A stretch of 64,000 bases of DNA. Origin: an uncultured Gammaproteobacteria bacterium. Lineage in GTDB: Bacteria > Pseudomonadota > Gammaproteobacteria > SZUA-229. The position numbers were made by a program, and so were the translations under genes. The stretch spans positions 2,718 to 66,717 of the forward strand of contig CAWDMF010000007.1 of assembly GCA_963803185.1 (NCBI GenBank). The letters are read 5' to 3'. Below the pieces are notes generated by a model. The model searched no databases. It was not told where the DNA came from and saw only the letters and a program-made list of their open reading frames with translations. Below, piece by piece: positions 1 through 64,000 of this stretch (positions within the stretch are counted from its first letter, which is position 1; the number at the start of each line of letters is the position of its first letter).

Positions 1-80
1 CATGCTGATATCAGAAAAATTATTAATAAAGCCGCCAGTGTCGGTGTGAATCGATTTTTTTGTAAACGGATGTTTATCAT
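1..80 (-). CDS. N-terminal end of a third paralogous surface lipoprotein gene (partial, runs off window start)
   Basis: Reverse complement of 1-80 reads MINIRLQKNRFTPTLAALLIIFLISAC: lipoprotein signal peptide with ISAC lipobox; positions 81-200 carry the same conserved leader found upstream of the two downstream paralogs. Confidence 0.5.
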   Translation of the reverse strand, partial: MINIRLQKNRFTPTLAALLIIFLISA

Positions 81-280
81 TGTGCTCTTTAACCTACGTA
101 CAAAACGTATTACACAGTAAGAGCTGTGCTCAAACTGAGTGCAATAAATATGGGATTAAATTTTAGTTTTTGAGCATTTAGAGGCTAAAATCTGGCACGA
201 TTTTTGTGCTGCAGGATGCCTCGAATCTATCAGGTTTTGATTGATTGCATCAAAACCTGATAGAGTAGGAATGTTTTGAT

Positions 281-715
281 TTAGACTGCTATTACAACTT
301 CAGGTGAAAACTGGCTCTCTCGTCCGTCAGTATCTAAGGTAGTCATAACCAAGTAATAGGTGCCGGTAGGCAAATTTGTGAGAGTATAACTGGTGGCAGT
401 AGCGTCATTAATGGTGACGCTGCTAGTGTACTGGCCTTGTACCTTTCCATAAAATACCTGGTAACCGGCAATCTCAGACAATAATATTGACGAACTGTCT
501 TCTCGTTCTGCTGGCGCAGCCCAGGACAGTTTAGCATCAGCGACTGTGCTATTTATGCCAGTGTCAGTGTCAGTGTTTGTGCTCAGCTCTGGATTGATAT
601 TGCTAGTAGCGGCGGCAGGATTGTCTTTAGTGCCGCACGCAGATATTTGCAAAGTTATAAATAAAGTAATTAGGATTAATGTAAGACGTTGATTTCGTAA
701 AAGGGAAATTATCAT
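281..715 (-). CDS. small surface lipoprotein, fibronectin-III-like domain (paralog of C-terminus of 1094..2842)
   Basis: Signal peptide with ISAC lipobox; C-terminal segment LSWAAPAERED...GYQVFYG...TYYLVMTTLDTDGRES nearly identical to C-terminus of the larger paralog. Confidence 0.6.
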   Translation of the reverse strand: MIISLLRNQRLTLILITLFITLQISACGTKDNPAAATSNINPELSTNTDTDTGINSTVADAKLSWAAPAEREDSSSILLSEIAGYQVFYGKVQGQYTSSVTINDATATSYTLTNLPTGTYYLVMTTLDTDGRESQFSPEVVIAV

Positions 716-1093
716 TGGCGCTCTTTAACCTACGAGTAAAACGCATAATCAGTATGATACTGAGCTCACACTGAGTGCTATTAATTAAGGAATATATTAG
801 TATTTTTGAGCATTTAGGAATCGATTGGCTTGATACTTCGTGAGCTGAAGATCCTTGCCCGGCCAATCGAAGTCGGCATTATACAATGGCTATTAATCTC
901 TGTGAAGGTTTTTGTTGAGGAAATGACAGTTTTTGTTGAAGTAATGACGAGCGTGATTGAGTAAAAGGCATTACCCGGATAGGAATGTGTACTCTAAAGG
1001 GAAAATAAAGTGTCATTTATAATATTGGATTGTTCGCACCTGATCGAGCTCGATCAGGTGTGTCTGCTTTCAGTAAAAGTGCATTGAGCTAAT

Positions 1094-2842
1094 TTAGAGG
1101 ATTATTTTAACTTCAGTAGAATACTGACTCTCGCGGCCTTCGGTATCTAAAGTAGTCACAACAAAATAATAGGTGCCAGCAGGAAAATCTGTATAAGTAT
1201 AACCGACGGCAGTACCATCATTGATGGTGGTGCTATTAATGTATTGGCCTTGCGTCATGCCATAAGACACTTTGTAACCAGCAATTTCCGATAACGATAT
1301 CGCCGAATTGTCTTCTCTTTCTGCTGGTGCAACCCAGGATAGGTGAATATCGGAGAGTGCATTATTTTCGTCAGTACCGGTGATGGTAATTTTTACGGTA
1401 TGTGTTGTACCATCCACGCTGCTGATAATCAGGCTTTCTGTTAATGTGGCACCCGTGGCCAGATTCTGGATGAGGCTCTGGTTATTAGCGGCAGCGTAGT
1501 TCCAGTTTCCTGTAGTGTTTATGGTGAGACTGCCATAGTTGCCTGTGACTGTCCTGGCTGTAAAAGCGGCTTCACCGGCGTCGCTATCAGTGATATTTAG
1601 TTTACCGTCGATTTCTAACAGGTTATCGCCATCGGGGTCGACATCTTCAGTTACGCTGGCGCGATCAAGGCCGGTGATTAGTGCTGGATTATTGGCTTCG
1701 TCGACGCCATTGATCGTTACCACGACAGTATGGGCTGTACCGTCAACGCTGTTGACGAGCAGTCTGTCGGTTAATGTCGCACCAGTGTTTAGATTCTGTA
1801 TCACGCTCTGGTTGTTATTGGCGGCGAAGTTCCAGTATCCAGTAGTGTTTATGGTGAGCCTGCCGTAGTTACCGTTGACTGTTTTTGCAATAAAGGTCGC
1901 TTCACCGGCATCGCTATCAGTGATATTTAGTTTACCGCCAACCTCTAACAGGTTATCAGTATCGGGATCGATATCTTCAGTTACGCTGGCGCGATCAATC
2001 CCCGTGATGACTGCAGTCTGATTTACTTCATTAGCGCCCCAGATAGTGATAGTTATGTTATGCGTGGTGCCATCCACGCTGCTGATAACCAGGGTGTCCT
2101 TCACTGAATCTACTTCATTTAAACTCTGTATTGCAGGTAAACTGTTATTTAAGACATAAAACCAGTTGCCGCTGATGTCAATGTTAAGTGCGCCATAATT
2201 GCCATTTACTGTCACACCAATAAAAGCAGCCTGACCTGCGTCACTGTCTGTGATGTTAAGTTTACCTATGGAGCGTACTAGATTGTTATAGGTGAAGAGA
2301 TCTTCCTGGATATTACTAAGATCATTGCCGGTTATTACGGCAGCATTGTTTAAATTGCCTGAATCAATAACACCTATTATTGTGATCGTAATAGTATGTG
2401 TTGTACCGTCAACGCTACTGACTACCAGGTTCTCAGTCAGGGTTGCATTGCTTGCCAGGTTTTGAATAGCGCTCTGCTGGTTACCGGCCGCATAGTTCCA
2501 GTTTCCGGCAGTGTCTATATCAAAAATACCATAGTCGCCGTTAACCGTCTTTGCTATAAAGGCTTCTTCACCAGGATCGTTGTCCGTGATATCTAATTTA
2601 CCACTAACTTCTAAAAGGTTGTCGCCATCGGGGTCAGAATCCTCGATAACATTAGCAGAATCTACTCCGTTAATTTTAGCTGTGAGGTTGATGCCGTTAA
2701 TATCGGGTTCTGTGTCTGAGCCAATTTCCGGAGTAATTGCGGCTAGAAAGTCCTCAGTGCTGCAAGCGGGCAAATGCAGCGTCACAAATATAATAAACAG
2801 AATAGACTTGAAACGAGGTTTTAACAAACAGGAAGCTATCAT
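1094..2842 (-). CDS. large surface lipoprotein with four ~95-aa Ig/VCBS-like tandem repeats and FN3-like C-terminal domain
   Basis: Start moved to Met at 2842 (MIASCLL..LPAC lipobox) directly after conserved leader ...ccaATG; four internal repeats (..GKLNITDSDAGEAAF..TVNGNYG..NW..SVDGTTHT..). Confidence 0.7.
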   Translation of the reverse strand: MIASCLLKPRFKSILFIIFVTLHLPACSTEDFLAAITPEIGSDTEPDINGINLTAKINGVDSANVIEDSDPDGDNLLEVSGKLDITDNDPGEEAFIAKTVNGDYGIFDIDTAGNWNYAAGNQQSAIQNLASNATLTENLVVSSVDGTTHTITITIIGVIDSGNLNNAAVITGNDLSNIQEDLFTYNNLVRSIGKLNITDSDAGQAAFIGVTVNGNYGALNIDISGNWFYVLNNSLPAIQSLNEVDSVKDTLVISSVDGTTHNITITIWGANEVNQTAVITGIDRASVTEDIDPDTDNLLEVGGKLNITDSDAGEATFIAKTVNGNYGRLTINTTGYWNFAANNNQSVIQNLNTGATLTDRLLVNSVDGTAHTVVVTINGVDEANNPALITGLDRASVTEDVDPDGDNLLEIDGKLNITDSDAGEAAFTARTVTGNYGSLTINTTGNWNYAAANNQSLIQNLATGATLTESLIISSVDGTTHTVKITITGTDENNALSDIHLSWVAPAEREDNSAISLSEIAGYKVSYGMTQGQYINSTTINDGTAVGYTYTDFPAGTYYFVVTTLDTEGRESQYSTEVKIIL

Positions 2843-3353
2843 TGGTGCTCTCCAACCTACGGGTTGTACGCATCGCATCAGAGGAGTGACTCAAGCTGAA
2901 TGCGATTAAATACGGAAAAAGTATTAGTTTGCGAGCAATTAGGAATCGACCGGTTTATATTTTGTGCAATGAGAATCACTGCATTAACGATTGATGTAGG
3001 AACTATAGCATAGTGTAAAGAATATGATGCATATCTTGTTGAAAATGTGACACAGGTTGTTGGTGAAATGACAGTTTAATATCGATAAAATTTAAAAAAA
3101 CTAATAAAAACAAATAATTATGGATTTTAAATTTTTTAAATATTTATCAGGAGATAATATGGTTTCTGTATAAAAATCAACCAATAAATCAAAGTGAATT
3201 CATTGTTTTATGGCTTTTCTTGGTAAATGTATTGCAATCGAAAATGGGCGGGCCTTTCAGAAAACTCATTATGCTGCATTACATAAGTTTGTGCTGTGGG
3301 GTAAAGTAAAGTGATTCTGATGGTTAAACATATCTAATGTAATAGAGCAGGTA

Positions 3354-4235
3354 ATGACAGAATATTTACAGGCAGATGCGTTAAAAGCCATAGTCGCAGG
3401 GCAAAATGGTATCAACATGGACGTTGTTGTACATAAATCTATTGATTCGACCAATAGTTGGTCTTTGCAGCAATGCAGGGCAGGAAAAATATTACCATTT
3501 GCCTGCTTTGCTGAAGAGCAAAAAGCGGGCCGCGGCAGGCGTGGTAAACAATGGTTGATGTCGGCTGGCACCAATATCGCGCTGAGTATAAGTTGGTCTT
3601 TTGATTTATCGTATCAAAAATTACACTTGTTACCGCTGTCAATTGCGTTGGCAGTTGTTGCTACGTTAGAAGGTTTAAATTTGAAACATGTGCAGATAAA
3701 GTGGCCAAATGATGTTTATGTACGGGGTAAAAAAATTGCTGGTATCTTGATTGAGGCGCAACCTGTTAAAGCGAAATCTGCCGATGGAATAACAGTGGAC
3801 AAATCACCCTTAGGTAAAGTGCGGACCGCAATGGTAATAGGTATTGGTCTAAACTATGACATGTCTTCGTTTGCGGCCATACTGGAGCATAAAAGATATC
3901 AAATACTACCAGATCTGACGGATGTAGAGCATGAAATGAAAAGGCAAGCTATTGAGCAAAAAACAGACCGAATAATTGTGGCATCATCACTGCTGCAAAA
4001 TGTAGTTGAAGTGTGTCAGAATTTTCCGCAAGACTCAAATCAATATTTGGGAAAATTTCGTAAGCAATATGATTTTTGTGAAAACAAAACAGTAGAAATT
4101 GTTCTGGATGATCTGAGGGGGGTAACGGGCATCGCGCAAGGTGTAAGTGATAACGCTGAATTGATCGTACTGATAGATGGTAAAGAGCGGCTGTTTAACA
4201 GTGCGGAAGTAAGTGTGAAAGCTAGCCTGGAATAA
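3354..4235 (+). CDS. birA: biotin--[acetyl-CoA-carboxylase] ligase (no N-terminal HTH)
   Basis: Motifs IDSTNSW, QKAGRGRRGKQW, KWPNDVY typical of BirA catalytic domain; followed by coaX as in many genomes. Confidence 0.8.
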   Translation: MTEYLQADALKAIVAGQNGINMDVVVHKSIDSTNSWSLQQCRAGKILPFACFAEEQKAGRGRRGKQWLMSAGTNIALSISWSFDLSYQKLHLLPLSIALAVVATLEGLNLKHVQIKWPNDVYVRGKKIAGILIEAQPVKAKSADGITVDKSPLGKVRTAMVIGIGLNYDMSSFAAILEHKRYQILPDLTDVEHEMKRQAIEQKTDRIIVASSLLQNVVEVCQNFPQDSNQYLGKFRKQYDFCENKTVEIVLDDLRGVTGIAQGVSDNAELIVLIDGKERLFNSAEVSVKASLE

Positions 4236-4281
4236 TCCTGAGCTATTCTGAGTGGTCATCAGATTTGTCGGATAATAATAA

Positions 4282-5049
4282 ATGATATTAACAGTGGATA
4301 TAGGAAACAGCCGAATCAAATGGGCTTCATGGCAGGCGGAAAAAATTGTCGCACAAGGGGTTGCTGCGTATAAGGCAGATAAAAGTGCAGATGTGTTTGA
4401 TAAATTATTCTCAGCGGTAGAAAAGCCAACGTTTATATTTGCGCTATGTGTTGCCGGAAATAAATTATCTCAGGGGTTGCTCGCATGGAGTAAACAGAAC
4501 TGGCAGCTTGATGTTGAATTCCTGAAAACAGAAAAAAAATTTAATAATGTAATTAATGCCTACGATGATCCCGGGGAGCATGGCGTAGATCGATGGGCAG
4601 CAGTTGTCGCTAGTCACCAAAGTCACCCGGATTTTTCAGTTTGTGTCATTAATGCCGGAACAGCCATAACATTTGATTTAATTAATAAAAATGGGCGGCA
4701 TCTGGGTGGTTATATATTGCCTTCATACGTTACTATGCATAAGGCGTTGTTGATGGATACAGCGAATGTGAAGTCTGCTTTAAATGTGAAGTTTTGCGAA
4801 AACGGTGTGCCGAACAATACTAATGATGCTGTCAATCTGGGGCTGCACAAATTATTGCAGGCAGGTATTCGAGAAATTTGTCAGTTTGCAAAACAAAAAA
4901 TGGATTCTCCAATGCAAATAATTATTAGCGGTGGTTTTGCTGAAACTATTCTGGGCTATCCGGACATGCCGGCCATGCTATACCAGCCGGATTTAGTTAT
5001 GCAGGGTTTGTTTCAGATTATGAAACAGCGGATATCTGAGGGCGAGTAG
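4282..5049 (+). CDS. coaX: type III pantothenate kinase
   Basis: N-terminus MILTVDIGNSRIKWA and overall length match CoaX/Baf family. Confidence 0.85.
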   Translation: MILTVDIGNSRIKWASWQAEKIVAQGVAAYKADKSADVFDKLFSAVEKPTFIFALCVAGNKLSQGLLAWSKQNWQLDVEFLKTEKKFNNVINAYDDPGEHGVDRWAAVVASHQSHPDFSVCVINAGTAITFDLINKNGRHLGGYILPSYVTMHKALLMDTANVKSALNVKFCENGVPNNTNDAVNLGLHKLLQAGIREICQFAKQKMDSPMQIIISGGFAETILGYPDMPAMLYQPDLVMQGLFQIMKQRISEGE

Positions 5050-5051
5050 CT

Positions 5052-5972
5052 ATGCGTTGGTTATTTTTAATCGTACTTTTTCTAAACCTTGCTTATATAG
5101 CGTGGCAAGCAACCAGGCCGGTAACGCAATCATATGAGAATGTGCAGCCACTAAAAAATGTACGGCCCATTGTCCTGTTGAGCGAGTTAAAGCGGCAGGC
5201 ACAGGGTACCGCTACAGCACAAATACCTTCACAGCAGAATGATGATGCAGATAAGCAGCAGTCATCACCACAAATAGTAAAAGTCGAAGAAATTGCAGAA
5301 GCTGCAGAAATCACTTCAGTTAAAAAGTCAGAACAAATAAAACAGCCTGCTTTGCCATCAGATGAAAACAAGATGGTCGCCGAGATTAAGCCACTAAAAA
5401 CGCCAAACGAATCGCAGCAAGAGCCACATATGTCTATGGATGAAGAGGGTTTCGCAGTGAGCCAGGAAGGCGGTGCGATTCTAAAGGAGAGCTGCTTCAC
5501 ATTGGGTCCTTTTCGAGATCTGGATAAATTAAGAAGCTTAACGCGTGAAATAAAGCCTTATGTGGTAGCTACTGATTTTCGTGGTCGTGAACAACGTGAG
5601 CAATATTTATACTGGGTTTATATCCAGCCGCATAAAAATCGTAAAAAAGCGATTGAAACAGGAAATCGCCTGAAAGCAAAAAAAATAAAAGATTACTATG
5701 TCATTCGTGAAGGCGAAAAAATACATGGAGTTTCACTGGGTCGCTTCAGGAATATAAACAGTGCTAATCGACTGGCGAAAAAAGTCAAAAAATTAGGATT
5801 TGATGTGACCGTTGAGCCTGTGTTTAAAAGCTATACTGTATACTGGCTGGACTACCAGCTTGCTGACGGAGTGAACATACCTGAGACGCTTTTTGAGGCT
5901 TACACTCAAACGGCTAACAATGGTAAAGTCAGCCGCTTGCAGCGAGCTTGTGGCACCGCGATAGACCAATAA
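5052..5972 (+). CDS. SPOR-domain membrane protein (cell-division associated)
   Basis: N-terminal TM helix, low-complexity linker, C-terminal SPOR-like fold (YWVYIQP..HGVSLGRFRNINSANRLAKKVKKLGFDVTVEPV). Confidence 0.6.
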   Translation: MRWLFLIVLFLNLAYIAWQATRPVTQSYENVQPLKNVRPIVLLSELKRQAQGTATAQIPSQQNDDADKQQSSPQIVKVEEIAEAAEITSVKKSEQIKQPALPSDENKMVAEIKPLKTPNESQQEPHMSMDEEGFAVSQEGGAILKESCFTLGPFRDLDKLRSLTREIKPYVVATDFRGREQREQYLYWVYIQPHKNRKKAIETGNRLKAKKIKDYYVIREGEKIHGVSLGRFRNINSANRLAKKVKKLGFDVTVEPVFKSYTVYWLDYQLADGVNIPETLFEAYTQTANNGKVSRLQRACGTAIDQ

Positions 5973-6091
5973 TTTTTTAAGGAATCGCCAGGCAACTCAA
6001 TTGGCCAGCATAATCTGGCCCTGTTCACAGCTGAGCTTTCGCAAGAAACTGGATTATTTTAAAAAAAACACCTTATTTGTCCTGAATCGTA

Positions 6092-6120
6092 TTGCTTTCA
6101 GTTGATTGATTCCCTACAAT
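6092..6120 (+). promoter_or_regulatory. sigma70-type promoter of the tRNA/tufB operon with GC-rich discriminator
   Basis: TTGCTT -35 (6092-6097), 17-bp spacer, TACAAT -10 (6115-6120), then GCGCCCC discriminator and tRNA start at 6131; A/T-rich UP-like tract upstream. Confidence 0.4.
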
Positions 6121-6130
6121 TGCGCCCCTT

Positions 6131-6206
6131 GCCGGTGTAGCTCAGTTGGTAGAGCGCCTCACTTGTAATGAGGATGTCGTGGGTTCAACTCCTGTCACCG
6201 GCTCCA
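6131..6206 (+). tRNA. tRNA-Thr (anticodon TGT)
   Basis: Cloverleaf with GCCGGTG/CACCGGC acceptor, anticodon loop CTTGTAA, GGTTCAACTCC T-arm, CCA end; near-identical to E. coli thrU. Confidence 0.9.
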
Positions 6207-6424
6207 TATACTGCCCATAGACCCAGTATTATAAATAACGAGGCTATGGGTATTTTGATTCTGACTCTTTAACGTTTGATATTTATTAATAGGGCGGTTT
6301 AAGAACAGATACCGGATAAGCTGGCATTGCTTGCAGCTTTCTGACGCTAAAAAATATTCGCCGTATCAGCGCGTTACGGTTGACAGATGCGCTGTGCTCA
6401 AGCAAAATACTCGGCTTGATTTTT

Positions 6425-6509
6425 GGAGGGGTTCCCGAGCGGTCAAAGGGGGCAGATTGTAAATCTGCTGGTTCTACCTTCGGAGGTTCAAATCCTCCCC
6501 CCTCCACCA
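6425..6509 (+). tRNA. tRNA-Tyr (anticodon GTA), long variable arm
   Basis: GGAGGGGTTCCCGAGCGG.. anticodon loop GATTGTAAATC, 85 nt with variable arm, CCA end; matches E. coli tyrU. Confidence 0.9.
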
Positions 6510-6740
6510 GAAATTTTTACAGGTGCTGGCAAGGTTAACAGGCTATGCAGTGGGTAGGCTCTCTCAGATAGGGAGGGTTTGAACCGATAAGAGGCCATGT
6601 GATCGGTTTGGCAAAATTGCCGGGAGCAATTTTGAACGTTGCGTTTATTGCAACGGCCCGAAGGGCGGAGAACAGGATGTTCGGAGTAATCCTCCCCTCC
6701 ATCAAAAAGCTAGAAAAGGGAGTCATTCGCAAGTTGATTT

Positions 6741-6814
6741 GCGGGTGTAGTTCAATGGTAGAACTTCAGCCTTCCAAGCTGAATACGTGGGTTCGATTCC
6801 CATCACCCGCTCCA
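6741..6814 (+). tRNA. tRNA-Gly (anticodon TCC)
   Basis: GCGGGTG..CACCCGC acceptor, anticodon loop CTTCCAA, GGTTCGATTCC T-arm, CCA. Confidence 0.9.
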
Positions 6815-6864
6815 TATTTGGTGTGTAAGGTTTGATAAGCCAGGCGGGAATGCTAAGGGTTTTG

Positions 6865-6940
<76 letters not shown>

Positions 6941-7048
6941 GTTGTAGTTTTAAGTTGCGGCTTTATGCTGTGTCAGCTTAAAAAGCATGAATTTTTTTTA
7001 AATATTTGTTTATTAATTTAGATTAATACTTTCGGGGGGGCACTAGAC

Positions 7049-8239
7049 ATGTCTAAGGAAAAGTTTGAAAGAACCAAGCCACACGTAAACGTAGGCACAA
7101 TTGGTCACGTAGACCACGGTAAAACCACACTGACAGCAGCGATGACGAAAGTTATGGCAGAAGCGCAGGGCGGTGAAGTGAAAGCCTTTGATCAAATTGA
7201 TAATGCACCGGAAGAGCGTGCACGCGGCATCACCATCGCGACCTCACACGTGGAGTATGAGAGCCCGAACCGTCACTATGCGCACGTTGACTGTCCTGGA
7301 CACGCCGACTATGTGAAGAACATGATTACCGGTGCAGCGCAGATGGACGGTGCTATCCTGGTTGTATCAGCTGCAGATGGCCCGATGCCTCAGACCCGTG
7401 AGCACATTCTGCTGTCACGCCAGGTTGGTGTGCCATACGTGCTTGTTTACATGAACAAGGCGGACATGGTTGACGACGAAGAGCTGTTAGAGCTGGTTGA
7501 GATGGAAATCCGTGAGCTGTTAGACGCTTATGAATTCCCGGGCGATGACACCCCGATCATTATTGGCTCAGCACTGAAAGCATTAGAAGGCGACACCAGT
7601 GAAATCGGCACGCCATCAATCATCAAGCTGGTAGAGGCGATGGATGACTACATTCCGCAGCCAGAGCGTGCGGTAGATCAGCCATTTTTGATGCCTGTTG
7701 AGGACGTATTCTCGATCTCGGGTCGCGGTACGGTGGTAACCGGTCGTATCGAGCGTGGAGTGATCAACGTTGGTGAAGAGATCGAGATCGTCGGCATCCG
7801 TGACACCCAGACAACAACCTGTACCGGTGTTGAGATGTTCCGCAAATTGCTGGACACAGGTGAAGCCGGTGATAACGTTGGCCTGTTGCTGCGTGGCCTG
7901 AAGCGTGAACAGGTTGAGCGCGGCCAGGTATGCTGTAAGCCGGGTTCTGTTAACCCGCACACCAAGTTTGAGTGTGAAGTTTACATATTAAGTAAAGATG
8001 AAGGTGGTCGTCACACGCCATTCTTCAATAACTACCGTCCACAGTTCTACTTCCGTACGACTGACGTGACAGGTGCATGTGATCTGCCGGAAGGTACCGA
8101 GATGGTAATGCCTGGCGATAACATAAAAATGATAGTGACCCTGATCAACCCGATTGCGATGGAAGAAGGTTTACGCTTTGCGATTCGTGAAGGTGGTCGT
8201 ACCGTTGGTGCGGGTGTGGTTGCTAAAATTATTGAGTAA
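7049..8239 (+). CDS. tuf: elongation factor Tu (copy 1, tufB-like position)
   Basis: [11 protein letters not shown]-loop, DCPGH, NKAD motifs; 396 aa. Confidence 0.97.
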
Positions 8240-8295
8240 TTGTTTGCTCTAAATGAGTATGGCGGGAGGTAAGACCATGTCCTACCTCTCGTTAC

Positions 8296-8480
8296 GACGT
8301 ACATGGATGTGGCAAGTGCGGAAAATGCAGGAGCGATTTTCAGCCGACGTACATGGATGTGGCAAGTGCGGAAAATGCAGGAGCGATTTTCAGCCGACGT
8401 ACATGGATGTGGCAAGTGCGGAAAATGCAGGAGCATTTTTTCCGCCAAGTACATGGATGTGGGAAATGCAGGTATTGCAT
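8296..8480. repeat. tandem repeat, 50-bp unit x ~3.7
   Basis: ACATGGATGT starts at 8301, 8351, 8401, 8451 (exact 50-bp period); unit cgacgtacatggatgtggcaagtgcggaaaatgcaggagcgattttcagc, last copy degenerate. Confidence 0.85.
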
Positions 8481-8499
8481 AAGCAAATATCTGCCTGTT

Positions 8500-8575
8500 A
8501 GGCCAGTGGCTCAATTGGTAGAGCAGCGGTCTCCAAAACCGCAGGTTGGGGGTTCGAGTCCCTCCTGGCCTGCCA
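8500..8575 (+). tRNA. tRNA-Trp (anticodon CCA)
   Basis: AGGCCAG..CTGGCCT acceptor, anticodon loop CTCCAAA, GGTTCGAGTCC T-arm, CCA. Confidence 0.9.
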
Positions 8576-8602
8576 ATATTAATAAGATGGCAGGTGGTTA
8601 AA

Positions 8603-8980
8603 ATGGTCGCCAAGACCGAAGAAGTAGTTTCAAGCAAACTGGATACATTCAAGTTGATGCTAGCAATAGCGGTACTGATATTCGGTATTGTTGGCTTTTA
8701 TTACTACGAAGCTGAATCGCAGTTATATCGCGTGCTGGGCGTCGTGTTTGCGGTGCTGGTAGCTATCGCTATCAGTTCTACCACGCGTTTAGGGCAGGGT
8801 TTAATAGGTTTTGGTCGTGAAGCGCGTATGGAAGTGCGGAAAGTGGTATGGCCAACGCGTCAGGAAACCGTGCAGACAACCTTTATGGTTATTGTTGCTG
8901 TAATTATTATCGGTATCTTTCTCTGGTTAATTGATATGTTGCTTTCGCAGGCAATACAGTTAATAACGGGAGGCGCATAG
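8603..8980 (+). CDS. secE: preprotein translocase subunit SecE
   Basis: Start trimmed to Met after tRNA-Trp; conserved [18 protein letters not shown] motif; precedes nusG. Confidence 0.85.
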
Positions 8981-8982
8981 GT

Positions 8983-9516
8983 ATGGCAAAGCAGTGGTAT
9001 GTTGTGCACGCGTATTCAAATTTTGAAGGCAAAGTTAAGGCTTCATTAGAGGAGCATATTCGCCTTGCGGGCATGGAGGACATGTTCGGTCAGATCCTGA
9101 TTCCGACTGAAGAAGTGGTTGAAATCAAAGATGGTGTTAAGCGTCGTTCAGAGCGTAAATTTTTCCCTGGTTATGTGCTAGTGGAAATGGAGATGAATGA
9201 TGAGACCTGGCACATGGTAAAAGATGTGCCTAAAGTGATGGGTTTTATTGGTGGCACAAAAAGTCAGCCAGCACCGATTTCAGAAAAAGAAGCGATGAAT
9301 ATTATTAATGCTGTCGCTGAAGGTGTAGAGAAGCCAAAGCCGAAAGTTTTATATCAGCCTGGTGAAGTGGTGCGTGTTACTGATGGACCATTCAATGACT
9401 TTAATGGTGTGGTAGAAGAAGTGGATTATGATCGCAATCGTTTGAAAGTTGCGGTACTGATTTTCGGTCGTTCAACACCGGTAGATTTAGAGTTTAGCCA
9501 GGTAGAGAAAGGTTAA
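8983..9516 (+). CDS. nusG: transcription termination/antitermination factor NusG
   Basis: [14 protein letters not shown] domain; canonical position. Confidence 0.95.
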
Positions 9517-9687
9517 AAGATAGTTTTAAGTTTGCAGTTGAGTTGGCAAGTTAAAAGTTTGTTTTTACTGCACAACTGAAAACTCAAACTTTTTGCATGT
9601 GAAATCAGATTTTTTAAAACTGATTAATTATTAATAAAACGGGGAGCCCGAACGAATGAGTCAGGCGTTGGTACCCGGGAGAGAAAA

Positions 9688-10122
9688 ATGGCTAAAAAAG
9701 TCGATGCATACATCAAGCTGCAGGTGCCTGCAGCTGAAGCAAACCCAAGTCCACCGGTTGGTCCTGCATTAGGTCAACACGGTGTAAATATCATGGAATT
9801 CTGTAAAGCATTTAATGCCAAGACGCAGAAGATGGAAAAGGGTATGCCTATTCCTGTTGTTATTACTGTGTATAGCGACAAAAGCTTTACCTTTATCACC
9901 AAAACTCCACCTGCTTCTATTCTTTTAAAGAAAGCTGCTGGTGTCTCTAAGGGCAGTGGTGAGCCGCATATTAATAAAGTGGGTAAAGTTAACCGTGCGC
10001 AATTAGAAGAAATTGCAACCACTAAAATGCCGGATCTAACAGCGGCAGATATGGATGCTGCAGTTCGCACCATCGCTGGCAGTGCACGTAGTATGGGTCT
10101 CGAGACAGAGGGTGTGAAATAA
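9688..10122 (+). CDS. rplK: 50S ribosomal protein L11
   Basis: Sequence and operon position. Confidence 0.95.
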
Positions 10123-10814
10123 TGGCTAAGTTATCAAAACGCAATAAAGCAATTGCTGAAAAAATTGATAAAGAAAAAGTTTACTCATTGGAAGATGCGC
10201 TGGCTTTATTAAAAGAAGTCGCTTCAGCTAAATTCAACGAATCAGTTGACATCAGTGTAAACCTTGGTCTGGATCCTAAAAAGAGTGACCAGGTCGTTCG
10301 TGGTGCAACCGTATTACCAAATGGTAGTGGTAAAGAAGTTCGCGTGGCCGTTTTCACTGATGGCGATAATGCTAAAGCAGCAATAGAAGCCGGTGCTGAT
10401 ATCGTAGGCATGGATGATCTCGCGGCTGAGGTTAAAAAAGGCATCATGGACTTTGATGTTGTTATTGCTTCACCAGATGCAATGCGTGTCGTTGGTCAGC
10501 TGGGTCAGATCCTGGGTCCGCGCGGTTTAATGCCTAACCCTAAAGTGGGCACGGTAACGCCTGACGTTGCTGGCGCTGTTAAAAATGCTAAATCAGGTCA
10601 GGTTCGTTACCGTGTAGATAAGGCCGGTATCATTCATTGTTCTGTTGGTGTGGTTAAGTTTGACGTGCCGCAGTTAAAAGAAAATATTGAAAGTTTGATT
10701 GCTGATTTAATTAAAGCAAAACCAACTGCTGCAAAAGGTGTGTTTGTTAAGAAAATTTCTGTTTCAACGACAATGGGTCCTGGCCTGGTTGTTGATCAAT
10801 CAGTGTACGCATAA
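10122..10814 (+). CDS. rplA: 50S ribosomal protein L1
   Basis: Sequence and operon position. Confidence 0.95.
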
Positions 10815-11154
10815 GCGCGAACACGAAACTAAATTTTAAGTTGTAGCAGCGGACTTATTTGCTAATAGTGGGCTCCGCAATGTCTGTTTGACGCATACAG
10901 CCTATAAAGGTTGCGCCAAATGACTACAACTTTTAATGATTTGACAGCCGAGTTAGTGTTTATACACGCCGGTGTCGTCAGAGACCGTAGGTGTAACAAA
11001 AGCTGGAAGTGTTTTCAGTTGAAATTACTTAATTTCCTACGTAGATGGTGAATTTCGAAAGAAAGCACCTTTTTGGATTATGCATGTTGCATAGTCTATT
11101 TAAACTTGGCTGGGTTAATAATTATTAATCCTGGCTTTTAACAGGAGAGCTAAA

Positions 11155-11685
11155 GTGGCACTAAATCTTGAAAGCAAGAAAGCTATTGTCGCTGAAGTTT
11201 CTACAATTGCCGCCAGTGCGCTTTCAGCAGTTGCTGCTGAATATCGTGGCGTTACTGTAGGAGACATGACTGAGTTACGCGCTAAAGCACGTAATGAAGG
11301 CGTTTATCTTAAAGTTGCGAAAAACTCACTGGTAAAACGTGCAGTTGAAGGTACTGAATTCGAGTGTATGCAGGATGAACTGAAAGGGCCGCTGATTATG
11401 GCGTTCTCTCAGCAAGATCCAGGCGCAGCCGCTCGGCTTATTAAGGATTTTTCAAAAGGTAATGACAAACTAATAGCTAAAGTAATTGCAATTGGTGGTG
11501 AAGTTTTACCTGTCGAGCAACTGGAGGCACTTTCTAAATTGCCAACACGCGATCAAGCGATTGCAATGTTGATGGCGGTGATGAAAGCACCTATCGAAAA
11601 ATTCGTTCGTACTCTCAACGAGCCACACGCGAAACTGGTTCGCACTGTGGCTGCTGTACGTGATCAAAAGCAGGCAAGCGCGTAG
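11155..11685 (+). CDS. rplJ: 50S ribosomal protein L10 (GTG start)
   Basis: Sequence; preceded by long (340 bp) leader as expected for L10 autoregulation. Confidence 0.93.
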   Translation: MALNLESKKAIVAEVSTIAASALSAVAAEYRGVTVGDMTELRAKARNEGVYLKVAKNSLVKRAVEGTEFECMQDELKGPLIMAFSQQDPGAAARLIKDFSKGNDKLIAKVIAIGGEVLPVEQLEALSKLPTRDQAIAMLMAVMKAPIEKFVRTLNEPHAKLVRTVAAVRDQKQASA

Positions 11686-11760
11686 ATACAGATACGCAAG
11701 TAGTGACCTTGGCTTTGCACATACTATTATTAACATTTAAATTTTAAACTGGAGAAAATC

Positions 11761-12138
11761 ATGGCTGTTTCAAAAGATGAGATTCTGGAAACTATCTCTA
11801 ACATGTCTGTAATGGAAGTTGTCGATCTTATCGAGGCAATGGAAGAGAAATTTGGCGTATCTGCAGCGGTTGCTGTAGCTGCGGCACCCGCTGCTGGCGA
11901 TGGTGGTGGTGAAGCCGCTGCTGAAAAAGATGAGTTTGATGTTGTACTAACGAGCTTTGGCGCTAATAAAGTTGCTGTTATTAAAGCTGTTCGTGCAATC
12001 ACAGGCTTGGGTCTGAAAGAAGCGAAAGATGCAGTAGAAGGCGCGCCTACTACGGTTAAAGAAGCAGCATCAAAAGCTGATGCAGAAACAGTGCAGAAGC
12101 AGCTTGAAGAAGCTGGCGCATCTGTCGAGCTTAAGTAG
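11761..12138 (+). CDS. rplL: 50S ribosomal protein L7/L12
   Basis: Ala-rich hinge, C-terminal domain ..EAGASVELK. Confidence 0.95.
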
Positions 12139-12199
12139 AGGCATCGCGCTGAGCTTGATGACCCTTACAGGGTTGGCGAAATCAGTGACTGGACAGGCT

Positions 12200-12240
12200 G
12201 GAAACACTGTTGAAAGACAGTGTTTTCCCGGCCTTTTCCT
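12200..12240 (+). terminator. rplL-rpoB intergenic attenuator hairpin
   Basis: GGAAACACTGTtgaaagACAGTGTTTTCC stem-loop followed by CGGCCTTTTCCTGTTTC. Confidence 0.5.
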
Positions 12241-12460
12241 GTTTCTATATGGGAATTCCAGGTGGAAGCAGTTGAATAGTGATTAAGTAATAAATAGTGA
12301 TTAAGTAATAACTGTTCAGATTGCTTCTAAAACTAGTTAGTTCAAGGCGAAAAATGTGAATTTATTATAAATAAATGAACATTTTTTAACGAAGAAATAA
12401 TAAGTTTTAGAGGCGAGTTGAGTAGTTATAAAATAAATTTAGATTAAACGAGGAAGACTG

Positions 12461-15400
12461 ATGACATATTCTTTTACCGAGAAAAAACGGCTCCGCAAGG
12501 ATTTCGGTAAGCGTCCACCTGTGCTGGATGTTCCCTATTTGTTATCAATGCAAATTGATTCATTTCGTGGTTTTTTACAATCAGAAAATATAGCGATACA
12601 ACGTTTACCGACAGGGTTACAGGGTGCTTTTGAATCAGTATTCCCCATTGTAAGTTACTCAGGTCACGTGAAGTTACAGTTTGTTGAGTACAAACTGGGT
12701 AAGCCTGTGTTTGATGTAAAAGAGTGTCAGCTTCGTGGCATGACTTATGCTGCGCCGCTGCGTGTGATTTTGCGTCTTGAAATATATGACAAAGACAGTA
12801 AAAAGAAAACCACACCAAAAGAAGTGAAAGAGCAGGAAGTCTTTATGGGCGAAATGCCTTTAATGACCGACAACGGTACTTTTGTTATAAATGGTACGGA
12901 ACGTGTCATTGTGTCTCAGTTGCATCGTTCACCGGGTGTGTTATTTGACCATGATAAAGGCAAAACACACTCCTCCGGCAAGATCTTATACTCGGCACGC
13001 GTTATCCCTTACCGTGGTTCGTGGCTTGATTTTGAATTCGATCCTAAAGACGCGGTATTTGTTCGAATTGACCGTCGTCGTAAATTGCCGGCATCAATTT
13101 TGTTACGCTCTCTGGGTTATAACAATGAAGAGATTCTTGATATTTTCTTTGAAAGTATTGAATACACTTTTACCAAGGATGGTGTGAGTTTTAAATTAGT
13201 GCCCGAGCGTTTACGTGGTGATACCGCTAGTTTTGATATTACTGCGGGCAAAGAGGTTATTGTTGAAACCGGCAAACGTGTGACTATGCGTCACATTAAA
13301 ATGCTGGAGAAGAAAAAAGTTAATAAACTGAATGCGCCGCTGGATTACCTGGTCGGTAAAGTGCTGGCAACTGATCTCATTGATGAAGAGACCGGTGAAG
13401 TAATGGTGCCGGCTAATTCAGAATTCACTGAAGAGTTAATCGCTTTTGTGCAGGAAAAGGGCATTAAAAGCGTCAATGTGATCTATACCAACGATCTCGA
13501 TACCGGGCCGTTTATCTCTAATACCTTAACGGTTGATAGCACGACAACCAAACTCGAAGCGCAGATAGAAATATATCGTATGATGCGTCCGGGTGAGCCG
13601 CCAACAAAAGACGCGGCTGAGAATTTATTCAATAATCTGTTTTTCTCTGCTGACCGTTACGATATTTCAAAAGTGGGTCGGATGAAGTTTAATCGTCGTT
13701 TGCAGCGCGATACCTCTGAAGGTCCCGGTGTGCTTTATGATCATCGTCATTTTAGTACGCGTAAAGATGATTATGCAAAAGAATTATGTGAAACACTGGG
13801 TGAGACCTCAGATATTATTTCAGTAATGAAGGAACTGATCTCGATTCGAAATGGTACTGGTACGGTAGATGATATTGATCACCTGGGTAATCGCCGTATC
13901 CGAAGTGTTGGTGAGATGGCAGAAAATGTTTTCCGTGTTGGTCTGGTTCGTGTTGAGCGTGCAGTGAAAGAACGTTTGACTACCGCTGAACAGGATGGTT
14001 TGATGCCGCAGGATCTTATCAATGCTAAACCGGTTGCTGCTGCGGTGAAAGAATTTTTTGGTTCCAGCCAGTTATCTCAATTTATGGATCAGAATAATCC
14101 ATTATCAGAAGTGACTCATAAACGCCGTATTTCTGCTTTGGGCCCCGGCGGTCTGACACGTGAACGTGCTGGTTTTGAAGTGCGTGACGTGCATCCAACG
14201 CATTACGGTCGAGTTTGTCCTATTGAAACACCTGAGGGACCCAATATTGGTTTGATCAACTCATTGTCTGTGTATGCGCGCACCAATGCATACGGTTTCC
14301 TGGAGACTCCTTATCGTAAAATTGTAAATGGAGTTGCAACGGATGAAATAGATTATCTGTCTGCGATTGAAGAAGGCGCTTTTGTTATTGCGCAGGCAAA
14401 TGCCACCATGGATGCCAAGGGTAAGTTGCTCGATGAGATGGTGTCATGTCGTCATTTGAATGAATTCTCATTATCTTCACCTGTTGATGTGCAGTATATG
14501 GATGTATCACCAAGACAGATTGTATCTGTTGCGGCGTCGCTGATTCCGTTCCTTGAGCACGACGATGCAAACCGTGCCTTGATGGGGTCGAACATGCAAC
14601 GTCAGGCAGTCCCCACTTTACGTGCGGATAAACCGCTTGTGGGTACTGGCATGGAGCGTGCTGTTGCGCATGATTCTGGCGCCTCTGTGGTTGCCACACG
14701 TGGTGGTATTATTGATTCAGTGGATGCTTCACGCATAGTAATTCGTGCCCATGACGCTGAAGCGGCTGATGCTGCTACCGGTGTTGATATTTACAATCTG
14801 ACTAAATATACACGTTCAAATCAGAACACCTGTATTAATCAGCGTCCCCTGGTGCGTATTGGAGATAGCGTGCAACGTGGTGATATTATTGCTGATGGTC
14901 CATCAACAGACATGGGTGAGCTGGCATTGGGCCAAAACATGCTGGTGGCATACATGGCGTGGAATGGCTACAATTTCGAGGACTCCATCATTATTTCTGA
15001 GCGTGTGGTAGAAGAAGATCGTTATACCACCATCCATATTCAGGAATTAAGCAGTGTTGCACGTGATACTAAACTGGGTTCTGAAGAAATTACCGCTGAT
15101 ATTCCAAATGTCAGTGAAAGCCTGTTATCCAAACTGGATGAGTCCGGTGTGGTTTATGTCGGTGCAGAGGTTAAGCCGGGTGATATTCTGGTTGGTAAAG
15201 TGACGCCAAAAGGTGAGACCCAGTTAACCGCCGAAGAAAAACTGTTGCGTGCTATTTTCGGTGAAAAAGCCTCTGATGTTAAAGATTCATCATTGCGTGT
15301 ATCAGGTAGTACTTACGGCACTGTTATCGGTGTCCAGGTGTTCACCCGTGATGGTGTAGAAAAAGATAAACGTGCAATCGAAATTGAGGAAGAAGAGATC

Positions 15401-16609
15401 ATTTCAGTGAAGAAAGATGTCGATGCTCAATGGCGCATTATCGAACAGGATTTGTTTGCTCGTATGGAAAACGTATTTACAGGTAAACAGGCAGCTGGTG
15501 GTCCGGCCGGGCTGAAGTCGGGTGATAAAATTACAGCGGCATACCTGAAAGAGCTGGATCATAAAGACTGGATGCAGATTCGTCTTAAAGATGAGCAGGA
15601 AAATGCGCGTATCGAAGAGCTGGCGAAACAGCATAAAGAGCAACGTGAACTGCTGGATGCCTACTTTACTGAAAAGAAAGACAAACTTACCGCAGGTGAT
15701 GACCTGGCACCCGGTGTGTTGAAGATGGTTAAAGTTTATCTTGCTGTTAAACGTCGTATGCAACCAGGCGATAAAATGGCGGGGCGTCATGGTAATAAAG
15801 GTGTGGTTTCAACCATCGTACCGGTTGAAGATATGCCGCACACTGCGGATGGTATCCCGGTTGATATTATTCTCAATCCGCTGGGTGTGCCTTCACGTAT
15901 GAACGTCGGTCAGGTTTTAGAAACCCATCTTGGTCTGGCTGCAAAAGGCCTGGGTGATGTCATCAGCAAGATGCTCGATGATAAAGCGCCGGTAGCAGAT
16001 GTCCGCAACTTCCTGAACGAGATATACAACCACGATGAAAATAAAGTGGATCTTAAATCATTCAGCGATGAAGAGCTGATGGATATGGCGCAAAATCTGC
16101 GTAAAGGTGTGCCCATGGCGACGCCGGTATTCGATGGCGCAGATGAGGAAGAAATTCACCGCATGCTTGAGCTTGCCGGCTTACCAATCAGTGGCCAGAC
16201 CACGTTGTATGATGGTCGCACCGGTCAGCAGTTTGATAATCCAGTCACCATTGGTTACAAATACATGCTGAAACTTAATCACCTGATTGATGACAAGATG
16301 CATGCACGTTCTACCGGTCCTTACAGCCTGGTAACGCAGCAGCCATTAGGTGGTAAAGCACAGTTTGGCGGTCAGCGCTTTGGTGAGATGGAAGTGTGGG
16401 CGCTGGAAGCATACGGCGCGGCTTATACCTTGCAGGAAATGTTAACAGTCAAGTCTGATGATGTGGCTGGTCGTAACAAGATGTACAAAAACATTGTTGA
16501 TGGTAATCATCATATGGAACCGGGAATGCCGGAGTCCTTCAATGTATTACTTAAAGAGATTCGTGCTTTAGGTATCAACATTGAACTGGAGCTGGAGAAC
16601 AAGTCCTAA
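12461..16609 (+). CDS. rpoB: DNA-directed RNA polymerase subunit beta
   Basis: 1382 aa, conserved RpoB blocks. Confidence 0.97.
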
Positions 16610-16681
16610 CGGATAATCTTCAGGCACATACCGTACGCGTTGCGTAACCATAGATAAATAAATTTAGACAGGATCAGGGCA

Positions 16682-19600
16682 ATGAAAGACTTACTTAAGC
16701 TCATAAAACAACCAGGCCAGAACGAAGACTTTGATGCAATTAAAATCAGTCTTGCGTCACCATCGCAGGTGCAGTCCTGGTCTTTCGGTGAAGTGAAAAA
16801 ACCGGAAACAATTAACTACCGTACCTTTAAACCAGAACGTGACGGCCTGTTCTGTGCCAAAATATTTGGTCCGGTTAAAGACTATGAATGTTTATGCGGT
16901 AAATATAAACGCCTGAAACATCGCGGTGTGGTTTGTGAGAAATGCGGCGTAGAAGTGACTCAGTCAAAAGTGCGTCGTGAGCGTATGGGTCATATTGACC
17001 TGGCTAGCCCGGTTGCACACATCTGGTATCTGAAGTCATTGCCATCACGTATCGGTCTGCTGTTAGACATGACATTACGTGAAATCGAACGCATCCTGTA
17101 TTTCGAGGCATTTGTAGTTATTGAGCCGGGTTTGACCACGCTTGAAAAAGGCCAGTTATTAACGGATGAAACTTATCTTGAAGCCATTGAAGAGCATGGT
17201 GATGAGTTCGATGCGCGCATGGGTGCAGAAGCCGTTCATGAAATGCTGAAGAGCCTGGTGCTGGAAGAAGAAAAAATCCAGATTCGTGAAGACATGGGTG
17301 CCACCAAGTCTGAAACCAAACTGAAACGTCTGGCAAAACGCCTTAAATTAGTTGAGTCATTTATTGCTTCAGGTAATCGTCCGGAATGGATGATTATGAC
17401 TATTCTGCCGGTGTTGCCACCCGATTTACGTCCCCTGGTGCCATTGGACGGTGGCCGTTTTGCCACTTCTGATCTAAATGATTTATACCGTCGTGTAATC
17501 AATCGTAACAATCGTCTGAAACGGTTGCTGGAGTTGTACGCGCCTGACATTATTGTGCGTAATGAAAAGCGTATGTTGCAGGAATCCGTTGATGCACTGA
17601 TGGATAACGGTCGTCGTGGTCGCGCTATTACCGGCACCAACAAGCGTCCGCTGAAATCGTTAGCTGACATGATTAAAGGCAAGCAGGGTCGTTTCCGTCA
17701 GAACCTGCTGGGTAAACGTGTTGATTATTCTGGCCGTTCAGTGATTGTAGTTGGCCCAACACTAAAACTGCACCAGTGTGGATTGCCGAAGAAAATGTCA
17801 CTTGAATTGTTCAAGCCCTTTATCTTTAACAAATTATTGCGTCGCGGTCTGGCAACAACCATTAAAGCCGCGAAGAAAATGGTTGAGAAAGAAGGTGTGG
17901 AAGTATGGGATATTCTTGATGAAGTTATCCGCGAGCATCCCGTTATGCTTAACCGTGCACCAACACTTCATCGATTAGGCATTCAGGCATTTGAGCCAGT
18001 ACTGATCGAAGGTAAAGCAATTCAGTTGCACCCGTTAGTCTGTACTGCGTTTAACGCCGACTTCGACGGTGACCAGATGGCGGTTCATGTACCGTTGTCA
18101 ATTGAAGCGCAATTAGAAGCGCGTACCTTAATGCTGGCGACAAACAACATCCTGTCACCTGCATCGGGCGATCCGATTATCGTACCTTCACAGGATATCG
18201 TGTTAGGCCTCTACTATATGACGCGTGAGTCGATCAACGTTAAAGGTGAAGGCATGGTCTTTGCTGATGTTGATGAGGTGCATCGTGCCTATGATGCTGG
18301 TGTTGCAGATTTGCAGGCTAAAGTTAAGGCGCGAATTAAAGAAGTCTTATTTAATGAAGATGGTGAGCTGGAGGAGCGTCACACTATTGTCGATACCACG
18401 GTAGGTCGCGCCATTCTGTCTGAAATTATTCCTGCCGGTATTCCTTATGAATTAGTCAATCAGGACCTGGGTAAAAAAGCTATTTCAAATCTAATTAACT
18501 CCTGTTACCGTCAGGTGGGTTTGAAAGAAACCGTTATTTTTGCTGACCATTTAATGTATACCGGTTTCAGGTATTCAACACGTTCAGGAATTTCCATCTG
18601 TATCAATGATATGGTCATTCCTGAAGAAAAAGAAACCTTGCTGAATGCTGCCGATGCTGAAGTAAAAGAAATTCAGCAGCAATACTCATCTGGTCTGGTC
18701 ACTAACGGTGAACGTTATAACAAAGTAGTGGATATCTGGTCGCATGCCAATGAGGCGGTTGCTAAAGCCATGATGGATAAGCTCAGCACTGTTGAAGTGG
18801 AAGATGCTGAAGGTAACATGGTTAAACAGCCATCATTTAATAATATTTTTGTGATGGCCGATTCCGGTGCACGTGGTTCAGCAGCGCAGATTCGTCAGTT
18901 AGCGGGTATGCGCGGCTTGATGGCGAAACCGGACGGTTCGATTATTGAAACACCCATTACAGCGAACTTCCGTGAAGGCTTGAACGTATTACAGTACTTT
19001 ATTTCTACACACGGTGCTCGTAAAGGCCTGGCGGATACCGCGTTAAAAACGGCGAACTCCGGTTACCTGACGCGTCGCCTGGTAGATGTTGCGCAGGACA
19101 TGGTTATCCTGAAGCATGACTGCAAAACTGAAAAAGGCATGCTGGTGCAGTCAATCATTGAAGGTGGCGACGTTATTATGCCATTGAGTGAGCTGGTGCT
19201 TGGTCGTGTAGTGGCTCGCGATGTAGTTAATACCGATGATGAGATATTGATTCCACGTGGTACTTTGCTAGATGAACAATGGGTAGAGCAGCTCGACGAA
19301 CTGGGTGTTGATGAAATCTTTGTGCGTTCAGTTATTACCTGTGAAAATAAACAGGGTGTCTGCTCCATGTGTTACGGCCGTGATCTGGCTCGTGGCCATC
19401 TGGTCAACCATGGTGAAGCGGTGGGTGTCATTGCCGCGCAGTCGATTGGTGAGCCGGGTACACAGTTGACCATGCGTACTTTCCATATTGGGGGTGCCGC
19501 AAGTCGTTCTGCTGCTGCTAACAGTATTAGTGTGAAAACGACCGGTACCGTTCGTTTGCATAACATTAATGTTGTGCCTCAGACCAGTGGTAACCTGGTA

Positions 19601-20962
19601 GCCGTTTCCCGTTCAGGTGAACTGGGTGTAACTGATGAGCATGGCCGTGAGCGTGAGTTATATAAAATTCCTTATGGCGCGGTGATTTCTGTTGAAGAAG
19701 GCGGTGCGGTTACCGGTGGACAGGTTGTCGCAACCTGGGATCCGCATACACACCCGATTATTACCGAGGTAGAAGGCAAGGTTAAATTTACTGATTTTGC
19801 TGATGGCATCAGTGTTCAGAAAGAAACGGATGAGATTACCGGATTATCATCCATAGTGATTATTGATCCTAAGCAACGTCCAACAGCGGGTAAAGATATG
19901 CGTCCGTTGATTACATTGGTGGATGCAAAAGGCAAAGACCTTAATATTGCCGGTACTGAGCAACCTGCTCGATACTTCCTGCCATCCGGTGCGATTATTA
20001 ATATCGACGATGGTAATGATGTATCTGTGGGCGACGTTATTGCGCGTATTCCTCAGGCATCCAGTAAAACGCGTGATATTACCGGTGGTCTGCCACGTGT
20101 TGCTGACCTGTTTGAGGCGCGTAAACCGAAAGAGCCGGCCATTATGGCTGAGGCTTCCGGTGTTATCAGTTTTGGTAAAGAAACCAAAGGTAAGCAACGC
20201 CTGGTGATTACCAAGGATAGTTCAGAGGCTGTCGAATCACTGATTCCTAAATGGCGTCACATCAATGTATTTGAAGGTGAGCGTGTGGAGCAGGGTGAGG
20301 TGATTGCTGATGGCGAGCGCAGTGCGCATGACATTTTGCGCCTGCTGGGTGCAGAAGCATTAGCCGAGTACCTGGTGAATGAGATTCAGGACGTTTATCG
20401 CTTACAGGGTGTGAAAATTAATGATAAACATATCGAGGTAATTATTCGTCAAATGCTGCGTAAATGTGAAATCATTGAAGGTGGTGATTCCAATTACCTG
20501 AAAGGTGAAATTGTAGAGCGTGCACGCGTCATTGATGAATGCGCGCAACTGGAAGCGGAAGGTAAGGAGCCTGCTATCTTTGAGCCAATACTGTTAGGTA
20601 TTACCAAAGGTTCACTGGTGACTGAGTCCTTTATATCGGCTGCTTCTTTCCAGGAAACCACCCGGGTATTGACCGAAGCATCGGTTCGTGGTGGCAGCGA
20701 TCCATTACGTGGCCTGAAAGAAAACGTTATTGTGGGTCGTTTGATTCCAGCAGGTACAGGCCTGGCTTATCATGAAGAAAGGCAGCGTCAGCGTACTGCT
20801 GACATTGAGGCGGCTTTTATCACTGAAGAAGAAGCCAGTGTAGAATTGAGCGCTGAGCTGACTGAAGAGCTGAATGATGCAGAAATGCCAACAGAAATCA
20901 TTGAAACCTCCGATGCAGCTGAAATGAATGCGGAAGCTGAGCAGCCTAAGCAGGACGCTTAA
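16682..20962 (+). CDS. rpoC: DNA-directed RNA polymerase subunit beta'
   Basis: 1426 aa, Zn-finger CxxC..CxxC, NADFDGD active site. Confidence 0.97.
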
Positions 20963-20968
20963 GAAACG

Positions 20969-21075
20969 TTTTACCGCCGAGACGCAGAGACGCAGAGTTA
21001 ATAAGTGTTTGTTGCGCCTGCGGCGCCACAAACTTATAAGAGTTTTTCTCTGCGTCTCGGCGGTAAAAAATGCTT
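20969..21075 (+). terminator. rpoBC operon terminator: long nested inverted repeat
   Basis: 21-bp perfect stem TTTTACCGCCGAGACGCAGAG / CTCTGCGTCTCGGCGGTAAAA enclosing inner hairpin, followed by A/T run. Confidence 0.6.
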
Positions 21076-21265
21076 TTAAATTGCGCTTATCCGGCCGTTA
21101 GTAACTTGACAGTTACCGGCAGTGAGCATAGAATTGCGCCTCTTTTGACAGGCCCCCGAGTAATATCCTGGGCCTGTTGTTTATTTTGAGCCCGCAGTAA
21201 ATACCAGTGGGCGCCGTTAAGCTTTTGATGCCTATATCAATTTTTGGCGGAATTTGGAGTTATAG

Positions 21266-21640
21266 ATGACAACAATTAACCAGTTAGTGCGTAAACCGCG
21301 CCGTAGTAAAGTTGTAAAAAGCAACGTTCCTGCATTAGAGGCCTGTCCGCAAAGACGCGGGGTGTGTACACGTGTTTATACAACAACACCTAAAAAGCCA
21401 AACTCAGCAATGCGTAAAGTTGCTCGTGTGCGTTTAACTAACGCTTTTGAAGTGACCAGTTATATTGGTGGTGAGGGTCATAACCTGCAGGAGCACAGTG
21501 TGGTGCTTATTCGCGGTGGCCGTGTAAAAGATTTACCGGGTGTACGTTATCACGTTGTTCGCGGTAGCCTGGATACGCAGGGTGTTGAATCACGTCGCCA
21601 GGGCCGTTCAAAGTACGGTACTAAGCGACCTAAGAGTTAA
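21266..21640 (+). CDS. rpsL: 30S ribosomal protein S12
   Basis: Sequence. Confidence 0.97.
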
Positions 21641-21682
21641 TTTTTAGAGTATCGCTTATTTAAGCGGTTTACAGAGAAAGCT

Positions 21683-22153
21683 ATGCCAAGAAGAAGAGAA
21701 GTCCCGAAAAGAGAAGTATTACCTGATCCAAAATTCGGTAGTACTCAAATTACAAAATTCGTTAACATGATCATGAAAAGCGGTAAGAAATCAGTTGCTG
21801 AATCTATCATGTATAACGCATTGGACCGCATTAATGATAAAGCCACAGGCGAACCAATGGATGTTCTTGATAAGGCATTGGAAAACGTCAGTCCAATGGT
21901 CGAGGTTAAATCTCGCCGTGTCGGTGGTGCGACCTACCAGGTGCCTGTCGAGGTACGTGCTAACCGCCGTACTACATTAGCTATGCGCTGGTTGATTGAT
22001 GCGGCGCGAAAACGTGGTGAAAAATCCATGCAGTTGAAATTGGCTGGTGAGCTAATGGATGCTTCAGAAAATCGTGGCAATGCTGTTAAAAAACGTGAAG
22101 ATACGCACCGTATGGCTGAGGCGAATAAAGCTTTTGCGCATTTCCGCTGGTAG
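21683..22153 (+). CDS. rpsG: 30S ribosomal protein S7
   Basis: Sequence. Confidence 0.97.
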
Positions 22154-22226
22154 TCTTCGCGGGTAGTTTAAATAAGGTAGCAGGCCTGACTACAACAGGC
22201 CTGGTTATAAAGTAGGAACTGAGGCC

Positions 22227-24332
22227 ATGGCTCGTATCACGCCGATCAAACGTTATCGTAACATTGGTATCATGGCGCATATTGATGCGGGCAAGACCAC
22301 AACAACCGAACGTATCCTGTATTACACAGGAATATCTCACAAAATAGGTGAGGTGCATGACGGAGCTGCTACCATGGACTGGATGGAGCAGGAGCAGGAG
22401 CGTGGAATTACTATTACTTCTGCAGCAACCACCTGTTTCTGGAAAGGCATGGATAAGCAGTATGATCAGCACCGTATTAATATAATTGATACGCCCGGGC
22501 ACGTTGACTTCACTATTGAAGTTGAGCGTTCTTTGCGTGTGCTAGACGGTGCTTGCGCCGTTTTTTGTGCTGTAGGTGGTGTTGAGCCGCAGTCTGAAAC
22601 AGTGTGGCGGCAGGCCAATAAATATCATGTGCCACGCATGGCCTTTGTCAACAAGATGGATCGTCCGGGTGCGGATTTTCTGCGTGTAGTAGGGCAAATT
22701 AAACAGCGTTTAGGCGCTAATCCGATAGCCATGCAAATTGCTATTGGCGCAGAAGAGCACTTCGAAGGCGTCGTTGATCTCGTTAAGATGAAAGCGATTC
22801 GCTGGAAAGAGGAAAATATGGGCTCGGATTTCATCGAAGGTGATATTCCGGCTGAATTGCTCGAATTGAGTAAAAAGCAGCGCGAAATCATGGTGGAGGC
22901 GGCAGCTGAGGCCAGTGAAGAGCTGATGGATAAATATCTTGAGAGTGGCGAGTTAGACGCTGAAGATATAAAACGGGGCATTCGCCTTAGAACATTGGCC
23001 AACGAAGTGGTGCCGACATTTTGCGGTAGTGCGTTTAAGAATAAAGGCGTGCAGGCGATGCTTGATGGGTTCATCGATTATATGCCGTCACCGGTCGATG
23101 TGCCTGCCATTACCGGGCACCTCGATGATAAAGATGAAACAGTAGCTGAAAGGCCGGCTGATGATAAAGCGCCATTTGCAGCACTGGGTTTTAAGATTGC
23201 GACTGATCCATTTGTCGGAAACCTGACCTTTTTTCGTGTTTATTCGGGGGTATTAAAAACCGGCGATACCGTTTTTAACCCGGTAAAAGCTAAAAAAGAG
23301 CGAGTTGGCCGTATCGTGCAGATGCACGCCAACCATCGTGAAGAGATTAAAGAAGTGCTTGCCGGTGATATCGCTGCAGCAATCGGCCTGAAAGACGTCA
23401 CTACTGGTGATACTTTGTGTGATCCGAATGCGGTGATAACACTGGAGAAGATGGATTTTCCAGATCCGGTCATATCGGTAGCAGTTGAGCCGAAGACCAA
23501 AGCAGACCAGGAAAAGATGGGTGTAGCTCTGGGTAAGCTGGCAAATGAGGATCCATCGTTCCGCGTGCATACCGATGAAGAATCGGGTCAGACCATTATT
23601 TCCGGCATGGGCGAGCTTCACCTGGAAATCATCATTGATCGTATGCTGCGTGAGTTCAGCGTGAATGCCAATATTGGTAATCCGCAGGTTGCTTACCGTG
23701 AAGCGCTGACAAAAACGGTGGAACACGAGGCAAAATTTGCCAGACAGTCAGGTGGTCGTGGGCAGTATGGTCATGTTTACCTGAGAATTGAACCGCGGAA
23801 GCCGGGTTCGGGTTATGAGTTTGTTAATGAGATCGTTGGCGGAGCAGTACCTAAAGAATATATCCCGGCGGTTGATAAAGGGGTACAGGAGCAGATGCGC
23901 AGTGGCGTACTGGCCGGTTACCCGATCGAAGATGTAAAGGTTGCCTTGTATGACGGCTCCTACCACGATGTGGATTCGAGCGAGATGGCGTTCAAGATAG
24001 CCGGTTCGATGTGCTTCAGGCAGGGTGCGCTGGAAGCAGGACCCACCATTCTTGAGCCGTTGATGAAGGTCGAGGTGGTGACACCGGAGGAGTACATGGG
24101 CGACGTTATGGGTGATCTGAGCCGGCGTCGCGGCATCCTTCATGGAATGGACGATACGGTGGCGGGTAAGATTATCCGTGCAGATGTGCCGTTATCAGAG
24201 ATGTTTGGTTATTCCACATCGCTGCGCTCGGCTACACAGGGAAGGGCGACTTACTCGATGGAGTTCAAAAAGTATGCTGAGGCACCGAAAGTGATTTCGG
24301 ATGCGGTAGTTTCCAGCAAGACTGGTATGTAA
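22227..24332 (+). CDS. fusA: elongation factor G
   Basis: [13 protein letters not shown]-domain, 701 aa. Confidence 0.97.
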
Positions 24333-24473
24333 CGAATAGATTAGCATCGCGGCGTACAATACGCGATAGCAGGTTTGCAGATGGGTGCGATAAAAATACC
24401 GGTCTGCAGGCAAAGATTAAAATAAACCTGATTTATTAAACATTTAAGATAAAAAAGAGAAGAGGTAATAGCA

Positions 24474-25664
24474 GTGTCTAAGGAAAAGTTTGAAAGAACC
24501 AAGCCACACGTAAACGTAGGCACAATTGGTCACGTAGACCACGGTAAAACCACACTGACAGCAGCGATGACGAAAGTTATGGCAGAAGCGCAGGGCGGTG
24601 AAGTGAAAGCCTTTGATCAAATTGATAATGCACCGGAAGAGCGTGCACGCGGCATCACCATCGCGACCTCACACGTGGAGTATGAGAGCCCGAACCGTCA
24701 CTATGCGCACGTTGACTGTCCTGGACACGCCGACTATGTGAAGAACATGATTACCGGTGCAGCGCAGATGGACGGTGCTATCCTGGTTGTATCAGCTGCG
24801 GATGGCCCAATGCCTCAGACCCGTGAGCACATCCTGCTGTCACGCCAGGTTGGTGTGCCATACGTGCTTGTTTATATGAACAAGGCCGACATGGTTGATG
24901 ACGAAGAGCTGTTAGAGCTGGTTGAAATGGAAATCCGTGAGCTGTTAGACGCTTATGAATTCCCTGGCGATGACACCCCGATCATTATTGGCTCAGCACT
25001 GAAAGCATTAGAAGGCGACACCAGTGAAATCGGCACGCCATCAATCATCAAGCTGGTAGAGGCGATGGATAACTACATTCCGCAGCCAGAGCGCGCGGTA
25101 GACCAGCCATTTTTGATGCCTGTTGAGGACGTATTCTCAATCTCGGGTCGCGGTACGGTGGTAACCGGTCGTATCGAGCGTGGAGTGATCAACGTTGGTG
25201 AAGAGATCGAGATCGTCGGCATCCGTGACACCCAGACAACAACCTGTACCGGTGTTGAGATGTTCCGCAAATTGCTGGACACAGGTGAAGCCGGTGATAA
25301 CGTTGGCCTGTTGCTGCGTGGCCTGAAGCGTGAACAGGTTGAGCGCGGCCAGGTATGCTGTAAGCCGGGTTCTGTTAACCCGCACACCAAGTTTGAGTGT
25401 GAAGTTTACATATTAAGTAAAGATGAAGGTGGTCGTCACACGCCATTCTTCAATAACTACCGTCCACAGTTCTACTTCCGTACGACTGACGTGACAGGTG
25501 CATGTGATCTGCCGGAAGGTACCGAGATGGTAATGCCTGGCGATAACATAAAAATGATAGTGACCCTGATCAACCCGATTGCGATGGAAGAAGGTTTACG
25601 CTTTGCGATTCGTGAAGGTGGTCGTACCGTTGGTGCAGGTGTGGTTGCTAAAATTATTGAGTAA
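24474..25664 (+). CDS. tuf: elongation factor Tu (copy 2, GTG start)
   Basis: Protein identical to copy 1 except D/N at one position; nucleotide ends identical, a few synonymous changes centrally. Confidence 0.97.
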
Positions 25665-25674
25665 TAACAGCTCA

Positions 25675-25770
25675 GCTCGCCACTGAGGCGCGTCATTTCT
25701 TCGTTGGAAAATGGTCGTTTACACCTGTAAACTCACATTTTCCGCCTCGAACTGACGCGCCTCAGCAGCA
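25675..25770. repeat. structured palindromic intergenic repeat element, copy A (tuf-rpsJ spacer)
   Basis: Outer stem CACTGAGGCGCGTCA / TGACGCGCCTCAG flanking inner hairpin GAAAATGgtcGTTTACAccTGTAAACtcaCATTTTC; second copy at 34200-34292 with compensatory changes. Confidence 0.6.
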
Positions 25771-25809
25771 ATCTGAATTGTTATCGTTATTTAAAGTTAA
25801 GAGAAAATT

Positions 25810-26121
25810 ATGGCTAATCAACACATTAGAATTCGTTTAAAAGCTTTCGATCACCACCTGATTGATAAATCAGCACACGAGATCGTCGAAACAGCAAAAC
25901 GTACGGGTGCGCATGTTAAAGGTCCTATTCCGTTACCAACGAAAAAAGAACGTTTTACTATTCTGATTTCTCCGCACGTGAACAAGGATGCCCGTGATCA
26001 GTACGAAATTCGCACGCATAAGCGTATGATGGATATTATTGATCCAACAGATAAAACAGTGGATGCTTTGATGAAGCTTGACCTGTCTGCTGGTGTTGAT
26101 GTGCAAATTAAACTAAATTAA
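25810..26121 (+). CDS. rpsJ: 30S ribosomal protein S10
   Basis: Sequence. Confidence 0.97.
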
Positions 26122-26551
26122 TAGTAATTGCTCAGCTGGTCCTTGAAATCTGAGTAGCTACTCCTGATTTTGGCTGATCGCTGGTTAGTTACAAATTATT
26201 TTATAGATTTTTCGGTTTCACTCTTTAATTTAGACAAGAAACTGTTTATAATAGCTGGCTTTGCTGCCTGGCTAATAACAGAGCAACCTATGGTGGTTCT
26301 GTTATTTAAAGTTACGGCGCAAAGTACCTGATTATCGTAAGTCCTGAGTTTTTATTAAGGCAGGGATACTGCGACAACTGCAATCTGGCAAAGATTGTTT
26401 ATTGAAAGTTCGGTATAAATTTAATTCATTAATCACGACGGCTGTGAAAAGCGGTGTTCGTGATTAGATTACTGGCTCGCCTTAATATTTCTTCGGAAGT
26501 TTTATTTGCGGCTGGTTTTTTTATTAGTAGGTTTTGGTAGTAGGCACAGAT

Positions 26552-27203
26552 ATGACTATTGGTGTTATTGGTAGAAAAGCGGGTATGACGCGCGTATTCA
26601 CTGAAGAGGGCGGTTCAATTCCTGTCAGTGTTATCGAGGTTTCGTCTAACCGTATTACCCAGATTAAAACTGAAGAAACTGATGGTTATCAGGCGATTCA
26701 GATTACTACAGGTTCTAGAAAAGCATCTCGCGTCAATAAACCAATGGCTGGGCATTTTGCCAAAGCCGGTGTAGAAGCGGGTCGTGGCCTGTGGGAATTT
26801 CGCATAGAAGGTGATGAGGCTGCTGAGCTGGCTGTTGGTGGTGAAGTGTCTATCGATATATTTGAGGCGGGCCAAAAGATTGATGTTACCGGTACTACCA
26901 TAGGTAAGGGTTTTCAGGGTGGTATCAAGCGTCACAACTTTACTATGCAGGATGCTACACATGGTAACTCGATTTCGCATCGTTCAAACGGTTCCATAGG
27001 TATGTGTCAGACACCGGGTCGTGTGATCAAGGGTAAAAAAATGTCAGGTCACATGGGTAATGACGCGGCGCACGATACAGTCGCTGGAACTGGTGTCTGT
27101 AGATGCTGAGCGAGGCCTGTTATTAATCAAGGGTTCTGTGCCAGGATCAAAGGGCGGTAATGTAATTATTAAGCCGGCTGTTAAGGCTAAAAAAGCCAAA
27201 TAA
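26552..27203 (+). CDS. rplC: 50S ribosomal protein L3, with apparent +1-bp frameshift near 27065-27071 (GCGGCG)
   Basis: Frame 1 gives ..GHMGND then nonsense; frame 2 continues [36 protein letters not shown] matching L3 C-terminus. Confidence 0.85.
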
Positions 27204-27271
27204 TTTACGGATTACACTTTCCGACTAATTTTAGATAATACGTTTTTAAAGATTAAGCATAGAGATTAACC

Positions 27272-27931
27272 ATGGATCTGCAATTACATAATAGTAAAGA
27301 AACAATCGCTGTATCTGATGCAGTGTTTGGTCTTGAATACAAAGAAAGTCTGATTCATCAACTGGTGACTGCTTACATGGCTGCTGGTCGCGCAGGTACA
27401 GTTGCGCAGAAAAATCGTTCTGCAGTACGAGGCGGTGGTGCTAAGCCATGGAATCAAAAAGGTACGGGCCGTGCACGCGCGGGTACAAGTCGTAGTCCAC
27501 TGTGGCGTAGTGGTGGTACAACCTTTGCTGCTCAGCCGCGTGATTACAGGCAAAAGTTAAATAAAAAAATGTATAGAGCGGGTGTTCGTTCTATTTTGTC
27601 TGAATTGAACCGTCAGCAGCGTTTAATTGTTGTAGATGATATTACTGTTGATGCGCCTAAGACAAAACAGATGGCGGCTAAACTGGCTGAGCTGGGTGTG
27701 GCAGGTTCAGACAGAAGCGGGCCTTTAATTATTACTGAAACAGGCGATGAAAAATTATATTTATCTGCTCGCAATCTGCCACATGTAGAAGTGTGTGATG
27801 TTGCCGGTATGAATCCAGTGAATTTAGTTAGATCTGAGCATGTAGTGGTCACCGTTGGTGCAATACGTGCGATTGAAGAGCATCTTGATCAGCAGCAGTC
27901 TGGCCAGAAAAAAGATGGGGAGAGTGAATAA
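27272..27931 (+). CDS. rplD: 50S ribosomal protein L4
   Basis: Sequence. Confidence 0.95.
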
Positions 27932-28227
27932 TGAATCAGGAGCGCATGCATCAGATTATAGTGTCGCCACATGTGTCTGAAAAAGGTAGCCTGCTGGCAG
28001 ATGAACAAAATCAACATGTCTTTAAAGTGCTGTCTACAGCAACGAAGACTGAAGTAAAACAAGCTGTTGAAGGTATGTTTAAAGTTAAAGTTGAAAAAGT
28101 ACGCATTTTAAACACTAAAGGTAAAGTTAAACGTTTTAGTGGTCGCATGGGTAAGCGCTCTGACATGCGGAAAGCTTACGTTACCTTAATGGCTGATAAT
28201 GATATTGATTTCTCTGGTTCGAAATAA
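27931..28227 (+). CDS. rplW: 50S ribosomal protein L23
   Basis: Sequence. Confidence 0.95.
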   Translation: MNQERMHQIIVSPHVSEKGSLLADEQNQHVFKVLSTATKTEVKQAVEGMFKVKVEKVRILNTKGKVKRFSGRMGKRSDMRKAYVTLMADNDIDFSGSK

Positions 28228-28255
28228 GCGAGACTGAGACAGAAGCGAGTTACTG

Positions 28256-29080
28256 ATGGCAATTGTAAAAACCAAACCAACATCACCTGGACGTCGATTT
28301 GTCGTTAAGGTTGTTAATAAAGAATTACATAAAGGTGCGCCTGAGCGAGCCCTGACTGAAAGTAAGAGTAAGTCCGGAGGTCGTAATAATGCAGGGCGTA
28401 TTAGTGTTCGCCACATTGGTGGTGGTCACAAGCAGCACTATCGTATTATCGACTTCAAGCGTAATAAGGATGGTATTCCTGCACGTGTAGAGCGAATTGA
28501 GTACGATCCGAATCGTACCGCAAACATCGCTCTGCTGGTTTATAAAGACGGTGTAAAGACTTACATTATTGCACCAAAAGGTGTTAAGGCAGGTGATACG
28601 CTGCAATCGGGTGCCGATGCACCGATTCGTGCCGGTAATACATTACCTATTGCCAATATTCCAGTTGGTTCGCAGATTCATTGCATTGAAATGAAGCCGG
28701 GTAAAGGTGCGCAGATTGCGCGTAGCGCCGGTACCACAGCGCAGTTGCTGGCACGTGAGGGCATGTATGCTACCTTGCGTTTACGTTCAGGTGAAATGCG
28801 CAAGATTCATACTGATTGTCGTGCAACGATTGGTGAAGTAGGTAATTCAGAGCATTCGTTGCGGTCATTAGGTAAAGCAGGTGCTACTCGCTGGCGCGGA
28901 GTGCGACCAACTGTTCGTGGTGTAGTTATGAATCCAGTTGATCATCCGCATGGTGGTGGTGAAGGTCGTACCTCCGGTGGTCGTCACCCTGTGTCACCAT
29001 GGGGTATGCCTACTAAAGGTTACCGAACACGCAGTAATAAGCGTACAGATAATATGATTTTGCGTCGCCGAAATAAATAA
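28256..29080 (+). CDS. rplB: 50S ribosomal protein L2
   Basis: Sequence. Confidence 0.97.
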
Positions 29081-29121
29081 TTACGCATAAATAGTAACAG
29101 CGAATAATTGAGGAAAGTTAA

Positions 29122-29394
29122 GTGCCACGTTCATTAAAAAAAGGTCCCTTTATTGATCATCATTTGATCACTAAAGTGAACAAAGCGGTAGAGACTAAAG
29201 ATCGCAAACCAATTAAAACCTGGTCACGTCGTTCAACAGTTTTCCCTGAAATGGTCGGTTTGACCATAGCGGTGCATAATGGTAGACAGCATGTACCGGT
29301 TCTGGTTAACGAAAACATGGTAGGTCATAAGTTGGGTGAGTTTGCTTTAACCCGTACTTATAGAGGCCATACTGCAAACAAGAAAGTAAAGTAA
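29122..29394 (+). CDS. rpsS: 30S ribosomal protein S19
   Basis: Sequence. Confidence 0.97.
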
Positions 29395-29405
29395 AAGGTG
29401 TCATT

Positions 29406-29738
29406 GTGGAAGTTATTGCAAAACATAGATACGCGCGTATTTCTCCTCAGAAATGTCGTTTGATTGCGGATCAAATACGTGGCTTACCTGTTGATAAAGC
29501 ATTAGATGCGTTAAATTTTGGCGTAACTAAATCATCAGACTTGATGAAAAAAGTACTGGAGTCTGCAATTGCTAATGCAGAACACAACGAAGGTGCTGAT
29601 ATTGATGAGCTTCATATTGCAAAAGTATTTGTAGATGAAGGGCCAACAATGAAGCGAATTCAGCCACGTGCGAAAGGCCGTGCTAACAGAATTTTAAAAC
29701 GTACAAGCCATATAACGGTTTGTGTGTCTGATCGTTAA
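29406..29738 (+). CDS. rplV: 50S ribosomal protein L22
   Basis: Sequence. Confidence 0.95.
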
Positions 29739-29787
29739 CCGCAACGATTCATAATGATAAAGATCGGCCAATAAAGAGAACTGAATA

Positions 29788-30489
29788 ATGGGTCAAAAAG
29801 TACATCCAGTAGGTATGCGTTTAGGTATTTCAGCAGATTGGAATGCGAAGTGGTATGCATCAACAAAAGATTTTCCGAATCTTCTGAATGCAGACATACA
29901 GGTACGCGAGTTTTTGCATAAAAAACTGGCTAATGCCAATGTAAGCCGCATTCAAATTGAGCGCCCTACCGGCTCAGCAAATATCACTATACACACCGCT
30001 CGTCCTGGTGTGGTTATTGGTAAGAAAGGCGCAGACATAGAAGTACTGCGTAAAGAAATTGCAAAAATTATAGGTTTGCATGTCAACAGTGTCAAAGTAA
30101 ACATTGAAGAAATTCGTAAACCTGAACTTGATGCAAAATTAGTTGCTGAGAGTATTGCGCAGCAGCTTGAACGTCGTGTGATGTTCAGGCGTGCAATGAA
30201 ACGTGCTATTCAAAATACTATGCGCATGGGTGCGCAAGGCATAAAAATAAAAATTGGCGGCCGTTTGAATGGTGCTGAAATTGCACGTAGTGAGATGTAT
30301 CACGAAGGTCGCGTACCTTTGCATACCTTACGTGCAGATATTGATTACGGCACTTTCGAGGCGTTAACCACCTACGGAATTTTAGGTATTAAGGTCTGGA
30401 TTTATAAAGGTGAAGTTTTTGATCTTTATAAAGAAAAAGAGACAAAAGACGCTGCTAAAACAGGTGCTGGCGTGGCTGTTGGTAAGTAA
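29788..30489 (+). CDS. rpsC: 30S ribosomal protein S3
   Basis: Sequence. Confidence 0.97.
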
Positions 30490-30530
30490 ATACCAGGTAT
30501 CAGCCGAAGTCATAATTAGAGGATTATAAA

Positions 30531-30944
30531 GTGTTACAACCTAAGCGTACAAAATTTCGCAAAATGTTCAAAGGCAAGAACCGTGGTTTTGCTCAGAATG
30601 GCAATAAAGTCAGTTTTGGTGAATACGGTTTGAAAGCTACTGAACGTGGCCGTGTCTCAGCTCGCCAAATTGAAGCAGCTCGTCGTGCGATGACACGTAA
30701 AGTAAAACGTAGCGGTAAAATCTGGATTCGTATATTTCCTGATGTGCCTATTTCAAGCAAGCCGCTTGAAGTTCGTATGGGTAAAGGTAAGGGTAATGTT
30801 GATTACTGGTGTTCTAAAGTACAGCCAGGTACCGTTTTATATGAAATGGAAGGTGTGTCTGAAGAACTGGCACGTGAAGCTTTCCGGCTAGCGGCAACCA
30901 AGCTGTCAATTAAAACAACTTTTGTAATTCGTGCGGTGATGTAA
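30531..30944 (+). CDS. rplP: 50S ribosomal protein L16
   Basis: Sequence. Confidence 0.97.
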
Positions 30945-31186
30945 TGGCTTCTGCTCAAGAATATAGAAATATGTCTGAAAAAGATTTAAATGCTGAATTG
31001 TTAAACTTACGTCGTGAACAATTTAACCTGCGTATGCAACTGGGTTCGGGTAATACACCAAAAATTCATCGCTTTAGCATGGTTCGTCATGACATTGCGC
31101 GTATAAAAACAGTATTAACTGAAAAAACTCAACCAGGTAAAGCGGCAACTAAGCCATCGAAAATTAAACAAGCGGGTGATGCATAA
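30944..31186 (+). CDS. rpmC: 50S ribosomal protein L29
   Basis: Sequence (C-terminal extension relative to E. coli). Confidence 0.9.
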
Positions 31187-31479
31187 TGACCAGTGTTGAT
31201 ACAACAGCCGTTGCAGGAAATGAAGCAGCAAGCAAGCGAACTCTGCAGGGTGTGGTAACAAGTAGTGCTGGTGATAAATCAGCAACAATTATGATTGAGC
31301 GTCGCATTAAACATCCTATTTATGGAAAGTTTATTAAACGCTCAACCAAGATTCGACTTCACGATGAAGCAAACGAGTGTAATAAAGGTGACACAATCTT
31401 AATAGAAGAGTGTCGTCCTATGTCCAAGACCAAGTCCTGGAAGCTTGTAAAAGTTGTTGAAAAAGCTGCTGAGCTTTAA
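31186..31479 (+). CDS. rpsQ: 30S ribosomal protein S17
   Basis: Sequence. Confidence 0.93.
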
Positions 31480-31534
31480 CGGCTAGACTGTAACGCTTAG
31501 GCTTTGATAATTAAAAGCAGGTAGAAATACAACC

Positions 31535-31903
31535 ATGATTCAAATGCAAACAATTTTAAATTCTGCTGATAACAGTGGCGCACGCAGCATGATGTGCATC
31601 AAAGTATTGGGTGGATCACATCGTCGTTATGCTCGTGTTGGTGATGTCATTAAAGTAAGTATTAAAGATGCGATACCTCGCGGTAAAGTAAAAAAAGGTG
31701 AAGTTTATAACGCAGTTGTAGTACGTACCAAAAAAGGTGTGCGTCGTTCTGATGGTTCAACAATTCGCTTTGATAGCAATGCTGCTGTTATTTTAAATGC
31801 TAATTTACAGCCAGTAGGTACACGTATTTTTGGCCCGGTAACACGTGAATTGCGCAATGAAAAATTTATGAAAATTGTTTCACTTGCACCGGAAGTACTG
31901 TAA
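31535..31903 (+). CDS. rplN: 50S ribosomal protein L14
   Basis: Sequence. Confidence 0.97.
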
Positions 31904-31955
31904 TTAAATTATCGCAAACGAGCGCAAATTCCAGATATTAGTTGGATAGAAGAGT

Positions 31956-32270
31956 ATGAAACGTATTAAAAAAGGTGATCAGGTCATCGTTATTACTGGC
32001 AAGGATAAAGGTCGTCAAGGTACAGTATTAAATGTAGCTGATGATAGTGTTCTTGTTGAGGCTATAAATATGGCTAAGAAGCACACCAAAGCAAATCCTA
32101 TGGCAGGCATTGAAGGTGGTATTGTGGATATGGCAATGCCATTGAACATATCAAATGTGATGCTGTTTAATCCAATGACCAATAAAGGCGATCGTATTGG
32201 TTTTAAAACGCTGGAAGACGGTCGTAAAGTGCGTTACTTCAAGTCTAACGGCGAAGTCGTAGACGTATAA
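31956..32270 (+). CDS. rplX: 50S ribosomal protein L24
   Basis: Sequence. Confidence 0.95.
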
Positions 32271-32281
32271 GGTAAAGAATA

Positions 32282-32842
32282 ATGTCAAGATTACAAGAAT
32301 TTTATCGTGATACAGTCGTTAAGAATCTAATGGCTACAGGCGCTTACAAAAATGTAATGGACGTGCCTCGTATTACTAAAATCACTATAAACATGGGTTT
32401 GGGTGAGGCGATTGGTGATAAAAAAGTATTAGAAAATGCTTTGTCAGACATGGAAAAAATTGCTGGTCAAAAACCGGTAACAACATTGGCGCGTAAATCT
32501 GTCGCTTCGTTTAAAGTACGTGATGGTTACCCAATCGGCTGTAAAGTAACGCTACGCAGTGAAAGAATGTACGAGTTTCTGGACCGTTTAATCAGTATCT
32601 CTGTGCCACGTATTCGAGATTTTCGCGGTTTAAATCCAAAATCATTTGATGGTCGTGGTAACTACAACATGGGCGTTAAAGAGCAGATTATTTTTCCTGA
32701 AATCGAATATGAAAAAATCGACAAAATCCGCGGAATGGATATTTGTATAACAACAACTGCAGCGGATAACGAAAGTGGTCTTGCATTGTTAAAAGAGTTT
32801 AATTTCCCCTTCAAAGGCGAAAACAAGCAGGGTAATAAATAA
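32282..32842 (+). CDS. rplE: 50S ribosomal protein L5
   Basis: Sequence. Confidence 0.95.
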
Positions 32843-32843
32843 C

Positions 32844-33149
32844 ATGGCAAAGAAATCTATGGTTGCTCGCGAGCACAAACGTACTCGCCTGGTAGAACAA
32901 TACGCTGACAAGCGTGCAAAGTTTAAAGCAGTACTGATTGATCAAAATGCAAGTTTTGATGAAAAAATGGAAGCACAACGTCAGTTGCAAACATTGCCTA
33001 GAGATTCCAGCCGTTCACGTGGTCGTAATAGATGCCGCATAACCGGACGTCCACACGGTGTATTTCGTAAGTTTGGTTTATGCAGAAATAAATTACGTGA
33101 AGCTGCAATGCGTGGCGATATTCCTGGCCTTGTTAAGGCCAGTTGGTAG
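32844..33149 (+). CDS. rpsN: 30S ribosomal protein S14
   Basis: Sequence. Confidence 0.95.
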
Positions 33150-33161
33150 AGGTATTTCATT

Positions 33162-33552
33162 ATGATGACAGATCCTATAGCAGATATGCTAACACGCGTT
33201 CGAAATGCGCAAGCAGCATCAAAAGTTGATGTTACGATGCCATCGTCCAAGTTAAAGCTTTCTATTGCAAAAGTATTGCAGGATGAAGGTTATATTGCGG
33301 GTTATTCAAGTGACAACGCAGTTAAGCCAACTTTAACGGTCACTTTGAAATATTATGAAGGACGCCCGGTTATTGACGAGTTAAAACGTATAAGTCGTCC
33401 TGGTTTGCGTATTTATAAAAATAAAAACGAATTGCCAAAAATCCTTAAATGGTTTAGGTATTGCCATTGTGTCAACATCTGCGGGTGTAATGACAGATCG
33501 AGAAGCGCGCGACTCTGGTCGCGGTGGTGAAATCATTTGCACCGTTTCGTAA
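33162..33552 (+). CDS. rpsH: 30S ribosomal protein S8, with apparent 1-bp insertion in AAA run near 33447
   Basis: Annotated frame ends in ..[30 protein letters not shown]; alternate frame gives canonical [34 protein letters not shown] ending at 33552. Confidence 0.85.
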
Positions 33553-33651
33553 AAGTCGAATTTTTGATAACGGGCTTTTGATAAAGCATAAACTGATTGA
33601 ATTATAGAAATATACTGAGCTGTAACAAGCTTATAAACATAGAGAAAAACA

Positions 33652-34185
33652 ATGTCTCGTATTGCTAAACAACCTGTGGAACTGGTACCTGGTGTGGAAG
33701 TTAACATCAGCGGTCAGTCTATTACTGCAAAAGGTAAAAAAGAATCCTTATCACTGAAATTGCATGAAACAGTGAGTGTGAAACAGGAAGACGGTGCGCT
33801 TACTTTTTCACCAAATGATGATTCAAAAGGCAGTATGGCAATGGCTGGAACAATGCGTTCTCTGTTCAATAACATGGTGATTGGTGTTAGTGAAGGTTAT
33901 AGCAGGCAGTTGCAGTTAGTCGGCGTGGGTTACAGAGCACAAATGCAGGGCAACGTTCTTGATTTGTCTTTAGGCTTTTCACACCCGGTTAAGTATGCGA
34001 TACCAGAAGGCATCACTATTGAAACGCCCAGCCAGACAGAAATTAACGTAAAAGGCGCTGACAAACAAAAAGTTGGTCAGGTCTGTGCAGAGATTAGAGC
34101 TTATCGTCCACCAGAGCCATATAAAGGTAAAGGTGTCAGATATTCAGATGAGCGTGTAATACGCAAAGAAGCGAAGAAAAAATAA
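33652..34185 (+). CDS. rplF: 50S ribosomal protein L6
   Basis: Sequence. Confidence 0.95.
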
Positions 34186-34199
34186 TGTAATAGCTCATA

Positions 34200-34292
34200 T
34201 CACCACTGAAATACGCCGGCACTGCGTTAAAAAATGTTTATTTACACTTGTAAATGCACATTTTTCGCCTTGATCTGACAAATTTCAGCGGT
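34200..34292. repeat. structured palindromic intergenic repeat element, copy B (rplF-rplR spacer)
   Basis: CCACTGAAAT...AAAAATGtttATTTACActTGTAAATgcaCATTTTT...ATTTCAGCGG; same architecture as 25675-25770 with base-pair covariation. Confidence 0.6.
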
Positions 34293-34337
34293 AATCTGAA
34301 CCATTACAAAGATGCAAAGTAAATATAGAGCAAGATT

Positions 34338-34694
34338 ATGATATCTAAAAAAGCAAATAGAATGCGACGTGCAAAAAGAACGCGCGCAAAAATAAGTGAA
34401 CTGGGCGCGCATCGTTTAACTGTTCATCGTACGCCTCGTCATATTTATGCGCAGGTAGTTTCCCCTGATGGCAGTAAAGTTGTTGCAGCCGCTTCAACAG
34501 TGCAAAAAGATATTGCTAGTGATGCAAAATATACAGGCAATACTGATGCCGCATCATTAGTCGGTAAAGCAATTGCTGAAAAATCAAAATCTGCAGGTAT
34601 TACTACTGTAGCGTTTGATCGCTCAGGTTTTCGTTACCACGGTCGTGTGAAAGCGTTAGCAGAAGCAGCTCGTGAAAGCGGGTTAGAGTTTTAG
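34338..34694 (+). CDS. rplR: 50S ribosomal protein L18
   Basis: Sequence. Confidence 0.95.
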
Positions 34695-34772
34695 TCGCCG
34701 TTTTATAAGTACAACGGTTTATACAGGTTTATAAGCGGATTAATCATAAAAGATTAAATATAGGGTTTAAGC

Positions 34773-35279
34773 ATGGCACAAGCAGATAATTCAGCAAATA
34801 AAGATGACTTCATTGAAAAATTAGTTGCTGTTAATCGTGTAGCAAAGGTAGTCAAAGGTGGTCGTCAATTTGGTTTTACTGCACTAACAGTAGTTGGTGA
34901 TGGTAACGGTACAATTGGTTTTGGTTACGGTAAAGCAAAAGAAGTGCCGCTGGCTATTCAGAAAGCAATGGATAAAGCGCGCAAAAACATGAAAGCAGTT
35001 CCATTAAAAGGTGATACTTTGCAACACGCTATTACAGGTATACATGGCGCAGCTAATGTGTACATGCAGCCTGCATCTGACGGTACCGGTATTATTGCAG
35101 GTGGTGCGATGCGTGCAGTATTCGAAGCGGTTGGTGTGAAAAATGTACTGGCTAAAATTAATGGCACGCGTAACCCGGTGAATGTTGTGCGTGCGACAAT
35201 TAATGGTCTTTCAGCTATGTCGTCACCCGAATATGTTGCTGCTAAACGTGGCAAGAAAATTGAAGAAATCATAGGCTAG
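34773..35279 (+). CDS. rpsE: 30S ribosomal protein S5
   Basis: Sequence. Confidence 0.97.
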
Positions 35280-35373
35280 AATTCAGTTTACATAGCGAAT
35301 TAAAATCGCCAGGTAGAGTAGATAATACTGGTAGATAGAAGCAGCTGGTAGAAACAAGTAGGTAAAGATAAGC

Positions 35374-35559
35374 ATGGCTAACAAACAATTAAAAGTAACG
35401 CTAACTAAAAGCATCATCGGCCGCTTAAAAGCTCACAAAGCTTGCGCGCGTGGTTTAGGTTTATTGCGTACACATCATACCGTTACTGTTCAGGATACGC
35501 CTGAAAACCGTGGCATGATTAACAAGATTTATTACATGGTTAGTGTTGAGGAAGCCTAG
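35374..35559 (+). CDS. rpmD: 50S ribosomal protein L30
   Basis: Sequence. Confidence 0.93.
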
Positions 35560-35576
35560 TGATGGAAACAAATAAT

Positions 35577-36017
35577 ATGCATTTAAATACACTGCAACCT
35601 GCAGCAGGTAGTAAAAAGAATAGCAAGCGCGTAGGTCGCGGCATTGGTTCTGGTACAGGCAAGACCTGTGGTCGAGGCCACAAAGGTCAGAAATCCCGTT
35701 CAGGCGGATTCACTAAAGTTGGTTTTGAAGGTGGTCAAATGCCTTTGCAGCGTCGTCTGCCTAAAGTGGGTTTTGCATCGCGCTCTTCTAAATCAAGTGC
35801 AGAAGTACGCCTCTATGAGCTGACTAAAATAGATGCTGACATTATTGATCTGGATGCATTGATCAAAGCGAATATAGTGCCGGCAAATACACTAAAAGCG
35901 AAAGTAATTGCTTCTGGTGTGATTTCAAAAGCGGTACAACTAAAAGGTATTAAAGTGACACCCGGTGCGCGTAAAGCTATTGAAGCTGCTGGCGGTAAAA
36001 TCGAGGACGTTGCCTAG
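35577..36017 (+). CDS. rplO: 50S ribosomal protein L15
   Basis: Start trimmed to [14 protein letters not shown].. by homology to L15 N-terminus. Confidence 0.9.
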
Positions 36018-36090
36018 AATAGAGTTGCGAATAGCGGCGCTAGTACCTGGCAATATATATTAATGACAACGATTTGATGGCAACAACTTA

Positions 36091-37398
36091 ATGGCAAACG
36101 CAGGCAAATTTACTGAATTAAAACAACGCATCTTATTTGTTATTGGTGCATTGATTGTATTTAGAATAGGGACTTTTATTCCTGTTCCCGGTATTGATCC
36201 TACTGTGTTGTCATCACTCTTTGATCAGCAAAAGGGCAGCATCCTCGGTGTCTTTAATATGTTTTCTGGTGGCGCATTAGGACGTATGTCGCTGTTTGCA
36301 TTGGGTATCATGCCTTATATTTCGGCATCGATTATTATGCAGCTATTAGCTGTTACCGTGCCTTCACTGGAGCAGCTAAAGAAAGAAGGTGAACCGGGTC
36401 GGCGTAAAATAGCAATGTATACACGCTACTTTACACTGGTATTGGCCTCTTTTCAGGCAGTTGGTATTTCAACTGCATTGCAGGCGCAGTCTATTGGTGC
36501 CTCGCCACTGGTGATGAATCCCGGTATAAGTTTTATCTTTACTGCAGCGGTTACCCTGGTAACGGGTACCATGTTCTTAATGTGGTTAGGTGAACAGGTT
36601 ACGGAACGTGGTATTGGCAATGGTATATCCATTATCATCTTCGCCGGTATTGTTGCTGGTTTGCCAGCAGCGGTGGGTGGCACACTGGAACTGGTAAGAA
36701 CGGGTGAATTACATACACTGGCAACCCTGGTATTGTTTGTTTTAGCAGTTGCAGTAACAGCCTTTGTTGTCTTTATTGAAAGAGGGCAGCGCCGAATCAC
36801 GGTTAATTATGCGAAGAAGCAACAGGGTCGTCGTATGTACCAGGCGCAGAGTAGCCATTTGCCGTTGAAGCTGAATATGGCGGGTGTGATTCCACCTATT
36901 TTTGCTTCTAGTATAATTTTGTTTCCAGCCACCATGGCTAGCTGGACCGGGCAAACTGAAGGCATGGAATGGTTGTCAGATATCGCTGCCAAGATATCAC
37001 CGGGGCAACCGATTTATATAATCTTATTTGCTATTGCGATTATATTTTTCTGCTTCTTTTATACCGCGTTGCAGTTTAATGCGCGTGATACAGCAGACAA
37101 CCTGAAAAAAAGCGGTGCATTTGTACCGGGTATACGCCCAGGCGAACAAACTGCCAGGTATATTGATAAGGTAATGACACGATTAACATTTGTCGGTGCG
37201 TTATATATAACTTCTGTCTGTTTGTTGCCCGAATTTTTGATTTTGTACTGGAATGTTCCATTTTACTTTGGCGGTACATCACTACTGATTATCGTGGTGG
37301 TGGTAATGGACTTCATGGCACAGATACAGTCACACCTGATGTCGCACCAGTATGAAGGTATTATGAAAAAAGCCCACCTTGATGGCTATAAACGATAA
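36091..37398 (+). CDS. secY: preprotein translocase subunit SecY
   Basis: 435 aa, 10 TM segments, canonical position. Confidence 0.97.
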
Positions 37399-37498
37399 CA
37401 GGAAAATAACAGCCGGGTTTAGCCCGGTGTTACTAAGATTTTACAAAGTCAGGCTTTATTAAGTTTGTCTTTATATAGAAAGAAGCGAGATTAAGAAA

Positions 37499-37612
37499 AT
37501 GAAAGTACGTGCATCTGTAAAGAAAATGTGTCGCAACTGTAAAATTGTTAAACGTAGCGGTGTGGTACGTGTGATCTGTACTGATCCTCGACATAAACAA
37601 CGCCAGGGCTGA
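37499..37612 (+). CDS. rpmJ: 50S ribosomal protein L36
   Basis: [37 protein letters not shown]; too short for the ORF track. Confidence 0.93.
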
Positions 37613-37711
37613 TAAAACATCGTTCAGCGAACTGGTTGATACAATCCTATTGATTTAGGCCCATATTATTAGTAAAATTGCGCGCTTTGTCGCGATAAGA
37701 CGGAAACCATA

Positions 37712-38068
37712 ATGGCTCGTATTGCAGGTATAAATATTCCATCAAATAAGCACACCGTAATTGGCTTAAGATCCATATACGGCGTGGGACTGACCCGTGC
37801 TCAACAAATTTGCGCAGCAACAGGTATTGCTGAGAGCGCAAAAATTGGTGAACTTTCAGAAGAACAACTGGAAACATTACGTACTGAGGTAGGTAAATAT
37901 TCTGTTGAAGGCGACTTACGTCGTGAAGTTTCAATGAGCATTAAACGTTTGATGGATCTAGGTTGTTATCGTGGTATCCGTCACCGTCGTGGATTACCAC
38001 TACGTGGGCAGCGCACAAAAACAAATGCACGAACACGCAAAGGTCCACGTCGTCCCATAACGAGATAA
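37712..38068 (+). CDS. rpsM: 30S ribosomal protein S13
   Basis: Sequence. Confidence 0.97.
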
Positions 38069-38164
38069 AGCAGACCAGATAACAGACTAGATAAGTATAT
38101 ACGCTATTTAAACAGCATAGCGTGTATCATAATTCGTTACCCAACATATATATAGAGTATTCAC

Positions 38165-38548
38165 ATGGCGAAGCCTGAAGTAAAGAAAAAAATAAAACGT
38201 ACCGTGGTTGATGGTGTTGCACATGTCTATGCAACATTTAATAACACCATTATTACTATTACCGACCGTCAGGGTAACACTCTGTCCTGGGCGACCTCGG
38301 GTGGTTCAGGTTTCCGTGGTTCTCGCAAGAGCACTCCATTCGCTGCGCAGGTAGCAGCTGAACGTGCCGGTACGCGTGCAAAAGATTATGGTATGAAAAG
38401 TCTTGAAGTATTGGTTCGTGGTCCGGGCCCCGGACGTGATTCTGCTATTCGTTCATTGAATAACGCTGGTTTTAAAATTACCAATATTCAAGATGTAACA
38501 CCTATTCCACACAACGGCTGTCGTCCTCCTAAGCGACGTCGCGTTTAG
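38165..38548 (+). CDS. rpsK: 30S ribosomal protein S11
   Basis: Sequence. Confidence 0.97.
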
Positions 38549-38563
38549 ATTTGAGAAAATACC

Positions 38564-39184
38564 ATGGCTAAATATACTGGACCAAAATGTAAACTCAGTC
38601 GTCGTGAAGGCGTGGATTTAGAACTTAAATCTGCCTTACGTCCGCTTGATAGTAAATGTAAACTTGACCAGGTACCTGGTCAACATGGTGCGCGTCGCAC
38701 GCGTCTGTCTGACTATGCACTGCAGTTACGTGAGAAACAAAAAGTACGTCGTATATACGGTGTTCTGGAAAAACAATTCCGTAATTACTACAAAGAAGCG
38801 GCACGTCTTAAAGGCTCTACAGGTGAAAACCTGTTGCAACTATTAGAGCGTCGCCTTGATAATGTTGTTTATCGCTCAGGTTTTGGTTCAACACGTGCCG
38901 AAGCAAGACAAATGGTTAATCATAAGTTAATTATGGTTAATAACGTTGTTGTTAACATTCCTTCTTACCAGGTAAAAGCAAGTGATGTTATTACTATTCG
39001 AGAAAAAGCAAAAAAACAAACACGTATTGCCGATGCAATAAATATGGCAAAAGCAAATGGAATTGTAGACTGGATTTCTCTTGATGATTCCAAGCTTGAA
39101 GCTGTATATAAAAATGTTCCTGAGCGAGCTGAATTATCAGCAGACATCAACGAACAGTTAATCGTCGAACTTTATTCCAAGTAG
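38564..39184 (+). CDS. rpsD: 30S ribosomal protein S4
   Basis: Sequence. Confidence 0.97.
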
Positions 39185-39199
39185 TGGAGCAACTATTAC

Positions 39200-40195
39200 A
39201 TGTCAGCGACAGATGAACTTCTTACACCGCGTACTATTAACGTACAGTCTTATAGTGATACTCATGCAAAAGTTGCGTTGGAGCCGCTAGAACGTGGTTT
39301 TGGTCATACGCTAGGTAATGCCTTACGTAGAATTTTATTATCTTCAATAGAAGGCAGCGCTATTGTTGAAGCACAAATCGAAGGTGTTGTACATGAATAC
39401 AGCACGATAGAAGGTGTACAGGAAGATGTACTTGAAATCCTGTTAAACCTTAAAGGTGTGGCTCTAATCATGCATACAAATGAAGAGCAAACAATAAGTA
39501 TTAGTAAATCGGGTCCGGCTGTTGTTACAGCAGGCGATATTGAAACTGGCCATGATATTGAAATCGTAAACCCTGATCATGTTATTGCGAATGTAAACAG
39601 TGATGGCAAGCTGAATATTACCCTTAAGGTCGTTAAAGGCCGAGGCTATCAGCCTTCAAATGCACGTAATATAGACGCTGAAACTGCTACCATTGGTACT
39701 TTGCAGCTGGATGCATCATTCAGTCCTATTCGTCGTGTTTCATACAATGTTGAAAATGCACGTGTGGCACAAAGTACCAACCTGGATAAATTAATCATTG
39801 ATTTGCAGACTAACGGTACTGTCGACCCTGAAGAAGCGATTCGAACTGCAGCTACAATCCTGCAGGCCCAGCTTTCATCATTTGTTAATTTACAAAGCAT
39901 GGAAGATGAAGTTGCTGAAGATGAAGAAGCCGATATCGATCCAATTTTATTGCGTCCTGTAGACGAGCTTGAATTAACCGTACGTTCTGCAAACTGTTTG
40001 AAAGCAGAAAATATATACTATATTGGTGACTTGATTCAACGTACCGAGGTTGAATTATTAAGAACACCTAACTTGGGTAAAAAATCCTTAACTGAAATTA
40101 AAGACGTACTTGCATCACATGGACTGTCTCTGGGTATTCAGTTAGAAAATTGGCCACCTGCATCAATTCGTGAGAAAGAAGAAGCAGCAGTTTAA
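39200..40195 (+). CDS. rpoA: DNA-directed RNA polymerase subunit alpha
   Basis: Sequence. Confidence 0.97.
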
Positions 40196-40266
40196 TTTAA
40201 TACAGCCATTTAACAGTGGCACTTTGTATTGTTTACAATACGAAATACAGAAAAAGGTTATAAATC

Positions 40267-40653
40267 ATGCGTCATCATAAATCTGGCCGCAAACTAAATC
40301 GAAACAGCAGTCATCGTAAAGCGATGTTTAGCAATATGACTAATTCACTGTTTGATCATGAAATTATTAAAACGACATTGCCAAAAGCAAAAGAGTTGCG
40401 TCGTGTGGCTGAACCACTTATCACATTGGCTAAAAGTGATTCCGTTTCAAATCGTCGTTCAGCTTTTTCAAAATTACGTGATAAAGAAATGGTTGGCAAA
40501 CTGTTTGATGAATTAGCGCCACGCTATAAGGATCGTCCTGGTGGTTATACCCGTATCCTGAAATGTGGTTTTCGTTCAGGCGACGCTGCACCAATGGCTT
40601 ACATCGAGTTGGTTGATCGTCCTGAAGAAGCTATTGCGGCTGATTCTGAATAG
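40267..40653 (+). CDS. rplQ: 50S ribosomal protein L17
   Basis: Sequence. Confidence 0.97.
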
Positions 40654-40680
40654 TACGGGCGGCTGAGTATATAGACATTA

Positions 40681-40712
40681 AAAACCGGCTTTAAGCTGGT
40701 TTTTTTTCGGCC
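40681..40712 (+). terminator. rho-independent terminator of alpha operon
   Basis: AAAACCGGCTTTAAGCTGGTTTTTTTTCGG hairpin plus T-run. Confidence 0.7.
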
Positions 40713-41372
40713 TGTTAATTTTTTAAACTCTGCAGCTAAATCTACTCTGCTTAATTAGAACTTGATGAATTTGCAATAAATGGAACCATTTTCTGGTTTT
40801 ACACGTTAATTTTGTATGAGTTTTGTTAAATTTCACAGGCATTAAATGAAAAATGAGCAAATACTGCCTTTTTCACGCGGCTTAAGCTGATTGACGTATC
40901 GGGGGGATAAGCTGGCTTGCAATGATTTTGGTGATGGGCAAGGGGAGGTTGCAGGCATTGTGATCAACAATGCCTGGCCTCATTGCTTTAGCCGCTGAGT
41001 TCTAGCCGTTAATTTGCAAGCAGGATGGTCACATAATCAATAACAGTTGCCCTGCTCTCTCTTTGAGCTATTGTATTAAACCATAAGCTGCCATCGTGCA
41101 ACTTATGGTTTTTATGTATTATGAAACAGGTTATAAACATATTTATAATGTATGTCATTGAACGGGCAGGGATAACTCATCGAATCAGGGAAGCTCTGAG
41201 CCAGTTGAATAATTTTAGGCTGGCTGAAAAATAGTCCATATCATCCCGAAGATTGCCGTAATATAATAATTTATTACCCCTTACTTTGTGAGGCATATGA
41301 ACACATTCTGTGCACTGTTTTAATCAATATGGCTAATTAACTTAATCAGAGATTCCCTGGTAACAGCAGTTT

Positions 41373-41921
41373 ATGAGTATTGTTAATTTATTCAAATCAC
41401 GTGTTCAGCCTGCCGATCGGTTTGAACGGATTGTCTCACCGTATATCAATAATTTATACAATTTTGCCTTTCGCCTCTGTCCATGTGCTGATGATGCTGA
41501 GGAACTGGTGCAAATGCTATTAACACGCCTGTATCCAAAGTTAGAAGAACTGGAACAGGTGGAGTCACTTCGCCCCTGGTTAACGCGTTCATTATATAAC
41601 CTGTATGTCGATAGTTACCGTAAACAGCAGCGCACGATGGCGATTATCAGTCCGGAAGAAATGCCAGAAAATGTTATGTCACAGGATAAAACCCCGTATG
41701 AAAAAATTGAACTAACACACAATCAGCAAATCATTACGCAAGCCATGCTGCAGTTAAATGAAGACCAACGTCTAGTTATGATGTTACATGATGCAGAAGG
41801 TTATACGCTGATTGAGTTAGCGGACATCCTGCAAACACCGATTGGCACACTTAAATCACGTTTACACCGGGGCAGGAACCTGGTAAGAGAATTAACAGAA
41901 ATGGAACTATTTGATAACTAA
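41373..41921 (+). CDS. ECF (sigma-70 family group IV) sigma factor
   Basis: Region 2 and region 4 HTH (..GYTLIELADILQTPIGTLKSRLHRGRNLV..), 182 aa. Confidence 0.8.
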   Translation: MSIVNLFKSRVQPADRFERIVSPYINNLYNFAFRLCPCADDAEELVQMLLTRLYPKLEELEQVESLRPWLTRSLYNLYVDSYRKQQRTMAIISPEEMPENVMSQDKTPYEKIELTHNQQIITQAMLQLNEDQRLVMMLHDAEGYTLIELADILQTPIGTLKSRLHRGRNLVRELTEMELFDN

Positions 41922-41969
41922 ATACGTTCTATTACTAAGGGATATAGGAACTAAACAGGGTAAGAGCTA

Positions 41970-42644
41970 ATGAGTTGCGAACGAATACAGAATTTACTTA
42001 ACGATTATATTGATGACACACTTTCAGTTTTACATGCTGAAGTGGTTAAAAATCATTGCCACACATGTGATGACTGTGCGCGGCAGCTTAAGGGCTTACG
42101 CATACAGAAAGAGTCACTAAGCTCATTGCCGGTAGCGCCTGCATCTGATGGCTTTGAAAAACGGGTGTTTGCCAGGGCAATTCAAGAGGCCCCAGCAACG
42201 AAGAAGATCCATAGCAAATCAGGCAGTTTTTATAAATTGGCTACAGCGGCAATGCTTTCTGCACTGGTACTGTGGTTAGGCCTGTTTAATGATACAAAAA
42301 CAGGGAAAGATGATCTATACCTTGTAACTGTAGGTGATGAAGTGCGTACAATAAAAGTTGCCATAGACTCAGAGCAGGCGCTGGATGCGGTGAATATGCG
42401 AGTGGAACTGTCCGATAATCTTGAATTAAAGGGTTATGGAAACAAGAAACAAATTCACTGGACGACACACTTAAGCGAAGGTGTTAATGTGATTTCATTG
42501 CCGATTGTTGGCATCGCGCAGGGTGAGGGCGACATAACAACACGCATTGAACTAAATGGTAAAGAAAAAGTAATGCGTATAAAAACAGAGTATAAGCTGC
42601 CTGACAGTGTTCTGTATCAAGGTGATATGGTTCTGCAAGGATAG
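41970..42644 (+). CDS. zinc-finger (ZAS) anti-sigma factor, single-pass membrane protein
   Basis: N-terminal H-x3-C-x2-C motif (HCHTCDDC), central TM helix (LATAAMLSALVLWLGLF), periplasmic C-domain; immediately downstream of ECF sigma. Confidence 0.7.
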   Translation: MSCERIQNLLNDYIDDTLSVLHAEVVKNHCHTCDDCARQLKGLRIQKESLSSLPVAPASDGFEKRVFARAIQEAPATKKIHSKSGSFYKLATAAMLSALVLWLGLFNDTKTGKDDLYLVTVGDEVRTIKVAIDSEQALDAVNMRVELSDNLELKGYGNKKQIHWTTHLSEGVNVISLPIVGIAQGEGDITTRIELNGKEKVMRIKTEYKLPDSVLYQGDMVLQG

Positions 42645-42649
42645 TTTTT

Positions 42650-43126
42650 ATGAATGGCTTATTGAAAAAACGATTTATTTTGCCGTGTTGCGTAGTGTGT
42701 ATGTGTGCGCCATCGGTTTTGTTGGCCTCACCAGATGATTTAGATGAAATAACCATCCGTATAATCGAGGACGATGCCTATATCCCCGGTGTTCATAGCC
42801 TGGAACTGCCTGTTTTTGGCAATGATGATGACCGTGATAAGGATACTAAGGACGATGCTATTGATGACAGGAATGAGGATAAGGATGATATCGAAGAACA
42901 GGAAGATACTGACGAGACCGACGAACCTGATGAAGCAGATGATGATCGGGATGAGCTAGAGGAACCTGATGATCTGGATGAGCCAGATGAGCCAGATGAG
43001 CCAGATGAGCCAGATGAGCCAGATGAGCCAGATGAGCCAGATGAGCCAGATGAGCCAGATGAGCCAGATGAGCCAGATGAGCCAGATGAGCCAGATGACT
43101 ATGATGATCATGACGATCATGATTAG
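42650..43126 (+). CDS. secreted hyper-acidic repeat protein, (EPD)13 tract and DDHDDHD tail
   Basis: Sec signal peptide (..APSVLLASPDD), then >50% D/E; 13 tandem GATGAGCCA units encode EPDEPDEPD... Confidence 0.6.
   Translation: MNGLLKKRFILPCCVVCMCAPSVLLASPDDLDEITIRIIEDDAYIPGVHSLELPVFGNDDDRDKDTKDDAIDDRNEDKDDIEEQEDTDETDEPDEADDDRDELEEPDDLDEPDEPDEPDEPDEPDEPDEPDEPDEPDEPDEPDEPDEPDDYDDHDDHD
42977..43093 (+). repeat. 9-bp in-frame microsatellite (GATGAGCCA)x13
   Basis: Perfect 13-unit array inside CDS 42650..43126. Confidence 0.95.
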
Positions 43127-43321
43127 CCAGATGAGTCTGAGGAATCAGAAAAGTCAGAATCACCAGGAATAGCATTAGCAGCAAACATGTCATATCCGTT
43201 GCCCGGGTTTTTAATGTATTAGCACTGGATTTCCTTTAGCCTGCTGCCGGGTAATTTATGGCAGCATAAAAGATTGCGGGGATATAGTTCAGAGGCAGCA
43301 TGTGCAATATAATGAGCACTT

Positions 43322-44674
43322 ATGGTTAAGTGTGAAAAATTTGTTTGCTCAGCGCTTCTGTTGCTAGTCCTTTTTGGCCAGCTTTCTGCTGAGCCTGTCT
43401 CCGTCTCGGTTCCAGTGTCGCCGGTCAGGCAGGAAAATACTCTCTCGGATAATCTGTCCCTTGCCGGCCAGCTATATAATCAGGGTGAATATGCACAGGC
43501 CAAAGTCTATTTTGAGCTCGCGTTAAATCAGGCTCAGCAGCAGGCAAAACCAGCACAAACGATTTATTATAATCTTGGTTCAGTTTGTTACCAGCTAAAG
43601 CAGTATGATGAAAGTAAGCTGTATTTTGAAAAGCTGCTTAATCATAATAAGCTGAAAGCCGTTGCCTACTATAACCTTGCTTTAATAGAGAATAAGCTGG
43701 GCAATAAAAAATCCACCATTGATTATTTACATCAAAGCAAAAACGCTTCACCCGACACGCAGCTAGCAAAACTGGTTGATCAGCAGTTACTGAAAATAAG
43801 TAATCAGGAACCACAAAGAAAAAAAGCAGTTACTTATAAAGACTGGAATGCCTATCTCTACCTTAGCCCCGGTTACGACTCAAATATAAAATTAGAACCC
43901 GCAGAAGTTGCTTCTAATGAATCCGGAAGCTTTTTGCAGTTTTACGGTCTTTTTGATAAGCGCATAGCTGGCAAAGGTTATGGAAAAAAAGATCCTGCCT
44001 TATTAATCACCTCGTCAGTATTTTTATCTAACTATTTTTCAACTGACTTTAATGATTACAATATATTCGATATAGGGCTGCGCTATTTATTCCCGGTAAA
44101 TAAGTGGCGAAATAGCATTGAATTTAATATAAAAAAATCTACCTATGGCCACAGAGACTACCAGCAATCTTACGCGGCAACGTTTAAGACGCGGCGCAGG
44201 TTTTCTGATGGCAATACGTTAAGGTTGCGTTATCGATATGAACAGCTAAACAGCCTGGATCCGCTGTTTGATTATCTTGAAGGTTACCGGCAAAAATTAA
44301 GACTGGGTTACCAGTTTAAGTTACAGAATGATGCTGTGAATCTCTGGTACGAGCTTGAATTAAACGACAGGCAAAACACGGCCAATCTCAATTATTCACC
44401 AACAAGAAATACCTTTCGTGTGCGTTATGAGAAAAAAATCAATGCCACAAATAAGGTGTATGGCGAGCTGGAGTATCGACACAGTGATTACGATCCAACT
44501 CCTGTCCAGGACAGGCTGGATAAACGATCAGGTTACCTGCTGGCTTACGTAAACGATGTGGCACGAGACTGGCAATTGTTGGCGAGATGGGGATTTAGAA
44601 GCAATAACTCCACAGAATCTGTTTATTCATATGACCGACACGTGGCACTGCTGACATTAAGAAAGTCATTCTAG
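43322..44674 (+). CDS. outer-membrane protein: N-terminal TPR repeats + C-terminal beta-barrel (possible Slam/DUF560-like translocator)
   Basis: Signal peptide; TPR-like helices (..YNQGEYAQAKVYFELAL.., ..AYYNLALIENKLGN..); C-terminal ~300 aa with alternating Y/R/N-rich strands, terminal ..LTLRKSF beta-signal. Confidence 0.45.
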   Translation: MVKCEKFVCSALLLLVLFGQLSAEPVSVSVPVSPVRQENTLSDNLSLAGQLYNQGEYAQAKVYFELALNQAQQQAKPAQTIYYNLGSVCYQLKQYDESKLYFEKLLNHNKLKAVAYYNLALIENKLGNKKSTIDYLHQSKNASPDTQLAKLVDQQLLKISNQEPQRKKAVTYKDWNAYLYLSPGYDSNIKLEPAEVASNESGSFLQFYGLFDKRIAGKGYGKKDPALLITSSVFLSNYFSTDFNDYNIFDIGLRYLFPVNKWRNSIEFNIKKSTYGHRDYQQSYAATFKTRRRFSDGNTLRLRYRYEQLNSLDPLFDYLEGYRQKLRLGYQFKLQNDAVNLWYELELNDRQNTANLNYSPTRNTFRVRYEKKINATNKVYGELEYRHSDYDPTPVQDRLDKRSGYLLAYVNDVARDWQLLARWGFRSNNSTESVYSYDRHVALLTLRKSF

Positions 44675-44841
44675 GTAAATCACATTTAAGCTGTAATTAT
44701 TGTTTTCAGATTGCCTGTCTTAGCTATAATTATTAGCTGCAATTCGGTGGGCAGTGTGTACAGACCGGAGACATAGGTTACACAACGTTCGGACACATAG
44801 GAAACACTTTTTTCTAAAATTAGGCATCAAATTGCTGACTG

Positions 44842-44987
44842 ATTTGCGCTATATGAAAATCGAGCCATTTTAATAAATCTTTTCTTTCCTGCTCTCGAGA
44901 TGACATACAGAAGAAGTGATTTTCAATCACTCTAATTTGCGCTATATGAAAATCGAGCCATTTTAATCAATCTTTTCTTTCCTGCTC
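44842..44987. repeat. two 53-bp direct repeats 93 bp apart in convergent intergenic region
   Basis: atttgcgctatatgaaaatcgagccattttaat(a/c)aatcttttctttcctgctc at 44842-44894 and 44935-44987. Confidence 0.8.
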
Positions 44988-45062
44988 ATCATTGCTGTTA
45001 GAGCAGCCAAATGCGCAGAGAATACTGAGACTGCCTATGAGTTTTTAATAAAAGTCGTCATC

Positions 45063-47909
45063 CTAGCCTGCTTTACGTTGCTCTGCGTTTAACATACGTT
45101 TTATGTACTTACCGGTAAATGACCCGGCTATCTGGGCAACCTCTTCCGGTGTACCGGTAGCAATAATCCGGCCGCCTTTGTAACCACCTTCCGGCCCCAA
45201 ATCGATAATCCAGTCGGCCATTTTTATTATGTCGAGATTGTGCTCAATAACGATCACCGTATTGCCATGATCACGCAGTCGTATCAGTACATCGAGTAAC
45301 TGCTGCACATCATAAAAATGCAGGCCGGTAGTCGGTTCATCAAGGATGTAGGCGGTTTGTCCGGTGTCTCGTTTAGACAGTTCTTTGGATAATTTAATGC
45401 GCTGGGCTTCACCGCCGGAGAGGGTGGTGGCGCGTTGGCCGAGGGTAATATAACCCAGTCCAACATCTATTAAGGTCTGTAATTTTCGTTTCAGCACCGG
45501 AATAGCATCGAAAAAAACCAGTGCATCTTCAATGGTCATTTCCAGTACCTGGTGAATATTTTTGCCTTTGTATTTTATTTCCAGTGTTTCGCGATTGTAT
45601 CGTTGCGATTTACAAACATCACACTCCACATAAACATCCGGTAGAAAATGCATTTCGACTTTAATCACACCGTCACCCTGGCAGGCTTCGCAGCGTCCGC
45701 CTTTAACATTAAAACTGAAACGGCCAGGTTTGTAACCCCGGGAGCGTGATTCCTGTGTCGCAGAAAATAACTCGCGTATCGGCGTAAACAGGCCGGTGTA
45801 GGTCGCCGGGTTAGATCGTGGCGTACGTCCAATAGGGGACTGGTCTATATCAACCACTTTATCGAAATGTTCAACACCGGCAAATGATTGGTGAGGTGCG
45901 GCTGACATCGAATTATTATTGATCGCCCGGGCAAGAATCGGGTACAGCGTATCGTTAATCAGTGTTGATTTTCCCGAGCCGGAAACACCGGTGATGCAGG
46001 TAAATAATCCTACCGGAATATCGACATCAACATCCTGCAAATTATTGCCGCTGGCACCTTTAATACTAAAAATATCACTACTGCGTGCAGTACGTTTTGC
46101 CGGCACCTCGATTTTTTTCACGCCGGCCAGGTACTGTCCTGTTAGCGACTTCTTGTTCTTCATGATCTCCTGCGGCGTGCCCGAGGCAATGATCTCACCA
46201 CCATGGACGCCAGCCCCGGGACCGATGTCAATGACATGATCGGCAGATAAAATCGCATCTTCATCATGTTCCACCACGATCACCGTATTGCCTATATCGC
46301 GCAGGTGATTCAGGGTATTAATCAGGCGATCGTTATCGCGCTGGTGTAAACCGATGGACGGTTCATCAAGAATATACATTACCCCAACCAGGCCGGCGCC
46401 AATTTGACTCGCCAGGCGAATACGTTGAGCTTCACCACCGGACAGCGTGTCAGAGCCACGATCCAGGGTAAGATAATCGAGTCCAACATTGACCAGAAAG
46501 TTTAACCGTGAAGAAATCTCGCGATTAATTTTTTCTGCAATTTCACCGCGATGGCCGCTTAACTGCAGTGAGTCAAAAAATTCAAATGAATGCTGTATTG
46601 GCATTGCCGTTAATTCGGCCAGTGTCTTGTCCAGCACAAAAACATGGCGTGCCGCTTCATTTAAACGCGTGCCATGACATACCGGGCAGGGCTGGATGGA
46701 AAGAAACTTGGCCAGCTCTTCACGCACCAGGTTGGATTCCGTTTCGCGGTATCGCCGCTCCATGGTATGTAATACACCTTCAAAAGCATGCGTGCGTTGT
46801 TTACCACGTCGGCCAGCGTGCCCCGGGTAATTGAAAACGACTTTTTCCTTTGCGCTGCCGTACAATAATATCTGCTGAATATTGTTGCTTAACGCTTTAA
46901 AAGGAACATTAACATCGAAGTCAAAATGTTTGGCTAAAGACTGAATGATGCTGAAATAATAAGCATTGCGACGATCCCAGCCGCGAATGGCACCACCGGC
47001 AAGACTTAAATGCGCACTGACGACACGCTCAGGATCAAAAAAATTGTTATGGCCAAGACCTTCACATTCGGGGCAGGCGCCGGCCGGGTTGTTGAACGAA
47101 AACAAACGCGGTTCCAGTTCTCGCAAACTATAACCGCAATGCGGACAGGCGAATTTGGCTGAAAAAATCAAATCAGCATTATTGCCGGCTTCATCTTCCA
47201 TCCAGGTGATGGTGGCAACATCATTCGCCAGTAATAAAGCGGTTTCGAATGATTCAGCAAGCCGTGTTTTGATGTCTTCCCTGACTTTAAAACGGTCAAC
47301 CACGACTTCAATGGTGTGTTTCTTTTTGGCATCAAGTTCGGGTACTTCATCCAGCTCAAAAACCGAACCATCAACGCGAACCCGGATAAAACCCTGCTGT
47401 TTAAAATCGCTAAATAAATTTAAGTGTTCTCCCTTACGGTCGCGAATCACCGGCGCTAACAGCATTAATTTACTGCCTTCCGGTAATGCCAGCACCTGGT
47501 CAACCATCTGGCTGATGGTCTGTGCCTGTAATTCACTGCCATGCGCCGGGCAACGCGGCGTACCGGCGCGGGCAAACAGCAGACGCAGGTAATCATAAAT
47601 CTCGGTAATGGTGCCCACGGTCGAGCGTGGATTATGCGAGGTGGTTTTCTGCTCAATAGAAATCGCCGGTGACAGGCCTTCAATGGTATCCACATCCGGT
47701 TTTTCCATCATCGACAGAAACTGACGAGCATAAGTCGACAACGACTGCACATAACGCCGCTGGCCCTCTGCGAAAATGGTATCAAAGGCCAGCGAAGACT
47801 TGCCTGAGCCGGACAAACCGGTAATCACAATCAGCTTGTCGCGCGGAATATCACAATCAATATTTTTAAGATTATGGGTGCGCGCCCCCCGAATTTGGAT
47901 AGTATCCAT
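45063..47909 (-). CDS. uvrA: excinuclease ABC subunit A
   Basis: 948 aa, two ABC ATPase modules, Zn-finger CxxC pairs. Confidence 0.97.
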
Positions 47910-48018
47910 AATGTGTTCAGCGTTGTTAGCAATCTGCTAGAATGCCTGTTTTTAGTACCTTCGGCAATAGTTACAGCTGTTTATTTACCTTATTTAGTCG
48001 TTTTATGCCAATCCAATA

Positions 48019-49386
48019 ATGAATCATCAAGTAGCAAACAATCTGGCCTCACAGGAGCGGCGCGCAGCACTTTCGCTGGCGATGATCTATGCCTTCCGTA
48101 TGCTGGGCCTGTTCATGATTCTGCCAGTATTTGCGCTTTATGCTGAAGAGCTGCCAGGCGCCACGCCTTTTCTAATGGGGCTGGCACTGGGTATTTATGG
48201 CCTGACACAGGCCGTCCTGCAAATACCCTTTGGCATGTGGTCCGATCGCATCGGGCGCAAACCGGTAATATTAATCGGTCTGCTCATATTTGCTGCTGGT
48301 TCGCTGGTAGCCGGCAGTGCGCATAGCATAGAAGGTATTATCATTGGACGGGCGATACAGGGTGCTGGAGCCATTGCTGCCGCCTTAATGGCGCTGGCGG
48401 CAGACCTGTCACGTGAAGAACATCGCACAAAAATGATGGCATTCATCGGCGTCAGTATTGGCGTCTCATTTGCTATATCCATGGTGCTTGGACCACTGCT
48501 GAATGACTGGATAGGCATAAGTGGCATTTTTTACAGTACTGCAGTATTAGCACTGGTGGGCATCGCTATCCTGTTCTTTTTTGTGCCTGACCCCGTGCAT
48601 AGCCATTTTCACCGTGATGCTGAAGTAGAAACGCAGTCACTGTTCTCCGTGTTAAAAAACCCACAGTTATTGCGCCTCGATATGGGCATTCTCAGCCTGC
48701 ATTTTGTCCTGATGTGTGTGTTTCTGGTGTTGCCGCTGGAACTGAAAAACACCATGGGTGTTGCAGCCGGCAATCACTGGCAAATTTATCTGCCGGTGTT
48801 TGCACTATCACTGCTTATCATGGTGCCGTTTATCATCGTCGCCGAGCGCAAGCAGGCAATGAAACTGGTGTTTAATGGTGCCATTATCAGCCTCATCATA
48901 GCGACATTATTCTTTCTTTATAGCCAGACACTGTGGCTCACCATACTGGCGCTGGTCATCTTTTTCGCAGGCTTTAACCTGTTAGAAGCATCACTGCCAT
49001 CATTGATCTCAAAAACCGCACCCGCAACCCAAAAAGGCACTGCCATGGGCATGTATTCCAGCAGCCAGTTTTTTGGTGCTTTTGCTGGTGGCACAATAGG
49101 TGGTTACGCGCATCAAAACTGGGGCATTCAGGGCGTGTATCTAACCGTGATGTTTGTATTAGTGCTCTGGCTTTTACTGGCAATAACCATGAAAAAACCT
49201 TCATTTTTAAGCACTTATCTATTAAATGTCGAGGGTGTTAGTGTTGAACAATTACTGGCGGTTGAAGGCGTTATTGAAGCAACGCTAGTTGATGATGAGA
49301 ATGAGTCCGGGGTAGTTGCCTATTTAAAAGTCAAAAAACGTATCCTTGATGAAGAAAAATTGTTATCTTTAGCTACCTCAAATTGA
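48019..49386 (+). CDS. MFS transporter
   Basis: 12 predicted TM helices, MFS motif G..R.GRKP after TM2. Confidence 0.8.
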   Translation: MNHQVANNLASQERRAALSLAMIYAFRMLGLFMILPVFALYAEELPGATPFLMGLALGIYGLTQAVLQIPFGMWSDRIGRKPVILIGLLIFAAGSLVAGSAHSIEGIIIGRAIQGAGAIAAALMALAADLSREEHRTKMMAFIGVSIGVSFAISMVLGPLLNDWIGISGIFYSTAVLALVGIAILFFFVPDPVHSHFHRDAEVETQSLFSVLKNPQLLRLDMGILSLHFVLMCVFLVLPLELKNTMGVAAGNHWQIYLPVFALSLLIMVPFIIVAERKQAMKLVFNGAIISLIIATLFFLYSQTLWLTILALVIFFAGFNLLEASLPSLISKTAPATQKGTAMGMYSSSQFFGAFAGGTIGGYAHQNWGIQGVYLTVMFVLVLWLLLAITMKKPSFLSTYLLNVEGVSVEQLLAVEGVIEATLVDDENESGVVAYLKVKKRILDEEKLLSLATSN

Positions 49387-49479
49387 GAGCTTTGCCCCTA
49401 TTAGCATGACATGGTGCGAGCAGATAATTTAAACCATAAGTAAATAGTAATACGACGATAAATATAAGGTGAAAAGAAC

Positions 49480-49947
49480 ATGGCACAACGTGGCGTAAAC
49501 AAAGTAATTCTACTCGGTAACCTGGGTAAAGACCCGGAAGTTAAATACATGCCAAATGGCAATGCAGTGGCAAATATAACACTGGCAACCTCAGAAACAT
49601 GGAACGATAAAAGCTCTGGTGAAAAGAAAGAAAAAACCGAATGGCACCGTGTCGTGTTCTTCGGCAAACTGGCAGAAATAGTCGCCCAGTACCTCAAAAA
49701 AGGCTCAAAAGTTTACATTGAAGGCAAACTGCAAACCCGTAAATGGCAAGGGCAGGACGGACAGGATCGCTACACCACAGAAGTGGTAGTCGATATCGGT
49801 GGCACCATGCAGATGCTGGATAGCCGAGGTGGTGAAGGTGGATTTGCGCCGGCGCAATCAGCACAGCAGTCAGCGCCGTCACAGCAAAAAGCACAACCCG
49901 CACCGGCGATGGTTGATGATGGCTTTGATGATGATATTCCTTTTTGA
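49480..49947 (+). CDS. ssb: single-stranded DNA-binding protein
   Basis: OB-fold N-terminus, Gly/Gln-rich linker, acidic tip ..DDDIPF. Confidence 0.95.
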
Positions 49948-50000
49948 CCCTTACCTTGTCATTCCGGCATGTTTTGGTCGGAATCTATAGGTAAAAAGAA

Positions 50001-50030
50001 AGGCGCTTTTTTTAAAGCGCCTTTTTTGAT
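50001..50030 (+). terminator. rho-independent terminator after ssb
   Basis: AAAGGCGCTTTTTTTAAAGCGCCTTTTTTG. Confidence 0.75.
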
Positions 50031-50104
50031 GTTGCAGCTACCGTTTATATTGAAATATCACAGCAAATTATCCAACGGGCTGTTTACAGAAATACCTGGT
50101 TTGT

Positions 50105-50330
50105 TCAGCACATGCGTATACGATGTTCAGGACGAACAAGTGTCTCGGGAGGCAGGAAGCCGGGAGAGACAATCATGGTGGTAGAAACATCGGCATGACC
50201 GAGTAATTCCTGCACCGTCTTACCCCGTTAGAACACACTGCCAAAATACAATTTTATGTGTGCTTTCTAACGGGCGAATATCATAACCGGATTCCAGTAG
50301 TGGGTCGCAAAGGCTAATGGGGTCAAGTCG
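50105..50330 (-). pseudogene. decayed C-terminal remnant of a tyrosine recombinase
   Basis: Minus-strand frames read ..AFATH.. and ..GKTVQELLGHADVSTTMI.. (box II / LLGH..TT.IY motif) interrupted by stops; no intact ORF. Confidence 0.55.
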
Positions 50331-50419
50331 TACATATCACATCAATTGCTTTAACAGCCTGACTAATAAAAGTGTCAAATGTAAGACTTGACCACCATAC
50401 CTTTAACGGGACGGTCGTG

Positions 50420-50812
50420 TTACCAGATATAATCGATCACAGCCTGGATCTGTTGTGAATTTAGCTCCCAGTAATATTTATCAAACGCCTCTTTTTTCCT
50501 TTTACGATGTTGTAAATTAATCACTCCACCAGAACCTTCATCCAGGTCCTGTAGTAAATCAAAATATTGCGGTTCATTTAAAATAATCCTGCCTGACTTA
50601 TCAAAATAATAGATGCCGCCTTCAATACGCGGGCAATAATCAGGTTTTTTATTTTCAAGTAATAAATAGGCGTGAGCAATATGAATAGATGCATTTGAAA
50701 ATTCTTTAACAGACTCTTTACCTGAGCTGATACGTTTCCATTTTGCATAAGGTATGCGAGTAACATTACCAGCATCAGAAAAGTAAAAAATATAAACAGT
50801 GTGGCTAGTCAT
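50420..50812 (-). CDS. hypothetical protein immediately downstream of intI (start overlaps intI stop)
   Basis: 130-aa ORF, no recognisable motifs; ATG overlaps TGA of intI C-terminal fragment. Confidence 0.4.
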   Translation of the reverse strand: MTSHTVYIFYFSDAGNVTRIPYAKWKRISSGKESVKEFSNASIHIAHAYLLLENKKPDYCPRIEGGIYYFDKSGRIILNEPQYFDLLQDLDEGSGGVINLQHRKRKKEAFDKYYWELNSQQIQAVIDYIW

Positions 50813-52228
50813 TATTCACTAAAATCATCCAGCGGGCTTTTTATATTGTCATGGTTCTTTTGCATCACGTGTGTGTAGATTTCTGTGGTTTTAACATCGT
50901 TATGCCCTAACAATACCTGTAACACCCGAATATTTTCACCATTTTCTAATAAGTGTGTGGCAAAGCTATGTCTATTATTCCGAGCTCGGAATAATAGACA
51001 TAATGCCGAGTTCCGGATTATTCCGAGTAGCAAACCGAAACACGGTGAATCACGGGATCTTGAGTACATCGAACTCGGCATAATCAGAGGCTATTCAGAA
51101 AAGCCAGTAGCTGATCATCGGGCCGATAACGTGCCATGGGTATATTTGAAGGAGTTGTCGTCGCCAAGGCTTTTTCTTTAAGTTTTAGATCTGCGTGGAG
51201 ATAGATATAGGTTGTTTCTACAGACTCATGACCAAGCCAGAGCGCAATAACAGTGTGATCAAAGCCAATAAAAGAAGACAGCCTGATTATTCCGAGTAAT
51301 CAAGCAGTGGATACCCTCATAAACCATTGAATGTAGGTATATGTCAGACGCATGTCAACATGCTACTCGGAATAATCCGGAACTCGGCATTATGTCTAAG
51401 CGTATGTGGCGAAGTGCGTTTAATGATCCCGGCCTTAATTCTTGCACTTGATACCGCTTTTTGTAGTGCGCTTTTATTAAGATGATGTCGCATAACTTTC
51501 CCGGAGCGCGGATCAGTCGAGCGTACTTTAGAAGGAAACAAATATTGCCAGCCCAATGAAATGTTTGCTTTGCTGTATTTACGACTTAATGCTGTCGGCA
51601 AATAAACTTCACCATAACCATCGGCTAAATCTTTATTGTGCAGTTGCTTTACCACTTCAATTTGGTCACGAATGGGTTGATGCAAAGCATCAGGGAAAAT
51701 TGTAGTGCGATCTTTGTCGCCTTTGGCATTTCTGACATAAATTTGATTATTTTCAAAATCAATGTCATGAATGCGTAAACGAATAACTTCCAACGAGCGT
51801 AAACCAGAGCCATACATCAAGTAGGCTAATGTTTTTGCCGTGCCCGACATGCAGGTCAACAAGGACTTTACTTCATCTTTACTTAATACGGTAGGCAGTC
51901 TTTTCCCTTTAGTTGTACGCCTGGCGCGGATATCAAGATCCATTGGCATATCAAGTACTTTTTTATAAAGGAACATAATGGCATTAAATGCCTGGTTCTG
52001 AGTTGAAGCTGCGACGTTGCGATTAACCGCAAGATGGCTTAAGAACCGTTCAATTTCAAACTTACCCATCTCCCTGGGGTGTTTCTTTCCATTGAAACGA
52101 ATAAATTTTAAGATCCATTCAACATACGATTTTTCAGTATTGTATGCGTAATGATAAAACCGAAGTGTTTCGCGTACCTGATCCATTAATCTGGTCGCAG
52201 TGGGTCGAAACGTAACTGACTCATCCAT
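50812..52228 (-). pseudogene. intI: integron integrase gene interrupted by a ~425-bp MITE insertion
   Basis: N-terminal part 51393-52228 has IntI signature (LPTALSRKYSKANISLGWQYLFPS, additional domain) and ends ..SPHTLRH then runs into element; C-terminal part ([36 protein letters not shown]) resumes at 50970 in continuity. Confidence 0.85.
50971..51398. mobile_element. non-autonomous MITE-like element with 36-bp perfect terminal inverted repeats and subterminal ATTATTCCGAG repeats
   Basis: TIR AGACATAATGCCGAGTTCCGGATTATTCCGAGTAGC at 50996-51031 and reverse-complemented at 51363-51398; ATGTCT present at both junctions; no coding capacity. Confidence 0.75.
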
Positions 52229-52547
52229 GATAAAAATCCTTTTAATTGGTGTATTAGCAATAGCTTAACTTATGGCTACTTTTGCCCTTAAATATCGTAA
52301 TAGGGCGCCTTGGTTAAAAATTCTTACATTACAAGGCTACTTTACCCCTTAAATATCGCAATAGGTAGCCATAGTCATGTAATATGATAAATATTCTAAA
52401 TTTAAGCACTGTCTGAGGCGTCTTTTACCCCTTAAATATCGTAATAGGGCGCCTTATAGGGTGTATATTATAAAAAATAGGACGCCTTAGAAGGCGTCAT
52501 ATCGACAAGTTAGCTTCATAAAAAAATACATCTTAGGGAATTTTATA
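52229..52547. promoter_or_regulatory. attI-like region with three ~40-bp direct repeats and a GTTAGCT core next to first cassette
   Basis: GGCTACTTT(g/a)CCCTTAAATATCG(t/c)AATAGG repeated at 52272, 52333, 52412; palindrome GACGCCTTAGAAGGCGTC; lies between intI start and first cassette. Confidence 0.5.
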
Positions 52548-53222
52548 ATGGGAAAGTACTCTCTTAAAAAAGAATTAGATACAACAGAGTTAATTAAATG
52601 GGGTAGCGCTGTTATAGGTGGTCTAGCCATATTTTTAGTGATAACTCTAAAAGATTATGAATTAAAAAAATACGAAATTCTTGAAAAAGAGGCCGTATTA
52701 ATAGAGAAGGCTGGTAACCAATTATTAAAAGGGTTTGAGTTAATGAAAAATTACAAGCCCAGTATAGATGTCCACTACACCAATATGCTATCCGAAAAAG
52801 CTGATGAACTTCACATTAGAGTTTATATCAAATCTACATCAAAAAACGATATATATATTTTTCCTCCAAAGTTGACTTTAATTGATGTAGAGGGAAATGA
52901 GATTGATACCAATCTGTATAAAGCTGGTGATATAAAATCATTTAAAGGAAGTATTAGTCCAGAGTCATCGTTTCAAATAAATTATAAAATATTCTTGCTA
53001 AATATAGACACTGATAAAATTGGCAATGTACAGCTTGACTATGAGGTTCAAATAGATCAACTGGCTTCAGCACCTATAAAGATGTACTTTGAAGAATATG
53101 GATCGGAGAAGGAGAAAGAGCTCTTTAATGTGCTTAACTCTAAAAAGTATATTTATCGAGAAAGGGTATATGCTTATGCGGGTAATCCCATTTGGAATGA
53201 TTTTTGGGAAAATCCGAGATAA
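52548..53222 (+). CDS. integron cassette ORF 1, membrane-anchored hypothetical protein
   Basis: N-terminal TM helix, followed by attC. Confidence 0.6.
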   Translation: MGKYSLKKELDTTELIKWGSAVIGGLAIFLVITLKDYELKKYEILEKEAVLIEKAGNQLLKGFELMKNYKPSIDVHYTNMLSEKADELHIRVYIKSTSKNDIYIFPPKLTLIDVEGNEIDTNLYKAGDIKSFKGSISPESSFQINYKIFLLNIDTDKIGNVQLDYEVQIDQLASAPIKMYFEEYGSEKEKELFNVLNSKKYIYRERVYAYAGNPIWNDFWENPR

Positions 53223-53225
53223 CTA

Positions 53226-53286
53226 AGCTAACAAGTTAATTAACGGCGACCGCAAAAAACGCGTCGCGTTATTTTTAACGTTATGT
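53226..53286 (+). other. attC site 1
   Basis: Imperfect palindrome TAACAAG...GCGACCGC..GCGTCGCG...AACGTTATGT. Confidence 0.55.
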
Positions 53287-53293
53287 TTAAAAA

Positions 53294-53671
53294 ATGAATT
53301 GGAAAATAATGGAAATATTCAAAGGCATTGATCTTAATGATTCATTTGTTCTTTCATGGCATCAAGGAACAAACGAACTTACTTTCGAGCTCGAAACAAG
53401 CATTTGGCCAGAATCTACATACTATGAGAAACCTAAACCAAATGAACATACTTGTTATAAACGAGCTATTCTTTCATTTAAAAACATTAAAGAGCTAAAT
53501 GGTCTACTAGAACTAAATCAAGTAAAAGCCACAACTGATGCTTCTGGTGAAAAAGACTATGGAAACATAGATAACTTAGAACAAAATGATAAGGGTTTTC
53601 TAGTTGAAGGTGAATTTGGTTCAGTCTCAATTGCAGGCGGAGAAATAAGCTTTGAAATCAAAAAAACATAA
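53294..53671 (+). CDS. integron cassette ORF 2, hypothetical
   Basis: ORF bounded by attC sites. Confidence 0.55.
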   Translation: MNWKIMEIFKGIDLNDSFVLSWHQGTNELTFELETSIWPESTYYEKPKPNEHTCYKRAILSFKNIKELNGLLELNQVKATTDASGEKDYGNIDNLEQNDKGFLVEGEFGSVSIAGGEISFEIKKT

Positions 53672-53752
53672 CAAGGCAATCAAGTTCGCCCGTAAAAATC
53701 ACGGGCTTGGACGCGGCAAAAGACGCCGCGCCACTTATTTATAACGTTATGT
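53666..53752 (+). other. attC site 2 (family B)
   Basis: ACATAAC inverse core ... GTTATGT core, internal imperfect palindrome. Confidence 0.6.
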
Positions 53753-53779
53753 GTGAAAAAATAAAAATGAGAAAAATAA

Positions 53780-54040
53780 ATGAGTGATGAATTTGAAGTA
53801 AATATGTCACCACTATGCCAAACCATATCAAGTGGTGGCAAGACATTGCAGGTCGATATTTATGAAGATGGTAATGGCAAGTGGATTTTAGAGGTAGTGG
53901 ATGAATTTAATAACTCTACTGTATGGGACGATTCATTTGAAACAGATAAAGCTGCCTTAACAGAAGCTAAAAAAACAATATTATCTGAGGGTGCAAGTAT
54001 ATTAGTTGGGCCTGAGTCAGGTAAAGGCGAATGGAGTTAA
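53780..54040 (+). CDS. integron cassette ORF 3, hypothetical
   Basis: ORF bounded by attC sites. Confidence 0.55.
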   Translation: MSDEFEVNMSPLCQTISSGGKTLQVDIYEDGNGKWILEVVDEFNNSTVWDDSFETDKAALTEAKKTILSEGASILVGPESGKGEWS

Positions 54041-54050
54041 AAAATAAAAC

Positions 54051-54137
54051 ACATAACAAATCAATCAAGTTCGCCAGCAAAAGGCGCTGGCTTGGACTCC
54101 GCAAAAAACGCTCCGCCACTTATTTCGGACGTTATAT
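54051..54137 (+). other. attC site 3 (family B, similar to site 2)
   Basis: ACATAACAAATCAATCAAGTTCGCC...CCACTTATTTCGGACGTTATAT. Confidence 0.6.
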
Positions 54138-54154
54138 TTAAAAGATAAAAAAGC

Positions 54155-54412
54155 ATGAATGAAGAACAAATTCTAAATGTAGCAAAGGTACTCGAAGAGT
54201 GGAACCCACTTGGCGAGGCAGCTAATACTGTAGAGCAATTAGATGGTTACCGTTATGAGGCAATTGATATTATTTCAACAATCCAAATAGTTAATGGCCC
54301 AGGTAAAATAAAAGAATCAATAGAGCAGGTATTAACACAAGCATTCAATATTGAGCTTAATGAAGTTAAGCTTACTGAGGCAGAAAACAAAATAAAGAGC
54401 CTAATCAGTTAA
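54155..54412 (+). CDS. integron cassette ORF 4, hypothetical
   Basis: ORF bounded by attC sites. Confidence 0.55.
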   Translation: MNEEQILNVAKVLEEWNPLGEAANTVEQLDGYRYEAIDIISTIQIVNGPGKIKESIEQVLTQAFNIELNEVKLTEAENKIKSLIS

Positions 54413-54438
54413 TCATCATGCTCTTATTAAATAAAAAA

Positions 54439-54530
54439 TATAACAAGCCGCTCAACATTGACCGTTTTTACACGCCGCGCCGTTTCACTTTGCTCTGTGT
54501 AAAACCGTCAGGTTATGCTGAGCGTTATGC
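54439..54530 (+). other. attC site 4 (family A: CTCAACATTGACC..TTTACACGCCGC..)
   Basis: TAACAAG...GTTATGC; related to attC 7, 9, 12. Confidence 0.6.
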
Positions 54531-54574
54531 ACATAAAAAAACCCAGGTGTTAACAAAAATAAATTGGAGGCGTA

Positions 54575-54778
54575 ATGGATCCTGATAAAATGATGAGTGA
54601 CATTTCAAAAGAAATACTTACGGCATTAAAAGCAATGGCAAAAGCAAAAAACCCTGAAGAAAAACTGATACACAGTGAAATAGTAAAGAATCTATGTGAT
54701 TCACTTGGAGTTTTTCTTAGTTTAATAAGTGATATGGCTCTATATGATGATGACGATGATGAACCAATCCCATTTTAA
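54575..54778 (+). CDS. integron cassette ORF 5, small protein with acidic tail (DDDDDEPIPF)
   Basis: 67-aa ORF; near-identical second copy at 57200. Confidence 0.55.
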   Translation: MDPDKMMSDISKEILTALKAMAKAKNPEEKLIHSEIVKNLCDSLGVFLSLISDMALYDDDDDEPIPF

Positions 54779-54789
54779 AATCACGTTTG

Positions 54790-54875
54790 CATAACAAATA
54801 AATTAACGCAGATCGCCATAGACGCCGTTTGTTTTCAAATAGGCCGTGCAGCGGCTGGTTATTAAAACGTTATGT
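54790..54875 (+). other. attC site 5 (family C)
   Basis: CATAACAAATAAATTAACGCAGATCGCC...GGCTGGTTATTAAAACGTTATGT. Confidence 0.6.
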
Positions 54876-54896
54876 GTAAAAACCGAATCAAAAGAA

Positions 54897-55316
54897 ATGG
54901 ATATATTTAATAGTTTGGAGGTTGAAAAAGTATTTAATTCTTATCCGGATAATATCCGCATAAAAATGCTACTCCTTCGCCAGCTAGTTCTGGAAACAGC
55001 AGCGGAAATTGATAACGTTCAAAGCATTGAAGAAACTTTAAAATGGGGCGAGCCAAGCTATATAACAAAGCACGGGAGTACATTACGGATGGACTGGAAA
55101 AAATCAAATCCAGATCAATATGCAATGTACTTCCATTGTAAGACAAAACTTGTTGATACATTCAAAGAGCTTTATAAAGGCAAGTTCAAGTTTGAAGGCA
55201 ACAGAGCCATTGTATTTAATATAAAAGACAAAATACCAATTAATGAGCTAAAGCATTGTATTTCTTTATCTCTCACTTATCACAACATTAAACATCTACC
55301 AATGTTGGGTGTATGA
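54897..55316 (+). CDS. integron cassette ORF 6, possible DUF1801/YdhG-like protein
   Basis: Start moved to Met after attC; weak resemblance to DUF1801. Confidence 0.4.
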   Translation: MDIFNSLEVEKVFNSYPDNIRIKMLLLRQLVLETAAEIDNVQSIEETLKWGEPSYITKHGSTLRMDWKKSNPDQYAMYFHCKTKLVDTFKELYKGKFKFEGNRAIVFNIKDKIPINELKHCISLSLTYHNIKHLPMLGV

Positions 55317-55320
55317 TAAA

Positions 55321-55420
55321 AACACATAACAAGGCGCTGCACCGGAATTTTGCTTCGCTACGCTTCGCAAAATCCCGTGAGCTGGGTCGCTAGGGCCGTA
55401 AAAACAAGCAACTTGACATT
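55321..55420 (+). other. attC-like site 6 (lacks clear 3' GTTATG core)
   Basis: ACACATAACAAGG inverse core with internal palindrome but atypical 3' end. Confidence 0.35.
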
Positions 55421-55446
55421 CATCTAAATGTAAATACAATGTATTT

Positions 55447-55710
55447 ATGATTAAATTCGAATGGGATGCATCCAAAGCCACATCAAACAAAAGAAAACAT
55501 GGCGTTACTTTTGAAGAAGCACAGTCTGTGTTCTACGATGACTTTGCCATCCAGTTCTTTGATGATGAAAATTCAGAGCTAGAAGATAGGTTTCTTTTAC
55601 TAGGTCACAGTAACCAATCAAGGATATTACTTATCTGCCACTGTGAAAAAGAATCAGGCAATCTCATTCGAATCATATCAGCACGTAAAGCAACAGATAA
55701 AAGAGCGTAA
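55447..55710 (+). CDS. brnT: BrnT-family (DUF497) ribonuclease toxin
   Basis: FEWDxxKAxxNxxKHGVTFEEA motif. Confidence 0.8.
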   Translation: MIKFEWDASKATSNKRKHGVTFEEAQSVFYDDFAIQFFDDENSELEDRFLLLGHSNQSRILLICHCEKESGNLIRIISARKATDKRA

Positions 55711-55731
55711 GCTCTATAAAGGTGAAGCATA

Positions 55732-55957
55732 ATGAAAAAAGAATATGATTTATCTAAAATGAAATCACGTAAAAATCCATATGCATCAAAGCTCAAAAAG
55801 CCCGTAACAATGCGTCTTGGTGAGGATGTAATCAATTATTTTAAAGAGTATGGCTGAGGATTCAGGTGTACCTTATCAAAGCTTAATTAATTTATATCTT
55901 CGTGACTGTATTTCACAGCATCGTAAAGTAGATATATCTTGGAATCAAAAGCCCTAA
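55732..55957 (+). pseudogene. brnA: BrnA-family antitoxin with 1-bp frameshift in TTTTAAAG run (~55840)
   Basis: MKKEYDLSKMKSRKNPYASKLKKPVTMRLGEDVINYFK then frame switches to SMAEDSGVPYQSLINLYLRDC.. Confidence 0.7.
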
Positions 55958-56044
55958 CAATACGCTCAACATTGACCATTTTTACACGCCGCGCCACTTC
56001 GTTTTGCTCTGTGTAAAAACGTCAAGTTAGCTCCAACGTTTGGT
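55953..56044 (+). other. attC site 7 (family A)
   Basis: CTAACAATACGCTCAACATTGACCATTTTTACACGCCGCGCC...GTTTGGT. Confidence 0.5.
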
Positions 56045-56055
56045 GGAGGAAGACG

Positions 56056-56454
56056 ATGAAAACTCAAGTAACATTTCGATCAATGAATTTCCCTCCGTAC
56101 GATGGCGAAGAAGAGCAGATCAACCCAGGTCTCTGGGGCAAGAGGTTAGCTGAGTATTTTGTCGATAAACTGAAGCCACATGGCATCGAGACGGAAGAGA
56201 TCATTGCGGAAGATTGGGGATGGTACATTCCGATAAAGAACGAAGGATTCCGACTCGCTATTTGTTGTGGGCACCAAAATGGCGATGACGACGAGTTCTT
56301 GTGCTTCACCGACCCAGCAACACCAATAATCCGGAAATTCTTCAAGAAGATAAACGCGACACATGAGATCACGCGCGTCGTGGTCGCCATGGGTAATATA
56401 CTTTCGTCGGATCCAAGGATAACTGATATTGAGTGGACAGAAGTTGAGAAATGA
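56056..56454 (+). CDS. integron cassette ORF 8, hypothetical
   Basis: 132-aa ORF between attC sites. Confidence 0.55.
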   Translation: MKTQVTFRSMNFPPYDGEEEQINPGLWGKRLAEYFVDKLKPHGIETEEIIAEDWGWYIPIKNEGFRLAICCGHQNGDDDEFLCFTDPATPIIRKFFKKINATHEITRVVVAMGNILSSDPRITDIEWTEVEK

Positions 56455-56456
56455 CA

Positions 56457-56515
56457 CCGAACAAGGCTAATGCAGCCGACGCAAAAAGCCGCGCGGCTGA
56501 TTAGCAACGTTAGCA
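56457..56515 (+). other. attC site 8 (short)
   Basis: AACAAGG..GCCGCGCGGC..CAACGTTAGCA. Confidence 0.45.
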
Positions 56516-56568
56516 CCCATCAATACAAAAGTATGGCTATTTAGCCATATCAATGCTATATTTACCCT

Positions 56569-56859
56569 ATGAGTGAACAGGACTTCGAATGGGATGAGAC
56601 AAAAAACCAGGAAAATCAACGAAAACATGGCGTTACATTCTATGAAGCACAACATGCTTTCTTAGATACAAACCGTGTTATTGCTGAGGATTTGGAGCAT
56701 AGCCAGGCTGAAAAACGATATTATTGTTTCGGCTTAAATGAACAAGGCAATGGCATTCTTACTGTTCGGTTTACTTATCGGTCTGGTTGCATCCGTATAA
56801 TTGGTGCAGGTTATTGGCGCAAAGGTAAAAAGATCTATGAGCAAAACAATTCAATATAG
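56569..56859 (+). CDS. brnT: BrnT-family (DUF497) toxin, second copy
   Basis: FEWDETKNQENQRKHGVTFYEAQ. Confidence 0.8.
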   Translation: MSEQDFEWDETKNQENQRKHGVTFYEAQHAFLDTNRVIAEDLEHSQAEKRYYCFGLNEQGNGILTVRFTYRSGCIRIIGAGYWRKGKKIYEQNNSI

Positions 56860-57079
56860 TAACGAGCCAATCGGTGATTTAAAACTAATACCTGATTTTC
56901 TACCATCACCGGAAGAGCTCGCACTCAAACAACAAAATACTAAAGTCACAATATCTCTTAGTTCAGAGAGTGTTGCCTATTTTAAAGACACTGCAAAAAA
57001 ACATCACATGCAGTATCAAAAAATAATTCGGCAGTTACTCGATGAGTATGTGGCTCACCAAAAAAGTGCTAACAAGTAG
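56837..57079 (+). CDS. brnA: BrnA-family antitoxin, second copy (overlaps toxin 3' end)
   Basis: IPDFLPSPEEL..KVTISLSSESVAYFK, RHH/CopG-like; start at internal Met 56837. Confidence 0.7.
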   Translation: MSKTIQYSNEPIGDLKLIPDFLPSPEELALKQQNTKVTISLSSESVAYFKDTAKKHHMQYQKIIRQLLDEYVAHQKSANK

Positions 57080-57156
57080 CTCAACATTGACCATTTTATA
57101 CGCCGCTTCGTTTCACTTCGCAGCGTATAAAATGGCAAGTTAGCATGGCGTTATGC
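57076..57156 (+). other. attC site 9 (family A)
   Basis: CTCAACATTGACCATTTTATACGCCGCTTCGTTTCACT...GGCAAGTTAGCATGGCGTTATGC. Confidence 0.6.
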
Positions 57157-57199
57157 ACATAAAAACACCAGGTGTTAACAAAAATAAATTGGAGGAATA

Positions 57200-57373
57200 A
57201 TGGAACCTGATAAAATAATGAGTGACATTTCAAAAGAAATACTTACGGCATTAAAAGCAATGGCAAAAGCAAAAACCCCTGAAGAAAAACTGATACACAG
57301 TGAAATAGTAAAGAACCTATGTGATTCACTTGGAGTTTTTCTTGGTTTAATAAGTGATATGGCTCTATTATGA
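57200..57373 (+). pseudogene. duplicate of cassette ORF 5 with 1-bp insertion truncating the acidic tail
   Basis: MEPDKIMSDISKEILTALKAMAKAKTPEEKLIHSEIVKNLCDSLGVFLGLISDMALL*; TAT->TTAT shifts frame. Confidence 0.6.
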
Positions 57374-57415
57374 TGATGACGATGATGAATCAATCCCATT
57401 TTAAAATCACATTTG

Positions 57416-57501
57416 CATAACAAATAAATTAACGCAGGCCGCCATAGACGCCGTTTGTTTTCAAATAGGCCGTGCGGCGGCTGGTTATTAAAACGTTATG
57501 C
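57416..57501 (+). other. attC site 10 (family C, ~97% identical to attC 5)
   Basis: Direct alignment with 54790-54875. Confidence 0.6.
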
Positions 57502-57622
57502 CTATGAAGAGTTATGAGAGCTACTAAAGAGGACGTTCAACTCGGGTCAAGATGTTCTTGATTTGAACAAAAGATGGTGTTTATTCTTCCTGTACTTGTA
57601 CAATCAGATATTCAAAAAGGAT

Positions 57623-57838
57623 TTAATTGTACTCTCCAGGAAGATCGTTTTTTATAACAGTAACCTTGCCAAATTTCTTACCTGACATTCTCAATAATTC
57701 ATCACCTGAAAATTCAAAACCAAGCTTTAGTGCTATTCGCGCAACATCATCTGCAGTTGATGTTGCGAGCACCTCATTTTTAAGTGCAGGTTCAGACTGC
57801 ATTTTTATTAAAAATGCCTCGAGTTGATCTAATGCCAT
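57623..57838 (-). CDS. Nif11-domain-like small protein in an inverted-orientation cassette
   Basis: MALDQLEAFLIKMQSEPALKNEVLATSTADDVARIALKLGFEFSGDEL matches Nif11 N-terminal domain. Confidence 0.5.
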   Translation of the reverse strand: MALDQLEAFLIKMQSEPALKNEVLATSTADDVARIALKLGFEFSGDELLRMSGKKFGKVTVIKNDLPGEYN

Positions 57839-57979
57839 ATTTGAAATTCCTATTCTCGCTAGCTGTTCATATATTAAACAGAAAAACCATTACAGGTTTC
57901 TAGCAAATTCTACTATTCTTTCAAGATATAGGCAATGAGTGGAACTCCCGGAAGACTAGATATATTGTGCAAGAAAAGG

Positions 57980-58085
57980 CATAACAATGGCAATTGAGTG
58001 GGACTTGCCTTCCGCGGTGTTCGTTTGTGCTTGATAGCACAAGCCTCACCCCGCTCCGGCAAGCCCCTCATTGCGAGCGTTAGCA
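57980..58085 (+). other. attC site 11 (long)
   Basis: CATAACAATGG...GCGAGCGTTAGCA with internal palindromic arms. Confidence 0.45.
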
Positions 58086-58135
58086 TCTCAAAAACTACAT
58101 TGACAAGTGTAATCCAATGGATTATACTTGTAGTC

Positions 58136-58474
58136 ATGCAAGCCATAGTCGAACTACCTGAATTCCTGAGAAAATCTGATAAATTACTCAGCAATACAGA
58201 AAGACTAAGTATTATCAATTATTTAGCTGAGCATCCGGCGGCTGGCGATATCATGCAAGGCACTGGTGGTATTCGTAAATTAAGGTGGTCTGCACAAGGT
58301 AAAGGCAAAAGTGGCGGTGTACGTGTGATCTATTACCATCACAATGAATCAATGCCTTTATTTTTATTAACACTGTTTGGTAAAGGCGAAAAAGCCAACT
58401 TAACCAAATCTGAGAGTAACGATCTAGCCAAATTCACATCGTTATTAATTAAGAACTATGGAGGCCAAAAATGA
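58136..58474 (+). CDS. higB: RelE/ParE-superfamily toxin, HigB-like
   Basis: GGIRKLRWSAQGKGKSGGVRVIYY motif; start at internal Met 58136. Confidence 0.7.
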   Translation: MQAIVELPEFLRKSDKLLSNTERLSIINYLAEHPAAGDIMQGTGGIRKLRWSAQGKGKSGGVRVIYYHHNESMPLFLLTLFGKGEKANLTKSESNDLAKFTSLLIKNYGGQK

Positions 58475-58758
58475 GTAAAGCATTTGATAGTATCAAACAA
58501 GGCCTTGATGAAGCTTTAGAGTTTTCAAAAGGCAAAAAAGGAAAAGCAGTGGTGCATGAATTCACACCTTTAGATGTAAAAAACATTCGAGCCAAGGTAG
58601 GTATGTCACAAAATGAGTTCGCATCAGCATTCGGCATAAGTGTTAGCACACTCCGCCACTGGGAGCGCGGAGACAGAACACCACATGGCCCTGCATTAGT
58701 TTTATTAAATGTAGTCGCCAAAGAGCCCAAAGCAGTACTTAAAGCACTGAGTCACTAA
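58471..58758 (+). CDS. higA: XRE-family HTH antitoxin, HigA-like
   Basis: HTH (MSQNEFASAFGISVSTLRHWERGDRTP); 4-bp overlap with toxin. Confidence 0.7.
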   Translation: MSKAFDSIKQGLDEALEFSKGKKGKAVVHEFTPLDVKNIRAKVGMSQNEFASAFGISVSTLRHWERGDRTPHGPALVLLNVVAKEPKAVLKALSH

Positions 58759-58838
58759 GTGCTAACAAGTAGCTTAACTTTGACCATTTTATACGCCGCT
58801 TCGTTTCACTCCACTCTGTATAAAATGGCAAGTTAGCA
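58759..58838 (+). other. attC site 12 (family A), truncated by IS insertion
   Basis: Matches attC 9 up to GGCAAGTTAGCA then diverges into IS terminal repeat GGTTCCGTCGCAAA. Confidence 0.55.
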
Positions 58839-59636
58839 GGTTCCGTCGCAAATAAGTGAATTGGCGCCAACATTTCCTGAACGTCATTCCGCTTACGCAG
58901 CCAGGGCATAGAATTGATCAGCAAATGATAAATTACGCGAGATGTTTTTTTTCATTTGTCCTTTTTTGATCATAGCAACCAGCTCAATTCCAGCCAATGT
59001 GCTTTGAGCTGAATTGAAGTTTTTGAAGCCAAGCATTGGTCGTGTTAACCGTTTTATTCGTCGGTGATCCTGCTCTATGATGTTGTTCAAGTATTTACAT
59101 TGACGCACTTTAACTCGCTTATTGTTGTCTTCATTGAACTGAGTTAAAGCGGCTTTATTAGAGCCACTTTTATCGATGTTTACTAAGCCAGGCTTGCCGT
59201 TTCTTTCAATAGCTTTGGTGAAATATCTTAGCGCAGCCGCTTTATCGCGCTTGGCGGTGAGGAGGAAGTCGATGGTATTTCCCTGCTTATCGACAGCTCG
59301 GTAATAATATTTCCACTCGCCTTTAACCTTGATATAGGTCTCGTCCATTCTCCATCGATCACCTGGACGTCTCTTCTTTTGATGGAAAGCCTTTTCAAGT
59401 TGAGGCGAGTAGAAAGTAACCCAGCGATTCAATGTGCTATGATCAACCTCGATGCCTCGCTCTGCCACCATCTCTTCGATATTCCGATAGCTAAGGGCAT
59501 ATGCACAATACCATCTTACACATTGAAGAATAATTTCACGAGGGAAGTGTCGCGATTTAAAACTGATCATATGGAGCTACTTGAAGTAAAGTTGAGTTTC
59601 AACATTATACTCGAACGGCCTGAATGCGACAAAACC
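58839..59636 (-). mobile_element. IS6-family insertion sequence (~798 bp)
   Basis: 14-bp imperfect terminal IRs GGTTCCGTCGCAAA (58839) and GGTTTTGTCGCATT (revcomp at 59623-59636); single transposase ORF; no flanking 8-bp duplication. Confidence 0.75.
58893..59570 (-). CDS. IS6-family (IS26-like) DDE transposase
   Basis: MISFKSRHFPREIILQCVRWYCAYALSYRNIEEM..MDETYIKVKG..YYYRAVD typical of IS6 Tnp. Confidence 0.85.
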   Translation of the reverse strand: MISFKSRHFPREIILQCVRWYCAYALSYRNIEEMVAERGIEVDHSTLNRWVTFYSPQLEKAFHQKKRRPGDRWRMDETYIKVKGEWKYYYRAVDKQGNTIDFLLTAKRDKAAALRYFTKAIERNGKPGLVNIDKSGSNKAALTQFNEDNNKRVKVRQCKYLNNIIEQDHRRIKRLTRPMLGFKNFNSAQSTLAGIELVAMIKKGQMKKNISRNLSFADQFYALAA

Positions 59637-59690
59637 CCGGTAATTAGTCGAAATAACAAACCACATATTCAGCTTGAAAAAGGACAGTAT

Positions 59691-62600
59691 ATGATCACCG
59701 GGCAATTTAGCTGGGAACAGTGCCCAAAATCACTCTCTATTCCCAGTGAGACAGGCCTGGTTTATTTAACAATAGACAATACAAAAGTAGCGTTACCTGA
59801 CTTTCGCCAGGGCAAGTTGTGGCTAAAAACAACCAGCGCTTCAACACATCAAAACAACCGATTAGAGCTGCAGGTATTTAGAAAAATATCTGACACCATC
59901 CCCATGCGTGTTATCACGCAAATTAAACTTGATGTATCAGGTCAGCAACGTGAAATTATCCTCGATGGCGCTTTACTTAATGGCTTTAGCCCGAGTGCCA
60001 TTGATAGTCCTCTGCCATCACAGTTGGATAAAGGTGGACGTTTAAAAGTCCAGATAAGACCAGGGCAATGGACAGTTGATATCAGTGCTTTTAACCCGCG
60101 ACAACTAGAGTCGATTGTACTTCCTTCCTTTAAGACCCCCTGGCCAGGTAATGAAGTGTGGGTAGTAGACCAGCAGACACAGCTCCGCCTGATAAAAGTA
60201 GTCGACAAAAATAGTATTGATCCGAATCAAACACAACTGCCACAGCGTTGGAAATCCTATCCCGCATACAATATGCAAGGTGGTGAAAAATTATCGTTTA
60301 AAGTCATTAAACGTGGTGATCCTGACCCGGAGCCCGATCAATTAAGTATTAAAAAAAGAATATGGCTGGATTTTGATGGCAATGGATTTACCATAAACGA
60401 CAAACTCACCGGCACGCTTACAAAGCAATGGCGACTAAATGCGTCGTCAGATGTCTCGTTAGGACAGGTCACACTTAATGGTAAGCCACAATTTATAACA
60501 ACAGACAGCAATAATAAACAAGGCGTTGAGGTAAGACACGGGAATCTTGATCTATCCGCTGATAGTCGCGTAATAGGCGACACGCGAATACTGTCATCCG
60601 GTGGCTGGGATATGGACTTTAATCAGGCTGAGGCTACGCTATTTCTGCCGGCTGGGTGGCGGTTACTGTCTTTGACAGGTGCGAATACCAGCAACACCTG
60701 GATTGACAAATGGTCACTCCTGGATCTATTTATGGTGCTGATAACTGCGATTGCTATCTACAAGTTGTGGGGGATTCGATGGGGTGTATTAGGGTTGGTT
60801 GCCTTAATTATCTTGTGGCATGAGTACGATGCACCACAGTATATATGGATAAATCTGATCATCGCTATTGCCATGTTGCGATCTTTGCCACAGGGTCGTT
60901 TTTATAAAATTATCACTAGCTATCGTCTGTTGACATCTGTTGTTCTGTTGCTCATTACATTACCGTTTATCGTTAATCAGGCACGAACGGCCATTTATCC
61001 GCAACTCGAATTTAGTAACATGAGTGCAAGTAACTCCTTTGCACGGGATGCTGTCTACCCGGCTTCAACTGTATCTCCAGTACAAAAACTGTCTAGTTCG
61101 GTCGCTGAAAGGGCGTTAATGGCAGATGAGGAACCTATGCTCAGCAGTGTAGGACGAGGTAAGTCAGGCTATCTGTATGAAAAGAAACATAAGCAAATAA
61201 TCACCATCGATCCAGACGCGATGATACAAACCGGCCCAGGCCTGCCATCCTGGACACTGCATCAGTTTCACTTACGCTGGGATGGGCCTGTCCGTCACGA
61301 TCAGACGATTTCAATGACGTTGCTATCGCCGGCGATGAACTCACTGCTCAATATACTGAGAATCGCACTGGTATTGCTACTGGCCTGGCGTCTTCTTGAT
61401 ATTGGTTCATTGAAAATACCAAAACTTCCCGTTAAAGCAGAAAGCAAGACGTTAGTAACAATATTTCTAGTCGGTAGCCTGTTTGGTTTATCACCAACAC
61501 CTGCAGATGCTGCCTATCCGTCACAGGAAATGCTTAATCAATTATATGATGAGCTAACCAGGGAGCCAGAGTGTTTACCCCAGTGTGCGAGTATCGAGGC
61601 ACTGGATATTGATTTATCGTCGGAGCAGCTCACCCTGAACATGCGAGTTCATGCACATGAGAATGTCTCGCTGCCACTACCAGTCCCCGTTAAACAATGG
61701 TCCCCCTCTAAGATAAGCGTCGATGATAAATCTTCAGCCATCCTTTCGCGTCAGAGTGATTCGACACTATGGATCTATTTAACAGAAGGCAGTCACACGG
61801 TTAAATTTAGTGGTCGTGTAACAGCTTTAGATCTTCTGCAACTTAGCTTTCCATTAAAACCGCATCATATAGCATTAACCATGAAAGGTTGGACAGAGGA
61901 GGGTATGGACAGCCAGGCGTATAAAATTACAGCACTCTCTTTTCAACGGATTGCAGATAAAACCAGTCCTTCAAAGACTAATAAGATAGAGCAAAAAGAG
62001 ATTCCCGTTTATGCTGAAGTAACAAGAGAATTACAGCTGGGACTGGACTGGTACGTTACGACAACCGTACAAGGTGTTTCAGGTAGTGCTTACCCGGTTA
62101 TTTTAGAGATCCCCTTACTGACGGGTGAATCGGTGGTAACCGACAATATTAAAGTGGTTGATGGCCATGCAATCATTACACTCAGCCGCCCAGATCAGAA
62201 AATAAGGTGGACATCAAAACTTAAAATTAATGATCAGATTAACCTAAAGGCAAGTGAGCAGGGCAGGTTCATCGAGAAATGGTCACTCAATTCAAGTGCT
62301 ATCTGGCACATTGACTATGATGGTATACCTGTCATCTATCACCAACGGTATGCGAACCAGTGGCAGCCGGAATGGCAGCCATGGCCGGGTGAAGAGGTAG
62401 TCATTTATGTCAGCCGTCCTGAAGGGGTTAAGGGCAACACTATTACCATTGATAGCAGTAAGCTTTCATTAACACCTGGTGAGCAAATAACAGCATCAAA
62501 ACTGGCCTTTAATCTGCGCAGTAGCCTCGGTGGACAGCATACTATTAAGATTCCTGAAAACACTGATCTGCAGACGGTCATGATAAATGGTCAGAGTATG

Positions 62601-63392
62601 CCTATTCGGCGTACCGATGAAGGTATCGCTTTGCCGGTATCACCCGGTAATCAAAAAGTTGAAATAAACTGGCATGAGACACGTGGTATCAGTCCATTTT
62701 ATAAATCTTCTGAGGTTGATCTAGGAACGCAGAGTGTCAATCATGGGCTTCAAATTGAGCCAGGTTATAACCGTTGGGTATTATTTACATCAGGACCGAC
62801 TATGGGACCGGCTGTTTTATTCTGGGGTGTGTTTGGTGTAATTATTCTTATTGCTATCGGATTAGGACGTGTAAAAGGTACTCCGCTGAGTACACTTCAG
62901 TGGTTGATACTGGCAATTGGATTAAGCGCATCTGAACCCTGGGCCGTGATAATCATCGCCGTGTGTATCCTGGCACTTAAAGCGCGCGCTTCCCTAAACA
63001 CAGTGACTTTGAGCAATACAAAATTTAACTTTATCCAAATAGGACTTGTGGGCTTAATGTTCTTCTCGATCAGTACATTGATCGTAGCAATCCAACAAGG
63101 ACTGCTCGGTTCACCTGACATGCAAATCATTGGTAATGGATCCAACGCCAATCAACTCAACTGGTTTAGTGATCGCATATCATCAAATACACCATCTGCA
63201 TTGGTAATATCGGTACCTGTCTTTGCTTATCGTCTGATGATGCTGGCCTGGTCGATTTGGTTGGCATTTGCGCTTATAAAATGGGCACAATGGGGGTGGG
63301 GTAGCTTCACGAGCCAGGAGTATTGGCGAAACGTATCAATAAAGAACATCTCTACTAAGAAGAAAGGAGAGAGTGATGAATCAAAAAACTAG
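59691..63392 (+). CDS. giant (1233 aa) multi-pass membrane protein of unknown function; possibly 5'-truncated by the IS6 element
   Basis: Open frame is continuous back into the IS; first Met after IS end at 59691; TM cluster mid-protein and ~6 TM helices at C-terminus, no signal peptide. Confidence 0.5.
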   Translation: MITGQFSWEQCPKSLSIPSETGLVYLTIDNTKVALPDFRQGKLWLKTTSASTHQNNRLELQVFRKISDTIPMRVITQIKLDVSGQQREIILDGALLNGFSPSAIDSPLPSQLDKGGRLKVQIRPGQWTVDISAFNPRQLESIVLPSFKTPWPGNEVWVVDQQTQLRLIKVVDKNSIDPNQTQLPQRWKSYPAYNMQGGEKLSFKVIKRGDPDPEPDQLSIKKRIWLDFDGNGFTINDKLTGTLTKQWRLNASSDVSLGQVTLNGKPQFITTDSNNKQGVEVRHGNLDLSADSRVIGDTRILSSGGWDMDFNQAEATLFLPAGWRLLSLTGANTSNTWIDKWSLLDLFMVLITAIAIYKLWGIRWGVLGLVALIILWHEYDAPQYIWINLIIAIAMLRSLPQGRFYKIITSYRLLTSVVLLLITLPFIVNQARTAIYPQLEFSNMSASNSFARDAVYPASTVSPVQKLSSSVAERALMADEEPMLSSVGRGKSGYLYEKKHKQIITIDPDAMIQTGPGLPSWTLHQFHLRWDGPVRHDQTISMTLLSPAMNSLLNILRIALVLLLAWRLLDIGSLKIPKLPVKAESKTLVTIFLVGSLFGLSPTPADAAYPSQEMLNQLYDELTREPECLPQCASIEALDIDLSSEQLTLNMRVHAHENVSLPLPVPVKQWSPSKISVDDKSSAILSRQSDSTLWIYLTEGSHTVKFSGRVTALDLLQLSFPLKPHHIALTMKGWTEEGMDSQAYKITALSFQRIADKTSPSKTNKIEQKEIPVYAEVTRELQLGLDWYVTTTVQGVSGSAYPVILEIPLLTGESVVTDNIKVVDGHAIITLSRPDQKIRWTSKLKINDQINLKASEQGRFIEKWSLNSSAIWHIDYDGIPVIYHQRYANQWQPEWQPWPGEEVVIYVSRPEGVKGNTITIDSSKLSLTPGEQITASKLAFNLRSSLGGQHTIKIPENTDLQTVMINGQSMPIRRTDEGIALPVSPGNQKVEINWHETRGISPFYKSSEVDLGTQSVNHGLQIEPGYNRWVLFTSGPTMGPAVLFWGVFGVIILIAIGLGRVKGTPLSTLQWLILAIGLSASEPWAVIIIAVCILALKARASLNTVTLSNTKFNFIQIGLVGLMFFSISTLIVAIQQGLLGSPDMQIIGNGSNANQLNWFSDRISSNTPSALVISVPVFAYRLMMLAWSIWLAFALIKWAQWGWGSFTSQEYWRNVSIKNISTKKKGESDESKN

Positions 63393-64000
63393 TATGATGA
63401 GCCAGGAAACACAATCCACAGTTTTTGATTATCGATTATTACGACTTGTAATCGGTATTATCGCGTTGTCATTACCATTGGTTGTATGGATGTCTGCTGG
63501 TACCAAGCTTACCTCTATCAGTGCATCGTACTACACAGATGCGCGAAACTATTTTGTTGGGATGTTATTTGTGGTATCAGCATTCTTGCTGGCCTATAAC
63601 GGCCACTTTTTAAGGGAAGCATTAGCAAGCAAGATCGCTTCACTTGCTGCTGCGGGTATCGCGTTATTTCCTACGCTTTGTGATGAGGTCATAACCACGA
63701 ATATATGTTTAGCTTGTTCAACACTGAACACAGCCATCGTTCATTATGTGTGTGCATTTACTATGTTTGGTATTCTGGCTTATTTTTGTCTGGGTCCTTT
63801 TAGTGATAAGACAAAGACACGAGGGGCAATGTATGATCGCCGTCGATGGGTCTATCAAGTTTGTGGCTGGGGAATCATAGTCTCTTTTGCTTTAGGTGGA
63901 GTTACTATGATGATGTTTAAATATTTAGATATATCCAGTGATAATAGAATTTTATTTTGGGTTGAATCACTGGCGCTTATCTGCTTTGGTATTGCCTGGA
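63376..64000 (+). CDS. polytopic membrane protein of unknown function (partial, runs off window end)
   Basis: ATG at 63376 overlaps end of upstream gene; >=5 hydrophobic helices in first 200 aa. Confidence 0.5.
   Translation, partial: MNQKTSMMSQETQSTVFDYRLLRLVIGIIALSLPLVVWMSAGTKLTSISASYYTDARNYFVGMLFVVSAFLLAYNGHFLREALASKIASLAAAGIALFPTLCDEVITTNICLACSTLNTAIVHYVCAFTMFGILAYFCLGPFSDKTKTRGAMYDRRRWVYQVCGWGIIVSFALGGVTMMMFKYLDISSDNRILFWVESLALICFGIAW

Follow-up and report, generated by a model that had tools for sequence, protein, structure and literature searches.

Why do two spacers in the ribosomal operons of this genome hold long palindromes whose stems differ in sequence but stay paired? The window, the whole 64,000-nucleotide stretch of an uncultured gammaproteobacterial contig that was analysed, carries one palindrome between tuf and rpsJ (copy A) and another between rplF and rplR (copy B). 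The initial annotation had read the paired stems as selection on RNA or DNA structure in a REP- or MITE-like element, a cis-regulatory RNA or a terminator. Our analysis indicates that they are very probably copies of a non-autonomous DNA transposon, a MITE of the foldback type, that have become fixed and are decaying.

Both copies proved real. All of the quoted stem and hairpin strings are in the sequence, and the two copies are homologous, with a mean column identity of 81% in their alignment. They lie where they had been placed, with wider true boundaries (25664-25784 and 34187-34307). Gene identities, taken from Pfam labels on a near-identical contig (L001/L132/L137), agreed with the neighbours proposed for copy A (EF-Tu and S10) and copy B (L6 and L18). 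A search for further copies recovered a third full copy (copy C, between the genes for L7/L12 and RpoB) and a collapsed remnant in the window:

Copy A, 25664 to 25784, plus strand: 121-nt palindromic MITE in the tuf-rpsJ spacer; the better-folding strand, here called S, is the minus strand.
Copy B, 34187 to 34307, plus strand: 121-nt palindromic MITE in the rplF-rplR spacer; S is the minus strand.
Copy C, 12308 to 12429, minus strand: full third copy of 122 nt in the rplL-rpoB spacer, in the orientation opposite to copies A and B.
Collapsed remnant, 26124 to 26192, plus strand: directly 3' of the rpsJ stop codon (26119-26121).

The left end of copy A adjoins the tuf stop codon (TAA at 25662-25664), and the rplF stop codon (34183-34185) lies 1 nt before the start of copy B. 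Copies A and B were matched by nhmmer with E values of 1.6e-27 and 5.4e-28, respectively. Covariance-model scores were higher on the minus strand for copy A (129.1 vs 69.9 bits on the plus strand) and copy B (113.7 vs 57.5 bits), and on the plus strand for copy C (107.6 vs 43.5 bits on the minus strand), where S is the plus strand, i.e. mRNA sense. The rpsJ remnant consists of the left arm GTAATTGCTCAGCTGGTCCTTGAAAT joined to CTGAGTAGCTAC, followed by a spacer and the outer terminal repeat CTGGTTAGTTAC (26181-26192), and gave a weak covariance-model match at 26122-26163 (12.8 bits, E 0.7). A degenerate pattern of the core hairpin matched the window at element sites only, with 0.00 matches expected from 100 shuffles. 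A terminator-like hairpin with a T-run, separate from the element, was seen upstream of copy C.

A core-hairpin scan of contigs from one genome per species matched at least 120 genome stretches. These were from several orders of Gammaproteobacteria, Nitrosomonas, an Aquificaceae MAG and, as a variant, Bacteroidota, and many of the carriers are marine and sediment bacteria. Genomes with many matches included a Geofilum isolate (at least 10), Nitrosomonas OFTM23 (at least 8) and Sedimenticola TCF1 (at least 7), while the 1-2 Mb contigs of a Methylococcales MAG held five core-hairpin matches. Nested insertions were seen, as were other short elements sharing the same termini. No recurrent neighbouring protein was found beside the family copies, whose neighbours were unrelated genes.

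The mobile unit is an imperfect palindrome, exactly 121 nt long in most family copies, with the termini GTAAC...GTTAC. The entire element is one inverted repeat, its ends being GTAACTATTCAG, a 12-nt terminal repeat, and CTGAAYAGTTAC, and it is frequently extended by an 8-20-nt spacer and a second right terminal repeat to a total of 140-153 nt. It has no coding capacity, as the only frame across the core is about 14 codons (judged by eye on the model strand) and is broken by loop-length variation. Flanking direct repeats of 8 bp with at least 7 of 8 bases matching (for example CTCGGGAG, CGCGGGTA and GCCAATAA) were found at 36 of the 76 bounded copies and were perfect at 24 of these, and young copies show both the GTAAC...GTTAC termini and 8-bp target-site duplications. 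The duplications have decayed in the window, where copies B and C retain 3/8 matching bases and the rpsJ remnant 5-7/8 (flanks AAATTAAT and AAATTATT, 5/8 in register and 7/8 only with a 1-nt shift), and copy A shows no clear duplication. As none is intact, the insertion status of the window copies is based on their homology to bounded copies and from the empty orthologous sites described below. The MITE-like part of the earlier reading was thus borne out by the terminal inverted repeats, the 8-bp duplications, the empty, filled and collapsed sites and the copies in many genomes.

Most surviving insertions lie where genes end, on the 3' side. A stop codon adjoins about half of the family copies and, among the 76 bounded copies, an open reading frame of at least 70 codons ended in the 8-bp duplication or in the TAA of the element at the left end in 29 cases and at the right end in 10. 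In 15 copies the G-TAA-C of the element itself serves as the stop codon of the neighbouring frame, and an element that donates a stop codon would have a tidy route to harmless insertion.

The terminal repeats of IS66 begin with GTAAGCG or GTAACCG and are flanked by 8-bp direct repeats (PMC11946415, PMC12888890). The GTAA ends and 8-bp repeats of the element suggest the IS66 family as the source of its transposase, from a match of the first 4-5 bases only. We infer both this assignment and mobilisation in trans, since neither about 0.9 Mb of flanking loci nor plasmids nor a single metagenome scan yielded an autonomous element whose ends match; an IS66-type DDE transposase (TnpC) was likewise absent from the examined loci. 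The one transposase that the window encodes is of the IS6 family, with ends unrelated to the element.

Folding and covariation were then considered for the window copies and the family. Copies A and B were both far more stable than shuffled sequence on either strand, with copy A at -52.2 kcal/mol on the plus strand (z -8.1) and -62.3 on the minus strand (z -9.4) and copy B at -28.2 (z -3.5) and -47.2 (z -7.7), respectively. Copy C folded at -44.6 kcal/mol on the plus strand vs -27.3 on the minus strand. The compensatory changes that had been noticed between A and B are a property of the entire family. In the family alignment 95.4% of cells were paired, 29 of 46 pairs had changed on both sides, and both-side changes occupied 348 cells vs 76.8 +/- 7.1 in shuffles, a value reached by 0 of 500 shuffles, while sliding the partner column dropped pairing to 35-47%.

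A single strand, S, maintains the pairing; it was the more stable in all 89 copies (-57.0 vs -39.8 kcal/mol) and carried G·U wobbles in 521 cells vs 33 with A·C. The same bias was seen in 24 of 25 copies of the Bacteroidota variant, and it holds in three tuf-rpsJ orthologues, with about 10 broken cells on the sense strand vs 3 on S. Lineage-private changes included 26 transversion mismatches and only 7 A·C, a ratio by which the strand bias could be partly mutational rather than selective. In co-directional contexts, S was the sense strand 17 times and the antisense strand 27 times. The strong covariation upholds the claim of selection on structure; at copies A and B, S runs antisense to the ribosomal mRNA, and the selection would therefore not be on the operon transcript. 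One-strand pairing irrespective of host transcription would imply a single-stranded stage in a transposon that otherwise looks cut-and-paste.

It is extremely improbable that the hairpins are intrinsic terminators or attenuators marking operon boundaries and resembling each other by chance. They are long, stable and immediately 3' of stop codons, and in E. coli an attenuator is known from the spacer between rplL and rpoB. However, homology between copies A and B extends across 121 nt, the element is flanked by target-site duplications elsewhere, and neither hairpin is followed by a T-run on the sense strand. Terminator-like sites were also no commoner than in shuffles, as the region around copy A had one vs 0.6 expected, on the minus strand and within the outer 17 nt only, there was none near copies B or C, and copy C already has its separate T-run hairpin upstream. 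A cis-regulatory RNA dedicated to ribosomal operons does not fit either, given the unrelated neighbours in other genomes and the absence or collapse of the element at the same spacers in relatives. A ribosomal-protein autoregulatory leader or other known structured RNA was rejected as a candidate, with no Rfam match to the element even at E <=10 and a position that is not fixed across relatives.

One-strand folding is a feature of single-strand DNA enzyme substrates, which would accord with a REP or REPIN moved by a RAYT (HUH) transposase or with attC-like sites used by an integron-type integrase in the window. With TAAC...GTTA ends and a length of about 120 nt the element resembles large attC sites, and the window encodes an integron-type tyrosine recombinase adjoining a cassette-like array. 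These readings are nevertheless very improbable. The element has true terminal inverted repeats and 8-bp target-site duplications, and its copies are solitary and scattered, not lined up in same-orientation arrays. Outside GTAAC and GTTAC the bases form direct repeats, not the inverted RYYYAAC/GTTRRRY boxes of attC, and the cassette repeats in the window differ from the element in sequence. At 121 nt and starting with GTAAC, it is also too long for a REP of 20-40 bp and is without the GTAG or CGTC head (PMC3733652). Nor do its copies have a recurrent neighbouring gene, such as the linked RAYT gene of REPs.

Comparison of the same sites in related contigs revealed filled, empty and collapsed states. 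The tuf-rpsJ spacer was empty (17 nt) in L004-6, L008 and L010, collapsed in L007 and filled in other relatives; an identical S10 protein is carried by related metagenome contigs with each of these states, among them the five with the empty spacer. The rpsJ-rplC site held a full copy in L002, L004-6, L008 and L010, was empty in L003 and is a remnant in the window, and the apical 42 nt of copy C were missing in the close relatives L138 and L139. The rplF-rplR spacer was filled in 9 of the 9 related contigs covering it; copy B is still likely to be an insertion into the spc operon as had been proposed, although this uniform occupancy and its 3/8 flank duplication weaken that part of the case. 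Copy B diverged by 7.5-8.3% from its orthologues in L002 and L003, slower than the 14.6-27.4% at four-fold degenerate sites of the neighbouring ribosomal genes, a comparison that is weak evidence because such sites in highly expressed ribosomal genes are themselves constrained. The three copy A orthologues were 24-27% diverged and retained pairing, with 10 compensated pairs. The slow change of copy B and the retained pairing of copy A are hints that the copies stayed under constraint once inserted, something not expected of pure relics, and gene conversion between copies is an alternative explanation.

The filled rplF-rplR sites, the slow change of copy B and the compensated pairs of copy A are what would be expected if the host had adopted the hairpins, as with ERIC or REP, to set relative mRNA stability or processing between cistrons of the str, S10, spc and rpoBC operons, thereby preserving their pairing; ERIC elements do influence how stable the flanking mRNA is, depending on their orientation (PMC2229807). 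Such domestication is quite improbable, however, as the preserved strand is antisense in copies A and B while the sense strand bears A·C mismatches, which in copy B accompany the weaker of the two folds. The tuf-rpsJ copy is also missing from the five relatives sharing S10 and collapsed in another, the rpsJ copy is only a remnant in the window itself, and the conserved apex of copy C is gone from two close relatives.

The core hairpin of about 34 nt reads AAAAUG-UGA-GUUUAC-loop-GUAAAU-GAY-CAUUUU on S, and its 3x3 internal loop UGA/GAY could form tandem G·A pairs. Together with part of the adjoining arms it is present on two chassis that differ in termini and duplication length, the first with GTAAC ends and an 8-bp duplication and the second, the Bacteroidota variant, with AGTGYCTGTC ends and a 4-bp AWWT duplication. 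Layout and favoured strand are common to both. Because copies were found by searching with the core, part of its conservation reflects that search, while the nearly invariant positions RTCA and CT were not demanded by that pattern and the stems covary. It is unlikely, on balance, that the element is more than a selfish relic and its core a conserved hairpin module with an invariant 3x3 internal loop, foldable always on the same strand and with its own single-strand function, spread on at least two chassis among Proteobacteria, Bacteroidota and possibly Aquificota. If it were, the module would be a small structured RNA or a protein-recognised folded DNA strand, with possible roles in transposase control, a hairpin-dependent mobilisation step or a host function at gene 3' ends. 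The two chassis, their common strand, the invariant positions and the possible G·A pairs would also suit a core that is the selected cargo, a small RNA or protein-binding hairpin for which the transposon is a carrier. We consider this quite unlikely, since the core is locally dispensable (L138 and L139 lack it, several copies have it in collapsed form, and insertions break it up in L007, L089 and L093), has no Rfam family, was not seen to be enriched at promoters and shows no preference of S for the sense orientation.

In the transposon explanation, which we favour, a transposase encoded elsewhere would cut with an 8-bp stagger and move the element in trans. Surviving insertions are mostly those at gene 3' ends, where the duplicated target often holds the stop codon or the G-TAA-C of the element becomes one. 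Four such insertions probably settled in the lineage of the window, downstream of tuf, rpsJ and rplF and upstream of rpoB, and were then inherited, mutated and partly deleted through hairpin collapse. The strand constraint may act on the element itself in single-stranded form, as a transcript of its own or as DNA in the course of mobilisation, and not on the ribosomal-operon mRNA, a suggestion we rate somewhat short of even; any influence on operon expression would be a by-product. The overlong spacers in the str, S10, spc and rpoBC operons would thus be explained by transposon relics and need not be taken for uncharacterised regulatory RNAs. In metagenome-assembled genomes, where such repeats break assemblies, the element can be masked with the covariance model and HMM of the family.

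As a bacterial MITE the element is of a familiar type, while this family is apparently undescribed, no published description having been found. It is most readily compared with ERIC/IRU (127 bp), also an imperfect, non-coding palindrome of about 120-130 bp that forms one long stem-loop and is dispersed in transcribed intergenic regions, often near the ends of open reading frames, with filled and empty sites. There is no sequence similarity between the two. ERIC-type bacterial MITEs duplicate TA, whereas this element duplicates 8 bp and has GTAAC termini, often carries an extra outer terminal repeat unlike ERIC, and has a far wider host range, with several gammaproteobacterial orders, Nitrosomonas, an Aquificaceae MAG and the Bacteroidota variant. 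The Correia (NEMIS) elements of Neisseria are similar in being MITEs, some 100-155 bp long, that have terminal inverted repeats and come in long and short forms, and are co-transcribed with neighbouring genes as hairpin RNA (PMC2229807). They differ in having a TA duplication, an IHF site, promoter-like ends and restriction to one genus, none of which was found here.

The likeness to IS66 lies in the GTAA start of the terminal repeats and the 8-bp direct repeats; the terminal repeats of IS66 are 20-30 bp long with a GTAAGCG start, and the Bacteroidota variant has other ends and a 4-bp duplication. REP and the REPIN-RAYT system share with the element abundant intergenic palindromes and a strand-specific folded form, but have no target duplication, in contrast to the 121-nt unit with inverted repeats and 8-bp duplications described here. 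Should the shared core owe its spread to a function, the family would lend itself to carrying a structured nucleic-acid module; otherwise it is one more bacterial MITE family. The features that take it beyond a routine MITE are its placement at stop codons, its one-strand pairing and the same core on two chassis in different phyla.

Two palindromic hairpins had been placed by the initial annotation in the tuf-rpsJ and rplF-rplR spacers, and both their positions and the stems quoted for them were correct. These two copies (A and B) aligned with 81% column identity over the shared stretch and both folded far better than shuffled sequence. The annotated features were real elements but the units were longer than described, each being a 121-nt imperfect palindrome. 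A third copy (C) came from a repeat search, and when further copies were sought with a family HMM and covariance model the window held exactly three full copies, together with a weak match to a collapsed remnant:

12308-12429, copy C, between rplL and rpoB, in the orientation opposite to copies A and B
25664-25784, copy A, 121-nt imperfect palindrome between tuf and rpsJ
26124-26192, collapsed remnant directly after rpsJ
34187-34307, copy B, 121-nt imperfect palindrome between rplF and rplR

A degenerate pattern of the inner hairpin matched only the copy A and copy B sites in the 64 kb, where none was expected by chance. Copy A, copy B and the rpsJ remnant start 0-2 nt from the stop codons of tuf, rplF and rpsJ, respectively. 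An 18-nt tandem duplication (AATAGTGATTAAGTAATA, two copies, 12276-12311) abuts copy C and is absent in the close relatives L138 and L139, and a hairpin of GGAAACACTGT...ACAGTGTTTTCC followed by a T-run at approximately 12200-12240 resembles the rplL-rpoB attenuator.

The palindrome begins with GTAAC and ends with GTTAC, and its length was 121 nt in most of the 48 cleanly anchored copies. Alignment of same-genome copies with long flanks placed an 8-20-nt spacer and then a second terminal 12-mer, (G)CTGAATAGTTAC, at the right end, and perfect 8-bp direct repeats directly outside the element. The 76 bounded copies were divided into a long form (140-153 nt, 41 copies) and a short 121-nt form (35 copies), and 36 of the 76 had 8-bp flanks in which at least seven of the eight bases matched. 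Short forms with perfect 8-bp repeats were present in the Aquificaceae MAG and a gammaproteobacterial MAG. The duplicated targets across the bounded copies were 68% A+T with no consensus. Some copies were inserted into other copies, some derivatives had lost the hairpin middle, some copies carried foreign insertions within the apical loop, and the same termini occurred on some unrelated short elements. Taken together, the termini, 8-bp duplications, nesting and derivatives are the properties of a MITE, in agreement with one of the readings offered in the initial annotation. A second small hairpin sequence (GGCAATTGCTCCTGCATTGCC-like) was observed in the apical loop in two unrelated genomes (L007 2378-2427 and L089 2949-3062), which points to a further very small mobile element with the MITE loop as its target.

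Pairing was quantified in an alignment of 86 distinct copies, in which standard pairs filled 95.4% of pair cells and 29 of 46 pairs had changed on both sides. Cells changed on both sides numbered 348 compared to 76.8 +/- 7.1 in shuffles (0/500), and pairing fell to 35-47% when the 3' partner was slid by 1-3 columns. The two strands were not equivalent. The complement of the strand reading GTAACTATTCAGCTCACCCC, hereafter S, was the better folded in 89 of 89 copies (-57.0 vs -39.8 kcal/mol with RNA parameters) and likewise with DNA parameters, and cells on S included 521 G·U and 33 A·C. The covariance model favored the S orientation by 44-64 bits at all three window copies, and the same strand bias occurred in 24 of 25 copies of a Bacteroidota variant that shares the core hairpin. 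Relative to the ribosomal genes, S is antisense in both A and B and sense in copy C, and over all co-directional contexts it was sense in 17 and antisense in 27. Three tuf-rpsJ orthologues, which share an odd left junction without the terminal G, were 24-27% different with 10 compensated pairs and had 3 broken cells on S versus approximately 10 on the mRNA strand. Since S is not consistently sense and these orthologues are broken more on the mRNA strand, host mRNA folding does not explain the pairing constraint. Of the lineage-private single changes at ancestral Watson-Crick pairs, 36 gave G·U, 7 gave A·C and 26 were transversion mismatches. A·C was depleted without a matching depletion of transversions, a pattern compatible with selection and also with a mutation bias specific to one strand. 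One strand of the element, as transcript or DNA, behaves as if it were single-stranded some of the time.

The window is near-identical to ENA contig ERZ25039514:contig_54754, and the tuf-rpsJ site was compared among contigs encoding an identical S10 protein. This spacer was filled in the window and in the related contigs L001, L002, L003 and L009, empty (17 nt) in L004-6, L008 and L010, and collapsed (52 nt) in L007. The adjacent rpsJ-rplC spacer held a full copy in L002, L004-6, L008 and L010, a copy with an apical insertion in L007, no copy in L003 and the collapsed remnant in the window. Past the remnant, approximately 330 nt of this spacer (26200-26533) were conserved in all related contigs with no Rfam match, an unusually long insert separating the first gene of the S10 operon from the second, which includes a promoter-like site (TTTAAT-17-TATAAT) near 26224-26253. 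At copy C, two very close relatives had lost the apical 42 nt and the flanks were otherwise identical. The rplF-rplR copy was present in every related contig covering that spacer, so we infer from homology, rather than from an empty site, that copy B is an insertion. Copy B diverged by 7.5-8.3% compared to 14.6-27.4% at four-fold sites, a difference that keeps domestication of the copies by the host alive as a modest possibility.

Insertions were often located at gene ends, as are copy A, copy B and the rpsJ remnant. In the 76 bounded copies, an ORF of at least 70 codons terminated either in the 8-bp duplication or at the TAA within the element's G-TAA-C at 29 left and 10 right ends, and the element's own TAA served as the stop codon at 15 of these, including for ORFs of 365-498 codons. 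The imbalance between left and right was weak in copies with intact duplications (11 vs 6) and strong in older copies (18 vs 4), and is therefore more suggestive of differential retention than of a choice of target.

Other readings of the hairpins were considered. The terminator and regulatory roles raised in the initial annotation were unsupported: the hairpins are not followed by a T-run, scans around the three copies gave terminator-like and promoter-like sites no more often than in shuffles, Rfam at gathering thresholds identified only tRNAs in the whole window, and permissive Rfam searches of the region around copy A and of the rpsJ-rplC spacer returned nothing meaningful. Coding by the core (ATG plus approximately 14 codons) was rejected because copies differ by single nucleotides in the length of the loop. 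The attC sites of integrons lack target duplications and are arranged in arrays, and the duplications here rule out that reading. REPs measure 20-40 bp, have a head of GTAG or CGTC and lack duplications (PMC3733652), which likewise excludes them.

The family was surveyed with one degenerate core-hairpin pattern against one genome per bacterial species, and at least 120 stretches matched. Among the matches listed, gammaproteobacterial hosts of the main type were Sedimenticola, Piscirickettsiaceae, Thiomicrorhabdus, Methylococcales, Chromatiaceae, Cellvibrionaceae, Granulosicoccus and Ca. Endobugula, with Nitrosomonas and one Aquificaceae MAG besides, and several single genomes had from 5 to more than 10 matching stretches each. 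The Bacteroidota variant, with other outer arms, was listed from a Geofilum isolate and from MAGs of Marinilabiliaceae, Saprospiraceae and Bacteroidales. The carriers are mostly MAGs, which calls for caution over single odd assignments such as a 1.7-kb contig labelled Desulfobacterales. A scan of viral contigs gave one genuine copy and two A+T-rich chance matches, and none of 72,556 plasmids matched the consensus by blastn. The variant has AGTGYCTGTCTATAAAGTCC ends and a 4-bp AWWT duplication, and shares with the main type the core, the adjoining TTCTGCGTTA...CCTTGAA stretches and a layout in which the palindrome and a spacer come with an extra outer terminal repeat, placed to the same side relative to the core. 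The two types may descend from one ancestor, with transposases that diverged, or two chassis may have picked up a single module.

The IS66 family is typically recognized by its GTAA termini and direct repeats of 8 bp (PMC11946415, PMC12888890), and the match is only a lead to the putative source of transposition. No element with the MITE ends and a transposase gene was found in the loci, the plasmids or one metagenome scan. Solo terminal repeats across all loci were collapsed copies, nested copies or other short same-ended elements with no autonomous partner, those of the Bacteroidota type were uninformative in this respect, and the ORFs beside a truncated copy were ordinary genes. An all-against-all comparison of 983 ORFs identified no protein family recurring beside copies. 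Other short non-coding elements with GTAACTATTCAG termini and unrelated interiors were located at L065 3675-3846 (also L144 2325-2496) and L121 1810-2190, and one such element hosts a nested MITE copy with the duplication CTCACATT. The metagenome scan, queried with the end of another short element that shares the termini, recovered only this element again. With several short families bearing GTAACTATTCAG ends, one transposase appears to serve several non-autonomous families.

Other features of interest in the window included a region at 51344-58900 that resembles a chromosomal integron. A 294-aa tyrosine recombinase (Phage_int_SAM_4 and Phage_integrase, 51344-52228, minus strand) is followed by small ORFs, including DUF1801 (54846-55316), a RelE-like protein (57998-58474) and several without a Pfam match, separated by attC-like imperfect palindromes of 75-85 nt with a TAAC start and GTTA end (e.g. 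54441-54515, 55955-56029, 57064-57145 and 58757-58838). Directly after the last of these is an IS6-family insertion sequence (58839-59637, ends GGTTCCGTCGCAAAT and GGTTTTGTCGCATTC, unrelated to the MITE) encoding a 225-aa DDE_Tnp_IS240 transposase (58893-59570, minus strand). A perfect 38-nt inverted repeat (50995-51032 and 51361-51398, flanking 328 nt) lies just upstream of the integrase-like gene region and overlaps its start. The rpoC stop codon is directly followed by a 105-nt near-perfect palindrome (20967-21072), whose outer arms (TTTTACCGCCGAGACGCAGAGA) are perfect over 22 nt and which has A and T runs behind it. Either strand folds at -62 kcal/mol. The palindrome has no sequence relationship to the MITE (a weak covariance-model match of 23.8 bits), and could act as a terminator in both directions or represent a further palindromic element. 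Tandem repeats included a 50-nt unit (CGACGTACATGGATGTGGCAAGTGCGGAAAATGCAGGAGCGATTTTCAGC) in approximately five copies between the first tuf copy and tRNA-Trp/secE (8245-8494), and a 9-nt array of approximately 30 units (42896-43192), mostly within an ORF (42650-43126) without a Pfam match.

MITEs are already known as a kind of element, while searches of the literature by sequence strings and host genera found no description of this family. The elements in a Thiomargarita MITE paper are different ones, and TAACTGA repeats of the Beggiatoaceae type were absent from the window. Among known systems, ERIC and Correia/NEMIS come nearest. These palindromic bacterial MITEs are 100-200 bp with terminal repeats and long stem-loop transcripts, and are often co-transcribed with neighbouring genes on which they have orientation-dependent effects (PMC2229807). 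The family described here differs from both in its 8-bp duplication rather than TA, its extra terminal repeat and its very wide host range.

Follow-up and report, generated by a model that had tools for sequence, protein, structure and literature searches.

The question raised by this locus is whether a Slam-shaped outer-membrane protein (OMP), encoded beside a secreted acidic protein and behind a sigma/anti-sigma pair, is indeed a Slam translocator that exports its neighbor, as the initial annotation had suggested, or part of another kind of envelope device. In the window (the entire 64-kb stretch of DNA that was analysed), four ORFs were found on the + strand at 41373-41921, 41970-42644, 42650-43126 and 43322-44674, in agreement with the four co-directional genes first described. 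They follow a terminator hairpin 3' of rplQ (approximately 40680-40711), which is consistent with the claimed location after the alpha operon terminator. With intergenic gaps of 48, 5 and 195 nt, the description of the genes as tightly spaced applies to the first two junctions but not to the last. The cassette encodes a stress sigma factor with its membrane-bound anti-sigma factor, an acidic protein that is secreted and disordered, and an outer-membrane barrel of Slam-like shape. It is carried by sulfur-type gammaproteobacteria, all of them uncultured so far, and is a conserved and apparently undescribed module, no description of the four-gene cassette having been found in the literature.

The order of sigma factor, anti-sigma factor of approximately 220 aa, small secreted protein and TPR-barrel OMP was the same in all related loci examined, which argues against a chance arrangement and showed the synteny in relatives on which the original interpretation depended. 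Cassettes of the window type were located between rplQ and uvrA (L001-L009), the same order was found in other neighborhoods (L010, L012, L013, L015 and L016/L017), and the pair of tail protein and OMP was seen on the partial contigs L014 and L018. The cassette occurs in at least seven differing genomic neighborhoods, with OMP identity as low as 24%. The motif of the small protein retrieved 14 loci, all of which had the sigma and anti-sigma genes upstream and, wherever the contig extended far enough, the OMP gene downstream. The four genes are inherited as a unit, and the cassette is self-contained, joining a switch made of sigma and anti-sigma to an envelope device of two proteins. A profile of the barrel only covers approximately 3,000 clusters at 50% identity, of which a handful were checked for the cassette. 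Metal- or redox-related neighbors were occasionally observed, namely an RND/CzcB-like pump in L018, multihaem cytochromes in L001 and L013 and an ArsR-type regulator in L015.

Both regulatory genes were what they had been annotated to be. The sigma factor (41373..41921, + strand, 182 aa) matched Pfam Sigma70_r2 and Sigma70_r4_2 above cut-off and the NCBIfam sigma70-ECF model TIGR02937 with 79.6 bits (cut-off 42.9), and no NCBIfam equivalog model reached its cut-off. Its possession of regions 2 and 4 only, together with the TIGR02937 match, assigns it to the ECF (group 4 sigma-70) factors. The anti-sigma factor (41970..42644, + strand, 224 aa) is a single-pass membrane protein with a cytoplasmic ZAS domain, a transmembrane helix at around residues 87-106 and a periplasmic beta-rich domain. 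It matched zf-HC2 (PF13490) with 25.8 bits (Pfam cut-off 22.2), and C3, H29, C33 and C36 were invariant across 30 homologs. This match, the H-x3-C-x2-C pattern with an upstream fourth ligand and the adjacency to the sigma gene place it in ZAS class I with predicted zinc binding. A profile of its N-domain matched RsiW (5wuq, E 3e-6) and, more weakly, DdvA and RsrA. The periplasmic part was the most conserved region among the 30 homologs; its AF2 model was of low confidence, and it had no detectable relative among Pfam, NCBIfam and PDB sequences. In common with RsiW/RsrA-type systems are the invariant H-x3-C-x2-C with an N-terminal Cys, the single-pass topology, a GGAAC/CGT-type promoter and likely autoregulation, while the periplasmic domain without detectable relative and the two additional obligate envelope partners set the present system apart.

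A promoter-like site of the ECF type, GGAACTATTTGATAACTAAATACGTT, was found inside the cassette at 41903..41928 (+ strand), overlapping the stop codon of the sigma gene, with 42 nt separating it from the anti-sigma ATG. Each of the 15 full cassettes had a GGAAC-N17-CGT(G/T) site within the 3' end of the sigma gene, 45-65 nt 5' of the anti-sigma ATG. The relative position of the site is kept although the sigma stop codon moves (the proteins are 182-210 aa long), which indicates a constraint at the DNA level. Another such site, GGAACCATTTTCTGGTTTTACACGTT, is located at 40782..40807 (+ strand), approximately 590 nt 5' of the sigma ATG, with equivalents upstream of the sigma gene in L003, L005, L006, L010, L016 and L017. 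Individual genomes had further ECF-type sites before other genes, namely a multihaem cytochrome gene (910 aa) preceding sigma in L001, and genes for a lipoprotein and a TlpA-like thioredoxin in L009. Over all loci, the motif had 25 matches against approximately 1.3 expected from composition (approximately 19-fold enrichment), 22 of which were at the two cassette positions, and the 64-kb window contains only two sites, both in the cassette. Judged from these sequence patterns, GGAAC-N17-CGT(G/T) is the likely cognate promoter of the sigma factor, placed within the 3'-terminal part of the sigma gene and, in many loci, upstream of that gene too, and the anti-sigma and acidic genes are likely under ECF control. 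Once active, sigma would increase production of the anti-sigma factor and of the small exported protein from the internal site, and its own production where the upstream site exists.

Whether the sigma factor drives all three downstream genes was a question raised with the initial annotation. Such control is likely for the anti-sigma and acidic genes but is not supported for the OMP gene, which has no ECF-type site 5' of it and, in the window clade, carries a sigma-70-like -10 element of its own. In the window, the element ATGTGCAATATAATGAGCACTT (43298..43321, + strand) adjoins the OMP ATG, with a -10-like TATAAT exactly 8 nt before the ATG and no Shine-Dalgarno sequence at this start. The spacing of hexamer, 8 nt and ATG was the same in nine of nine loci of the window clade, seven of which also had TGn, and each of the nine ATGs opens a signal peptide. 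In this clade, the OMP gene thus appears to have its own sigma-70-type promoter and a leaderless transcript. The junction of the acidic and OMP genes contains a weak terminator-like hairpin with a T-run in the window (43194..43213, + strand) and clear GC-rich hairpins with T-runs in L010, L015, L016 and L017.

The small Sec-exported protein (42650..43126, + strand, 158 aa) is composed of a signal peptide ending in ...VLLA (followed by SP), an N-terminal motif and a disordered hyper-acidic tail. Its annotation as more than 50% Asp/Glu is correct for the mature form (132 aa, 55% Asp+Glu, net charge -66) but not for the whole precursor (46%). The reported (EPD)13 tract was found as an exact repeat at aa 111-149 and the reported DDHDDHD tail as a C-terminus of ...DDYDDHDDHD; in the window, the protein past residue 60 or so is a low-complexity acidic repeat, and its gene contains a 9-bp repeat of 16.6 copies at 42950-43098. 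The N-terminal motif, SPDDLDEITIRIIEDD...GVHSLELP, spans approximately 30 residues and was kept in all orthologs, including those of distant cassettes whose OMP is only 24% identical. This motif is short and strand-like. The tails were built of (EPD)n, (EEVEQP)n, (PEAPSIPEPVS)n, (QPEQPA)n, (AADKAKEK)n, (DDVVD)n or, in L010, L013, L016 and L017, His/Met/Asp/Glu repeats. Orthologs were 149-273 aa long, with approximately 2.5-fold variation in tail length. Their D+E content ranged from 15 to 47%, hyper-acidity not being a constant of the family, and the tails of L007-L009 were merely 15-19% acidic, indicating that electrostatics are not the whole story. No Pfam or NCBIfam family matched the small protein and no C-terminal domain was conserved across orthologs. 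The protein is a conserved N-terminal motif joined to a fast-evolving, disordered Pro/Glu/Asp-rich tail.

The OMP (43322..44674, + strand, 450 aa) has a signal peptide, three TPRs with a capping helix at around residues 34-160, a 14-stranded barrel at residues 175-449 and a C-terminal F, as anticipated for the TPR-plus-barrel protein. Residues 46-145 matched the Pfam models TPR_1, TPR_2, TPR_8 and TPR_12 above cut-off. The AF2 model (mean pLDDT 90.5) showed seven helices, corresponding to the three TPRs and the cap, and the predicted 14 beta-strands across residues 175-449. According to this model, the OMP joins TPRs in the periplasm to a barrel of 14 strands, and the folds nearest to the barrel were CymA and OmpG, both 14-stranded. 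Assigned by strand periodicity in the sequence, lumen-facing residues comprised 26 K/R and 13 D/E, and the net charge of the lumen so assigned was positive in 35 of 37 family members, which suggests a strongly basic lumen. The one negative-lumen member with a readable neighbor was paired with a Lys/Ala-rich, non-acidic tail, a single case of co-variation between lumen and tail charge. Positions conserved in the whole OMP family clustered at strand ends predicted to be extracellular.

We then compared the OMP with the Slam/DUF560 family. Like Slam, it is a single Sec-dependent OMP in which periplasmic TPRs at the N-terminus precede a barrel of 14 strands, and its gene likewise adjoins that of a Sec-exported protein. 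On the other hand, an HMM search of the window OMP gave no match to PF04575 (DUF560/SlipAM) at E <= 1, and PF04575 was absent from the 25 most frequent families of its 37 closest relatives. In the wider OMP family, weak matches to PF04575 SlipAM were found in 11 of 74 members (best E 5e-6) and to PF24575 TPR_Slam in 14 of 74 (best E 4e-5). Irrespective of curated cut-offs, PF10082 (BBP2_2) matched 15 of the 37 relatives (best E 6.6e-8) and 48 of the 74 wider-family members (best E 3e-11), to which TIGR03016 (34 of 74) and EpsL (TIGR03014; 13 of 74) were added. The neighbor differs as well: T11SS cargo is unified by a C-terminal eight-stranded barrel (PMC12282271), whereas the acidic protein is intrinsically disordered with an N-terminal motif and has no TbpBBD or lipoprotein-C-type C-terminal barrel in Pfam or NCBIfam searches. 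Genes for TonB and TonB-dependent receptors are frequent near Slam cluster 1 (PMC8406197) but none was found in any cassette neighborhood examined. An ECF sigma/anti-sigma pair accompanies the two envelope genes in every cassette, a pairing that the T11SS papers PMC8406197 and PMC12282271 do not mention. Given the missing PF04575 match, the dominance of PF10082 and TIGR03016 and the neighbor without a cargo barrel, Slam/DUF560 membership of the OMP is not supported; with membership largely refuted, a genuine Slam/T11SS exporting an acidic cargo is extremely unlikely. A Slam-like working, in which the OMP handles an adjacently encoded exported protein, is possible. For annotation, the combination of TPRs and a 14-stranded barrel is not diagnostic of Slam/T11SS.

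The best sequence-family matches to the barrel across the OMP family were thus PF10082, TIGR03016 and EpsL, which Pfam and NCBIfam describe as plain beta-barrel OMPs of PEP-CTERM/polysaccharide loci. These models cover the barrel part alone, and their matches to the window clade are below threshold, the window OMP itself having no match to PF10082 or TIGR03016. The most fitting place for the OMP family is beside or within the BBP2_2/TIGR03016 barrels, as a sister group or sub-family fused to TPRs. No PEP-CTERM, exosortase or (exo)polysaccharide genes were found in any cassette neighborhood examined, and no paper on PF10082 was found in the literature. The PF10082, TIGR03016 and EpsL families are themselves functionally uncharacterised, and the cassette gives a concrete genomic context and a first functional handle for their TPR-fused branch.

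As a tentative reading that we consider a little short of probable, the disordered partner is induced through the ECF sigma factor, docks on the TPR-barrel and is threaded into its lumen or right through. The anti-sigma factor would presumably sense the inducing signal with its conserved periplasmic domain. In the window clade, the OMP would already be in place, expressed separately from its own sigma-70-type promoter. After Sec export of the small protein, its conserved N-terminal motif would direct it to dock on the TPR domain, and the unfolded, mostly polyanionic tail would enter or pass the narrow, positively lined barrel, where it would either fill the pore or end up at the cell surface, displayed there or released. 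The linkage of the genes, the pattern of motif and tail, the basic lumen with 14 strands and the promoter pattern all count for this docking and threading. Such a device would follow a dedicated partner-plus-pore logic: the signal that is recognised is conserved, the passenger is unfolded and free to vary, and the barrel bears its receptor domain on the periplasmic side. In two-partner secretion (TpsA/TpsB), a conserved N-terminal recognition element and a variable passenger are likewise combined with a barrel that carries a receptor domain in the periplasm, and in RcsF-OMP threading a disordered segment is lodged in the barrel lumen. These likenesses are functional analogies only, given that the cassette has no Omp85/POTRA or TPS domain and 14 rather than 16 strands, and that the small protein, unlike RcsF, is not a lipoprotein. 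The proposed device resembles both Slam/T11SS and two-partner secretion in principle, but its barrel belongs to another, BBP2_2-like family and its cargo is of another kind.

If docking and threading hold true, a widespread four-gene module would be added to the repertoire of ECF sigma systems, and the cassette would be a simple test case for how an unfolded, highly charged protein meets or crosses the outer membrane with nothing more than a small barrel of 14 strands and its TPR receptor. A further-reaching version, which we regard as unlikely, is a previously unrecognised one-component, ECF-controlled secretion or display system of the outer membrane, in which a BBP2_2-like TPR-barrel threads disordered proteins without ATP. 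The TPR receptor/barrel would recognise the N-terminal signal of approximately 30 residues, mostly polyanionic disordered proteins would reach the surface via the cationic lumen, and threading might be aided by the Donnan potential of the outer membrane; such a system would have converged on the Slam/T11SS design from a separate origin and with another mechanism. Both the predicted GGAAC-N17-CGTG promoter and the conserved N-terminal signal are testable entry points.

A serious rival to docking and threading, albeit doubtful in our estimate, is a trans-envelope sensor resembling cell-surface signalling. Here, the conserved outer rim of the OMP would bind an external ligand and the small protein, as a tether across the periplasm or a co-regulator, would link the TPR domain to the periplasmic domain of the anti-sigma factor; signal-dependent loss of the link would free sigma to act on a true regulon elsewhere. 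The N-terminal motif, strand-like and short, could equally bind the periplasmic domain of the anti-sigma factor, its most conserved part, which would make the small protein a regulator and not cargo. TonB and TolA contain periplasm-spanning spacers, Pro-rich in the former and of Ala/Lys/Glu in the latter, and tails of similar Pro-rich or Ala/Lys-rich composition favor a tether or sensor over threading. The invariant OMP residues at presumed extracellular strand ends would be unusual for a plain pore, and the sensor also fits the apparent expression of the OMP independently of the ECF promoter and the ECF-type sites before the L001 cytochrome gene and the L009 lipoprotein and thioredoxin genes. 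However, a fixed spanning distance is difficult to reconcile with tails varying approximately 2.5-fold in length, no conserved C-terminal domain is available to engage a second partner, and both motif sites of the window are in the cassette rather than at a regulon elsewhere. Production of the small protein from the strongest conserved promoter of sigma fits a cargo role as well.

Two other explanations separate the small protein from the OMP. It could be an ECF-induced disordered buffer that stays in the periplasm as a cation or metal sponge, like SilE/PcoE in principle, with the OMP as an independent porin passing ions or anionic solutes. The charge of the mature protein and its DDHDDHD end, the His/Met/Asp/Glu repeats of four loci and the occasional metal/redox neighbors in L018, L001, L013 and L015 are in line with this idea, but tail chemistry is too varied for a single ligand, (PEAPSIPEPVS)n, (QPEQPA)n and (AADKAKEK)n being poor chelators, and neither the strictly conserved N-terminal motif nor the obligate linkage to the TPR-barrel gene would be explained. 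We consider the sponge very unlikely. The nearest curated relatives of the barrel, TIGR03016 and EpsL, are tied to polysaccharide systems rather than to protein export, which counts against threading and, with the predicted basic lumen, for a polysaccharide-export porin (EpsL/TIGR03016-like, or a TPR-barrel such as PgaA and BcsC) that exports an anionic polymer, the small protein being incidental. The probability of such a porin is close to negligible in our view: no glycosyltransferase, PEP-CTERM/exosortase, Wza/Wzc or synthase genes were present in the neighborhoods examined, and the sole constant partners of the OMP gene were those encoding the sigma factor, the anti-sigma factor and the small protein.

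In the region flanked by the last genes of the alpha ribosomal operon (rpoA, rplQ) and by a divergent uvrA gene, all four + strand open reading frames claimed in the initial annotation were present at the coordinates given there, with intergenic gaps of 48, 5 and 195 nt in the order sigma, anti-sigma, small protein and outer-membrane protein (OMP). The first gene (41373-41921) encodes an ECF sigma factor with Sigma70_r2 and r4_2 domains (TIGR02937 at 79.6 bits, cut-off 42.9). The second (41970-42644) encodes an anti-sigma factor with one TM segment and a zf-HC2 match above the cut-off, in which C3, H29, C33 and C36 were invariant among 30 homologs; its N-domain profile matched the RsiW structure (E 3e-6), and its periplasmic domain (residues ~110-224) was modelled by AlphaFold2 with a pLDDT of about 50. 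These are followed by an Asp/Glu-rich small protein with a signal peptide (42650-43126) and an OMP with a signal peptide, TPR matches above the cut-off and a C-terminal Phe (43322-44674).

Within the same lineage, eight loci from reference-genome MAGs and one JGI contig kept the gene order rpoA-rplQ-sigma-anti-sigma-small protein-OMP-uvrA. Homologs with 24-33% identity to the OMP were found in quite different neighbourhoods (loci L010, L012, L013, L015 and L016/L017), where genes for an ECF sigma factor and an anti-sigma factor of ~220 aa, and either a single gene or a pair of genes for small secreted proteins, still stood ahead of the OMP gene, and in the short contigs L014 and L018 a repeat-rich tail terminated just upstream of the OMP gene. 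A metagenome search with the small-protein motif yielded 14 loci, all 14 with sigma and anti-sigma genes upstream and with the OMP gene downstream wherever the contig reached that far. The synteny of the cassette is strong.

Among the neighbourhoods examined, multihaem cytochromes stood beside the cassette in only two, L001 and L013, and a general link between them and the cassette was rejected. In L001, a locus of the window type, a gene for a 910-aa multihaem cytochrome with many CxxCH motifs (1098-3905) was inserted between rplQ and sigma, and in L013 MtrC-like multihaem cytochromes of 1,020 aa and NHL-repeat proteins adjoined the cassette. In two related contigs (L016 and L017), the cassette was preceded by a gene for an Rrf2-family regulator and followed by one for a dCache/HAMP methyl-accepting chemotaxis protein.

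The OMP was modelled by AlphaFold2 from 37 homologs with a mean pLDDT of 90.5 as seven helices (three TPRs and a cap) with 14 beta-strands after them, spanning residues 175-449, a structure that bore out the 14-stranded barrel that the initial annotation had looked for in proposing a Slam-like exporter. The top full-length Foldseek match was the TPR-plus-barrel protein BcsC, at a low TM-score. The family membership proposed at the same time did not hold, with no match of the window OMP to the Slam barrel model PF04575 (SlipAM/DUF560) at E <= 1; PF10082 (BBP2_2) was matched by 15 of its 37 closest relatives. When the barrel by itself served as the profile in an exhaustive search, 3,077 cluster representatives scored E <= 0.001, 499 of them E <= 1e-30, and the best 150 matches were nearly all 410-460 aa long with a barrel start near residue 150. 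When domain matches of this wider family were counted on 74 sampled members, PF10082 was matched by 48 (best E 3e-11), TIGR03016 (PEP-CTERM-associated OMP) by 34 and EpsL by 13, whereas SlipAM was matched by only 11 (best E 5e-6) and TPR_Slam by 14 (best E 4e-5). The counts for PF10082 and TIGR03016 against those for SlipAM place the OMP family nearest the BBP2_2 barrels; judged by these profiles, it is a TPR-fused branch next to uncharacterised barrels, with a faint link to Slam. The named OMP matches were all annotated as 'hypothetical' or 'TPR repeat' and came from MAGs of uncultured Gammaproteobacteria or of Thiotrichaceae, one carrier being a tubeworm endosymbiont. The carriers of the cassette are uncultured, with MAGs from sediment and vent samples.

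The type 11 secretion system (T11SS) is defined by DUF560 OMPs, its cargo is unified by a C-terminal eight-stranded barrel, and its main cluster has genes for TonB and TonB-dependent receptors in the neighbourhood (PMC8406197; PMC12282271); the word 'sigma' is absent from the main text of both papers. The cassette has only the OMP architecture in common with this system. The Slam label was wrong as a family assignment but reasonable as an analogy. In the open-access literature we found nothing on PF10082/BBP2_2 and no description of an ECF cassette whose partner is a TPR/beta-barrel protein. The cassette is a conserved ECF module of four genes, unusual in its disordered partner protein, and as far as we found it is undescribed in that literature.

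In the window, the mature small protein (132 aa) is 55% Asp+Glu with a net charge of -66 and contains an exact (EPD)13 tract, encoded within 16.6 copies of a 9-bp unit, and a C-terminal DDYDDHDDHD. Its versions elsewhere follow a common plan of a signal-peptidase-I signal, an N-terminal motif ([SA]P-D-D-L-D-E-I-T-I-R-[IVM]-[IM]-[DE]...[HY]-x-L-x-L-P) and a low-complexity tail. The tail sequence varied widely, including (EPD)n, (EEVEQP)n, (PEAPSIPEPVS)n, (QPEQPA)n, (APQPEA)n, His/Met/Asp/Glu repeats, (DDVVD)n and, in one case, (AADKAKEK)n. Since the D+E content across versions was 15-47%, hyper-acidity is a trait of the window lineage and not of the whole family, which has two constants, the N-terminal motif and a tail that is long, soluble and probably unfolded. 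The exact sequence was not found in a collection of 15 billion proteins, and gene callers may miss this gene or call it differently. Two shadow ORFs overlap the acidic gene, an (HLA)n frame on the - strand (42858-43193), which we took to arise simply from the 9-bp repeat, and an (MSQ)n frame on the + strand (42969-43172); such repeat-generated frames could mislead gene callers. In L012, the most distant cassette, a gene for a second secreted low-complexity protein (4060-4989; 309 aa, Ala/Ser/Glu-rich) without the N-terminal motif separates the anti-sigma gene from the motif-bearing small-protein gene.

We then searched for promoter-like elements. The usual ECF-type motif GGAAC-N17-CGT(G/T) occurred twice in the 64-kb window, both times within the cassette: at 40782, 590 nt upstream of the sigma gene, and at 41903, overlapping the sigma stop codon 42 nt before the anti-sigma ATG. 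Over all sequence gathered there were 25 matches against about 1.3 expected from composition, 22 of them at these two cassette positions. Each of the 15 full cassettes had the internal site at the same position, where it persisted while the sigma C-terminus and stop codon shifted (proteins of 182-210 aa), which points to constraint at the DNA level. In L010, L016 and L017 the upstream site ended 8-9 nt before the sigma ATG. In L001 the upstream site (GGAAC-N17-CGTG) stood 75 nt before the multihaem cytochrome gene, and this gene may therefore belong to the sigma's regulon there. In L009, another locus of the window type, an extra site downstream of the OMP gene preceded, within 7438-8941, genes for a 289-aa lipoprotein and a TlpA/ResA-like thioredoxin (WASWCLPC), possible further regulon members that hint at an envelope-redox theme.

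No ECF-type site was seen ahead of the OMP gene. In the window's clade, a -10-like hexamer stood exactly 8 nt before the OMP ATG in all nine loci, preceded by TGn in seven, and no Shine-Dalgarno sequence was found before this ATG in the nine; we read this element as a putative sigma-70-type promoter of a leaderless mRNA. A clear terminator hairpin was found between the small gene and the OMP gene in L010 and L015-17, and the same junction in the window had a weak hairpin only. The 195 nt ahead of the OMP gene folded no better than their shuffles (z = +0.8), and a stable RNA structure there was rejected. We infer all promoter functions in the cassette from motifs.

Our favoured explanation, held tentatively, is a partner-plus-pore device. 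The ECF response would lead to more of the small protein, whose conserved N-terminal motif would dock on the TPR receptor of OMP already present and whose unfolded tail would enter or cross the basic 14-strand pore. With hydrophobic periodicity used to decide whether strand residues face the lipid or the lumen, the inferred lumen of the OMP carried 26 K/R and 13 D/E, and the inferred net charge was positive in 35 of the 37 family members; one OMP with a negative inferred lumen was paired with a non-acidic Lys/Ala tail, a single case. Positions conserved family-wide (G184, D186, N188, G321, E346, N348, R350, S359, R362, Y390 and neighbours) lie at strand ends of the model; if the TPR domain is in the periplasm, these ends have to face the outside of the cell.

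The main rival, which we consider somewhat less likely, is a trans-envelope sensor in which the small protein would be a tether between the OMP and the anti-sigma factor's conserved periplasmic domain; several of the tails are TonB- and TolA-like in character, consistent with this arrangement. True Slam membership was ranked lower, as were a periplasmic metal sponge and a polysaccharide porin.

A gap of 720 nt separates rplQ from the sigma gene (40654-41372), with the ECF-type promoter-like site at 40782 near its start. It contained no ORF of more than 49 aa, no Rfam family at gathering score and no tblastn match to the L001 cytochrome, and a remnant gene or RNA was rejected on these results. 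In L002, the closest relative, this gap was only 175 nt long and lacked the upstream site; the gap in the window may represent either an extended 5' leader or an insertion particular to the lineage. Elsewhere in the window, a 1,337-aa ORF with a TTG start and no Pfam match at E <= 1e-5 was found on the + strand (59379-63392). A tyrosine recombinase/integrase gene (Phage_int_SAM_4 and Phage_integrase; 51344-52228, - strand) was also found a few kb beyond uvrA, MFS and ssb genes and followed by many short ORFs; it may mark the border of an integrated element or of an integron-like region.

Follow-up and report, generated by a model that had tools for sequence, protein, structure and literature searches.

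A 424-bp derivative of a RIT element interrupts an integron integrase gene at a box II Arg-His target

Introduction

The archetypal recombinase-in-trio (RIT) elements, with the gene order ritA-ritB-ritC, are said to be those that Van Houdt (2009 and 2012) and Ricker (2013) described from Cupriavidus metallidurans CH34 and from pHG1. Pairs of MITEs, reportedly described by Gillings in 2009, flank and mobilise class 1 integrons. Elements that split a gene and can be excised from it again are exemplified by skin in the sigK gene of B. subtilis, the cyanobacterial nifD element and the prophages of 'active lysogeny'. A RIT carries an inverted repeat plus an overlapping palindrome (Van Houdt 2012, PMC3414803), and insertions of other RITs are on record in radC, in the tnpA gene of IS66 and in the tnpA gene of Tn6049 (PMC2864759, PMC3414803). 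No laboratory has yet reproduced the transposition of a RIT, both target specificity and movement being listed as 'not tested', and the Tn554 and SE elements leave donor-derived 6-bp footprints (PMC10214605).

Here, we describe an integron integrase gene (intI) split by a 424-bp insert within a 64-kb stretch of DNA—referred to as the window, i.e., the whole of the sequence analysed—and compare it with a full-length parent RIT in a sister genome. Like the archetypes, the parent encodes its A-, B- and C-sized tyrosine recombinases in three overlapping genes that share one orientation, and its terminal inverted repeats of ~30-38 bp are joined at one end by a palindrome that overlaps them; the window, in contrast, holds a copy of 424 bp instead of ~3.4 kb, in which no gene of the trio is intact. 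This 'mini-RIT' resembles classical bacterial MITEs in being small, bordered by inverted repeats, gene-free, served by enzymes in trans and associated with an integron, but it differs from them in its tyrosine-recombinase origin and asymmetric ends—and from the MITE pairs of class 1 integrons in that it occupies a fixed codon within intI instead of lying on either side of the integron. With Tn554 and the SE/GInt elements, RITs share site specificity, the use of several recombinases and a short flank-derived spacer moved from site to site; what sets RITs apart is the absence of any TnpC, Srap or Tfp counterpart, ends composed of a palindrome and of inverted repeats that are long and perfect, and a target within the coding sequence of recombinase genes, where a motif takes the place of att554 or the SE sites. 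As in chromosomal integrons with an inactivated intI (e.g., those of Xanthomonas) and in CALINs, a disabled intI lies by a cassette array that is expected to be static. In this case, however, one clean insertion accounts for the lesion, the gene being otherwise free of decay; the damage may be reversible, and the element that caused it has recombinase genes in general as its target. Finally, as for skin, the nifD element and 'active lysogeny', conservative site-specific excision of the mini-RIT would restore the split frame exactly, although the element encodes no recombinases and shows no sign of developmental or regulated excision.

A 424-bp insertion splits the integron integrase gene

The intI gene lies on the minus strand (52228→50812), and its reading frame is broken right after ..SPHTLRH (Table 1). 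A 294-aa ORF (51344..52228, minus strand) reads ..KRTSPHTLRH and continues through 15 residues encoded by the insert; the intI frame is picked up again in a second ORF (50812..51081, minus strand). An exact-sequence lookup with the truncated 294-aa ORF returned no record. The exact boundary of the insert is ambiguous because the 8-bp direct repeat TATGTCTA stands on both sides of it (50967-50974 and 51391-51398). Cutting out 424 bp in register with this repeat would leave a site reading CTTAGACATAGC and generates a single ORF of 993 nt (330 codons). The original prediction that one small insertion with inverted-repeat borders splits intI was therefore correct in substance, with the figures in need of revision: the intervening length had been put at 425 bp and the segment to be excised at 50971-51392 (422 bp), yet removal of either 422 or 425 bp fails to restore the ORF, the shorter excision yielding a frameshift, and exactly 424 bp is needed.

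The reconstructed protein scored 428.7 bits against TIGR02249, the integron integrase model (cutoff, 265), and covered profile positions 1-314 of 315—a full-length coverage that neither fragment achieves by itself. Residues 15-326 aligned with VchIntIA (PDB 2A3V) at E=1.7e-86. The gene is an integron integrase, as had been proposed. Xer recombinases lack the IntI-specific additional segment (ALSRKY...WQYLFP type). In the reconstructed protein it is present upstream of box II, where LPTALSRKYSKANISLGWQYLFPS pairs with LPTALKEKYPNAPYEFRWHYLFPS of VchIntIA; the additional domain expected of the product was thus recovered, with a total length of 330 aa rather than ~320. The proposal hinged on the reconstructed ORF being a contiguous IntI homolog, and intact 330-aa orthologs indeed align with it without gaps at 93-94% identity (90.4% at the nucleotide level). 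In the orthologs at L041-L045, the empty site reads CATACGCTT(A/C)GACA(T/C)AGCTTTGC. The rest of the intI ORF has 0 stops and 0 frameshifts, with a dN/dS of 0.07-0.11 relative to its relatives, which upholds the view that the gene was inactivated by insertion and not by decay.

As it stands, intI is an interrupted gene and IntI is inactive as encoded. The N-terminal fragment contains the catalytic Arg-I, the Lys and the box II HxxR, and cannot be active because the Tyr nucleophile and the final catalytic His are missing from it. A contiguous R-K-H-R-H-Y catalytic set is absent, His-III and Tyr lying 424 bp away behind a stop codon.

Table 1. Coordinates of the interrupted integrase gene, the insert and the adjoining integron region within the window.
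Feature	Coordinates	Strand	Basis
5' part of intI, codons 1 to ~279, ending ..SPHTLRH	51392..52228	-	ORF list, reconstruction, TIGR02249, 2A3V alignment
3' part of intI, (H) + 51 residues, with His-III and catalytic Tyr	50812..50973	-	ORF list, reconstruction, 2A3V alignment
424-bp mini-RIT insertion (one of several equivalent conventions)	50975..51398	-	424-bp excision, empty sites, L040 matches
22-bp palindrome ATTATTCCGAG/CTCGGAATAAT, two inverted motif copies, adjoining the 3' part of intI	50974..50995	.	Repeat search
Terminal inverted repeat, ritC side; motifs ATAATGCCGAG (51000-51010) and ATTATTCCGAG (51017-51027)	50995..51032	+	Repeat search, motif map
Terminal inverted repeat, ritA side; motifs 51366-51376 and 51383-51393	51361..51398	-	Repeat search, motif map
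ritC remnant, last 60 codons + stop	51084..51266	-	tblastn, L040 RitC residues 275-335: 98.4% identity, E=5.6e-34
Internal deletion junction	51262..51263	.	blastn of window vs L040; identical junction in L051
Leader region upstream of ritA; inner motif copy 51286-51296	51263..51360	-	blastn to L040 13971-14102, motif map
attI region + cassette array	52229..58838	+	Repeat families D4, D5, D8, D12; fold-based attC scan

The insert is an internal-deletion derivative of a RIT

By blastn, positions 50995-51262 of the window match 10696-10963 of locus L040 (99.3%), and positions 51263-51394 match 13971-14102 of the same locus (97.7%). Between these ends, L040 carries three overlapping tyrosine-recombinase genes (413, 305 and 334 aa; overlaps of 4 and 1 nt), the products of which are 42%, 54% and 56% identical over their full length to RitA, RitB and RitC of the pHG1 rit trio (PMC2864759). 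This full-length parent RIT belongs to the sister genome, assembly ERZ25039514, and sits there at the same intI codon as the insert in the window. The deletion that separates the two forms removed 3,007 bp (10964-13970 of L040) from the parent, i.e., all of ritA, all of ritB and ritC codons 1 to ~274. Since only the last 60 ritC codons and the stop are left, the insert is a derivative and not an autonomous RIT. It had been called non-coding, which holds in that no intact gene is present and fails in that it retains this end of a recombinase gene. The RitC tail in the window shows 63% identity to that of pHG1 over 57 aa, and it keeps the ~35 residues beyond the Tyr that are conserved across the RitC proteins compared; an extra C-terminal helix beyond the catalytic Tyr is reportedly specific to RitC (Smyshlyaev 2021). 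The ritC stop codon overlaps the inner inverted motif copy at 51074-51084.

No RIT recombinase gene was found in the 64-kb window beyond this ritC tail. The 71-aa internal peptide and orf130 had no specific match in Pfam or NCBIfam, and NCBIfam holds no RIT-specific model, with RitA, RitB and RitC returning sub-threshold Xer-like matches. An Rfam scan of 48-60 kb yielded nothing meaningful—a single chance miRNA match on the palindrome, at E=0.79—and lent no support to a structured RNA such as a group II intron.

The arms of the terminal inverted repeat, each of 38 nt, are 100% complementary, and the ritA-side arm directly adjoins the HTLRH codons (catacgcttagac|AT). With its flanking spacers, the 22-bp palindrome forms a perfect 36-bp palindrome (50967-51002); the same 22-bp structure occurs at one end of RITs L002, L005, L007, L013, L024, L031 and L048. 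A 36-nt terminal repeat of the insert has exactly 2 occurrences in the window against 0 expected (100 shuffles), and the mini-RIT as such is present in 1 copy. All eight copies of the motif ATWATKCCGAG are kept. The best sigma-70-like site of the region, a consensus match of the form TTGACA-17-TACATT (51358→51330), is aimed at the 3' part of intI and orf130.

Comparison with further RIT copies, on contigs assigned to Alpha- or Gammaproteobacteria and Acidobacteria as well as on unassigned metagenome contigs, points to a shared architecture, in which each end has two direct motif copies and one inverted copy and the palindrome adds two more. It is kept in the 11 mapped copies—nine full-length elements, the mini-RIT of the window and a second, independent mini-RIT (L034, 530 bp) that retains the same parts—with one inner motif missing from two of them at the threshold applied. 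Viral contigs scanned for the inverted-repeat pattern gave 0 matches. In terms of RIT hallmarks, the insert has terminal inverted repeats in the ~28-38 bp range and a palindrome at one end, in agreement with PMC3414803 and with nine other RIT copies, and it lacks the ritABC trio. We found no earlier description of miniature RIT derivatives in the searchable literature, the scope of which excludes Ricker 2013.

Insertions fall on the box II Arg-His codons of recombinase genes

An exact 22-nt inverted-repeat pattern served to select the compared loci, drawn from metagenomes and genomes, which confines the target rule given here to this RIT subfamily. Flanks at plain ends carry H-x-[LF]-[RK]-H codons that end exactly at the junction (29 of 34 unique flanks), and those at palindromic ends carry H-[SA]-[FY]-A-T-[HR]-L-L-E codons starting from it (11 of 12 unique flanks). 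Given how consistently these codons recur, the subfamily inserts site-specifically at the box II Arg-His codons of tyrosine-recombinase genes. The insert in the window occupies this conserved target—the ~30 bp target segment at the intI site being CCACATACGCTTAGACATAGCTTTGCCACA—and is not arbitrary in position. Two annotated plasmids with diverged inverted repeats supply further cases: Mesorhizobium pMspAR02c, with a RIT in ritB at PRLHDLR|H, and pHG1, with a RIT in ritC at ITPHTLRH|. Exceptions within the sample are the insertions at L007/L008 and L016, located outside recombinase genes; at L049, the RIT lies in an ArdC-like gene.

We also considered whether the HxLRH flanks might be part of the element itself, and rejected this option: the flanks run on through hundreds of codons of genes from unrelated recombinase families, and whole target genes are reconstituted in the window, L005, L024, L031 and L048. 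No similarity was detected between the target arms (flank consensus) and the element arms or motifs. An earlier account of the Arg-His target rule was sought in the searchable literature, which leaves Ricker 2013, the main RIT survey, outside its scope, and none was found.

A proposed route of insertion, inversion and excision

In all probability, a RIT entered intI by site-specific recombination of the tyrosine-recombinase type, and the copy in the window is a non-autonomous 424-bp mini-RIT that has kept all apparent cis sites. Based on the junctions compared, we propose a core site of ~10-6-10 nt, in which inverted arms (TAATGCCGAG or TTATTCCGAG) would surround a 6-bp overlap that, in the window, would read TAGACA in the sense of the gene. 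Three such cores can be predicted: core L (intI-left arm, overlap, element arm), core M (element arm, overlap, palindrome arm) and core R (palindrome arm, overlap, intI-right arm). Integration would proceed from a circular or equivalent intermediate with a palindromic junction, of the putative form ..CTCGGCATTA-TGTCTA-TTATTCCGAG|CTCGGAATAA-TAGACA-TAATGCCGAG.., which would recombine with the overlap of the target, so that the N-terminal side of the target would be left with a plain junction and the C-terminal side with a palindromic one. Recombination of L with M would invert the interior; between two copies, the same reaction would give plain/plain and palindrome/palindrome ends as reciprocal products.

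Both end classes occur among the copies compared, with plain/plain ends in L001, L019, L025, L032, L034, L040 and pHG1 and palindrome/palindrome ends in L013, and they would correspond to the reciprocal products that recombination of L with M between copies predicts. L005 and L020 represent one RIT at one target in both orientations. The inner spacer mostly mirrors the target duplication, being 1-2 nt off in L012, L013, L031 and L051—mismatches that resemble the 6-bp footprints of Tn554 and the SE elements.

Recombination of L with R, in turn, would cut the element out and give back an exact intI. Because all three junction core sites are intact, precise excision by RIT recombinases acting in trans is possible in principle, and the site map suggests that RitABC could carry it out.

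The integron next to intI has a putative attI crossover box, AAGTTAGC, at ~52507-52514 and at least 8 attC-like imperfect palindromes ending in GTTA(G/T) between 53227 and 58838, these being approximate calls from a looser fold-based scan where two stricter scans gave none. Taken with this caveat on the attC calls, an adjacent attI and attC-bounded cassettes run divergently from intI; the array had been placed downstream of the gene, and it lies upstream instead. Cassettes would not be shuffled by this IntI so long as the insert is in place, its removal by RitABC in trans and the action of a different IntI being the two conceivable ways around this. The array had been described as likely frozen, a reading that may hold but overlooks the possible route through the intact core sites.

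Alternative origins and the fate of the insert

The insert might instead be a dead fossil—a full-length RIT that inserted and lost its genes in place, leaving no substrate for a recombinase, with intI lost for good and bound to decay. Integrons are known to become inactive, and CALINs to arise, when intI is lost by insertion (PMC8618304), and the window is devoid of rit genes; its split intI, however, bears no further lesions, and both 38-nt inverted repeats are perfect with every motif copy whole. The sister genome speaks on both sides. Its copies of intI show decay, with two frameshifts in L040 and a truncation and a 50-bp insertion in L051, but L051 also holds the same deletion derivative, which shares its deletion junction and its intI codon with the copy in the window and has its interior inverted. 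This opposite orientation indicates that the mini-RIT was acted on after the deletion, and a 249-kb contig of the sister genome bears the element once in mini and once in full-length form. Moreover, the element differs between the window and L051 at 2 positions in ~400 bp (0.5%), as opposed to 33 in 843 bp of intI (dS 0.14). We consequently regard the fossil reading as unlikely. As for the account preferred here, the mismatched spacers and truncated intI of L051 tell against it in that the history of this region is more involved than one insertion.

A classical MITE, i.e., a DDE-derived non-autonomous element moved by cut-and-paste to an arbitrary position with an 8-bp target-site duplication, is hardly credible. 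The insert has the form of one (below ~600 bp, with perfect terminal inverted repeats, the 8-bp direct repeat, no intact gene and no ORF with homologs), but not the parentage: its interior, ritC remnant included, matches the two ends of a tyrosine-recombinase trio element at 98-99% identity, the extra 22-bp palindrome with inverted target bases at one end is not a product of DDE transposition, and the same codon is struck in dozens of unrelated recombinase genes. The original designation as a MITE should thus give way to that of an internal-deletion derivative of a RIT, a class mobilised by tyrosine recombinases. That the halves of intI were wrongly joined to repeat-derived sequence is equally implausible, even for a contig from a MAG-type record in which repeats misassemble readily, given that both junctions obey a rule seen at >40 independent junctions of other assemblies, that the same intI|RIT junction sequence turns up twice in the independent assembly ERZ25039514, and that excision mends the frame to the nucleotide.

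Implications for RIT elements and integrons

Returning to the site-specific entry of a RIT into intI, a bolder extension is conceivable, to which we attach little credence: RITs of this subfamily would target recombinase genes (integron, phage-type, Xer-like and RIT) by way of their box II Arg-His DNA and enter them by conservative recombination, the mini-RIT would be a reversible switch flipped or excised by RitABC acting in trans, and mobile elements would thereby silence and release each other's recombinases. If this were true, exact excision would switch integron cassette shuffling on again.

RIT elements are widespread, and the locus and its relatives supply both a precise target rule, the box II Arg-His codons, and a map of likely core and accessory sites. 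The window adds a natural 424-bp minimal substrate, paired with an intact RitABC trio in the sister genome; taken together, these resources make a direct assay of excision, inversion and integration possible. For integron biology, the insertion represents a distinct route by which intI is turned off, one that might in principle be reversible, and it places integron integrases within a wider set of recombinase genes struck by one class of mobile element.

Reconstruction of the interrupted integrase gene

The intI gene is split between two reading frames on the minus strand, in agreement with the original prediction that the IntI frame is cut after ..SPHTLRH and resumes beyond an insert. A 294-aa ORF runs to ..IKRTSPHTLRH, followed by 15 residues of foreign sequence, and the integrase frame is picked up again (34 residues) within a second ORF. 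When precisely 424 bp are excised, in phase with the 8-bp direct repeat TATGTCTA at the edges of the insert, a single 993-nt ORF of 330 codons results (about 320 had been expected); removal of 50971-51392, as first proposed, takes out 422 bp and leaves a frameshift. The reconstructed product is an integron integrase of full length, with a TIGR02249 score of 428.7 bits (cutoff 265) that covers profile positions 1-314 of 315. Its alignment with VchIntIA (2A3V) spans residues 15-326 (E=1.7e-86) and takes in the IntI-specific ALSRKY..WQYLFP segment. Intact 330-aa orthologs are 93-94% identical to it, their DNA aligns with the reconstruction over 993 nt gap-free at 90.4%, and dN/dS against them is 0.07-0.09; their empty site reads CATACGCTT(A/C)GACA(T/C)AGCTTTGC. 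The gap-free orthologs, the full TIGR02249 match and the low dN/dS therefore indicate that the insertion is the sole lesion of intI. Thus, the initial observation is confirmed with small coordinate corrections, and the clean insertional knockout stands—with the reservation that the inserted element had been mistaken for a MITE and its target specificity missed.

Features of the interrupted intI locus (window positions)
Feature	Position	Strand	Remarks
intI	52228 to 50812	minus	split ORF
294-aa ORF	51344..52228	minus	5' part of intI plus 15 foreign residues
ORF resuming the intI frame	50812..51081	minus	
8-bp direct repeat	50967-50974; 51391-51398		edges of insert
Terminal inverted repeats	50995-51032; 51361-51398		38 nt, perfect
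Palindrome	50967-51002		36 bp, perfect; one end of insert
Sigma-70-like site	51358 to 51330	minus	retained ritA leader
orf130	50420-50812	minus	130 aa
Decayed integrase fragment	~50030-50345	minus	between ssb and orf130
50-bp insertion	50121-50170	minus	GTCTC..GAGAC stem
Hairpin	50223-50274		52 bp
attI region and at least eight attC-like sites	52229 to ~58838		other side of intI
Three direct copies of 41-nt unit	52274-52458		between intI start and putative attI box
Duplicated array segment	54536-54874; 57161-57500		~340 bp, 96% identity, 2.6 kb apart
attC-like site within duplication	54790-54874; 57416-57500		

Identity and parentage of the insert

The insert contains eight copies of the motif ATWATKCCGAG as well as the final 60 codons and stop of a tyrosine recombinase gene, read on the minus strand. 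When one genome per species was scanned for the pattern ATAATGCCGAG-N6-ATTATTCCGAG, inverted match pairs were found 3.4-3.6 kb apart, each around three consecutive tyrosine-recombinase genes—the arrangement described by Van Houdt and Ricker for recombinase-in-trio (RIT) elements (PMC3414803, PMC2864759). A search for IntI homologs led to the closest parent through P0100, a truncated IntI of 293 aa (95% identity) on a 249-kb sister-genome contig, where a full-length RIT (locus L040) breaks the orthologous intI at the same codon as in the window. Its ritA, ritB and ritC genes encode 413, 305 and 334 aa, with overlaps of 4 and 1 nt. Window positions 50995-51262 match L040 10696-10963 at 99.3%, and 51263-51394 match L040 13971-14102 at 97.7%; since both segments are ends of the L040 element, the insert is a RIT minus 3,007 bp, i.e., a mini-RIT, with its junction between 51262 and 51263. 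No further rit sequence was found within the 64-kb window. Over their full length, the three L040 proteins share 42%, 54% and 56% identity with those of the published pHG1 plasmid trio, and the RitC tails of the window and pHG1 are 63% identical. Relative to the window, the intI 5' part joined to the L040 RIT (9868-10733) has two 1-nt insertions, at gene positions 22 and 166, so that this copy is decaying whereas the window copy is not.

A target rule for this RIT subfamily

All ends with this inverted repeat from a genome scan and a metagenome scan (31 loci) were sampled, and they sort into two classes, plain and palindromic. Plain ends adjoin ..CAY NNN YTN CGN C/AT (slash, junction), and 29 of the 34 unique flanks encode H-x-[LF]-[RK]-H, terminating exactly at the junction; the five exceptions comprise two cut-off or variant palindromic ends, one mutated QDLRH and two true non-recombinase targets (L007/L008 and L016). 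Palindromic ends have a core of ~20-22 bp (TTATTCCGAG·CTCGGAATAA) with a 5-nt spacer inside and its reverse complement outside, followed by the target, and their unique outer flanks encode H-[SA]-[FY]-A-T-[HR]-L-L-E in 11 of 12 cases. The interrupted genes are RitB-like, belong to several Xer/IntI-like families, encode phage-type integrases (VHDLKH) or, in the window, are intI; the position of the intI insertion is not arbitrary. Two annotated plasmids carry RITs with diverged inverted repeats and the same target rule: in Mesorhizobium pMspAR02c, one RIT lies inside another's ritB at PRLHDLR/H, with HSFAVHRLL.. resuming past the palindrome, and in pHG1 the PHG134-136 trio lies inside a ritC at ITPHTLRH.

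The RIT of the Agrobacterium plasmid pQ15_94_4 (L049) has a different terminal motif, ATAATGCCGAT, and its palindromic end (~2140-2240) adjoins an ArdC-like HExxH region. The junction codons there read H-W-V-G-A-T-H-R-L-N-R of an ArdC-like zincin gene, and another subfamily of RITs may have its own conserved coding motif as target. RITs described in publications interrupt radC, IS66 tnpA and the Tn6049 transposase gene (PMC2864759, PMC3414803); given these and the ArdC-like target, the rule is a property of the subfamily, not of all RITs. Target specificity and movement of RITs have been described as 'not tested', with transposition never reproduced (PMC10214605), and their ends only as an inverted repeat with an overlapping palindrome, unlike the usual core-and-arm layout (PMC3414803). 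Neither recombinase-gene targeting nor miniature RIT derivatives were mentioned in the literature searched, Ricker 2013 lying outside it.

Anatomy of the ends and a proposed mechanism

Motifs were mapped at a fixed threshold in the window and 11 other RIT copies, including nine full-length elements and the mini-RIT L034. At each end of the other copies, the motif occurs twice in direct orientation at the terminus and once more, inverted, 80-100 bp inward (one inner copy is missing in L019 and L032 at the threshold used), and palindromic ends hold one or two extra copies at the same threshold. The window mini-RIT keeps all eight, with the deletion between the two inner copies, and L034, an independent mini-RIT of 530 bp, has kept the same parts, including a RitC tail.

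In gene sense, the left side of the window element reads ..CACATACGCT-TAGACA-TAATGCCGAG..(interior), and the right side (interior)..CTCGGCATTA-TGTCTA-TTATTCCGAG/CTCGGAATAA-TAGACA-TAGCTTTGCC.., from which we infer three 10-6-10 core sites. Core L would comprise target arm, overlap and element arm; core M, element arm, overlap and palindrome arm; and core R, palindrome arm, overlap and target arm. Integration would occur by crossover in the 6-bp overlap by an intermediate bearing the palindromic junction. The model fits six observations. It accounts for the constant placement of the ends, the plain one always facing the target's N-terminal half and the palindromic one its C-terminal half, for the occurrence of both interior orientations, and for the inner spacer mirroring the target duplication. 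Loci L005 and L020 hold the same element at the same site in opposite orientation. The inner spacer is 1-2 nt off in L012, L013, L031 and L051; the model allows such mismatches, which would be carried over from the donor site and resemble the 6-bp footprints of Tn554 and SEs.

The model also predicts rearranged end classes, which L x M exchange between copies would generate reciprocally. The plain/plain class, with two inward-facing N-terminal halves, is found in L001, L019, L025, L032, L034 and L040, and the palindrome/palindrome class in L013. In pHG1, the two flanks of the RIT duplicate each other exactly in inverted orientation, an arrangement likewise compatible with L x M exchange. What was published as a 'maze' of recombinase genes on this plasmid (NC_005241, 8232-17781) is the PHG134-136 RIT at another RIT's ritC HTLRH codons, the inverted duplication covering ritA1-ritB1-ritC1 (N-terminal part), ~3.1 kb on each side. 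No resemblance of target arms to element arms was found, and we therefore speculate that one of the three Rit recombinases may read the target.

A second copy of the mini-RIT in the sister genome

The ssb locus on the same 249-kb contig (L051) carries the same mini-RIT at the same intI codon, with an identical deletion junction, an interior inverted relative to the window and unequal spacers (AGAC at the plain end, CGTC/ACGTC at the palindromic end). The two mini-RITs differ at 2 of ~400 positions, against 33 of 843 in the 5' part of intI (dS 0.14, dN/dS 0.11). These values indicate that the alleles diverged mostly while still under selection, and that the element is younger than the allele divergence. 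This pattern fits recent movement or exchange rather than one ancient insertion, and the L051 copy provides evidence that the window mini-RIT may still be a recombinase substrate; the sister genome also has an intact RitABC trio. Nested in the ritC remnant of L051, and absent from the window copy, is a 212-bp MITE (11039-11250) with terminal repeat CACTGCTGTCCCGTTAA and a target duplication of ~9 bp (AACCTATAT).

Consequences for the integron and neighboring features

Alignment with 2A3V shows that Arg-I, Lys and HxxR are present in the 294-aa product but His-III and the Tyr nucleophile are missing. This IntI cannot catalyze recombination, and the cassette array is therefore static as far as its own integrase is concerned. 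Junction cores L and R are intact with the same overlap; recombination between the two would exactly restore CTT AGA CAT AGC, making reversal mechanistically plausible. The best sigma-70-like site of the region, a consensus match only, is directed through the insert at the 3' part of intI and orf130. The ATG of orf130 overlaps the intI stop (TAATG), which suggests translational coupling; its product has no match in Pfam or NCBIfam and belongs to a 31-member metagenome cluster at 90% identity.

Compared with the reference copy of the 41-nt unit (..CTTTWCCCCTTAAATATCGYAATAGG..), the other two share 78% and 83% identity, and 117 bp of the region are missing from the sister genome; the repeats may serve as accessory IntI-binding sites or may have arisen by tandem expansion. 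A segment of the array, including an attC-like site, is also duplicated. A second integron-integrase-like gene is represented by its decayed 3' fragment, which reads ..FATHLLESGYDIR.., a frameshift, then ..TVQELLGHADVSTTMI(50 bp)YTHVLNKPGISVNSPLDNLL*, and which the hairpin also interrupts. The C-terminus of this fragment is the end of the mini-RIT-bearing intI in L051, where window positions 50215-50878 are absent. The 50-bp insertion, GTCTCTCCCGRCTTCCTGYCTCMCGAGACACTTGTTCGTCCTGAACATCG, recurs in L046 (1949-1998), L047 (1445-1494) and L051 (10677-10726), exactly between the Ile and catalytic Tyr codons of TTxI/YTHV, in two intI alleles (HADVSTTMI in the window remnant, HNDVKTTEI in orthologs); it lacks an obvious target duplication, and its length does not correspond to a whole number of codons.

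As such, the loss of intI through insertion is ordinary (PMC8618304). The value of the locus lies in the kind of element, a miniature RIT; in its target specificity, a strong rule unreported in the literature searched; and in its offering a minimal substrate for this transposon family.

Follow-up and report, generated by a model that had tools for sequence, protein, structure and literature searches.

A miniature derivative of a recombinase-in-trio element at box II of an integron integrase gene

The integrase gene (intI) of a chromosomal integron from an uncultured gammaproteobacterium is split at box II by an insert of 424 bp, which separates ...H-T-L-R from H-S-F-A... at the second catalytic arginine. 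The insert is a non-autonomous miniature that derives from a recombinase-in-trio (RIT) element of 3.4 kb. Such elements were reportedly described between 2009 and 2013 (by Van Houdt in 2009 and 2012, and by Ricker, Qian and Fulthorpe in Plasmid 70:226, 2013); they occur in at least eight phyla and are mechanistically obscure. A preliminary description of the DNA that we refer to as the window (the whole stretch analyzed, 64,000 nucleotides) had recognized in the insert a small, non-coding derivative of a mobile element with terminal inverted repeats, which is borne out here, but had assigned it to a novel family of MITEs. The mini-RIT is instead a derivative of a known element, related to annotated trios on plasmids and to a full-length copy (L083) in a sister strain. 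We hold it to be very probable that the reading as a whole is correct, that is, that a mini-RIT lies in intI, that it arrived there by Rit-mediated recombination, that it was later acted upon in trans, and that its subfamily homes to box II.

The insert and the gene that it interrupts

In what follows, an end of an element is called short if the repeat directly touches the flank and long if a palindrome of about 20 bp, made of two 10-mers, and then 4 variable nt precede the repeat. The features of the locus are listed below, with no strand given for those that are not oriented.

50812-50974, minus strand: 3' part of intI (...LGH...Y...stop), severed from the 5' part; aligns to the orthologues L084-L086 across their empty site
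50969-50974: long-end copy of the overlap, TGTCTA; the empty site of the orthologues has one copy (CTT CGA CAT AGC)
50975-50994: 20-bp palindrome of two back-to-back 10-bp arms, TTATTCCGAG followed by CTCGGAATAA, which marks the long end
50985-51010: complete inner core-type site of 10-6-10 layout (arm CTCGGAATAA, overlap TAGACA, arm TAATGCCGAG), read directly from the sequence
50995-51032: left arm of the 38-nt repeat, in which the overlap recurs for a third time, inverted, as the outermost 6 nt (50995-51000, TAGACA)
51074-51084, minus strand: inverted third motif of the ritC terminus, which reads ATTATGCCGAG on this strand and overlaps the ritC stop codon; its position, +74 to +86, is conserved in relatives
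51084-51262, minus strand: ritC remnant, the last ~59 codons and the stop, in which the region of the catalytic Tyr (LGHESVETTYIYLHA) and the C-terminal tail specific to RitC are included
51262-51263: internal-deletion junction, as aligned to L083 5964-8970; common to the window and the sister-strain allele L082
51263-51360, minus strand: region upstream of ritA in the parent, with a third inverted motif at 51286-51296; 129/132 identical to L083 8971-9102
51361-51398: right arm of the 38-nt repeat, the short end, with the 10-bp arm CTCGGCATTA at 51383-51392, the spacer CCGGAA and a second motif, CTCGGAATAAT, at 51366-51376
51393-51398: short-end copy of the overlap, TGTCTA on the plus strand, which is T-AGA-CA in the sense of intI; direct repeat of 50969-50974
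51399-52228, minus strand: 5' part of intI, residue 1 to ...PHTL, in an ORF that spans 51344-52228

The two arms of the inverted repeat are 100% complementary over 38 nt and are separated by 328 nt. The preliminary description had reported perfect repeats of 36 nt, and that 36-mer is contained within the arms. The 25-nt core of the repeat, ATGCCGAGTTCCGGATTATTCCGAG, has no other occurrence in the 64 kb, even when three mismatches are allowed (0 expected). The motif ATTATTCCGAG, at one mismatch or fewer, is present six times, always within the element, where about 1.03 occurrences are expected and where six were reached in 0 of 100 shuffles. Inclusion of the variant ATAATGCCGAG brings the number of copies of this 10/11-nt motif to eight, with starts at 50974 (plus), 50985 (minus), 51000 (plus), 51017 (plus), 51074 (minus), 51286 (plus), 51366 (minus), and 51383 (minus), in agreement with the several subterminal copies noticed earlier.

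The sequence ATGTCT is found at both junctions, as had been reported, and forms part of a direct repeat of 8 bp, TATGTCTA, at 50967-50974 and 51391-51398. The insert at 50975-51398 thus comprises 418 element-specific bp and one extra 6-bp overlap. A perfect palindrome of 18+18 nt (50967-51002) is present at the left junction only, and so the two ends of the element are not equivalent.

The R and H codons that follow ...PHTL in intI lie within the short-end overlap and the arm of the element. When the 424 bp were deleted in silico, an intact IntI of 330 aa was obtained, in which ...RTSPHTLRH is rejoined to the downstream part; the possibility that the palindrome belongs to the target was rejected, as its removal is needed to restore the gene. 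The rejoined protein contains a Phage_integrase domain (PF00589) and a SAM-like Phage_int_SAM_4 domain (PF13495), and it is 93-94% identical to two intact IntI proteins (P0001 and P0002) and 85-94% identical to proteins named integron integrase. Attachment-site (attC)-like repeats of 75-82 nt lie between small ORFs to the right of intI, beside the gene, as in a cassette array. The SAM-like N-terminal domain, the close named homologues and the adjacent attC array together identify the host gene as an integron integrase. An exact look-up of the truncated IntI product (294 aa) returned no match.

In the orthologues L084-L086, whose nucleotide identity to the window is 90%, both flanks align and a single CAT ACG CTT CGA CAT AGC is present, which is the empty site. 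Given that intI is otherwise intact, the insertion is evidently recent.

The full-length parent and the fate of the deleted copy

The origin of the insert emerged from comparisons with plasmids and with a sister strain. In a blastn comparison with plasmids, the left 286 nt matched integrase trios that are annotated in Agrobacterium and Mesorhizobium, at the 3' end of ritC and the terminus downstream of it, with about 67% nucleotide identity to the ritC ends. A metagenome contig from a sister strain (L082), reached by way of a look-up of SSB, is 97% identical to the window over 4.8 kb, and a truncated IntI encoded on that contig led to a further locus on it, L083. There, the 5' part of intI leads, at exactly the intI junction of the window, into a complete RIT element of 3,407 bp. 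The element has adjacent genes for RitA (413 aa), RitB (305 aa), and RitC (334 aa), with a Phage_integrase domain in all three; the RIT proteins of the literature have 315-410 aa (PMC10214605).

The element in the window corresponds to the L083 RIT minus nucleotides 5964-8970 (3,007 bp), with a single deletion junction, GTGTGATCAAAGCCAATAAAAG, and with arms that are identical to those of L083 at 266/268 and 129/132 positions. The deletion took ritA, ritB, and codons 1 to ~275 of ritC (five sixths of that gene), whereas both termini and all eight 10/11-bp motifs survived it. What is left of RitC is 98.3% identical to L083 RitC over 60 aa and 60-82% identical to the RitC tails of other loci. A Pfam search with the 57-aa remnant alone gave no match because the remnant is too short, and its identity is therefore taken from the DNA and protein comparisons with full-length copies. 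The earlier statement that the insert has no ORF is correct insofar as the 418 bp were found to contain no complete gene, but the minus strand at 51084-51262 does hold the end of ritC, ~59 codons and a stop. The 64-kb window has no rit genes elsewhere, and in Rfam scans neither the element nor its sister-strain allele gave matches above chance level.

How does the insert compare with published RITs? Their terminal inverted repeats are ~28-34 bp long, one end also has an "overlapping palindromic sequence" (PMC3414803, PMC10214605), and RitC has an additional C-terminal helix of its own beyond the catalytic Tyr (PMC8138268). The insert has repeats of 38 nt and a palindrome of 18+18 nt at one end, a layout also seen in L001; its remnant has the RitC-type C-terminal extension; and the homologous termini and the ritC remnant attest to descent from an element that bears the trio. 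The trio ritA-ritB-ritC is complete in the parent L083 but reduced to a 59-codon remnant of ritC in the window, and the element is for this reason classified as a deletion derivative and not as an autonomous member of the RIT family. The transposase-carrying partner that had been anticipated therefore exists in the form of an autonomous element, but one that encodes tyrosine recombinases and no transposase.

In L082, a mini element with the deletion junction of the window lies at the same intI site, yet its body is inverted between the repeats relative to the window. The inner and downstream overlaps are TAGACA and TAGACA in the window as against ACGTCA and GCGTCA in L082, in whose ritC remnant an inverted-repeat element of ~210 bp is nested. 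The inner ACGTCA of L082 is the overlap at which a full-length copy meets a second integrase gene on the same contig (L083). From the shared deletion junction, the inverted body and the changed overlaps it follows that at least one recombination event took place at the element's own sites after the deletion. The mini element would be unable to move alone and keeps every conserved cis site, and it appears to have been acted upon in trans after it was deleted. The two alleles are interconvertible by no single event of the model set out below: both a single inversion and a single excision and reintegration, each from the window to the sister allele, were rejected, as neither yields all three overlaps as observed. 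The contig of the sister strain was assembled from a metagenome, and rearrangements or assembly errors may be present in it.

Exchange by RecA between the repeats could also have inverted the body, in which case the two alleles would say nothing about Rit activity. Perfect repeats of 34-38 bp can support rare RecA-dependent inversion, but they are close to the minimum length for efficient RecA recombination, and an event of this kind would leave the inner and downstream overlaps unchanged, whereas both differ between the alleles. We therefore judge this route improbable. Still less likely, in our estimation, is a programmed invertible switch of the fimS type, in which the 38-nt repeats would flank a promoter segment that controls the neighboring genes. 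It is true that both orientations are found, in two closely related strains, and that a promoter-like site, TTGACA-17-TACATT, lies inside the segment at 51358-51330, in the ritA-upstream region. Such matches, however, are not above shuffles in number; the segment demonstrably arose from a mobile element by deletion; in either orientation, the flanking gene is broken; no invertase gene is adjacent in the 64 kb; and two orientations are equally expected from integration via either of the inverted core sites.

A full-length RIT might, alternatively, have inserted in intI and been deleted in place, to leave an inert remnant that never moved or recombined as a mini form. The mini element is indeed known from one genomic site (the window and L082, two related strains), and the sister strain has a full-length copy at exactly the same intI junction. 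Further copies of the mini element, which the preliminary description had expected, were found neither in PLSDB plasmids nor in GTDB representative genomes nor in JGI metagenomes, and the deletion junction had 0 matches in the JGI metagenomes; of the source genome, which does not belong to the GTDB representatives scanned, the 64-kb window was covered. An inert remnant is harder to reconcile with the two alleles, which share a deletion junction yet differ in the orientation of the body and in the overlaps, or with 38-nt repeats that are still perfect and conserved motifs that have all been kept. We consider it possible but doubtful. Movement of the element in its mini form is plausible.

Related loci, the target and the crossover

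To place the element in its family, we scanned one genome per species (the GTDB representatives) with the pattern ATAATKCCGAG-N6-ATTATKCCGAG; the resulting set of loci rests on an exact match and covers one RIT subfamily. The repeat is conserved at 79 genome loci and 7 metagenome loci (about 85 related loci), and this is the conservation of the terminal repeat that would be expected of a mobile element. The 79 loci include Acidobacteriota, Desulfobacterota, Alpha- and Gammaproteobacteria, Gemmatimonadota, Actinomycetota, Myxococcota, and others. Repeat pairs are mostly ~3.4 kb apart, with ritABC between them. The closest full-length relatives (RitABC 83-89% identical) come from marine sediment metagenomes and two gammaproteobacterial MAGs and are again found in box II of integrase genes.

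An in-frame H-x-x-R-H, preceded by a long open frame, stands against 39 of 62 short ends. Meanwhile, RH(S/T)FA... and 45-80 more codons, usually with GH...Y, follow 26 of 34 long ends. Among the 23 complete elements with one short and one long end, 19 have the junction between R and H of box II and four lie outside recombinase genes. Rejoining the flanks left the frame open across H-x-L-R and H in 18 of the 19, the exception being L038, which is without a downstream part. Nine targets are RitB-like genes of other RITs (L002, for example, is an annotated RIT nested in the ritB of another RIT), six are IntI/Xer-like genes (two of them of the window lineage), and two are integrase genes of a third type. 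These statistics over loci establish box II of tyrosine-recombinase genes as the homing target of this RIT subfamily.

The polarity of insertion is constant, in that the upstream gene half is met by the short end and the downstream half by the long end, whereas the rit genes may point either way, with ritC beside the long end in 12 elements and beside the short end in seven. In 26 full-length elements the motif is located at +1 and at +18, which is the layout of the short end in the window, and an inverted third copy is located at +74 to +86 on the ritC side or at +95 to +98 on the ritA side (+98 at the ritA-side terminus in the window, a position conserved in relatives). The architecture of the inner core-type site is likewise seen at the 34 long ends of relatives. 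The window copy has retained every one of the conserved motif positions. This is as expected of protein-binding sites, and in that respect the earlier interpretation of the motifs as transposase-binding sites was sound; the enzymes, however, are three tyrosine recombinases. Over the loci, the nucleotide consensus of the target arms bears no resemblance to the arms of the element.

The unit that is duplicated throughout the family is 6 bp, NNNNCA, which consists of the final base of the Leu codon, the complete Arg codon and the CA of the His codon. At the upstream junction the His codon is always CAT, the T being the first base of the element arm TAATKCCGAG, whereas the downstream junction has the codon of the host gene, which is CAC in 24 loci and CAT in 11. 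Because the third base of the His codon differs by junction, one boundary of the crossover is placed after CA. The repeated sequence always occupies this place in a conserved motif, and it is better understood as a crossover overlap than as the possible 6-bp target duplication that had been suggested, which would stem from a staggered cut. The outer 6 nt of what had been described as a perfect terminal repeat are overlap and not element sequence, and they differ in the sister-strain allele.

NNNNCA is the same at both junctions in 12 of the 23 complete elements, and the inner copy matches the downstream one in 13 of 23. The patterns among these elements are as follows.

All three overlaps identical: 8 of 23
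Upstream and downstream identical, inner different: 4 of 23
Inner and downstream identical, upstream different: 5 of 23
Upstream and inner identical, downstream different: 1 of 23
All three different: 5 of 23

These findings leave little room for a classical MITE, that is, a derivative of an element with a DDE transposase that moves by cut and paste and generates a 6-bp duplication from staggered cuts, and we give that explanation almost no credence. The insert does have the small size (418 bp), the terminal inverted repeats (38 nt), the lack of a complete ORF, and the short direct repeat at its junctions that such an element would have. But its interior is a remnant of ritC, and its parent encodes three tyrosine recombinases only; its ends are asymmetric, with an extra palindrome; and, instead of a duplication of fixed length at varied sites, the repeat lies invariably on one set of conserved codons, with a polarity that does not vary, and is made up of unequal copies in several relatives.

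From comparative anatomy we infer that the element probably arrived by conservative site-specific recombination mediated by RitA, RitB, and RitC and not by DDE transposition. In the model, which is derived from integrated copies only, the recombination site would be a canonical core site, CTCGGAATAA-NNNNCA-TAATGCCGAG, with a 10-bp arm, a 6-bp overlap, and a second 10-bp arm, and the long end would represent one intact core site plus one further arm. When joined, the ends would present two core sites back to back and inverted, which in the window copy would amount to a perfect palindrome of 98 bp. Either core site could then cross over with the box II codons, the overlap being the last Leu base, the Arg codon and CA. 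In the product, the upstream gene half would adjoin a short end (arm and inverted repeat) and the downstream half a long end (inverted repeat, intact site and one arm). Crossover of either site with box II would thereby account for three features: the ends have a fixed polarity, the body may lie in either orientation, and 6 bp are repeated.

The mixed classes of overlap are what strand exchange over a non-identical overlap, followed by replication, would give, whereas the five elements in which all three copies differ show that the model is incomplete. Some elements have two short ends (L021, L031, L060, L083, and L089) or two long ends (L012 and L088), and solo 20-bp palindromes join the 3' parts of two recombinase genes head to head (L004 5242-5261, L043 2575-2594, and L035 1439-1458). 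The search pattern for solo palindromes also matched the quasi-palindromic repeat itself, and the cases counted are those that were checked by hand. Both the forms with two short ends and the solo palindromes fit the products predicted for recombination between the inner site and a box II target.

A more far-reaching proposal, to which we assign an even chance, is that the subfamily consists of homing parasites of tyrosine-recombinase genes. The three recombinases would pair the 10-6-10 site with the box II codons (H-x-L-R and H) of other recombinase genes, among them integron integrases and the ritB of rival RITs, integration with fixed polarity would proceed via either inverted core site, the host recombinase would be disabled while the element rides on its carrier, and some 400 bp of termini would suffice in trans.

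Implications and comparison with known systems

The locus offers a before-and-after pair, in the intact intI orthologues and the split gene; a minimal element with all conserved cis sites together with its full-length parent; and two alleles set apart by recombination at the sites of the element itself. In combination with the about 85 loci, it leads to an explicit, testable model: a 10+6+10 core, a palindromic double junction, an overlap of N, Arg codon and CA, and a target in box II. With the IntI of the chromosomal integron inactivated, cassette shuffling should freeze unless the element excises, and more generally a mobile element that relies on recombinases would here have disabled those of other elements. 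If the homing interpretation is right, RITs would gain a defined site, a defined target and a minimal substrate, and the interpretation could explain why three recombinases are needed, with different proteins on the element arms and the target arms.

Published RITs are located in radC and in transposase genes (PMC2864759, PMC3414803), with radC, IS66 tnpA, and the transposase gene of Tn6049 as recorded insertion sites (PMC2864759, PMC3414803, PMC5737581, PMC10214605, PMC8138268). The same five papers report "complex combinations" of truncated RIT trios and no experimental demonstration of RIT transposition, and miniature RITs and the targeting of recombinase genes are absent from them; an earlier description may exist in Ricker 2013. 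An analysis from 2012 arrived at no convincing layout of recombinase-binding sites for RITs (PMC3414803), and in the table of a 2023 review (PMC10214605) their target specificity, the formation of empty sites and the way in which they move are entered as not tested. Mobilome sequencing found RIT DNA to be protected from exonuclease yet non-circular (PMC5737581), which would be compatible with a palindromic junction or a hairpin-ended intermediate.

Of the known systems, the closest is the RIT family itself. The parent L083 has the canonical order ritA-ritB-ritC with overlapping genes (413/305/334 aa) and repeats of ~30-34 bp with a palindrome at one end; the remnant in the window has the RitC C-terminal helix; and the termini in the window are homologous to those of the annotated Agrobacterium and Mesorhizobium plasmid trios. 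The window copy differs in being without all three genes (418 bp as against 3.4 kb), and the subfamily described here differs in having a defined box II target, a 10-6-10 core site and a fixed polarity of its ends. With MITEs, the window element shares its short length, its non-coding nature, inverted-repeat ends, an origin by internal deletion and a dependence on enzymes supplied in trans. It departs from them in its tyrosine recombinases, its site- and orientation-specific insertion, its unequal ends and a repeat that is the crossover sequence, and in that multi-copy amplification of the mini element was not seen in PLSDB, GTDB representatives or JGI metagenomes.

In the multi-tyrosine-recombinase transposons of the Tn554 family, the strand-biased circularizing elements (SEs), and the GInts, a 6-bp junction sequence can pass from site to site (PMC10214605). 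As in those elements, several tyrosine recombinases occur together here and integration is site-specific, and the differences that are sometimes present between inner and junction overlaps suggest a similar carry-over, as in the inner ACGTCA of L082, which equals the junction with the second integrase gene in L083. The RITs described here, however, have recombinases of other subgroups and no TnpC- or Srap-like fourth protein, and their core site is double and palindromic, while the motif that they target is protein-coding and belongs to recombinase genes.

Finally, the insertions tend toward integrons, other RITs and integrase-bearing islands, and in this they recall the "res hunters" of the Tn5053/Tn402 group and the IS1111-attC elements and group II introns that insert at integron attC sites, all of which use target sequences typical of mobile DNA. 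What sets the RIT subfamily apart from these is that its target lies within the catalytic-motif codons of a recombinase gene, so that insertion inactivates the gene.

Surroundings of the split integron integrase

The intI gene, which is split by the mini-RIT and lies on the minus strand, is flanked in the window by the following features:
52229-64000, integron cassette array
54441-54515, 55955-56029, 57064-57145 and 58757-58838, attC-like repeats of 75-82 nt
52274-52458, three 41-nt direct repeats (GGCTACTTTTGCCCTTAAATATCGTAATAGGGCGCC...), directly upstream of the intI start
50420-50812, 130-aa ORF, directly downstream of intI, its start overlapping the intI stop

A stretch of ~340 bp is present twice in the cassette array (54536-54874 and 57161-57500), the copies being 96% identical. 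From their position, the 41-nt repeats are expected to fall in the attI/promoter region. The sister strain lacks window positions 50215-50878 and hence the 130-aa ORF.

Rearranged intI and a nested insertion in the sister strain

In the sister strain the 5' part of intI adjoins a full-length RIT (both within L083, 5001-9817), and the 3' part adjoins the mini-RIT in the opposite orientation (both within L082, 4700-5600). The two places lie ~145 kb apart on one contig, and ~122 nt of intI together with the repeat is found at both. This layout indicates a large rearrangement or duplication, although it may instead be an assembly error.

Nested in its ritC remnant, the mini-RIT of the sister strain also harbors an element of ~210 bp (L082, 5040-5250), which is bounded by 16-nt terminal inverted repeats (ACTGCTGTCCCGTTAA and TTAACGGGACAGCAGT) and had no match in Rfam. 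AACCTATATC is found on each side of it, whereas the window has only one AACCTATATC, at ~51204-51213. The element has the look of a true, small MITE-like insertion.

Like-ended, solo and miniature forms

RIT ends are either "short" (the repeat directly against the flank) or "long" (the repeat set off from the flank by a ~20-bp palindrome, with an intact inner core site). The same full-length RIT has two long ends in one sister metagenome (whole locus L088) and two short ends in another (whole locus L089), and two like ends also occur in other elements (L012, L021, L031, L060 and L083). Such elements imply that copies have recombined with one another or with a second target gene.

The 20-bp palindrome (TTATTCCGAG|CTCGGAATAA) also occurs without an element body:
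L004, 5242-5261
L043, 2575-2594
L035, 1439-1458

At each solo palindrome, two different tyrosine-recombinase genes, each represented by its 3' part, meet head to head, with the box II codons (RH..FA...) reading outward on either side. These palindromes look like footprints left where the inner site of a RIT recombined with a second target.

Finally, RIT derivatives with internal deletions, 0.4-2.4 kb long and of independent origin, are present in other phyla:
L006, 2007-2506
L049, 2052-2453
L003, 969-2170
L066, 2674-4741
L005, 77-2467

Miniature forms seem to be recurrent in this RIT family; the L006 derivative, 500 bp long and from a Myxococcota MAG, has kept the ritC tail, as has the mini-RIT of the window.
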